Source: Pseudodesulfovibrio piezophilus C1TLV30
GTDB taxonomy: Bacteria; Desulfobacterota; Desulfovibrionia; Desulfovibrionales; Desulfovibrionaceae
Direction of reading: 5' to 3'
DNA length: 32,000 nucleotides
Assembly: GCF_000341895.1 (NCBI RefSeq)
Contig: NC_020409.1
Span: 930,001 to 962,000 of the forward strand
Part shown: positions 1 to 32,000 of the stretch, in pieces
Position numbering within the stretch: the first letter of the stretch is position 1
Layout of the letters: every line of letters begins with the position of its first letter
The notes under the pieces: model-generated
Told to the model about the DNA's origin: nothing
Seen by the model: only the letters and a program-made list of their open reading frames with translations
Databases searched by the model: none
Position numbers and translations under genes: made by a program

Positions 1-361
1 CGATGCCGCCCGCCAACAAAAGTGTCGGCGTGTCCGGTTCCATGGCAAAGGAGTTGCCAAGGGGACCCCAGATCGCCACTTCATCACCGGGTTTCAAGGT
101 GGTGATACGTTCTGTTCCGCGACCGACCTTCTGAATAAAAAGCGTCAGCGAATTTTCATCGGCGGAACAGATGGAAAACGGCCTTGCCCAAATCAGATCC
201 AAATCCCAGCCGGAGGGGCGGATCATGACAAACTGGCCAGGCTTCCACCCGTCCCAGTCCGGGTATTCAAGCCTGATTTCAAAAAATTCATCAGGCCTTT
301 TTGATTGACCGACTGGGGAGACTTCCAATACTTTTACATTCCGGCAATTCCTCAAGGACAT
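1..361 (-). CDS. PyrK-like FAD/NAD(P)-binding oxidoreductase (ferredoxin-reductase-type electron-transfer subunit). Only the N-terminal 120 aa are present; the 3' end lies outside the window.
   Basis: Not in the ORF track because it has no stop in the window. My minus-strand translation from ATG 361..359 reads MSLRNCRNVKVLEVSPVGQSKRPDEFFEIRLEYPDWDGWKPGQFVMIRPSGWDLDLIWARPFSICSADENSLTLFIQKVGRGTERITTLKPGDEVAIWGPLGNSFAMEPDTPTLLLAGGI. PGQFVMIRP, RPFSI and the GxGTxxL/LLAGG layout are typical of PyrK/FNR-like FAD-binding barrels. Confidence 0.55.
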   Translation of the reverse strand, partial: MSLRNCRNVKVLEVSPVGQSKRPDEFFEIRLEYPDWDGWKPGQFVMIRPSGWDLDLIWARPFSICSADENSLTLFIQKVGRGTERITTLKPGDEVAIWGPLGNSFAMEPDTPTLLLAGGI

Positions 362-374
362 CGATACAACCCTT

Positions 375-2357
375 ATGAGCAAAATTCATATTCCAGAAAT
401 TATGGCCCCCGCAGGGGATTCCGCTTCCTATCTCGCCGCTGTCGCAGCCGGCGCAGATGCCATTTATGTCGGACTGAAACACTTTTCAGCCCGAATGCAG
501 GCCACCAACTTTTCTATCAGCGAGCTCGCACAGCTGGCAAGCCTAGGCAGAGACCGCGGCACCAAGACCTACGTTGCCATGAACACCATGGTCAAGCCCA
601 ATGACGTGGAATCAGCCGGACGGCTTATTGATCGTCTGCAAAAAACCGTCAAACCGTTCGCCCTCATTGTACAAGACCTCGCCATGCTGGAGCTGGCGAA
701 ACAGGTCGGATATAGTGGCGAGCTTCACCTTTCCACCCTAGCTAACCTGAGCCATCCATCAGGCTTTGACGTCGCAAAAAAACTCGGCGTCAAGCGCATC
801 GTCATCCCTCGTGAGCTGAACCTTGATGAGGTCAAGATGATGGCTGATGCGTGCCCCAAAGATTTGGACCTTGAAATATTCGTCCATGGGGCACTCTGCC
901 ACTGTGTCTCTGGCCGCTGCTACTGGTCAAGCTATCTGGGAGGGAAATCAGGGCTGCGAGGACGCTGTGTGCAACCCTGCCGACGTTTATACACGCAGCA
1001 GAAACAGGATGCCCAACGCCTGTTCTCTTGTACAGACCTGTCCTTGGACGTCCTGACCAAACCACTGCTCTCCATGCCCAAGGTCACGGCCTGGAAGATT
1101 GAAGGCCGCAAAAAGGGTCCCCATTACGTTTATTACACGGTCCGTGCCTACCAGATGCTCCGGGACAATCCGCAGGATGCACAAGCAAAAAAAGCTGCTC
1201 AGGAGCTTCTTGAACAGGCCTTGGGACGCCCGTCCAGCCATTCCCTTTTCCTGCCCCAGCGCCCTTTTCAACCGATCCGTCCGGGTGAGGAGACAGGATC
1301 TGGCAGACTGGTTGGCGAGATCAAGCGCGACCAGAAAAAACTTTTCTTCCAACCCAGAGAACCGCTCAATCCAGGCGATGTCATCCGGGTGGGCTATGAA
1401 GATCTGCCGGGCCATCGCACCCTGTATATTCGTCGTCGAGTCCCCAAGCGCGGCCGTATGGATATCCCCTTCTCCAAGAAACCGGAAAACAACCGAATCC
1501 CAGTGGGGACAAAAATCTTTCTCGTGGATAGACGTGAGCCGGAACTGACCAAACAGATCAAGGAGCTTGAGGGCGAACTGGCCCTTTTCCCTGCGCCGAC
1601 ATCCAAGGAATCAACCTTTACGCCCACATGGCCAAAAACAGCCTCTCGTGCCAAAGTGAGACCCGAAAATATCATTGTCTCGCATACTCTGCCAAAAGGA
1701 CGGGTCCACGGCAAAAGCGCTTTCTGGCTGGAACGTTCCACCTTAAGCAAACTAGCCCGTGCTCTGGTTAATCGCTCCCAGTGGTGGCTACCTCCAGTTA
1801 TCTGGCCAGACGAAGACAAGAAAATACGCTCTCTCATCAAGGAAGCCGTCAAAAAAGGAGCCAGGGAATTTGTACTCAATGCTCCCTGGCAAGCCGGTTT
1901 TTTTGAAGATCGCAAAAATGTGACTCTCGTAGCTGGTCCTTTTTGCAATGCGTCTAACCGTCTTACGCTCAAGATCATGAAAGATCTGGGATGTTCATCT
2001 GCAATCATCAGTCCCGAACTCCCAGCCGAAGACATATTCGACCTTGCCAAGAATCCTCCCATTCCCCTCGGCTTTGTCGTCAAAGGTCTTTGGCCATTTG
2101 GTATAGCTCGATTTCTCGCCGAATCAGTTCGCTATGAAGAACCTATCAAAAGTCCGATGCATGAGGTTATGTTCGTTCGCAAACATGGCCAAAACAACTG
2201 GCTGTACCCAGGATGGGAACTTGATCTGACTGAAGAATACAAAAATCTTGATCGGGCCGGTTTCAAGAGCTTCATTACTATGAAAGAAGAATGGCCCCGT
2301 GATGTCCCCCGCCCGAAGCGGACCAGTACCTTCAACTGGAAATTAAAACTGCTCTGA
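375..2357 (+). CDS. U32-family protein (annotated family name: peptidase U32) with a four-Cys Fe-S motif and a long C-terminal extension
   Basis: 660-aa ORF. The N-terminus MSKIHIPEIMAPAGDSASYLAAVAAGADAIYVGLKHFSAR is a canonical U32 start. Cys spacing in LCHCVSGRCYWSSYLGGKSGLRGRCVQPCRR is CX6CX15CX3C. An EGRKK motif is present. Confidence 0.85.
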   Translation: MSKIHIPEIMAPAGDSASYLAAVAAGADAIYVGLKHFSARMQATNFSISELAQLASLGRDRGTKTYVAMNTMVKPNDVESAGRLIDRLQKTVKPFALIVQDLAMLELAKQVGYSGELHLSTLANLSHPSGFDVAKKLGVKRIVIPRELNLDEVKMMADACPKDLDLEIFVHGALCHCVSGRCYWSSYLGGKSGLRGRCVQPCRRLYTQQKQDAQRLFSCTDLSLDVLTKPLLSMPKVTAWKIEGRKKGPHYVYYTVRAYQMLRDNPQDAQAKKAAQELLEQALGRPSSHSLFLPQRPFQPIRPGEETGSGRLVGEIKRDQKKLFFQPREPLNPGDVIRVGYEDLPGHRTLYIRRRVPKRGRMDIPFSKKPENNRIPVGTKIFLVDRREPELTKQIKELEGELALFPAPTSKESTFTPTWPKTASRAKVRPENIIVSHTLPKGRVHGKSAFWLERSTLSKLARALVNRSQWWLPPVIWPDEDKKIRSLIKEAVKKGAREFVLNAPWQAGFFEDRKNVTLVAGPFCNASNRLTLKIMKDLGCSSAIISPELPAEDIFDLAKNPPIPLGFVVKGLWPFGIARFLAESVRYEEPIKSPMHEVMFVRKHGQNNWLYPGWELDLTEEYKNLDRAGFKSFITMKEEWPRDVPRPKRTSTFNWKLKLL

Positions 2358-2428
2358 TCCCAAAGAGCATTCGATACTTTGAAAGGCAGGCCACAGGAAG
2401 TATTCAGCCTCATAAATTAGGATAATGA

Positions 2429-2460
2429 ACGGCCCTGAAAACATCTGTTTTCAGGGCCGT
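2429..2460. terminator. Bidirectional hairpin terminator between the convergent U32 (+) and phzF-like (-) genes
   Basis: ACGGCCCTGAAAAC...GTTTTCAGGGCCGT forms a 13-14 bp GC-rich stem with a short loop. T/A-rich sequence lies on both sides. Confidence 0.55.
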
Positions 2461-2572
2461 CAAATATTTCTTCTCTTTCCCCAGAGGCCGAGCCCTTTTC
2501 GGTCAAGCTCCTCAATCATCTCTGATTATTGTGAATCAAACAAGCAGACCTCATCCCCTCTGTTCTTGAATC

Positions 2573-3355
2573 CTAAAGAGTAATAATCCCTTTCATGTAT
2601 GTCACAGCCTTCCCTGCAATCTTGATACGATCTCCAAGATATTCACAGTCTATAGCCCCCCCTCGTGATGAGGCCTGATAGGCGCGCATAAGAGTCTTGC
2701 CAAGACGATCTGCCCAAAAAGGCACCATGGTGCAATGAGCCGACCCAGTCACGGGGTCTTCCGGAATTCCCTGCTCCGGGACAAAAGTCCGTGAGACAAA
2801 ATCATAATCAAGACCGGGCGCAGTACAAATCATGCACATGCCGTCAAGCTGAGAGACCAGACGAAAATCCGGAGAAAGACCGCGAACCTCATCTTCGTTC
2901 TCAAAGACAGCCATCATGTCTCGCTCCCCCATGAATAATTCCGCTGGACGTGCGCCGAGAGCCTGAGAAACACGTTCTGTCACCTGAATCTCCCGCAATC
3001 CCCAGGCAGGGAAATCCATGGAATATGTATCTGCTTCCCTGTCCACGAACAACCGCCCGCCTTTGGTCTCGAATACCACGACAGGGTCGGTATACTCCAG
3101 GAACTCATAGAGCACATAGGCGCTCGCCAGGGTCGCATGACCACACAGGTCGACTTCGGACTCGGCGGTAAACCAGCGAAGCTCGAAGTATTCTCCTTTC
3201 CTAATAAAAAATGCGGTTTCAGAAAGATTGTTTTCAGCAGCGATCTTCTGCATCAACTCATCGGAAAGCCACTCGTAAAGAGGCACGACAGCAGCCGGAT
3301 TACCGTTGAAGACTTCATCGGCAAAAGCATCAACCTGATAAAGATCGAGTTCCAT
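2573..3355 (-). CDS. PhzF-family isomerase/epimerase-like protein
   Basis: The ORF track gives 2573..3505. I trim to the internal ATG at 3355 (MELDLYQVDAFADEVFNGNPAAVV..), the typical PhzF N-terminus. An SETAFF motif is present. The longer form would overlap the upstream PBP gene end at 3369. Confidence 0.85.
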   Translation of the reverse strand: MELDLYQVDAFADEVFNGNPAAVVPLYEWLSDELMQKIAAENNLSETAFFIRKGEYFELRWFTAESEVDLCGHATLASAYVLYEFLEYTDPVVVFETKGGRLFVDREADTYSMDFPAWGLREIQVTERVSQALGARPAELFMGERDMMAVFENEDEVRGLSPDFRLVSQLDGMCMICTAPGLDYDFVSRTFVPEQGIPEDPVTGSAHCTMVPFWADRLGKTLMRAYQASSRGGAIDCEYLGDRIKIAGKAVTYMKGIITL

Positions 3356-3368
3356 GGCATCTCCTTTG

Positions 3369-5714
3369 TTAGAAGGTCTGCTTGAACAGATCATCGGCAG
3401 AACCGGGTCCTCCCCCTGTCGAGCCACCGCTAGTTGACATCTCCGTCGGCTCTGTCCCCACCTTGAATGGCAGGAAAAATTCCGTCTTGGAACTGGGGGA
3501 AGCAAGCTTTCCAGTTGCTCCGTCTACTCGAACCATAACAATACCTGGCGGCTGAGTGAAGTCCTGATATGGAAAATCCGCTTCGACCTTCTTTCGGTAA
3601 TCCACCCATATGGGACTCGCGGCACGAGAACCTGTCTCCCACTTACCCATGGGTTTGAGTTCGTCAAAACCGACGAAGACACCAGTCAAAAGATATGGTG
3701 AATACCCCATGAACCAGGCATCCTGTTCGTTATTGGATGTTCCGGTCTTCCCGGCAATGGGACGTTTGAGCACCTTGGCACGCCACCCTGTCCCGTTCTG
3801 GACCACCTGTTTCATAAGCGAGGCCATGATATAGGCAGTCTGTGGACTAATAGCATCCACAGCTTCAGGGGCAGAAGCAAACATTTCCTCCCCCCAGGCC
3901 GAAGTCACCGACAACACTGTACGAGGTTTGACGTAGGAACCGCCGCGGGCAAATGCGGTATAGGCTTCGCATAAATCCATCAAAGTCACGACTGCGGAAC
4001 CAAGCGCTACGGAAAGATCTTCAGGAAAGTCAGTCTCGATTCCCATAGCCTTGGCTCTTTCAATAATCTTTCTGATCCCAATTTTCTGGGCAATACGGAT
4101 GGTAACGAGATTCTTGGATTTGACCAAAGCCGTCCGTAACAAGGTCGGTCCCTCGAAAGTTCCTTCAAAATTTTCAGGACGCCACAGCTTGCCTTGCTCA
4201 TTATTCGCATACACAATGGGCGCATCGAGAATAATGGATGCGGGGGTAAAGCCATTATCGATAGCCGTGGAATAGACAATGGGCTTGAAAGCCGACCCAG
4301 GCTGTCTATGTGCTTGCGTCGCCCTGTTAAACTGACTTTTATGAAAAGAATACCCACCGACAAGCGCCAGTACTTCACCTGTTTCCGGCTTGATGGAAAC
4401 CATAGCTCCTTCGACCAGAGGCTCCCGCTCCATATCAAGTTCCCATATCCCCTCCGGCGCATCAGGTGCTTTGGAAACAGTCACCCAGATGACATCTCCT
4501 TTCTTGAGAACCCGGCGTGCATCCGAAGGATTGGGGACATCCTCATGGCTCTTCCTGATATCCGGCTTACGAACCCACCACATGGCCCTGAGGGGAATTA
4601 TCCCTTGATATTTCCCGAATCGAACATAAGCCTTATCTTTTTCGACTTTGGAAACCCACCCTTTCATGGGGGTATCCTTTTCCATGATACCATCTGTATC
4701 CTGTGGACCTTCTTCCAGAACCCGACTGACATCGCCAGCACTCACATTTTCAATAGGACCAAGCCAACCGCGCCGTTTTGCAGAATTGAGCAGCCCACGT
4801 CTGACTGCTTTTTCCGCCGCGACCTGATGCTTGAGATCACATGCGGTGGTGACATTCAATCCCCCTTCATAAACGACATCCTCACCATATTGATCAATGA
4901 GCCACCGACGGACTTCCTCAAGATAATAGGCCCCGGCATGCCATGATGGGTCAGGCATAGATTGTAGGGTAATCTCTTCTGCCATGGCATCATCATACTG
5001 GGCTTGGGTAATCCAATTTTGGGCCCGTAGTTGCTGCAGGACATACCGTTGACGCTGCTTTGCAAGATCCCAATTCCTATAGGGATTATAGCGACTCGGA
5101 GCCTGGGGCAATCCCGCGAGCATGGCCGATTCTGCGACCGTCAGGTCTTTGGCGTGTTTCGCAAAGTATGTCCTGGCTGCGGCTTCTACCCCGTAGGAAT
5201 GGGCACCAAGAAAAATCTGATTCAGATAAATAGTAAGAATCTCTTCCTTAGTCAGATAATTCTCTAGGCGAAAGGCGAGAATGGCTTCTTTCAGCTTGCG
5301 TTTGTAGCTTCGCTCCGGTGTCAGAAGCAAACGCTTGATGATTTGCTGCGTGATGGTCGACCCACCCTGCTTGGTATGTCCAGCCCGCAGATTGGCAATA
5401 AAGGCACGAGATATGGCCGTCAGATCAACACCGTCATGTTCGTAAAAACTCGCATCTTCGGCAGCGAGAAAAGCCTTGGGCAACCAAGGCGACATCTGAT
5501 CGAGTGTGACCAAAAACCGTTTCTCTTTGTAAAAATATCCAAGGACCTGATTATCCTTGGCATAGACCGTCGTCACCAATGGGGGACGGTAGTCCGTGAT
5601 TTTCTTGAACCCCGGAAGTTCCCGTGATGCCCAATTATAAAGGCCAAAAGCTCCGGCGAGACCCAAAAAAAGACAAACGAGGGATGTTATAAAAAGAATC
5701 TTCATTATTTTCAT
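3369..5714 (-). CDS. mrcA: Class A penicillin-binding protein 1A (glycosyltransferase + transpeptidase)
   Basis: N-terminal TM segment. GT51 motifs EDASFYEHDGVD, GGSTITQQ and RKLKE. Transpeptidase motifs SAFK (SxxK), SKN and KTGT. The ORF-track start at 5723 is TTG; ATG at 5714 (MKIMKILFITS) is more likely. Confidence 0.9.
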   Translation of the reverse strand: MKIMKILFITSLVCLFLGLAGAFGLYNWASRELPGFKKITDYRPPLVTTVYAKDNQVLGYFYKEKRFLVTLDQMSPWLPKAFLAAEDASFYEHDGVDLTAISRAFIANLRAGHTKQGGSTITQQIIKRLLLTPERSYKRKLKEAILAFRLENYLTKEEILTIYLNQIFLGAHSYGVEAAARTYFAKHAKDLTVAESAMLAGLPQAPSRYNPYRNWDLAKQRQRYVLQQLRAQNWITQAQYDDAMAEEITLQSMPDPSWHAGAYYLEEVRRWLIDQYGEDVVYEGGLNVTTACDLKHQVAAEKAVRRGLLNSAKRRGWLGPIENVSAGDVSRVLEEGPQDTDGIMEKDTPMKGWVSKVEKDKAYVRFGKYQGIIPLRAMWWVRKPDIRKSHEDVPNPSDARRVLKKGDVIWVTVSKAPDAPEGIWELDMEREPLVEGAMVSIKPETGEVLALVGGYSFHKSQFNRATQAHRQPGSAFKPIVYSTAIDNGFTPASIILDAPIVYANNEQGKLWRPENFEGTFEGPTLLRTALVKSKNLVTIRIAQKIGIRKIIERAKAMGIETDFPEDLSVALGSAVVTLMDLCEAYTAFARGGSYVKPRTVLSVTSAWGEEMFASAPEAVDAISPQTAYIMASLMKQVVQNGTGWRAKVLKRPIAGKTGTSNNEQDAWFMGYSPYLLTGVFVGFDELKPMGKWETGSRAASPIWVDYRKKVEADFPYQDFTQPPGIVMVRVDGATGKLASPSSKTEFFLPFKVGTEPTEMSTSGGSTGGGPGSADDLFKQTF

Positions 5715-5719
5715 TTGAT

Positions 5720-6283
5720 TCAAAAACCTTTTTTAACCGTGCGGGCACCCTTGGCGGGCGGCAGCCCCCAGACCAGTCGCAAGCGGCCATAGAGATCCTT
5801 GACCTCGGCTCGCGTCATGTCGAGACAGCGCAACATTCGATTGAGAGTTCTCTCCTCCCTGCGGGCAAGACAGGTCGGAGAGTCAAAAAAAATCACGTCA
5901 CCCTCAGCCATCCAAAAGGGAAAGAGGCGACAATAATACGGACGAATTTCCTGTGGGATTTCACACCCTTCAGGCCCAAGAAAACGACATGCGCCCAAAG
6001 AATCCACAGCCAGACGAAAATGCTCTTTTCCCTCGGGAAATAACGCTCTGACCAGAGCCTCTTCGCCGGGAAAGAGGCGAGCAGCATAATCTGCAAAAGC
6101 CTTGGAATTTGGAGAAAGAACAAAGCCACCAGTAAACGGAGCGTGTTCCTGTATTCGTTCTTTTTCTACTTGAGAAATGGGAAAGCAGTACTCTTCCTGC
6201 CCCGTGGCTATTCGACAACAGGTCGGTCCCTGAAGGGAACACCGTCTGCAAATATCGCTGTCGCCGGTATGGGTCAAGCTCAT
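5720..6283 (-). CDS. YkgJ-family (UPF0153, CxxCxxCC-type) cysteine-cluster zinc/iron-binding protein
   Basis: Trimmed to ATG 6283 (MSLTHTGDSDICRRCSLQGPTCC...), just after the kdsD stop at 6297. A second Cys block GACRFLGPEGCEIPQEIRPYYCRLFPF fits the family pattern. Confidence 0.7.
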   Translation of the reverse strand: MSLTHTGDSDICRRCSLQGPTCCRIATGQEEYCFPISQVEKERIQEHAPFTGGFVLSPNSKAFADYAARLFPGEEALVRALFPEGKEHFRLAVDSLGACRFLGPEGCEIPQEIRPYYCRLFPFWMAEGDVIFFDSPTCLARREERTLNRMLRCLDMTRAEVKDLYGRLRLVWGLPPAKGARTVKKGF

Positions 6284-6296
6284 GCCATCACTCCTG

Positions 6297-7319
6297 TTAC
6301 CCGACATTCTCCGTAAGCCCGGAACCGGAAAAGCGCAACGCCCCCTTGCCAAGAAGATCGTGAAGATGAACCATGCCGACCAGCACGCCATCGTCATTGA
6401 CCACAGGTAGAACGGTAATCTGGTTCTGCTCCATGACATCGAGCACCAGAGCCGAGGATTCACCGACATTCGCCCGCTTGGGAGAAAGAGTCATGACCTC
6501 ACCAATGGGGCGGGTAACGTCAAATGGCCCACAACAGACTTCCCGGCGAACATCTCCATCGGAAAGAACCCCTTTGAGAACCGTTTCGTCATCAACAATC
6601 GCGACAAGCCCAAGCCCCCCGGAATTCAAAACTTCCAGGGCACTGTGAAGCGAAGCATCCGAACCAACAACAGGCAGCCCTTCGCAATGCATGAGTTGAT
6701 CCACGCTGGATGCCAATCGCTGTCCCAGTGATCCACCGGGATGAAATTTCTTGAAATCATCTCGCCCAAAGGACTTCCATTCCATAAGGCAGACAGCCAA
6801 AGCATCGCCCACAGCCAACTGTGCCGTGGTTGATGACGTCGGAGCCAGACCAATCAGACACGCCTCACGCGGGACTGCGACCTCGATGACAATATCACTG
6901 AGTCTGGCCATATCCGAAGTGGTGTGAGCAGTCATGCAGATGATCGTGACACCAAGTGATTTCAAAGTCGGAAGAATCGCGTTCAATTCATCCGTACCAC
7001 CTGAATTGGAAATAGCCAGGATAACATCCTCATCACGCAACATGCCCATATCGCCATGAGCACCTTCGACCGGATGCAGAAAAAAAGACGGTGTTCCCGT
7101 GCTGGACAACGTGGCTGCAATCTTGCGTCCCACCAGACCGGATTTCCCCACGCCGGTGACCACGACGCGTCCAGAACACCCGGCCATGGCCGTGACTGCT
7201 GTAGCAAAGGTTTCACTTAATTGTCCCTTGACAGCCTCAAGTCCCTCTATTTCGGTATCCAGAACCTCTCTGGCGATATTCACCCAGTCGGTTCTGCCGG
7301 AAGTGCATTCCATGTACAA
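6297..7319 (-). CDS. kdsD: KpsF/GutQ-family arabinose-5-phosphate isomerase (SIS domain + tandem CBS)
   Basis: VVVTGVGKSGLVGRKIAATLSSTGTPSFFLHPVEGAHGDMG and FHPGGSLG are followed by two CBS-like repeats. Confidence 0.88.
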   Translation of the reverse strand: MYMECTSGRTDWVNIAREVLDTEIEGLEAVKGQLSETFATAVTAMAGCSGRVVVTGVGKSGLVGRKIAATLSSTGTPSFFLHPVEGAHGDMGMLRDEDVILAISNSGGTDELNAILPTLKSLGVTIICMTAHTTSDMARLSDIVIEVAVPREACLIGLAPTSSTTAQLAVGDALAVCLMEWKSFGRDDFKKFHPGGSLGQRLASSVDQLMHCEGLPVVGSDASLHSALEVLNSGGLGLVAIVDDETVLKGVLSDGDVRREVCCGPFDVTRPIGEVMTLSPKRANVGESSALVLDVMEQNQITVLPVVNDDGVLVGMVHLHDLLGKGALRFSGSGLTENVG

Positions 7320-7328
7320 TAGCTCCGC

Positions 7329-8744
7329 TTAGCAAAATTCCTTGATAATACCAGGAGATGCTTCCAGGCAATCCTTCCCCATTCTGTCTGAAAGCGGGAT
7401 AGGATAATGCCCGTCAAAACAGGCAAGACACCATGCATCATTAGCAGTCACCGAATCGACCAACCCGGGAATGGTCAGGTAATGCAAGGATTCGATGCCC
7501 ATGAAACGTGCAATTTCTTCCGGCTCATGATTGGCAGCTATCAGCTCCCCTTTGGAAGAAAAATCAATCCCGTAAAAACAGGGGTGCTTGATTGCGGGGC
7601 AACTCACTCGCAAATGAATTTCCCTGGCACCGAGCTCGCGAAGTTTCTTGACACGAGCTCGAATTGTCGTTCCCCGGACAACAGAATCTTCCACAATAAT
7701 AATCCGTTTTCCCTGAACCATGGATTTAACCGGATTGAGCTTCACGCGAACCGAGAAATCCCGCATATCCTGAGAAGGCTGGATAAAAGTCCGACCCACG
7801 TAGTGGTTGCGAATCATGGCCAGTTCCAGAGGGACGCCGGATGCCTGGGAATACCCCACGGCCGCATAGTTGCCGGAATCGGGGAACGGCATGACAAAAT
7901 CGGCATCGACCGGCGCTTCCTTGGCAAGCATGGCCCCCATGGCTTTGCGACTCTCATAAACAACATCGCCGAAAACCGTGGAATCAGGACGGGCAAAGTA
8001 GATCAACTCAAAAATACACTGCCGTTTCGGCTCCGGCTCACAGTAGTGCGTCGAGGTCATCTTGTTCTTGTGAATAGTGACCATCTCTCCCGGATTGAGC
8101 GGACGAAGGTATTCTGCTTCGATGAGATCAAAGGCACATGTTTCAGAAGCAAACACATAGCTATCCCCGACACGTCCCAAAGCGAGCGGACGCACTCCAT
8201 TCGGATCTTTCAAAGCAATGAGTTTATCGTTGGCCATGACCAGAATGGAAAAAGCACCCCGAACCCGCTTGCACGCTTTGGCCACCGCCTCTTCTATGGT
8301 CTCGGATTGGTGGAGATATTTAATGATCAAGTGGGCAAAGACTTCGGTGTCCATGGTCGTTTGAAAGATGGACCCGTTCTCTTCAAGTTCTGCCCTGAGT
8401 TCAAAGGTGTTCACCAAATTGCCATTATGAGCCACAGCAAGACGCAAGTCGCCATGACGGACAAGAAACGGTTGTGCATTGCGAATAAGAGAAGCCCCGG
8501 TTGTAGAGTACCGGATATGTCCCATGGCAATTTCACCACGTAATTCCTTGCCTAGGTGACGTTCGTTAAAAACATCTGCCACCAACCCCATACCTTTTTG
8601 TTCACGGATTTTCTCTCCGTCCCAGGTGACAATGCCCGCAGACTCCTGTCCGCGGTGCTGGAGGGCATAAAGCCCAAAATAGGTCATCCTGGCGGCTTCT
8701 TTATTGCCGTAGATTCCGAAAAGTCCGCAATACTCTTTTTTCAT
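7329..8744 (-). CDS. purF: Amidophosphoribosyltransferase
   Basis: N-terminal MKKEYCGLFGIYG (Ntn Cys after a short propeptide), the PRTase core, and C-terminal Cys residues typical of the Fe-S type (CPAIKHPCFYGID, CLACFDGHYP). Confidence 0.95.
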   Translation of the reverse strand: MKKEYCGLFGIYGNKEAARMTYFGLYALQHRGQESAGIVTWDGEKIREQKGMGLVADVFNERHLGKELRGEIAMGHIRYSTTGASLIRNAQPFLVRHGDLRLAVAHNGNLVNTFELRAELEENGSIFQTTMDTEVFAHLIIKYLHQSETIEEAVAKACKRVRGAFSILVMANDKLIALKDPNGVRPLALGRVGDSYVFASETCAFDLIEAEYLRPLNPGEMVTIHKNKMTSTHYCEPEPKRQCIFELIYFARPDSTVFGDVVYESRKAMGAMLAKEAPVDADFVMPFPDSGNYAAVGYSQASGVPLELAMIRNHYVGRTFIQPSQDMRDFSVRVKLNPVKSMVQGKRIIIVEDSVVRGTTIRARVKKLRELGAREIHLRVSCPAIKHPCFYGIDFSSKGELIAANHEPEEIARFMGIESLHYLTIPGLVDSVTANDAWCLACFDGHYPIPLSDRMGKDCLEASPGIIKEFC

Positions 8745-8768
8745 GACTCTCTCTTGTCAAAATCGGCG

Positions 8769-11700
8769 TTATTCGCCGTAGTATTTCTGGAGGCTCTGGA
8801 CCTTGAGGCCATTCTCCCTCAGTTCATGGATGGCCTGGACTACAGCCCGGGCGCCCGACACCGTGGTGGTGTAGGGAATGTCGTACAACAGTGTATTCTG
8901 GCGGATCATTTTGGCATCCCCCACGGTTTTTTTGCCGGAGGGAGTGTTGATGACCAGATCGAAATCCCCATTCTTGATATGATCGACCACATGAGGCCGC
9001 TGTCCTTCGTGGACCTTGTGAACCTTATTAACCTTGATTCCTTTCTCAATCAGAAAATCAGCGGTTCCACCTGTGGCTGCAACCTTGAATCCCATGGCTT
9101 CGAAGTCTCTGGCGACCAGAACGAGCTTGGATTTATCCCAATCATTCACCGAAATGAAAACCGTCCCTTCGGTCGGTAATTTTTGCCCGGCTGCTAACTG
9201 TGATTTCATATAGGCCAGCCCAAAACTGGGGTCGATCCCCATGACTTCTCCGGTCGAACGCATTTCAGGTCCGAGCAGAACATCCACATTGGGGAATCGG
9301 TTAAATGGGAATACGGATTCCTTGACAGAGACATGCCCTCTCTTGCGCATGGCAGCTGGTTTGAGATCCTTGAGCTTCTCTCCGAGCATAACCCTGGTGG
9401 CAAGCTTGGCAAGCGGCACTCCGGTTGCCTTTGAAACAAACGGCACAGTTCTGGATGCGCGGGGGTTGACCTCGATGATATACACTTCACCATCTTTGAT
9501 GGCGAACTGCACATTCATCAATCCGACCACACCAAGCTCCATGGCCATGGCAATAGTCTGCCTCTCAATCTCTCGCACCATTTCAGCGCTCAGACTATAT
9601 GGAGGAAGCACGGAAGCCGAGTCGCCGGAATGAATTCCCGCCTCCTCGATATGCTCCATGACGCCGCCGATATAGACCTCTTCACCATCTGCCAAAGCAT
9701 CCACATCAACCTCAATGGCGTATTCGAGAAACTTGTCGATGAGGGTCGGATGCTCAGGCGAAACCCGAGCAGAAGACCGAAAGTATTCTTCAAACTCATC
9801 CATGGTATAGACGATGTCCATGCCACGGCCCCCCAGGACATATGAGGGACGAAGCACCACTGGAAAGCCTATTTTTTCAGCAACTTCGCGAGCTTCAACC
9901 ATTGACATAGCCGTACCGTTCGATGGTTGCCGGAGGTGTAATTTATTCAGGAATTGCTTGAACCGCTCCCGATCCTCAGCGCGATCAATGGCATCCGGAC
10001 TGGTGCCAATGAGAGGCACTCCCGCATTCATCAACCGAATTGCGAGGTTGAGTGGAGTCTGTCCGCCAAATTGCACGATGACTCCGTCAGGCTTCTCAAA
10101 TTCCAGGATATTCATCACATCCTCGAAAGTCAGTGGCTCAAAGTACAGCTTGTCAGACGTGTCGTAATCCGTGGAGACGGTCTCGGGGTTGGAGTTAACC
10201 ATAATGGACTGCACGCCCATCTCTTTCAAGGTAAAAGAAGAATGACAGCAGCAGTAGTCAAACTCAATCCCCTGTCCGATCCGGTTGGGTCCACCACCCA
10301 GAATGACCACCTTCTTGACATCATCGCGCGTATTTTCCTGCCCAGTCTCGTAGGTGGAGTAATAATACGGAGTATATGCCTCAAACTCGGCAGCGCATGT
10401 ATCCACAAGATAGTATGTCGGGACAATACCCAATTCCTTGCGCAGAGATCGAATAGCATCTTCACCAACCTTCCACATGGCAGAAAGTTGGGGATCGGAA
10501 TAGCCAAACTCCTTGGCCTTCCTAAGCATCTCGGCCATACCTTCTGATTCGCAGCTTACACCTTCCTTCTTTCCGAAAGCCACAAGCTCCTTTTCCATCT
10601 CAAAAAGCTCAATAAACTGACGCAGGAACCACGGATCAATTTGAGTAGCCTCGAAGACCTCATCTTCAGTCATGCCGCAACGCAGGGCATTCCGCACGGC
10701 AAATATCCGTTCGGAATTAGGGCGACGCAACAATCTCAGGATTTCATTCTTGTCGATATCACACGTATCAAACCTTTTCCCTAGGCCGATATGCCCAGTC
10801 TCAAGAGAGCGCAGTCCTTTCTGGAGCGCTTCCTTGAAGGTCCGCCCGATGGCCATGGTCTCACCCACGGACTTCATAGCAGTTGTCAAATAATCTTCGG
10901 TTCCCGGAAATTTTTCAAAGGTAAATCTGGGAATCTTGATCACGCAGTAGTCAATGGCCGGTTCAAAAGAGGCCATGGTTTCGCGCGTAATATCATTGGG
11001 AATCTCGTCGAGCGTATATCCGACTGCGAGTTTCGCCGCTATTTTTGCAATAGGAAATCCCGTGGCCTTGGAGGCCAAAGCCGAAGACCGGGAAACCCGA
11101 GGGTTCATTTCAATGATTATGATTTCGCCATTTTCCGGATTGATGGCAAACTGGACATTACTGCCCCCGGTCTCAACACCAATCTCACGCATGACGGCAA
11201 GGGAGGCATTCCGCAAAGCCTGATATTCATCGTCACTTAGAGTCTGGGCAGGAGCAACGGTTATGGAATCGCCAGTATGAACTCCCATGGGATCAAGGTT
11301 CTCAATAGAACAGATGATCACACAGTTATCCTTTTTATCGCGCATAACCTCAAGCTCATACTCTTTCCACCCGAGGATGGAACGTTCAAGCATGATCTCA
11401 CTTTTCATGGACAGGGCCAAGCCGTTGGAACAGATATCCTCAAGCTCTTCCATGTTGTAGGCTACACCACCACCCGAACCACCTAACGTATAAGCAGGGC
11501 GGACAATAATCGGGAACGGAATCTTCTGCCCCCATTCGCGCACATCATCCATCGTGCGGCAGATACCGGCCTGCGGCATGGATAAACCGATGTTCTCCAT
11601 GGCCTCGCGGAATTCTTCCCGACTCTCGGCCTTGTTGATGACCGGGATATCCGCCCCGATAAGCTCAACTTCAAACTTCTCGAGAACGCCCATTTCAGCA

Positions 11701-12005
11701 AGGGCAAGGGCTGTATTCAACCCTGTTTGCCCCCCTAAAGTCGGCAAAAGAGCGTCGGGACGCTCTTTTTCAATAATTCGGGCAACAGTTTCCGGTTCTA
11801 TGGGCTCGATGTACGTCGCATCCGCCAACTCGGGGTCCGTCATGATCGAAGCGGGGTTGGAATTGACAAGGACAACTTCGTACCCTTCTTCTTTAAGCGC
11901 CTTGAGCGCCTGGGTGCCGGAGTAGTCGAATTCACAAGCCTGGCCAATGACAATGGGGCCGGAGCCGATCAACATGATCTTCTTGATATCTGTGCGTTTG
12001 GGCAT
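8769..12005 (-). CDS. carB: Carbamoyl-phosphate synthase large subunit
   Basis: 1078 aa. [33 protein letters not shown], duplicated ATP-grasp halves, and a C-terminal MGS-like domain. Confidence 0.96.
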
Positions 12006-12385
12006 TTTTTTATTGGAAAGAGTTGAAGTTACGGCATTTTTTCAGGTCGGGAAAAACAATCCGCTCTTCCGTTCGGGTAGGCAACGCCGCCACCCCCCAA
12101 ACAAGCTGTTTACATATAGGGTTCTCTCCCCGAACGCAACGTAAAAACATGCTCTTGCCCGGACTGCCTCAAGTTTCAACCTCTTCAACCCGCTTGAATT
12201 CTTCCTCTGCCCGTACAAACGGCATGGCCAGACCTTTCCTTTCTTACCCTAGAATCTTTACTGAGCAGTAAAATACACAAGACAGAATTCATAGACTCGC
12301 CAACCGTCCAGATTTTTGGCTTCTTTGACTACAAAAAGTCACATGAACATCAGTCAATTTTTTTACTGAATCGTCACATTCTTCG

Positions 12386-12415
12386 TTGACACTATCGAAA
12401 TTGAATTTTATTCTC
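12386..12415 (+). promoter_or_regulatory. Candidate sigma70-type promoter of the feoA-like gene, overlapped by an AT-rich imperfect palindrome (Fur-box-like)
   Basis: TTGACA at 12386-12391, a 17-nt spacer, then TATTCT at 12409-12414. GAAATTgAATTTT (12397-12409) is an imperfect inverted repeat. I count 12/19 matches to the classical Fur box. Confidence 0.3.
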
Positions 12416-12446
12416 AACGCCTGCCAAACATTGAGAGGAATCTTGA

Positions 12447-12728
12447 ATGACTACAAAACCGCTTAGTTCCTACCCTCAGGGAAGCACTGTACGAATTGCA
12501 AATATTCAGGGAGGACAAAAAGCCCGATCCAGAATGCTCGCAATGGGTATGACCCCAGGCTGCCCAATCCAAGTACTCGCTGAAGATTCCAACGGCTACA
12601 AAGTCCGAGTAAGGGGTGCTGACATAGTCCTTTGCTGTCGGATGGCAAGCAAAATCATGGCGGTGGAGAGCAGCGAATCTGATTTAACCTGCTCTTGCTG
12701 CCCAAATCCACACAGCAAAGCTTCCTAA
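12447..12728 (+). CDS. FeoA-domain protein with a Cys-rich C-terminal tail
   Basis: GSTVRIANIQGGQKARSRMLAMGMTPGCPIQVLAEDSNGYKVRVRGADIVL matches the FeoA SH3-like pattern. GAGAGGA Shine-Dalgarno (SD) lies 7 nt before the ATG. The tail contains LCC and CSCCPNPH. Confidence 0.7.
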   Translation: MTTKPLSSYPQGSTVRIANIQGGQKARSRMLAMGMTPGCPIQVLAEDSNGYKVRVRGADIVLCCRMASKIMAVESSESDLTCSCCPNPHSKAS

Positions 12729-12802
12729 CCTCCCTTCCTTTTCACTTTCAGGAGAGCAAGCACTCAAACGAGGGGACATCGACCACACTGAAAAAACCAA
12801 AG

Positions 12803-12828
12803 CCAACGAACGGCGACGTTGGTTTTTT
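12803..12828 (+). terminator. Rho-independent terminator after the feoA-like gene
   Basis: CCAACG (12803-12808) pairs with CGTTGG (12817-12822), followed by TTTTTT. An A-run upstream makes it look bidirectional. Confidence 0.55.
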
Positions 12829-12947
12829 CATTTTATCCGTGCCAATTCCACCACCATTTCATTCATAACATGAAAGCATAATTATACTTGAATCAATTCC
12901 ATCTCGAGTGGTAGTGTCTCATTTAACCACTGGAGGAACATTGAATC

Positions 12948-13898
12948 ATGTCCGAGACCATAAAAATCGGCGTCAGTGCGTGTGTATTAGGTGAAAAAGT
13001 TCGTTATGACGGCAGTCATGAACGAGACCTGTACCTCACTGAAACATTGGCAAAATATGTCGAATTCATACCATTCTGTCCCGAGATAGCCTGTGGCATG
13101 AGTGTCCCCCGCGAAAAGGTCAGACAAATTGACTGCGGCGGTAAGATAAAACTCATTGGTCAAGACAGCGGTGAGGATTGGTCGGATCGCATGGACAGGT
13201 GGTGCACAAAGGTCCTGCCGGGTCTGGAATCTGAAAAACTCAGTGGCTTTGTGTTCCGGAGCCGCTCTCCCTCCTGTGCATTGAGGCAAAGCACAATATT
13301 CTCCACCACAGGAAAACCACCCAAAAAAGGCCCTGGTTTTTTCGCTTCCCGCGCCATAAAAATGTTTCCCCTCTTTCCTGTTGAAGCCAGTGAGCGGTTG
13401 CACAACCCTCTTTTAAGGGAAAATTTCATCCGACGAGTTTTCGTCTTTTCCCGATGGCAACGACTCGAATCCAAAGGCAAAAAGATTGGTGAACTTGTTG
13501 ATTTTCATAACCGCCACAAGATGATCATCAGGTCCCATGACTTACGCGGATATCGCCAATTGGGAAAGCTGTTTGGAGAAAGTTCTGTCTTCAACAATGA
13601 AGAAATTTTTGATGCATACTCAAGCCTGCTCTTCAAATCCTTGTCGCTCAAAGCAACGCCCAAAAAAAATGCCGAAGTTCTCAAGCATGCATTACGCTTT
13701 ATCCAAAAAGATCTGCCTAAAGATGACTCCAGTGAACTGCTTGGGATGATCAATGCATATAAGAGTGGACGTATTCCCCTTCTGGTTCCAATTACAATCA
13801 TCAACCACTATGCCCGTAAACTCGATCAATCCTATCTCAGGCAACAGTACTTCCTCAACCCGCACCCATCGGAACTCAAGCTGCTCAACCACGTCTAG
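12948..13898 (+). CDS. DUF523 (TudS/YbbK-like Fe-S) + DUF1722 (YbgA-like) fusion protein, paralog 1
   Basis: KIGVSACVLGEKVRYDG, FCPEIACGMSVPRE and RSRSPSC form the DUF523 three-Cys pattern. The C-terminal half (FHNRHKMIIRSHD...NHYARKLDQSYLRQQYFLNPHP) is YbgA-like. GGAGGA SD lies upstream. Confidence 0.8.
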   Translation: MSETIKIGVSACVLGEKVRYDGSHERDLYLTETLAKYVEFIPFCPEIACGMSVPREKVRQIDCGGKIKLIGQDSGEDWSDRMDRWCTKVLPGLESEKLSGFVFRSRSPSCALRQSTIFSTTGKPPKKGPGFFASRAIKMFPLFPVEASERLHNPLLRENFIRRVFVFSRWQRLESKGKKIGELVDFHNRHKMIIRSHDLRGYRQLGKLFGESSVFNNEEIFDAYSSLLFKSLSLKATPKKNAEVLKHALRFIQKDLPKDDSSELLGMINAYKSGRIPLLVPITIINHYARKLDQSYLRQQYFLNPHPSELKLLNHV

Positions 13899-13907
13899 GA
13901 GCTTACC

Positions 13908-14864
13908 ATGGAAACGAAAATCAAGATTGGCATCAGCGCATGCCTTTTAGGTGAAAATGTCCGGTACGATGGGCAGAATGCCTTGGCTCGCCATATCACG
14001 GGGCCATTGGCGGAGTATCTTGATTTTTATCCAATATGCCCGGAGGTTGGCTGTGGTATGGGAGTACCGCGAGAGCCTGTCCGCCTGGTAGGGACACTGG
14101 AAAACAACAAGCTCATGGGACGAGAAAGTGGCAAAGACTGGACTGGGATTATGCGCACTTGGGCAGAAAAAACACTGCCACAAATAGAGGAAAAACAGCT
14201 CTGCGGTTTCATATTCAAGGCAAAATCGCCCTCCAGCGGCATGTGCAGAATAAAAATCTACCCCGAAGAAGGCGGGCAACCAAACAGCTATGCTGGAACC
14301 GGTCTCTTTGCGGGCATGCTCATGGAGCGCTATCCGCTCTTGCCTGTGGAGGACGAGGGGCGACTCCATGACATTGTACTCCGTGGCAATTTCATTGAAC
14401 GCCTGTTCGTGGAGCACAGATGGAACAAAATGCTTGCATCAGGCAGAAATATGAAAAACATCATCGATTTTCATTCCCGACACAAAATGCTTATCCGTTC
14501 CCATGACGTCACGCTGTATCGCGCTCTGGGAAAACTTGTTGGTGAAGGAAAGCACATGGGGCTTGAGAAACTCTTTGAAAGCTATCATGCTCTCATGAGC
14601 ACTGCCCTGGCAAAAAAACCGACCATCAAAAAAAATGTTGATGTTCTCATGCATATAATGGGTTATTTCAAAAAACTGCTGACAACAGACGAAAAAAAAG
14701 AATGCCTCGAACTTATCGGGAATTACAAGACCAATCTTCTACCGCTTATCGTCCCCGTTACGCTCATGAACCATTACGTACGTAAGTATGATGTCGCCTA
14801 TCTGAATGAGCAATATTACCTGAATCCCCATCCACTCGAGCTGAAATTGCGAAACCATGCATAA
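13908..14864 (+). CDS. DUF523 + DUF1722 fusion protein, paralog 2
   Basis: Same architecture, 9 nt downstream of paralog 1, and roughly 40-45% identical by eye. KIGISACLLGENVRYDG and ICPEVGCGMGVPRE are present, but the third motif reads KAKSPSSGMC. Confidence 0.8.
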   Translation: METKIKIGISACLLGENVRYDGQNALARHITGPLAEYLDFYPICPEVGCGMGVPREPVRLVGTLENNKLMGRESGKDWTGIMRTWAEKTLPQIEEKQLCGFIFKAKSPSSGMCRIKIYPEEGGQPNSYAGTGLFAGMLMERYPLLPVEDEGRLHDIVLRGNFIERLFVEHRWNKMLASGRNMKNIIDFHSRHKMLIRSHDVTLYRALGKLVGEGKHMGLEKLFESYHALMSTALAKKPTIKKNVDVLMHIMGYFKKLLTTDEKKECLELIGNYKTNLLPLIVPVTLMNHYVRKYDVAYLNEQYYLNPHPLELKLRNHA

Positions 14865-14867
14865 ACA

Positions 14868-15650
14868 TCAGACATGAAGAGAAGCTTCCGGCTCAAGGAT
14901 AAGAGGCACTCCCCTCACGTCCCCCCCACTCTCCAGCCATGCCCGGATTTCCCGTCGGTTCCGGGATACTACAGGAGGCGGACAGTCATAAGCGGCCTGC
15001 TCAAGCAACCCCGCCGCCATATCTGGATAATGCTTGACGGCGCTAAGGCAGGCCAAGAGATTCAAACAAAGAGTATTCATAGGAAATCCGAGTGTCATGG
15101 CTTTTCCCAAAGGAAGCATGACCTCACGATATCGGCGGGCTTTGTAGTATGCCACAGCCAGTTCGAAATGGACTGCATGGACATCTGGCAGCAAGGTGGC
15201 CACTCTCTCCCTTTCAGCGACGGAATAGGTCCATTCATCGCGAGAAGTCCACACTCCACCAATTGAACACAACCTCACAGCGAACCCGAACTTTCTCACG
15301 CGGGAAACGACCTCGCCTATGCCCACTGAGGGGAGAAAAAAATCGAGCCGTTGACAACCAGCCAACCTCATTTCTTGCAAGAGTTCACAGGATGGCTCTT
15401 GGTTCAACCGCGCTGTCCAAAGTATGTTGACTCCCGCTTCTCGTAAGGCCGCACACAACTGAAGACCATACTCATTATCCGAAAAGATCTCCCGATCTTC
15501 GAAAGTGAACACTTTGAGACATGTGCTCCGAATGGACTCAAGAACTTCTTCGAGCGTCAGTACCTGTCCTTCACGAAACACGCCAACACACGACTCTCCC
15601 CATGGCCCATTTTTCCCGCTGGGCTGAGGAGACATGACGTCAATATACAT
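14868..15650 (-). CDS. Hypothetical protein with a degenerate radical-SAM-like barrel segment plus a helical (TPR-like) C-terminus
   Basis: The ORF runs 14868..15710, where the first codon is TTG. ATG at 15650 (MYIDV..) has a weak GGGGTGG SD. KVFTFEDREIFSDNEYGLQLCAALREAGVNILWTARLNQEPSCELLQEMRLAGCQRLDFFLPS resembles the mid-part of B12-type radical SAM enzymes. No CxxxCxxC motif is present. Confidence 0.5.
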   Translation of the reverse strand: MYIDVMSPQPSGKNGPWGESCVGVFREGQVLTLEEVLESIRSTCLKVFTFEDREIFSDNEYGLQLCAALREAGVNILWTARLNQEPSCELLQEMRLAGCQRLDFFLPSVGIGEVVSRVRKFGFAVRLCSIGGVWTSRDEWTYSVAERERVATLLPDVHAVHFELAVAYYKARRYREVMLPLGKAMTLGFPMNTLCLNLLACLSAVKHYPDMAAGLLEQAAYDCPPPVVSRNRREIRAWLESGGDVRGVPLILEPEASLHV

Positions 15651-15757
15651 ATTCCACCCCGGATCGTCTGTTTTTTGGCGTAATGACGAATCCGGGATGG
15701 AGGTATACAAAGACCATGCCGAATAACAGGACTCCCGCCACTTTCAGATTCCATCGC

Positions 15758-15801
15758 AAAAAAACTCAAACTCCCACTAGTCGGGAATTTGAGTTTTTTT
15801 T
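15758..15801 (-). terminator. Rho-independent terminator downstream of metG
   Basis: AAAAAAACTCAAAcTCCC [actagtc] GGGAaTTTGAGTTTTTTTT forms a long interrupted stem flanked by A7 and T8 runs. The element is bidirectional in form. Confidence 0.6.
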
Positions 15802-15874
15802 ACGATTAAAAAGCAACGGCTTTTTAATTATTTCATCACCCTCAGGCGATGTGATTCTTCATTTTTCAGGGTGA

Positions 15875-17830
15875 CTAGCTAACCTTGCTTCCTGGATCAA
15901 CAGCACCAGATGGAGTCAAAAGTTCCAGACCATCCCCGCTCTTTACAGCCAAAATCATCCCCTGAGAAAGCTGCTTACGAAGTTTGCGAGGTTTCAGGTT
16001 GGCAACAATAACCACTTGTTTATCTACCAAATCATCCGGCGCAAAAGAATCCGCAATTCCAGCCACAACCTGGCGCAACTCTTCTTCTCCGGTATCAACC
16101 CGAACAAGCAGAAGGCGGTCGGCATCGGGATGTTTTTCAACTTCTTTTACTGTGCCGACCCGTAAATCGAGTTTTTGAAAATCCTCGAAATCGATAAATT
16201 CAGTTCCACACTTTTCTTCTTTGGCTTTCTTGCACTTCTTGGCCTTGCCTTTGCTTTTCTCCGCTTGAGGCTTGCAATCTTCCGGTTTCGGCTCCGGCAG
16301 GTCCACCCGTGGGAACAGGTTTGATGTTTCAGCAACAGTATCACCCGATTCAAGCAATCCCCAAACATCTAATTCCTTGGGAAGATTAACCTTTTCAGGA
16401 TCGAAAGTAATGCCGAGTTGGGAGAGCATCTTCTCACTTGCTTCCGGCATAACCGGCCACAAGTGGACTGCTATCTTACGCATATTTTCAAGCAGAACAT
16501 AGATCACAGTGGACAAACGCCCTGTGTTTTCTTCTTTGAAAAGCGTCCATGGAGCAGTGGCATCAATATACTTGTTGAGGCCACGAACTAATTCCCACAA
16601 TCCTTCAAGACCCCTCGAGAATTTCAATTCCAGAAAATTGTCTTGAAAGGATTGCATGGCAATCTGACCAAGCTTTTTGATTTCCGCATCCACCAAGTCT
16701 TCCACATCGGGCCTGGGAATAATACCCTGAAAATACTTGTGGGTCATGGAAAGAGTTCGATTGAAAAGATTACCTAAGTCGTTGGCGAGTTCCGCATTCA
16801 AACGGCCGACAAGGGCTTCTTCAGAAAAGCTCGAATCCTGACCAAATGACATGTCACGCAATAGAAAATACCGAAAGGCATCCAACCCATAAGTATCCTT
16901 CATTGCCAATGGTTCAACAACGTTACCGATAGATTTGGACATTTTGGTATCCTTGACCAGCCAGTAACCATGAACATTCAGAGACTGATACGGTTCAATA
17001 CCTGCTGCCTTCAGCATGGTCGGCCAGAAAATGGCATGTGGCTTGAGGATATCCTTTGCCACGAGATGATTGGCTTTGGGCCAGAACTTCTCGAATTTCT
17101 TTCCATCAGGGTAACCAAGAGCAGAAAGGTAATTGATGAGCGCATCAAACCAGACATACGTGACGTAATCCTTGTCAAAGGGCAGCTCGATTCCCCAAGT
17201 CAAACGAGATTTTGGCCTGGAAATGCACAAATCCTCGAGTTCTCCGGACTCAAGAAGACTCATGACTTCATTCTTGTACCGCTCAGGACGAATGAAATCA
17301 GGATTCTTGTTGATGTGCTCTTTAAGCCACCCTTGATACTTGGACATCTTGAAGAAATAATTCTTTTCGGCGATGTATTCCGGCGTGGTCTGATGATCCG
17401 GGCATTTCCCATCCACCAATTCCTTCTCGGTATAAAAACGCTCACAGCCGAAACAATAGTGCCCACCATATTCACCGAAATAGATATCACCGGAGTCATA
17501 GACTTTCTGAAGGATTGTCTGAACAACTTCGATATGACGAGGCTCGGTGGTCCGAATGAAATCATCATTGGAAATGTTCATGTTGGGCCAAAGATCCTTG
17601 AACAGGGAGCTGATAGTATCCACATACTCCTGCGGGGACTGCCCCTGGGCCTCAGCAGCCTGAACTATCTTGTCACCATGTTCATCCGTTCCGGTGAGAA
17701 AATAGGTCTCCTCGCCCATCAATTTGTGAAACCGAGTCAGAGAGTCGGCAACCGTTGTGGTATACGCATGTCCCAAGTGGGGCTTTGCATTCACATAGTA
17801 AATAGGCGTGGTGATGTAAAAACGTTCCAA
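15875..17830 (-). CDS. metG: Methionine--tRNA ligase with a C-terminal tRNA-binding (Trbp111/EMAP-like) domain
   Basis: YITTPIYYVNAKPHLGHAYTT (HIGH region), KMSKS, a Cys knuckle CFGCERF...CPDH, and a C-terminal DLRVGTVKEVEKHPDADRLLLVRVDTG. I place the start at TTG 17830 (M-ERFYITTP) because AAGGAGA lies 6 nt upstream. The ORF-track start at 17869 is also TTG but has no SD. Confidence 0.93.
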   Translation of the reverse strand: MERFYITTPIYYVNAKPHLGHAYTTTVADSLTRFHKLMGEETYFLTGTDEHGDKIVQAAEAQGQSPQEYVDTISSLFKDLWPNMNISNDDFIRTTEPRHIEVVQTILQKVYDSGDIYFGEYGGHYCFGCERFYTEKELVDGKCPDHQTTPEYIAEKNYFFKMSKYQGWLKEHINKNPDFIRPERYKNEVMSLLESGELEDLCISRPKSRLTWGIELPFDKDYVTYVWFDALINYLSALGYPDGKKFEKFWPKANHLVAKDILKPHAIFWPTMLKAAGIEPYQSLNVHGYWLVKDTKMSKSIGNVVEPLAMKDTYGLDAFRYFLLRDMSFGQDSSFSEEALVGRLNAELANDLGNLFNRTLSMTHKYFQGIIPRPDVEDLVDAEIKKLGQIAMQSFQDNFLELKFSRGLEGLWELVRGLNKYIDATAPWTLFKEENTGRLSTVIYVLLENMRKIAVHLWPVMPEASEKMLSQLGITFDPEKVNLPKELDVWGLLESGDTVAETSNLFPRVDLPEPKPEDCKPQAEKSKGKAKKCKKAKEEKCGTEFIDFEDFQKLDLRVGTVKEVEKHPDADRLLLVRVDTGEEELRQVVAGIADSFAPDDLVDKQVVIVANLKPRKLRKQLSQGMILAVKSGDGLELLTPSGAVDPGSKVS

Positions 17831-17875
17831 ACCAAATCTCCTTGTCCCACCCCCCGGTATGAGGAGCAAGAACGT

Positions 17876-19087
17876 TTACTTCCTGGGTCTGCGCCGACGG
17901 CGTCTTGGCCTACGTGACCGTTTGTTTTTATCTTCTCCGGAGCTTTCCACTCCGCCCTTCTGAGCGGGCTTGTCCGGCTGATCTCCCGTCTTGCGGGGAG
18001 TATCCTGGCGGGGGCGATCCGATTTTGACTGATCCTGCTTAGTGCGATCCTGCTTGGGACGCTCTCCGCGCGGCCGATCCTGTCCACTCTTTTCAGACTG
18101 TCCCTTGGGTTTGCCGGAACGGCGATCCTTCCCTTTGGATGGCGAGGCTGTCTCTGCCCCTGATGCATCACTTTTTCGAGCCTCACTTCCTCCCGCAGGA
18201 GCAGCAGGCTTTCTCGGAGCACGACGGGCACGAGCCCCCTGGCTTCGTGCCTCTGCAATGGCATCTTCACTCGGCGGCTTGTTAACCATTTCATTCCATT
18301 CGTCAATGGAAACTTCCTTTTCCTCAAATCCCTCTGTCAGCAATGACAAGGATTTCTTGAAGAAATTGGACCTGAGGACCTTTACGGTTCCCATGGAAGT
18401 TGTGTATTTTTTGCCAACACGAGGACACATGCGGTGAAATTCTTCATACCCTTGCTGCTCAAAACTCAAACAACAGAGAAGACGACCACAAATGCCTGAA
18501 ATTTTAGTTGGATTCAAAAAGAGGTTCTGTTCCTTAGCCATCTTGATAGTCACCGGAACAAATTTGCGCATAAAGCGTCTGCAACAACAAATTTGTCCGC
18601 AATTCCCTATTGCGCCAAGCATTTGTGTTTCATGGCGCACGCCTATCTGACGCAGCTCAATCCGGGTTCTGTATTCACGAACAAGATCCTTGATAAGCTC
18701 GCGAAAATCAATCCGCCCTGGCGCAGTAAAATAGAAAATCATCTTGGAACGATCGAAATAAACCTCCACATCAACCAGCTTCATACCGAGTTTGTGCTTG
18801 GTGATACACTTACGGCAATATTGATAGGCATCTTTGGAAAGTGCTTCATTTTCGGCCACGGACTCCATGTCCTTTTCATTGGCAAGACGATAAATGGCTT
18901 TATGGCCTTCTTCGTCCTCACTTTCATTTTCTACCGGGGCCTGTCGTGTCAGAATGACCTTCCCCAGCCCCATACCCTGATCAGTCTTGACGATAACATG
19001 CTGACCTTCACGAACAACGAAAGGCCCGGATCCAAAATAATAGACCTGCCCGTAATCGTTAAATTTAACACCAAGTATCTGGCTCAT
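17876..19087 (-). CDS. PSP1-domain protein (RicT/YaaT-like) with a long basic low-complexity C-terminal tail
   Basis: MSQILGVKFNDYGQVYYF... is a PSP1 N-terminus. Conserved Cys clusters are CGQICCCRRF and CGRLLCCLSF. The last ~135 aa are K/R/D/P/Q-rich and end in RRPRRRRRRPRK. Confidence 0.85.
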   Translation of the reverse strand: MSQILGVKFNDYGQVYYFGSGPFVVREGQHVIVKTDQGMGLGKVILTRQAPVENESEDEEGHKAIYRLANEKDMESVAENEALSKDAYQYCRKCITKHKLGMKLVDVEVYFDRSKMIFYFTAPGRIDFRELIKDLVREYRTRIELRQIGVRHETQMLGAIGNCGQICCCRRFMRKFVPVTIKMAKEQNLFLNPTKISGICGRLLCCLSFEQQGYEEFHRMCPRVGKKYTTSMGTVKVLRSNFFKKSLSLLTEGFEEKEVSIDEWNEMVNKPPSEDAIAEARSQGARARRAPRKPAAPAGGSEARKSDASGAETASPSKGKDRRSGKPKGQSEKSGQDRPRGERPKQDRTKQDQSKSDRPRQDTPRKTGDQPDKPAQKGGVESSGEDKNKRSRRPRRRRRRPRK

Positions 19088-19193
19088 TGAATGGTTCCCT
19101 GTCTATATATATCCCGTTTTTGCGGGGGAGAAAGTGTCTTGCGAGGAGAGTAACATATTAGAAAAAGGCGGCTTGAGCAAATCAAGGTAAAGA

Positions 19194-19235
19194 CAACAAA
19201 ACCGGGCGAATGCTCAGGTTGCATAGGCCCGGTTT
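19194..19235 (-). terminator. Candidate terminator after the response-regulator gene
   Basis: AAACCGGGC (19199-19207) pairs with GCCCGGTTT (19227-19235). On the minus strand it is followed by TTTTGTTGT. The loop is long, at 19 nt. Confidence 0.45.
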
Positions 19236-19256
19236 GACAGGAAAAGAGTGTTTATT

Positions 19257-19652
19257 CTAAAGAAGTCCGAGGCTTTTCACCTCTGTCATCAGCTTTTCTT
19301 CATCAATGGGTTTGACAAGGTACGATGTTGCACCGCCGAGAAAGAAAGCATCATGTGTTTCCTTTTCATCATCAAGCATGGTGGTGACAATGACCTTTGC
19401 CTCAGTCTGAGGGCCGACATCAAATTCTTTTTCAATGGCTCGAATTTCTCGGAGAGCCTGCTGTCCATCAAGTTCCGGCATCAACAAATCCAGACAGATA
19501 AGGTCGTATGGCTCTTCTTCATCAAGACCCCGCCGAAAAGCTTCAATAGCTTCCTCCCCGTTGACTGCTATGTCACAGTGAGCAACAGGCCGAAGGATCT
19601 CATGAATCATATTACGACTATAAAAATCATCATCCACGATCAACGCTTTCAT
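19257..19652 (-). CDS. Single-domain CheY-like response regulator
   Basis: MKALIVDDDFYSRNMI..., phospho-acceptor context DLICLDLLMPELDG, conserved LVKP, and GGGAGGG SD upstream. Confidence 0.9.
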   Translation of the reverse strand: MKALIVDDDFYSRNMIHEILRPVAHCDIAVNGEEAIEAFRRGLDEEEPYDLICLDLLMPELDGQQALREIRAIEKEFDVGPQTEAKVIVTTMLDDEKETHDAFFLGGATSYLVKPIDEEKLMTEVKSLGLL

Positions 19653-19694
19653 TCTCGCCCTCCCGGAGTCAAGTTTTCTCCCCTCAAAAGTACA

Positions 19695-19741
19695 GGACTT
19701 TTCGCATTTTTATTGAAAAAATGCAACCACCTTGGACTTTT
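19695..19741. repeat. Direct repeats flanking a palindrome in the MBL-response regulator intergenic region
   Basis: GGACTTTT (19695-19702), c, GCATTTTT-attga-AAAAATGC (19704-19724), aaccacctt, GGACTTTT (19734-19741). Confidence 0.6.
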
Positions 19742-19758
19742 ATCCATTCTCAAATTCC

Positions 19759-20640
19759 CTATAATTGAAATTTTTCCCCTTCTCTCGCCATATCAAAATC
19801 CACACCGCACGTATTCCATTGCTTGCACAACCTGTCAAAAATAGCATCAACTTCTGAATCTGACCGTGATGTTTCATGGTGAGTAAGAAAGGTTTTTCCC
19901 ACTCCCGCTCTTCTCGCCAATTCCAAGGTTTTCTCAAAAGTGGAATGGCCCCATCCTTGCTTGGTACGATATTCTTCCTCCGTATACTGGGCGTCAGCGA
20001 TGAAAACATCAACCCCCTGAAGACAGTCTTCTAAAGCCTGACAACGCTCACTGACAACTTCCTCATACTCTTCATACCCATCGTCATCCGGCTGGTATAT
20101 ATTGAAATGAGGTTCATGATCGCCCGTGAAAAAAATCGTTTTCCCTTCGCACTTGATCTTGCAGCCAAAATTCATGGCAGGATGATTCATCAGGTGAGTT
20201 GAAACCGTGGCAAAGCCAAGATCCACAACGTGACCGTCCGTCAAAGTTTCATAAACGATATCAGCTTGCAACTCTACCACTCGTACAGGAAAATGAGGGT
20301 ACGCCATCTGCCTGGACAACACCGTTTCTATGCCCGTCATGGCGACAGGATCCGGGGGACCGTAAATAGCCACCTTGTTGCCGGGTTTGAACAGAGGGAG
20401 GAAAAATGGCGCTCCCTGAATGTGATCCCAATGAGTATGTGAAATGAAAAGGTGACAATCCAACAAATCTCTCGGCGCCAACTCCATACCGAGTTCACGG
20501 ATACCTGTTCCGGCATCCAAGATAATGAGTTCATCATTCTCAGTACGAATTTCTATACAGGTTGTATTCCCCCCGTATTTGACGGTATCTGGCCCGGGAG
20601 CGGGGAGAGAGCCACGCGTTCCCCAAAAACGAAACCGCAT
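19759..20640 (-). CDS. MBL-fold metallo-hydrolase
   Basis: MRFRFWGTRGSLP..., LDAGTG, and the HTHWDH metal-binding motif. The start overlaps the upstream stop (TGATG). Confidence 0.85.
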   Translation of the reverse strand: MRFRFWGTRGSLPAPGPDTVKYGGNTTCIEIRTENDELIILDAGTGIRELGMELAPRDLLDCHLFISHTHWDHIQGAPFFLPLFKPGNKVAIYGPPDPVAMTGIETVLSRQMAYPHFPVRVVELQADIVYETLTDGHVVDLGFATVSTHLMNHPAMNFGCKIKCEGKTIFFTGDHEPHFNIYQPDDDGYEEYEEVVSERCQALEDCLQGVDVFIADAQYTEEEYRTKQGWGHSTFEKTLELARRAGVGKTFLTHHETSRSDSEVDAIFDRLCKQWNTCGVDFDMAREGEKFQL

Positions 20641-21500
20641 CAGTCCGCCTCCCCGAGCTTAATGAAAATCCGAGCATTCTCAACTTCTTCATCCAGATTC
20701 GGCAATTCAGCGATCAATCCCTCCAGATCAAGAGAGAATCGATCCTGAATGGACCTGGGCAGCGGTTGTATATTGTAATCACCTGCTGATCCGAATGCGA
20801 GTTTTTTACTAATCTGATCCGCCGCAAAAACACAATCCACCAGTTGAGAAGGTTCGCCAACCGTCGGTGAATGATGACGAGATATTGCATCTATCAAATC
20901 CAAGGGCAAATTCCATTTTTCCGCAAGCATAGCCCCTATCTCAGCATGAGAGACGCCAACAACGGCCATTTCCTCGATTCCAAGAATTGAATGGTTTTCA
21001 GCTAACTGCCTGGCAACCTGAGCAAATTCCTTTGGCATGGACAAAGCAAAAACAACCTTGCCAATATCATGCAACAACCCGGCTGCAAAATAATCAGCAG
21101 CTTCATCTCTGGAAACACCGAGCATGGTGCCCAACATCCGGGTTGCGGCAGCTACGGCCAGCGAATGGAGCCAAAATGCTCCCATATCCAACCCTGCTTT
21201 ATTCGACTTGGGCATGGTTCCAACGGCAGCCAGTCCCAAAGCCATGTTTTTCAGGGTATTCAATCCCAAATAGACACTGGCATGATTGATGGATGTAATT
21301 TCCCGAGACAGACCAAAATATGGAGAATTGGCCAAACGAAGAATCTTCAAAGTAAAGACAGGGTCCTTCTTGATGACTTCCACCAACTCTTTCTGTGAAC
21401 AGTTGATATCATTGGAAAGCTTAAGAACCAAATGGACACTTTTCGGAAAAGCGGGCATCTGTTCCACAGCATTCAAAAATTTATCTTTCACGTCCGGCAT
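20640..21500 (-). CDS. HDOD-domain signalling protein
   Basis: Trimmed to ATG 21500 (MPDVKDKFLNAVEQMPAFPKSVHLVLKL...). LRLANSPYFGLSREITSINHASVYLGLNTLKN is a classic HDOD pattern. HDIGK is present. Confidence 0.85.
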   Translation of the reverse strand: MPDVKDKFLNAVEQMPAFPKSVHLVLKLSNDINCSQKELVEVIKKDPVFTLKILRLANSPYFGLSREITSINHASVYLGLNTLKNMALGLAAVGTMPKSNKAGLDMGAFWLHSLAVAAATRMLGTMLGVSRDEAADYFAAGLLHDIGKVVFALSMPKEFAQVARQLAENHSILGIEEMAVVGVSHAEIGAMLAEKWNLPLDLIDAISRHHSPTVGEPSQLVDCVFAADQISKKLAFGSAGDYNIQPLPRSIQDRFSLDLEGLIAELPNLDEEVENARIFIKLGEAD

Positions 21501-21585
21501 GAGTCTCTCATGATGTAGTATCCCTTCCCCTATCCACGATGCGTGAACTCGACAAGCCGATAAAATGGGGATTCCAATGCTCCTC

Positions 21586-21613
21586 ATATTACAGAAATAT
21601 TCATATTTGGCAA
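21586..21613 (-). promoter_or_regulatory. Candidate sigma70-type promoter for the HDOD-MBL(-RR) genes
   Basis: The minus strand reads TTGCCA-16 nt-TAATAT, located between the comEC stop (21619) and the HDOD start (21500). Confidence 0.35.
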
Positions 21614-21618
21614 GGAGA

Positions 21619-24030
21619 TCAAGGCCTAGCAACGCGGAGAGAGAAGTCCCTGCCCCGTCCCCATTGAGCAGTTACCTGACCATATCTACCTGTCGCAAAA
21701 ACAGGGACACCGACAGCTTTCACCACCTCTTTATGCGGGAAACCGTATTGATTGAGATACCCGCTTGAACACACGGCGCAGAAAGGTGAAATTTTCCCAT
21801 AAAATGCAGGAACCAGACTCGACTTACTTCCATGATGAGGCAGGACCAAAATATCAGCCCTCAAATCCACCCCAGAGTCCATCATAGCCTTGATACCGTT
21901 CTCTTCCACATCACCGGGAATGAGAGCCAAAGAATGTTCTCGCCGCATAAGACGGAGGACTAGGGATCGTTCATTGGCATGGCGATTCTTGTAGTCTAAT
22001 GCAGGGTGCAGGACATCCAAAGAGATATCACGTCCAAGAGCAAGACGCTGTCCAGCATGAAGTGTCACAGGAACAAGCTTTTTTTTCTCAAATGCAGCTC
22101 TGAGCCTTTTCCCGGTCCGCCCACGCGGCAGAGTGCCATTGCCGTAAAAAGCACCAACATCAAACCGGGAAAGTATAAATGGCAAACCATGGCTATGATC
22201 CACATCAGGATGGCTCATGAAAACCCCATCCAACCGGGGCGGTCTGCCAAATGTCAATGTTGGCGCAACGACAGCTTCACCAAAATCAAAATGGCGCGAT
22301 CCCGCACCTCCGTCGATGAGCCAACGGTGTCCGCCCGGAACAGACACAACCACCGCTTGTCCTTGTCCGACATCAAGAAGCGTCACCTTGACCACATCCT
22401 CTGTATCAGCCGCCATGATTGCCACATGAGGCCAGACCATGAACAGAAACCCAACAGCGGTCAATACTGGAAAAAAGCGTCTCTTGGACCAAGCGACCAG
22501 AGCAAGTAACAACAGAAGGCACACACCGAGCATCTCCGGCCATAAAGGTCTGAGGACTGAAAAGACGGGTGTCAGACCATACTCTCCTGCCATGGCAAGC
22601 ACCGAAAGCAGCCAATTCATGACAATCGAACTCCCCGCGAGCAAGCTCCCTCCGACCGGAACAGTCCAGCTAAATGTGCACAAAAGGGTTCCGAGAATAC
22701 CCATGGGCATCACGATAAATCCAAGAGTTGGTAGCCAAATGACATTGAAAAGTATGTTTGGACAGAACGAACCGAATGTCCGAGAGACCAGCGGCAAAAG
22801 AGCAGTCGTGGCGCAGAAACTCACTCCAAGCACACCGGCCGCCCAGAGAAAAGGTGTCAGGCCCCAATGACTGCCCGCCATGAAGAATCGTCGTATGACA
22901 GGGTACATCAAACCAATGCCAGCAACGGCCAGGGCAGACATTTGAAGGGACAGATCATAAAGAGCGAGGGGATACGCAAAAATGATCACGACGAGCGCAA
23001 AAAAAAGCCCATCCAGGAGAACTCGCCCGCGCCCCTGAAGGAGCAAAGCGCCCCAAAATCCAAACATGATCGCCGACCGTGTCAGCGAAGGAGAAGGCTG
23101 TCCCAACCAAGCATAGGCTGCGACCAGAGGAGCCGCGCAGAAAACCGCCAATTTCGGCCGGGGAATTAGGAGCAGCAGATCGGGAGAGAGCCGACCAATG
23201 AGCCATGCCAAGGCGAATCCCATTGCAGCTACAAACCCAACGTGAAGACCTGATAATGCCAATGTATGAGCAAGTCCGGCTGCACGCATTGCAGCGGATG
23301 TCTCCAATTCTATTTGAGATCGATCACCAGTGACAAGAGCCAAAACCATAGCTCCGCCCTGGGTGTCGGGAATGTGTTCCGCCACGAGATGGCGCACCCG
23401 CACTTTCAAGGCACCAAGAGACGAGCGAACACCATCCCCCCACACCAACTCACGCCCTTGGCCCACACGCCATGCTCGCCAAAAGACACCCTGCCTCTGC
23501 CAGTACCACGAAAAATCCCAGGCACCGGGATTGGTGAATCCGTGAAGAGGTACCACTCGCATGAACGCGGTGACGGTCTGCCCTTCCAATGGTGTCACAT
23601 CCGGCTTTCGCCAAGTCCAAGCCAATTTGCCGGGCAACCCTTCTTTCCGCTCCCCGACCTGGCAGGTTATTTCTCGCAAAAGAATCCTGAATCGCCCATC
23701 AATGCGCGGCTCAACCCGATCCACCGTTCCCGTTACCCTGACGGCAGTACGAGATGTCATCCAGATAGGAATCTCAACCGGAGCAGGCGTCCACAGACTA
23801 GTGTAACCAAAGCCACACCCGGCGCATAATAGAAAAAGGAGAAAAGGCACTCGTGAAGCCCGACCGCGCAAAGAAAAATCGACAAAGAGAAGAAGTCCTA
23901 ACGCCGTCAGAGACGGCACCGGATATTTGAAAGAAAATATCCCTGCGCAGAAAGCAAGAAAAAGACTCTGCCATGGAAGCAGCCCCGCAAGAGGCGGGAC
24001 CATGTCCGGTCGGGAACAGCGATCACACAC
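21619..24030 (-). CDS. comEC: ComEC/Rec2-family DNA internalisation protein (DUF4131 + competence channel + C-terminal MBL domain)
   Basis: Polytopic membrane core with C-terminal LLDVGQGQAVVV...SHPDVDHSHGL. GTG start at 24030 is preceded by GGGAGGGGAGA. Confidence 0.88.
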   Translation of the reverse strand: MCDRCSRPDMVPPLAGLLPWQSLFLAFCAGIFSFKYPVPSLTALGLLLFVDFSLRGRASRVPFLLFLLCAGCGFGYTSLWTPAPVEIPIWMTSRTAVRVTGTVDRVEPRIDGRFRILLREITCQVGERKEGLPGKLAWTWRKPDVTPLEGQTVTAFMRVVPLHGFTNPGAWDFSWYWQRQGVFWRAWRVGQGRELVWGDGVRSSLGALKVRVRHLVAEHIPDTQGGAMVLALVTGDRSQIELETSAAMRAAGLAHTLALSGLHVGFVAAMGFALAWLIGRLSPDLLLLIPRPKLAVFCAAPLVAAYAWLGQPSPSLTRSAIMFGFWGALLLQGRGRVLLDGLFFALVVIIFAYPLALYDLSLQMSALAVAGIGLMYPVIRRFFMAGSHWGLTPFLWAAGVLGVSFCATTALLPLVSRTFGSFCPNILFNVIWLPTLGFIVMPMGILGTLLCTFSWTVPVGGSLLAGSSIVMNWLLSVLAMAGEYGLTPVFSVLRPLWPEMLGVCLLLLLALVAWSKRRFFPVLTAVGFLFMVWPHVAIMAADTEDVVKVTLLDVGQGQAVVVSVPGGHRWLIDGGAGSRHFDFGEAVVAPTLTFGRPPRLDGVFMSHPDVDHSHGLPFILSRFDVGAFYGNGTLPRGRTGKRLRAAFEKKKLVPVTLHAGQRLALGRDISLDVLHPALDYKNRHANERSLVLRLMRREHSLALIPGDVEENGIKAMMDSGVDLRADILVLPHHGSKSSLVPAFYGKISPFCAVCSSGYLNQYGFPHKEVVKAVGVPVFATGRYGQVTAQWGRGRDFSLRVARP

Positions 24031-24048
24031 TCTCCCCTCCCATATGGT

Positions 24049-25038
24049 TTAGATCAGCCGCAGCTGATCATCGTCTTCCAGACGCAACTTAAGGTGCTGG
24101 TATGCTTTAGCAGTAGCTACCCGGCCGCGAGGGGTACGTTTCAAGAAACCGCACTGAATAAGATATGGTTCATAAATGTCCTCAATGGTCCGAACTTCCT
24201 CGGCACAGGCGGCGGCAATTGTCTTGAGGCCAACCGGCCCACCATTGAAATTCTCCACCATCAACGTGAGTATTTTCCTATCCATATTGTCCAGCCCATG
24301 CTGATCCACATCCAACCGTTCCAATGAGGATTCAGCAATCTCACGAGTGACGACGCCACTTCCGTGCACCAACGCATAATCTCGCACCCTGCGCAGCAAA
24401 CGGTTGGCAATGCGAGGCGTTCCCCGAGCACGGCGGCCAATGGCGAGAGCCCCCTCTTCCTCCACCTCCACATCAATGATCCCGGCTGCCCGCTGAACAA
24501 TACGACCAAGCTCTTCAGGAGAATAGAATTCAATGCGAAAGATGCAACCAAAACGATCACGAAGAGGGGAAGTCAGCAGGCCGAGTCTCGTGGTAGCGCC
24601 AACGAGGGTAAACGGCTCCAGATCGAGCTTGACAGTTCGAGCACCCGGCCCGGACCCGATTACCAGATCGATCTGAAAATCTTCCATGGCCGGATATAAG
24701 ACTTCTTCTACCGTGGCGGGCATGCGGTGAATTTCATCTATAAACAGGATATCACCTCTGTCCAGATTGGTCAGGATCGCGGCAAGGTCACCGGAACGTT
24801 CAATGACGGGACCGGACGTTGAGACCATATTTACACCCAATTCACTGGCCATTATCCGTGCCAGAGTCGTCTTGCCCAGCCCCGGATTGCCATAGAAAAG
24901 TGTGTGATCAAGAGGACGACCTCGCTCCGTAGCAGCCCGGATAAAAACATCTAGATTGCACCGCAGGTCTTCCTGACCAATGAAATCACTCAGTCTTTTA
25001 GGCCTGACATTTTCTTCGGGAAGAGTGCACTTACTCAT
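24049..25038 (-). CDS. ruvB: Holliday junction branch-migration helicase RuvB
   Basis: [14 protein letters not shown], Walker [10 protein letters not shown], and DEIHR. Confidence 0.96.
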
Positions 25039-25652
25039 GAACGTGCCGCGTTGATTTTCTTGAGAACCGCACGAATAGCACCAGCGGCTTCAAGGTCGGG
25101 TTCTTCATCAAAAACAGCCATGATCATGGGACGAACTTCGTCTTCGGAATACCCCAGCCCCTTCAGCCCGGCGAGGGCATCAAGGTATTCCCCCTGCGGC
25201 CCCTGAGGGGCTCCAGCAGAATGAACCCTCGCTGTGGTCTGGGTCAGCTTATTCACTTTATCCTTGAGATTCCACAATATCTGCTTGGCCGATTTCGGGC
25301 CAATACCAGGGACTCGCGACAACATGTCCACATCCTCGCGAAACGCGATTTCGCGCAAATGGTCGGCGTCGTACATGGACAGGATCGCGAGCGCCTTCTT
25401 TGGGCCCAGCTTATCAATAGAAATGAGCGTACGGAATAAATCCAGGTCATCGGCCTCTAAAAAACCAAATAGATCAATCGCTTTTTCCGCCACCTGTGTG
25501 TGAATAAACAGTGCAATGTCACCGCCTTGTCCGGGCAGCTTGGCCACCACAGATGTCGGTGCAGCAACCTCATATCCCACACCTCCCGGCGTCAGAACAA
25601 CCAGACCCTGTTCATCCGCAGAAAGGAGCGACCCCTGTAAATATCCGATCAT
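25035..25652 (-). CDS. ruvA: Holliday junction DNA-binding protein RuvA
   Basis: Trimmed to [10 protein letters not shown]... (ATG 25652, GGAGG SD). HhH motifs [12 protein letters not shown]. The stop overlaps the ruvB start. Confidence 0.92.
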
Positions 25653-25847
25653 GCAAAGCCTCCGTTGCACGGTTATTAGCCCATTACCGGACGCAATTCA
25701 AAGGGAATGGTTGTCAACTTTTCGCACCGGAGTCAATACCGGCACAGCTGAACGATAAAAGGAAAGAAAGAAAATGACTCTATAACGAATGAAAAAGCAT
25801 TCTGGCACTGGTAGAAAAGACTTGCCTTGAGTCCCACAAGAGAACCA

Positions 25848-26354
25848 TCAGCATCCGGTGAGCCTCCGCATCCGGCGCTCATTCAGATGACAAATGGCAA
25901 TAGCCAATGCGTCTGAAGCATCTTCCGCCCAATCTGGTTTTTTGACACCCAAACAATGCGCGACCATAAAAGCGACCTGATCCTTGGGCGCATTCCCCAA
26001 TCCGACAAGGTTCTTTTTAACCTTGGTCGGTTCATACTCCGAAACAGGAATATTATTGATGGCGCAGGCTGCCATTGCAGCTCCCCTCGCCTGTCCCAGC
26101 TTCAGGGCAGACGAGGGGTTTTTTGAAACAAAAACATTCTCAATAGCGGCTTCCACCGGCCCATGAGTCCGAATGAGAATTTGCAGCCGATCAAAGATGA
26201 CACCCAATCGGGTCGCCATATCCTTTTTGACCGGGGTACGAATAGTGCCGGTCTCAATAAGAGAGGTTTGTCCTGATACTTCCCGGACAATGCCATACCC
26301 GGTCACACGAGAGCCAGGGTCCAGTCCTATGACGACCAATCCGCGACCTGCCAC
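25848..26354 (-). CDS. ruvC: Crossover junction endodeoxyribonuclease RuvC
   Basis: VIGLDPGSRVTGYGIV and the C-terminal DASDALAIAICH. Confidence 0.94.
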   Translation of the reverse strand: MAGRGLVVIGLDPGSRVTGYGIVREVSGQTSLIETGTIRTPVKKDMATRLGVIFDRLQILIRTHGPVEAAIENVFVSKNPSSALKLGQARGAAMAACAINNIPVSEYEPTKVKKNLVGLGNAPKDQVAFMVAHCLGVKKPDWAEDASDALAIAICHLNERRMRRLTGC

Positions 26355-26357
26355 GAA

Positions 26358-27101
26358 TTACTCTTCCTCGAACAGTTCGTCAGGAAAATCTGCGTTAAGA
26401 TAAACCTTCTGTACATCGTCATTATCTTCCAGCACATCGAACAATGCCATGACCTTTTTACCAGTCGCAACATCCACAGGGACGAGATTCTCTGGAACCT
26501 GACCAAACTCGGCAGATTGATATTCCATCTCAGCATCAACAAATGCCTGCTGTACAGCCATGAAATCTCCAGGAGCAGTCAGCACGGTGAAGGTGTCACC
26601 ATCATCCACGATATCCTCGGCTCCAGCTTCCAGGCCAACCAGCATCAGATCGTCTTCGGTAAACTTTTCTTTCTCGAAAACGATGATGCCCTTTTTGTTG
26701 AACATATACGCCACAGCTCCAGCTTCAGCCATATTGCCATTGTGCTTGGTAAAGGCGTGACGAATCTCCGCAACCACACGGTTTTTATTATCCGTGGCAA
26801 CATCGACCAACATGGCCACACCGCCAGGGCCGTACCCTTCGTACAGAATCTCCATGATATCACCACCGGCCAATTCGCCAGTGCCCTTCTTGATGGCATT
26901 GTCGATCTTGTCCTTGGGCAGGTTAACCGCTTTTGCCTTCTGAATGGCAAGACGGAGACCAGAGTTATCTTCCGGGTTACCGCCGCCAGCCTTGGCCGCG
27001 AGGATAATGTCCTTGGCCGCCTTGGTGAAAAATTTGGCTTTTTTAGCGTCCTGGCGCCCTTTGCGATGCTGGATATTAGCCCATTTACTATGCCCTGCCA
27101 T
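26358..27101 (-). CDS. yebC: YebC/PmpR-family DNA-binding regulator
   Basis: MAGHSKWANIQHRKGRQDAKKAKFFTK is the family signature N-terminus. Confidence 0.94.
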   Translation of the reverse strand: MAGHSKWANIQHRKGRQDAKKAKFFTKAAKDIILAAKAGGGNPEDNSGLRLAIQKAKAVNLPKDKIDNAIKKGTGELAGGDIMEILYEGYGPGGVAMLVDVATDNKNRVVAEIRHAFTKHNGNMAEAGAVAYMFNKKGIIVFEKEKFTEDDLMLVGLEAGAEDIVDDGDTFTVLTAPGDFMAVQQAFVDAEMEYQSAEFGQVPENLVPVDVATGKKVMALFDVLEDNDDVQKVYLNADFPDELFEEE

Positions 27102-27155
27102 ACTTCCTCCTGAGTAGTATAAAAAAATATCCTGTTTTATTCTGAGCCGTCGACT

Positions 27156-27755
27156 TTATCCGTCCGCGCCCTTAAAGCCAAGGGCGACGATAAATATCTC
27201 CTTGCTTTCAGAACGCGAACTGTACGGTTTAAAATTCTTTATCTTGCCAAAATAGGGACGCAAAGCATCCCGAAAATCCTTGGTGTCGCCACTCTCAAAA
27301 ATCTTGACCGTAAAATGACCGCCCGTTTTGAGATACTTGAGTGCAACTTCAAAAGCCCGCTCACACAACTCCAGACTGTTTGCCTGATCGGCAAATTTAA
27401 TTCCGGTTGTCTTGGGGGCCATATCACTGATAATAAGGTCAAAAGGCCGCAACGGTTCCATTGCTTCCAATAATTCGGGAGCATCGGAAAAAACATCTGC
27501 CTGCAAAAAAGTAATATTTTCAGGAAAGCTATGTTTCGTCTCCTGAATATCGACACCAAGCACATGCCCGGTCTTACCAACCCGCTCTCCAGCAAACTGA
27601 GTCCACGACCCAGGAGCTGCTCCGAGGTCGAGAACGGTCTGGCCCGGCTTGAAAAGCTTGAACCGCTTGTCCATCTCCTTGAGCTTGTAGACGGATCGGG
27701 CGGCGTAGTTTTCCTTTTTGGCCCTTTTAAAGTACTTATCCTGATATTGTTTCAT
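27156..27755 (-). CDS. rlmE: 23S rRNA (U2552 2'-O) methyltransferase RlmE/FtsJ
   Basis: [22 protein letters not shown] and the SAM motif [13 protein letters not shown]. Confidence 0.92.
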
Positions 27756-27758
27756 GGC

Positions 27759-27785
27759 AACGCTCCTTGATCGGCGTGGAGCGTT
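27759..27785 (-). promoter_or_regulatory. Hairpin that includes the rlmE Shine-Dalgarno sequence
   Basis: Minus-strand RNA AACGCTCC-11 nt-GGAGCGTT-gcc-ATG. The 8-bp stem buries the GGAG 3 nt before the start codon. Confidence 0.3.
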
Positions 27786-27824
27786 TCCCTACCCGAATAT
27801 ACCGAAAAAGCCAAGTGCAGTCAC

Positions 27825-29336
27825 GTGACCAGACCTGTCAGAATCCGCATAATAAATGAGTTGGGCAACCTACAGACCCTTCCCGATGGCCCGAATCAAT
27901 TCGAAGTAATCCCAGGTGCCAAAAATCTTATTTGCCTCGGTCTTGGTCCGGAACCAGCTGAAATTAAAAAATTATTCCCACAGTATACACACGCATACTT
28001 CATAGAATGCCCGACCATGCAATCGCAAATTCAATCATGGGACAAAAGGGTTCCATCCGGTTTTCTCCCATTAGACCCTCAACTTTTTACTCCAGAACTG
28101 GCGGCGCAGAGTACGATTATACGATATAGGCCAGGTCTCAAGGCCTTTCCGTCATTCTGGGCCCCTCTAACGGCACGGGTGGCTCTGGGCCATACGATCC
28201 TCACGCCTCAATCACAAATAGCCTGGCTCCCCTTCGCTGAAAACGATCTCCTGGTCAGAGAACTTCTCCATGCTTTGGAAGCCAGAGGGTATACTGTCCG
28301 CACCATCAATCAGGAGCACTTGGAACGCTCGCCAGGCACAGCTCTCCCCGCTTTCATGGAGCATGAGACTCCTGCGTTATTTCTTTCCGTCAACTTCAAG
28401 GGATTGGACCCCTTTGGGCTTGGCTTCAACATCCTGCGTGAAGCAGGTGTTAAAACAGGTATCTGGCTGGTGGATAATCCATTCAACATCCTCCCCTCAA
28501 TAAAGTCCGGTTTTTGGAAAGAAGTCCCTCTTTTCGTCACGGATCACACTTTTATAACTCCCCTCAAAAGAGCCGGAGCATCAGAAGTCACTCATCTCCC
28601 CCTTGCGGCCTGTCCTGAATTATTCTCTCAGCCCGGCCCCCTGCCGGATCACGGCAACGACCTGGAAAACAAACTTGTTTTTGTCGGCCGTTCTGAATTC
28701 CCCAGAAAACAGAAATTTTTTGCAGGATTAAAACCACCCAAAGCCCAGATGGAACAGGCTGTCTCAATGCTCAGTCGTGGGGAGCGTCCTCACTTCCACT
28801 GGTGGCATAAGCAAATCCCATCCCGCCCCTGGCCGGGCAATGAGATTCGAACAGTAGGGATAGGCGCAGAAGTGACCGGGCAACGGTGGAAGCTCGACTG
28901 CCTCACGGCAGCCGGGGAAGAGACAGTCATTTTCGGTGACGATAAATGGCGTCAATACTCAGGGATAACAAACGACATTCGCCGATTTCTCGATTACTAC
29001 GGAGCACTCCCCGCCGTGTACCACGCTGCAGGTGCGATACTCAACATCACGGGTATGCAACTCCCTGCCGGACTAACCCAGCGTCACTTTGATGTTTGGT
29101 GCGCTGGCGGCTTCCTCCTCACCGACGCCAACCCCGGTCTGACGATCTTTCCCGATTCGCTCACCACGCCCATTACATATAAGGTCACGGCAGATATCGG
29201 ACCACTTTTCACTACCTTTCAAAAGAATGACTCCGATAAAATCACTTTACAAGACGCCTGGAAAAAAGAAATCCAAGAGCACCATACCTATCACAACAGA
29301 CTTGAAACCCTCACTCAAGCTCTCGGGCTTCCCTGA
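27825..29336 (+). CDS. Hypothetical protein with a CgeB-like glycosyltransferase-fold C-terminus (DUF3880/Glyco_trans_1_2-like)
   Basis: 503-aa ORF with a GTG start and no clear SD. The C-terminal ILNITGMQLPAGLTQRHFDVWCAGGFLLTD resembles the N-x-R-x-FE-x-x-A-x-G-x-LL-x-D block of CgeB-type proteins. I do not recognise the N-terminal half. Confidence 0.6.
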   Translation: MTRPVRIRIINELGNLQTLPDGPNQFEVIPGAKNLICLGLGPEPAEIKKLFPQYTHAYFIECPTMQSQIQSWDKRVPSGFLPLDPQLFTPELAAQSTIIRYRPGLKAFPSFWAPLTARVALGHTILTPQSQIAWLPFAENDLLVRELLHALEARGYTVRTINQEHLERSPGTALPAFMEHETPALFLSVNFKGLDPFGLGFNILREAGVKTGIWLVDNPFNILPSIKSGFWKEVPLFVTDHTFITPLKRAGASEVTHLPLAACPELFSQPGPLPDHGNDLENKLVFVGRSEFPRKQKFFAGLKPPKAQMEQAVSMLSRGERPHFHWWHKQIPSRPWPGNEIRTVGIGAEVTGQRWKLDCLTAAGEETVIFGDDKWRQYSGITNDIRRFLDYYGALPAVYHAAGAILNITGMQLPAGLTQRHFDVWCAGGFLLTDANPGLTIFPDSLTTPITYKVTADIGPLFTTFQKNDSDKITLQDAWKKEIQEHHTYHNRLETLTQALGLP

Positions 29337-29427
29337 CTTTCCTGTAATAGATTCCGTCAAATAACTCTCCACACAATGAAAAAAGGTTGTGCCACTGCAC
29401 AAAAAGGACTAATGATTTTCACTCCAT

Positions 29428-29503
29428 TGGGGACGTAGCTCAGCTGGGAGAGCGCTGCCTTCGCAAGGCAGAAGTCGAGAGTTCAAATCTCTTCGTCTCC
29501 ACC
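29428..29503 (+). tRNA. tRNA-Ala (anticodon CGC), CCA encoded
   Basis: GGGGACGTAGCTCAGCTGGGAGAGCGCTGCCTTCGCAAGGCAGAAGTCGAGAGTTCAAATCTCTTCGTCTCCACCA folds as a cloverleaf by hand. It has the G3:U70 Ala identity pair and the anticodon loop TTCGCAA. Confidence 0.95.
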
Positions 29504-29511
29504 AAGAAAGA

Positions 29512-29547
29512 CAAAGGGTTTCAAGTGATTACTTGAAACCCTTTTTT
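29512..29547 (+). terminator. Rho-independent terminator after tRNA-Ala
   Basis: GGGTTTCAAGT-gatt-ACTTGAAACCC (11-bp stem) is followed by TTTTTTT. Confidence 0.75.
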
Positions 29548-29952
29548 TATTTACCGCAATAAACACCACATTCCCACCACTTGCCCCCCTCATTTCAGAC
29601 CCCAAAAGTCGACATCAGATAAAAAAAAGACAACTCTATTAACATGATCCTATTGGTGGATTATTTAGCAAACAGATGAAAATCAAGGGCAGAATCTCTC
29701 ACTAGTTGGGATTCACCAATCCCGTGAAGATCACAAAGATCTTTGACATAATGAGGCCGACGCCGAACAGGACGACACTGTCGCATGATCACAACACATG
29801 TACAGACATCTACGCATCTAAGACGCCCTGTGAGTCGGCCGGACAGTCAGAAAGAGGACAAACTTTTAGCTACCCCTATTCATAATGACCTTGTGTAGAG
29901 AGTAACGGTTATGAGCAATCGCGCTCAGGCCAATAACACAAGGAGTCATCTT

Positions 29953-30120
29953 ATGACTATTGAACTAGATGTTCGATTTAGATTTTCATCTGCTGGAAGA
30001 CCGCTGACGAATGAAGTGTGCGTGAAACATGAAACCAGTTTCACTGAAACTGCGATCCAAATAGGATCCATGTTAATCCCGCTGTTGGCTAGCGCCATCA
30101 ACATTTTTTTCGGAAGCTAA
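29953..30120 (+). CDS. Small hypothetical protein (55 aa; 69 aa if ATG 29911 is used) with a C-terminal hydrophobic helix
   Basis: AGGAG lies 7 nt before ATG 29953. The product is MTIELDVRFRFSSAGRPLTNEVCVKHETSFTETAIQIGSMLIPLLASAINIFFGS. It ends 42 nt before the RT start. I recognise no homology. Confidence 0.35.
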   Translation: MTIELDVRFRFSSAGRPLTNEVCVKHETSFTETAIQIGSMLIPLLASAINIFFGS

Positions 30121-30162
30121 CTCCTTCTGATTTTTTTTAACTGCTTCACTTGCTGGTGATTA

Positions 30163-30769
30163 ATGCAAAAGCACAAATACCCGCTCTCTCAATCCCCCCT
30201 GTATAAACTGAGAACTAAAAAGAAACTTGCGCTTCTTTTAGGCCAATCTCTTGACGACTTACAAAAACTAGCCTCAAGTAACGACAACTACAAAGTATAT
30301 ACACTTTCTCCAAAGGGTAAGCTGGCCCACCCATACTTTTTAAAAAAAGAACGATTGGTTCAAGAAGTTCGACCACATCTAAAAAGTGTTCACGAACGAA
30401 TTTTATCCCTATTAAAATGCGTAAAAACTTCTGATTATTTACACTCTGCGACTAAGGGAAAATCGCTACAAAACGAACGCGGAAACCCATCTCCCAAACA
30501 AAGCCGCCAATAAAGTAGATATTAAAAGTTTTTATGAATCGGTAACATTTGGCCGCATCTACCATTTTTTCAACAGCACGCTAAAGTGCAACGCAGATGT
30601 CGCACATCTTCTTACAAGATTATGTGCTTTCAAAAGGACTTTACCCACAGGGTCATGTATTAGCCCACTACTTTCATTCTGGACAAATGTTGGCATGTTT
30701 GACCAGCTTTCCACTTTTAGCAAATCACACAACCTTGCCATGACCTTATACGTCGACGACGTAACTTAG
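30163..30769 (+). pseudogene. Defence-type (non-intron, UG/Abi/retron-like) reverse transcriptase, frameshifted and 3'-truncated
   Basis: Frame 1 (30163-30513) gives MQKHKYPLSQSPLYKLRTKKKLALLLGQS...YLHSATKGKS. After one extra base near 30466, the next frame reads YKTNAETHLPNKAANKVDIKSFYESV...RTLPTGSCISPLLSFW...LAMTLYVDDVT*. These correspond to RT motif A (DIKSFY), motif B (LPTGSxISPLLS) and motif C (YVDD). The reading frame stops at 30769, at the IS3 end. Confidence 0.75.
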
Positions 30770-30828
30770 AAGTGGGTTCACTTTATCGGACCACTGAGCG
30801 GCGAATTTAAGGTGGACAGTTTTACGTG

Positions 30829-31994
30829 TTACGCCGCCTTGTGGGTCCATCCCAGAGGGGGTACCCCCTCTGGGATGGGACCGCTTTGATATATCTCCAT
30901 CGGCTTGCGTCCGTCAAAGGTCTTATGAGGACGCCGATTATTGTAGAAGTTAAACCACCAGGCCAAGGCACTCCGCAGCTCACTTCCTGTCTCCAGTTCC
31001 CGCAAGTAGACACATTCGTATTTCAAAGACTTCCAGAGTCGTTCGATCATGACGTTATCCATCCAGCGTCCTCGGCCATCCATTGAAATGCGGATGCCAG
31101 CATCCCGCAGAGTCTTTGTGAATTCATAGCTGGTGAACTGGCTCCCCTGGTCTGTGTTGAATATCTCAGGTTCTCCATAACGGTTGATCGCATCCTCCAA
31201 AGCTACGACACAAAAGTCGGCCTCCATCGTATTCGACAAACGCCACGACAATACTGCCCGGCTATGCCAATCCATGATTGCCACGAGATACAAGAAGCCT
31301 CGTTTCATCGGAATGTAAGTAATGTCGGTACACCAAACTTGATTTGGCTTTGTGATCTTCATGTTCCGCAACAAATACGGATATATTTTGTGCTGTGGAT
31401 GAGGATCACTCGTCCTCGGTTTTTGGTAAATCGCCATCAAGCCCATCTTGCGCATAAGTCGTCTCACACGACCACGGCCAACCAGATGCCCTTCATCCCG
31501 CAGAATGTTGCGCATCTGGCGTGAGCCGAAAAATGGTAGCTCCATGAACAACTCGTCGATGCGTTTCATCAACTCCAAGTTATACGATGATTCGCCAATC
31601 GGCTGATAATAGTATGTTGAGCGTTGCAGTTTGAGGATTCTGCATTGTCGCCGGACGCTGAGTTGTGGATGCTCTTTGTCGACGACTTCACGCCTTCGCT
31701 CGCAGCTCAGATTTTGGCGAAGGCTTGTTGCAAAAAATCCTTCTCGATCAGAAGTTGGCCGATCTTAGCGTGCAGATCCTTGATATGTGCATCGTCCATT
31801 TGCTGGCTCTTCTCTGCCTTGCCAGAAAATGACGCGACAATACCTTCTTTGGCTTGTCGTTTCCACGTGGATATCTGGTTGGTGTGAACTCCATACTTGC
31901 TGGCCAGCTCGGAAAGTGTGTGCTCGCCAGACAAAGCGTCGAGGGCTACACGGGCTTTGAATTCAGCAGTAAATCTTCTTCTCTTCTTGGACAT
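30829..31994 (-). CDS. IS3-family transposase OrfAB, a transframe product made by -1 ribosomal slippage at 31731-31737. The DDE catalytic part is orfB.
   Basis: The -1 frame after TTTTTTG reads [73 protein letters not shown]..., the canonical OrfB N-terminus. The DDE residues sit in [16 protein letters not shown] and [12 protein letters not shown]. Confidence 0.85.
30847..30878. repeat. 32-bp perfect palindrome inside the 3' end of IS3 orfB
   Basis: CCATCCCAGAGGGGGT|ACCCCCTCTGGGATGG, with every position complementary by hand check. It codes for ..[10 protein letters not shown].. and ends 16 nt before the stop codon. Confidence 0.9.
31692..31737 (-). promoter_or_regulatory. Programmed -1 frameshift signal of the IS3 element: slippery heptamer plus downstream stem-loop
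   Basis: On the minus strand, T TTT TTG (31737-31731) is in register with orfA codons D-F-L. A 6-nt spacer follows. Then GCCTTCGC (31724-31717) pairs with GCGAAGGC (31699-31692). The 17-nt loop contains the orfA stop codon. Confidence 0.65.
31707..31994 (-). CDS. IS3-family transposase OrfA (HTH protein)
   Basis: [47 protein letters not shown] is a typical IS3 OrfA HTH, followed by a leucine-zipper-like tail. Confidence 0.88.
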   Translation of the reverse strand: MSKKRRRFTAEFKARVALDALSGEHTLSELASKYGVHTNQISTWKRQAKEGIVASFSGKAEKSQQMDDAHIKDLHAKIGQLLIEKDFLQQAFAKI

Positions 31995-32000
31995 CGAAAA

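Follow-up and report, generated by a model that had tools for sequence, protein, structure and literature searches.

Analysis of a 32,000-nt stretch of DNA (hereafter the window) indicates, with a probability that we put at roughly 0.87, that the interrupted reverse transcriptase (RT) gene starting at position 30163 on the forward strand is part of a Type VI retron (an anti-phage system of three parts) that has been pseudogenised and lies directly downstream of a tRNA-Ala gene in a Pseudodesulfovibrio-like bacterium. The relevant features, in order along the window, are as follows.

29429–29504, forward strand: tRNA-Ala(CGC), called by ARAGORN and by Rfam (tRNA, 67.5 bits).
29513–29544, forward strand: intrinsic terminator of the tRNA gene, a 14-bp stem plus T-run, from a terminator scan and conserved in L005.
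29639–29667, forward strand: candidate sigma-70-type promoter of the retron RNA, TTAACA-17 nt-TATTTA, proposed from alignment.
29673–30140, forward strand: putative non-coding (hybrid) RNA of the retron, ~460 nt, from RNAalifold, covariation and nhmmer.
29953–30120, forward strand: small protein (SP) gene of 55 codons, MTIELDVRFRFSSAGRPLTNEVCVKHETSFTETAIQIGSMLIPLLASAINIFFGS, from ORF conservation.
30121–30138, forward strand: inverted repeat IR2 (CUCCUUCUGAUU; IR2 proper 30121–30132) plus a U8 run, at which the hybrid RNA probably has its 3' end.
30163–30465, forward strand: 5' part of the RT gene, codons 1–101 in the original frame, from the ORF call and protein and DNA alignments.
30465–30466, forward strand: insertion of one base between codons Ser101 and Tyr102, a +1 frameshift, from DNA alignment with six intact homologues.
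30466–30767, forward strand: middle part of the RT gene, read in the shifted frame as YKTNAETH...YVDDVT, with finger and palm motifs as far as the catalytic YVDD.
30768–32000, reverse strand: IS3-family insertion sequence, cut off by the end of the window 5 nt upstream of the orfA ATG.

Conceptual repair of the frameshift yielded a 201-aa in-window RT that matched the PADLOC model RT_VI with an E value of 4.8e-63 (profile positions 1–182 of 279), and when the protein was completed from the sister contig L001 the match to the same model (PDLC02952) reached 273.6 bits (E 4.2e-82; positions 1–272 of 279), ~137 bits ahead of the second-best model, RT_III-A (136.2 bits, E 2.8e-40). All 25 of the top 25 PADLOC matches were retron RT models, and alignment with homologues confirmed that YVDD and every invariant RT column had been retained. 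By this ranking of profiles the predicted enzyme is a Type VI retron RT. The original prediction of a bacterial defence-type RT, as opposed to a group II intron or DGR enzyme, was thereby upheld, whereas its view that the subgroup could not be assigned and might be a poorly characterised clade gives way to placement among the characterised Type VI retrons, rather than UG/DRT or Abi. Nor does the RT stand alone, as had been supposed, a structured RNA and the SP gene lying directly upstream (29673–30140). The expected displacement of the thumb region was confirmed, the gene being cut two codons after YVDD with 116 C-terminal codons missing from the window, but no C-terminal effector domain has been lost with it: intact homologues, such as those of P. 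indicus and Pseudodesulfovibrio sp. zrk46 (77% and 74% identical, respectively), are proteins of 317 aa that lack an effector domain and end ~116 codons past the IS site. The intact P. indicus module occupies about 1,974,500–1,976,000 of CP014206.

With Retron-Vpa2 and Retron-Sen3 as homologous models, intact relatives would use a promoter ~30 nt upstream of 29673 to drive a ~460-nt hybrid RNA carrying both an msr-msd-like template to be reverse-transcribed and the region coding for a 55-aa hydrophobic SP, the RBS and start codon of which would be locked in a hairpin while a long-range IR1:IR2 helix brackets the gene. A 317-aa RT would be encoded 43 nt past the SP, and release of the toxin would proceed as in Retron-Vpa2, where phage recombination or anti-RecBCD proteins lead to msDNA accumulation, SP translation is unlocked, and the toxin stops the infected cell (10.1101/2025.10.22.683967). 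In the window, a frame shifted after codon 101 and an IS3 element that splits the gene after codon 201, with loss of the thumb, would mean that no RT is made, hence no msDNA, and the system should then give no defence. Since a catalytically dead RT abolishes defence and is non-toxic in Vpa2 (10.1101/2025.10.22.683967), loss of the RT should cost nothing.

The putative hybrid RNA opens with two short conserved hairpins (29687–29723 and 29724–29747), followed by a long stem with a variable centre (29755–29840) that resembles an msd, the template part of retron RNA, then by IR1 (29845–29856) and a riboregulator arm (29863–29999). In the predicted fold of this arm, CCUUGUG (29889–29895) pairs with the SP RBS, CACAAGG (29937–29943), and 29880–29884 with the AUG region (29952–29956); the RBS and AUG are thus predicted to be sequestered in a stem of the hybrid RNA which, together with IR1 and IR2 around the SP, is an arrangement looked for in Type VI retrons. 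The RNAalifold consensus fold of seven clade members contained 105 pairs, with 93.2% of cells paired, and compensatory changes were recorded in 23 of these pairs against 9.8 ± 2.2 in shuffles (0 of 500 reaching 23) and 3–8 in slid controls. A nhmmer profile of the RNA also found the upstream region of the more distant L009 (E 6e-10), in which IR1:IR2 carries two compensatory A-U to G-C changes, and in clade alignments the SP coding sequence was less conserved than the upstream RNA region. A further long-range helix that was examined, P1 (29673–29684 with 29981–29992), was 88% paired but indistinguishable from shuffles, and stands as a lead only. The terminator scan reported a terminator-like site at 30110–30130 plus T8 after the SP gene. 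Rfam searches of 29300–30900 at a permissive threshold and of the whole window at the gathering threshold returned tRNA only, matches to mir-611 and RNA-OUT having been rejected as chance matches to palindromes, and the core pattern of the RNA gave zero matches in a scan of metagenome contigs. Three small ORFs within 29661–29898 were likewise rejected, being not kept as ORFs in relatives and having no match in Pfam, PADLOC or NCBIfam.

Upstream, the terminator at 29513–29544 separates the tRNA from the retron transcript. The −35 hexamer of the candidate promoter reads TTGACA in L002, L005, L006 and L007, TTGACC in L095 and TTAACA in the window; the promoter is put forward as a candidate only, because a strict promoter scan did not report it.

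The SP gene, preceded by an AAGGAG RBS 7 nt upstream of its start, is intact in the window and open in all eight clade lineages (54–60 codons), with every indel a multiple of three. The C-terminus of its product is hydrophobic (KD 1.6–2.06) and the gene lies upstream of the RT, as is characteristic of a Type VI retron, with 43 nt between SP stop and RT start in the window and 39–52 nt across the clade. The SP is presumed to be the toxic effector from where it lies, its size, its hydrophobic C-terminus and the surrounding RNA. A sequence look-up returned only 7 clusters in 5.8 billion, searches of Pfam, PADLOC and NCBIfam gave no match, and an HMM of the clade SPs detected no homologue among the ORFs preceding the RT genes of 81 distant Type VI relatives; known Type VI SP clusters have likewise been reported to be without mutual sequence similarity. 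The AlphaFold model of the SP had a pLDDT of 58.5, too low for a fold search. As a separate observation, the SP and RNA parts of the system escape Pfam, PADLOC and Rfam, and are easily overlooked by gene callers.

The clade, of Pseudodesulfovibrio type, was sampled as eight lineages, those of the window, L002, L005, L006, L007, L093, L095 and L098. Two syntenic loci, those of zrk46 and L007, share with the window the order RuvABC, YebC, FtsJ, glycosyltransferase, tRNA-Ala, SP and RT, and tRNA-Ala also precedes the module in L005, its place being taken by tRNA-Pro in L006. A scan of genome contigs found only distant relatives (30–40% identity), with no Pseudodesulfovibrio genomes among the matches, and two scans of viral contigs gave no match. 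A Cro/C1-type HTH gene (cluster 2_1, ~91–110 aa) accompanies ~78% of Type VI entries (Mestre et al. 2020), and was present beside 70 of 81 relatives at 30–43% RT identity, as against none of the eight clade lineages. From these sequence comparisons the clade is judged to depart from canonical Type VI retrons in having no Cro/C1 HTH gene between SP and RT, and hence none abutting or overlapping the RT start. Six of its lineages nevertheless keep an intact RT, the SP and the covarying hybrid RNA; the RT is broken in the other two.

In the window, two lesions deprive the RT of an uninterrupted finger-palm-thumb ORF. At the first, alignment with the six intact homologues revealed exactly one extra base (AAATC-g-CTAC against AAATC-CTAC), either G30465 or C30466 and outside any homopolymer, thereby confirming the frameshift predicted near 30466. 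As a result the called ORF (30163–30513; 116 aa, MQKHKYPLSQSPLYKLRTKKKLALLLG...) ends in an out-of-frame tail, while the +1 frame reads ...YKTNAETH...DIKSFYES...LPTGSCISPLLS...YVDDVT*, and the repaired protein aligns gap-free through LHSATKGKSYKTNAE. Programmed frameshifting was considered and rejected, the six homologues being in frame at the site and L006 shifting elsewhere. The same extra base was found in L001 (JGI 3300009848) and L096 (JGI 3300009849), two independent assemblies from other samples, and random assembly error is consequently unlikely.

The second lesion, an IS3 insertion right after YVDD, was borne out by a minus-strand element that interrupts the gene at 30767/30768, after codon 201, the TAG stop at 30767–30769 arising from the RT/IS junction. 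Approximately 1.23 kb of the element lies within the window, its left end being beyond base 32000. Like other members of its family, it has an orfA with an HTH_Tnp_1 domain (Pfam; 31994–31707, reverse strand), a slippery heptamer U UUU UUG (31737–31731) and a −1 frame that is open into an orfB with a DDE rve domain, extending down to 30829 (261 bits on NCBIfam NF033516, the cut-off being 160; in the element as a whole, Pfam rve, rve_3, HTH_21 and HTH_Tnp_1); it differs at its visible end, which has (T)AGAAGTGGG in place of the usual TG... terminus. From the orfB stop to the right end there are 61 nt, and the run TTTTT in the target leaves the exact end ambiguous by 1–2 nt (30766–30768). The window contained no further copy of the IS end, the end pattern gave zero matches in a scan of metagenome contigs, and a look-up of the orfA protein had no match on record.

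The sister contigs L001 and L096, both metagenomic, match the window at 99.9% and 99.8% identity as far as 30767, where they go on into the remainder of the RT (FSGQKLSKE...), thereby serving as empty-site controls and supplying the 3' remainder of the gene that had been anticipated beyond the element; in the window lineage this remainder is expected to begin near ...TTTTCTGGTCAAAAACTATC. Exact-protein look-ups with the 116-aa ORF, YebC and the SP returned only the sister contigs without the IS. The haplotypes of the window, L001 and L096 are >99.6% identical, and differ in further lesions: L001 has a 1-nt deletion near the RT stop codon that is not in L096, whereas the homology of L096 to the window begins at 29479, after an integrase, the last 26 nt of the tRNA-Ala (29479–29504) acting as an att-like repeat in this island-carrying haplotype. 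The three haplotypes show the tRNA-Ala locus to be a hotspot for IS elements and integrase islands.

Point changes have also accumulated in the RNA. In the window lineage C30124 of IR2 replaces an otherwise invariant U and forms an A.C mismatch with IR1, which breaks pair 235:532 of the consensus in the window only, and IR1 of L096 is altered at A29854; the IR1:IR2 helix, which does not vary across six other lineages, has one mismatch in the window against two in L096. Because it is common to the three haplotypes, the frameshift is the earliest lesion, followed by the haplotype-specific hits, namely the L001 deletion, the IS3 element of the window and the point changes at invariant RNA positions. 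This pattern fits ordinary decay after loss of function, as judged from the aligned sequences. The original prediction had left the choice between selection against an active copy and simple decay open; decay is the part favoured, because of the old shared frameshift, the small lesions differing between haplotypes and the mutated invariant RNA positions, while selection found no specific support, the independent frameshift in L006 nevertheless keeping recurrent inactivation in play.

Selected inactivation would require an active Type VI retron lacking the HTH to be costly, through autoimmunity or a leaky SP, such that lineages repeatedly knock out the RT, and is considered doubtful. It would account for the independent 1-nt insertions, only 34 nt apart, in the window lineage and in L006 (81% RT identity), for an RT broken in two of eight sampled lineages with the SP ORF intact in both, and for their occurrence in a clade without the HTH protein that restrains the system in Vpa2 and Sen3. 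However, two events are too few for statistics, an SP gene of just 165 nt makes intactness weak evidence, and the concurrent mutation of invariant RNA positions and the −35 box in the window lineage looks like general relaxation. Moreover, the Vpa2 toxin stays repressed when the RT is dead and is armed by a live one, and RT loss would therefore remove defence rather than ongoing toxicity.

That only the RT is dispensable, with hybrid RNA and SP persisting as a working module, for example a cis-repressed toxin akin to a type I toxin-antitoxin, appears quite unlikely. Both lineages with a broken RT do keep the SP ORF, its RBS and most of the RNA fold, and the report on Sen3 describes an HTH-SP toxin-antitoxin pair that functions independently of RT and ncRNA (10.64898/2026.04.27.721009); but the IR1:IR2 mismatches and the weakened −35 hexamer of the window lineage count against a maintained module, as does the lack of an antitoxin protein, and the RT loss is apparently so recent, judging from the near-identity of the haplotypes, that intactness would be expected anyway.

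An artefact of sequencing or assembly at the frameshift, the IS junction or both, with a gene intact in the cell, is very improbable. The evidence for the junction comes from the window, where alone it was found, the window looks to derive from a metagenome assembly, and IS copies are classic places for chimeric joins; against this, the identical frameshift recurs in the assemblies of three samples, the break coincides exactly with a plausible IS terminus as in a true insertion, and the sister contigs show other real differences at the locus (the integrase island and the 1-nt deletion). Finally, an RT of another class (UG/DRT, Abi, DGR or group II intron) is a negligible prospect, the weak generic Pfam RVT_1 match (27.7 bits, under cut-off) and a weak Drt3a match (E 6e-5; 22 bits against a cut-off of 200), the sole NCBIfam match outside the retron families, being outweighed by the lead of RT_VI among exclusively retron PADLOC models, by the lack of any group II intron or other RNA in the Rfam search, by the hallmark HTH gene beside most relatives and by the retron-type ncRNA with SP upstream.

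As a decayed Type VI retron, the pseudogene is itself ordinary for biology; for annotation its value is that an RT fragment regarded as unassignable and stand-alone is recognised as a defunct copy of a defence system that was reported in 2025–2026, and the three co-occurring haplotypes give a dated succession of decay steps. The clade as a whole constitutes a natural experiment for Type VI retrons, the HTH protein having been lost while RT, SP and RNA are kept in six lineages. Were these six active, RNA structure alone would be sufficient to control the toxin, which would help to decide between the two published models, translational and post-translational. A broader proposal, improbable as it stands, would make the clade a minimal HTH-less Type VI retron of ~1.5 kb (hybrid RNA, SP and RT), usually at a tRNA 3' end, in which the toxin is checked by RNA structure alone, RNA and SP outlive the RT as a cis-repressed cassette, and RT frameshifts within 34 nt are selected.

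Among known systems, Retron-Vpa2 of Vibrio parahaemolyticus shares with this locus a Type VI RT, a hybrid RNA of ~460–470 nt in which msr-msd-like stems precede the SP, an SP RBS and AUG in stem-loops, inverted repeats that tie the 3' end past the SP to the RNA core, and a 55-aa SP with a hydrophobic C-terminus in the same position. It differs in having an HTH between SP and RT, which represses reverse transcription (10.1101/2025.10.22.683967), and an SP of no detectable similarity, and in the 7-nt direct repeats through which msDNA is proposed to pair with the riboregulator, repeats that were not found conserved in the clade, a search of the hybrid RNA for such repeats of at least 6 nt having found none; the host here is of Desulfovibrionaceae type, and the window RT is dead. 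Retron-Sen3 and its cl2075 lineage (10.64898/2026.04.27.721009) resemble it in a conserved ncRNA within ~280 nt of the SP start, a long stem-loop with a variable centre, an RBS in a stem and long-range IR1-IR2 flanking the SP. In Sen3, however, the order is SP-HTH-RT, the SP is of 79 rather than 55 aa, and the HTH is a protein antitoxin (10.64898/2026.04.27.721009), a post-translational form of control that cannot apply to a clade without it. The HTH being the restraining part in both systems, the mechanisms of Vpa2 and Sen3 may not transfer fully.

The canonical Type VI retron L009 (GCA_000504305.1), the RT of which is 43% identical, is borne by a Mu-like prophage rather than adjacent to a tRNA, encodes an SP of unrelated sequence, and has a 103-aa HTH_3 gene overlapping the RT start (order ncRNA, SP, HTH_3, RT). 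It nevertheless shares with the locus the ncRNA core, a compensated IR1:IR2 helix, an AAGGAG RBS and a 56-codon SP ORF ending at a conserved GGCUAAC motif, with the RT thereafter.

The repaired 201-aa in-window product of the reverse transcriptase (RT) gene, when run against RT-clade profiles as the original prediction had proposed, proved to be a Type VI retron RT, matching PADLOC RT_VI, the model of that enzyme, with an E of 4.8e-63 and coverage of profile positions 1-182 out of 279. When the 3' part was added from a sister contig, the protein scored 273.6 bits (E 4.2e-82; coverage of profile positions 1-272 out of 279), against 136.2 bits for the second-ranked PADLOC model, RT_III-A. The NCBIfam matches were to retron families, each under its own cut-off, while Drt3a scored 22 bits only, and an Rfam search returned neither an intron nor any other RNA family at the locus. 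Because of these PADLOC, NCBIfam and Rfam results the UG/DRT, Abi, DGR and group II classes were rejected; the first reading was sound in setting aside a group II intron RT, and of the retron, Abi and UG (DRT) kinds that it named the retron is the right one, in a characterised rather than a poorly characterised clade. The observation itself is confirmed, its earlier interpretation in part; the feature belongs to a known defence family, of which it is a decayed member.

The broken gene and the element adjoining it comprise the following features:

30163..30513, plus strand: 5' ORF of the RT gene, MQKHKYPLSQSPLYKLRTKKKLALLLG...KGKS, out of frame thereafter
Stop at 30767-30769, plus strand: shifted RT frame, YKTNAETH...DIKSFYES...LPTGSCISPLLS...YVDDVT
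30768 to window end, minus strand: IS3-family element, orfB matching NF033516 at 261 bits (cut-off 160)

The frame break noted near 30466 was traced to one inserted base, G30465 or C30466, the window and two near-identical sister metagenome contigs, L001 and L096, having AAATCgCTAC against AAATC-CTAC in six intact homologues. Retrieved by exact look-up of the 116-aa ORF, L001 (JGI metagenome contig 3300009848 Ga0118742_100042) aligns with window 20163-30767 at 99.89% identity (12 mismatches, 0 gaps), and past 30767/30768 reads on into the RT (FSGQKLSKETSFNIDKIIASYGYKPHKQ...) where the window has the IS; L096 (sample 3300009849) likewise has RT instead of IS at this junction. Both contigs are empty-site controls for the insertion, correctly placed right after YVDD from the outset, and independent confirmation of the frameshift. 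The 3' third that the window lacks is also provided by them. The suspected loss of the thumb was real in the sense of displacement; no counterpart was found for the suspected effector domain, intact RTs ending ~116 codons past the IS site with no additional domain. The nearest intact homologues, of 317 aa, are those of Pseudodesulfovibrio indicus (77% identity), Pseudodesulfovibrio sp. zrk46 (74%) and several metagenome sequences.

Within the IS, orfB carries rve, rve_3 and HTH_21 domains and orfA an HTH_Tnp_1 domain; orfB lies in the -1 frame, with a slippery heptamer, U UUU UUG, at 31737-31731. The last codons of the transposase orfB contain a near-perfect palindrome of ~20 bp (GGUCCCAUCCCAGAGGGGGUACCCCCUCUGGGAUGGACC, 30840-30885, minus strand), which may act as a terminator or as a regulatory hairpin for the IS and which gave rise to a spurious Rfam match to mir-611.

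The RT is not stand-alone, as had been supposed: the 650 nt that separate the RT from the tRNA-Ala gene (29429-29504), overlooked in the first reading, are occupied by the ORF of a small protein (SP) and a structured RNA:

29687-29747, plus strand: two short invariant hairpins (RNAalifold structure)
29755-29840, plus strand: long stem with variable centre, msd-like (RNAalifold structure)
29845-29856, plus strand: inverted repeat IR1, AGUCAGAAAGAG, forming a 12-bp long-range helix with IR2
29953-30120, plus strand: SP ORF of 55 codons, with an AAGGAG RBS and its stop 43 nt ahead of the RT start
30121-30132, plus strand: inverted repeat IR2, directly 3' of the SP stop and followed by U8

Equivalent ORFs of 54-60 codons, differing by in-frame indels only, lie upstream of every RT of the clade. 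The SP, whose C-terminal half is strongly hydrophobic (KD 1.6-2.06), had no match in Pfam or PADLOC, and only seven clusters were found among 5.8 billion. DNA conservation across the ~280 nt upstream of the SP ORF exceeds that of the ORF itself, and RNAalifold with seven sequences yielded a 105-pair structure (93.2% of cells paired) containing 23 compensatory pairs, compared with 9.8 ± 2.2 in column shuffles (0/500 reaching 23) and 3-8 in slid controls. In the RBS hairpin, CCUUGUG pairs with CACAAGG of the RBS, and at the start codon UAUGG with CCAUA. The IR1:IR2 pairing is invariant in the clade apart from mismatches in the window lineage; in L009, a distant canonical Type VI retron, it reads GUCAGAGAGGG : CCCUCUCUGAC, i.e. 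two A-U to G-C compensatory changes, and an nhmmer profile of the clade RNA matches the L009 upstream region (E 6e-10). A 12-nt perfect complement was also observed between CAGAUGAAAAUC (29673-29684, the presumed RNA 5' end) and GAUUUUCAUCUG (29981-29992, SP codons 10-14); kept in 7/7 sequences with two compensatory positions, though statistically inseparable from shuffles, it would be a pseudoknot or alternative conformer, since it crosses IR1:IR2 and helix 7.

In L001 one further base is missing, 30 nt ahead of the stop (ATGCCC-TGC), and the last ten residues are replaced; L096 is without this deletion, and the IS is seen in the window only, with no copy at the site in either contig. Three haplotypes were thereby distinguished: frameshift only (L096), frameshift plus C-terminal deletion (L001), and frameshift plus IS3 (window). 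As it is common to all three, the other lesions being haplotype-specific, the frameshift is the oldest event among the RT lesions. The closest other lineage, L006 (ENA ERZ25042267 contig_104, 7020-8681; RT 81% identical), has its own one-base insertion 34 nt upstream of that in the window (AACGCgCTGAC), in an RT otherwise intact and accompanied by intact SP and RNA. Overall, the RT is an intact 317 aa in six of the eight clade lineages sampled and broken in two; that two independent frameshifts should fall ≤34 nt apart in two lineages is a curiosity.

Selection against an active copy and simple decay had originally been left side by side. In the window and sister contigs C30124 creates an A.C mismatch in IR2, L096 has in addition A29854 in IR1, both positions being invariant in the other six lineages, and the conserved -35-like TTGACA has become TTAACA in the window lineage (29639-29644). 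Because these changes join the haplotype-specific RT lesions, the evidence speaks for neutral erosion since the first frameshift rather than for targeted silencing. The annotation proper to the locus is 'Type VI retron, RT pseudogene (frameshift + IS3), hybrid RNA and SP gene present'.

The window, zrk46 and the clade lineage L007 agree in gene order, namely RuvABC, YebC, FtsJ, glycosyltransferase, tRNA-Ala, retron (YebC 82% identical between window and zrk46). The G+C content of the retron module (29640-30767), 41.3% against ~50% in the flanking chromosome and in the IS, is consistent with horizontal acquisition. In most lineages the module follows immediately upon the 3' end of a tRNA gene, either tRNA-Ala (window, L005, L007) or, in L006, tRNA-Pro(UGG), and in P. 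indicus (L002) and L096 it adjoins a tRNA-Ala 3' fragment; the site is a tRNA-Ala integration hotspot for mobile elements.

Integrase islands were observed between tRNA-Ala and retron in P. indicus (L002 1-5163) and L096 (JGI 3300009849 Ga0118705_100139, 1-9373), each with a tyrosine integrase and each leaving a 26-nt tRNA 3' repeat beside the retron; that of L096 also encodes a large NACHT-domain protein, perhaps from a further defence gene. In L007 (6140-6814) and L008 an rve/rve_3 transposase follows the RT stop at a distance of 186 nt, and in L001 (11033-11121) a transposase-like ORF starting MEFVSINDLVPQNHLLRK comes just after the RT, where the contig ends. Upstream of the tRNA, the glycosyltransferase-like ORF (Glyco_trans_1_2; window 27825-29336) begins at GTG and is listed with 503 aa, against 385 aa for the sister contigs and, for zrk46 and L007, 505-509 aa; because the called lengths differ its start codon is uncertain in the window lineage. 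A 293-aa metallo-beta-lactamase-fold protein (Lactamase_B_2; 19759-20640, minus strand), with a weak precomputed match to Anti-Pycsar Apyc1, adjoins an HDOD/HD protein and ComEC, and is probably a housekeeping MBL-fold hydrolase.

Two preprints provide the Type VI architecture, and the RNA, SP and RT parts of the window locus match both descriptions. Retron-Vpa2 has a ~470-nt 'hybrid RNA' combining msr-msd with the sequence that codes for a toxic SP of 55 aa, whose RBS and AUG lie within stem-loops; its msDNA accumulates only upon phage triggers and is needed for derepression of SP translation, and a catalytically dead RT abolishes defence without toxicity (10.1101/2025.10.22.683967). In Retron-Sen3 the ncRNA lies within ~280 nt of the SP start; its stem-loop is long and variable, the RBS is sequestered, conserved IR1-IR2 pairing lies either side of the SP gene, and the antitoxin of the SP is an HTH protein (10.64898/2026.04.27.721009).

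Type VI is defined through association with a Cro/C1 HTH protein, present in ~78% of entries. A census of loci from the genome scan covered 81 relatives with 30-43% identity; in 70 of them an HTH_3 ORF of ~100 aa abuts or overlaps the RT start. Recognisable HTH_3 is missing from several distant Type VI RT loci (L024, L025, L030 and L032; Pseudoalteromonas, Catenovulum), where an 88-aa ORF with no Pfam match (~3772-4038) overlaps the RT start and may represent either a divergent HTH or a partner that has replaced it. L009, in a Mu-like prophage and with an RT 43% identical, retains the canonical order of ncRNA, 56-codon SP ORF, HTH_3 and RT. By way of contrast, none of the eight clade lineages has an HTH gene, the SP stop and RT start being 39-52 nt apart and the flanks without an HTH-like gene. 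Loss of the HTH gene in the clade is the simplest reading, because L009 has the shared RNA core plus HTH; in the HTH-less clade the SP may be restrained by RNA-only repression. The absence of the HTH is the one real difference from canonical Type VI retrons, and what is new is confined to this clade's HTH-less SP-RT sub-architecture.
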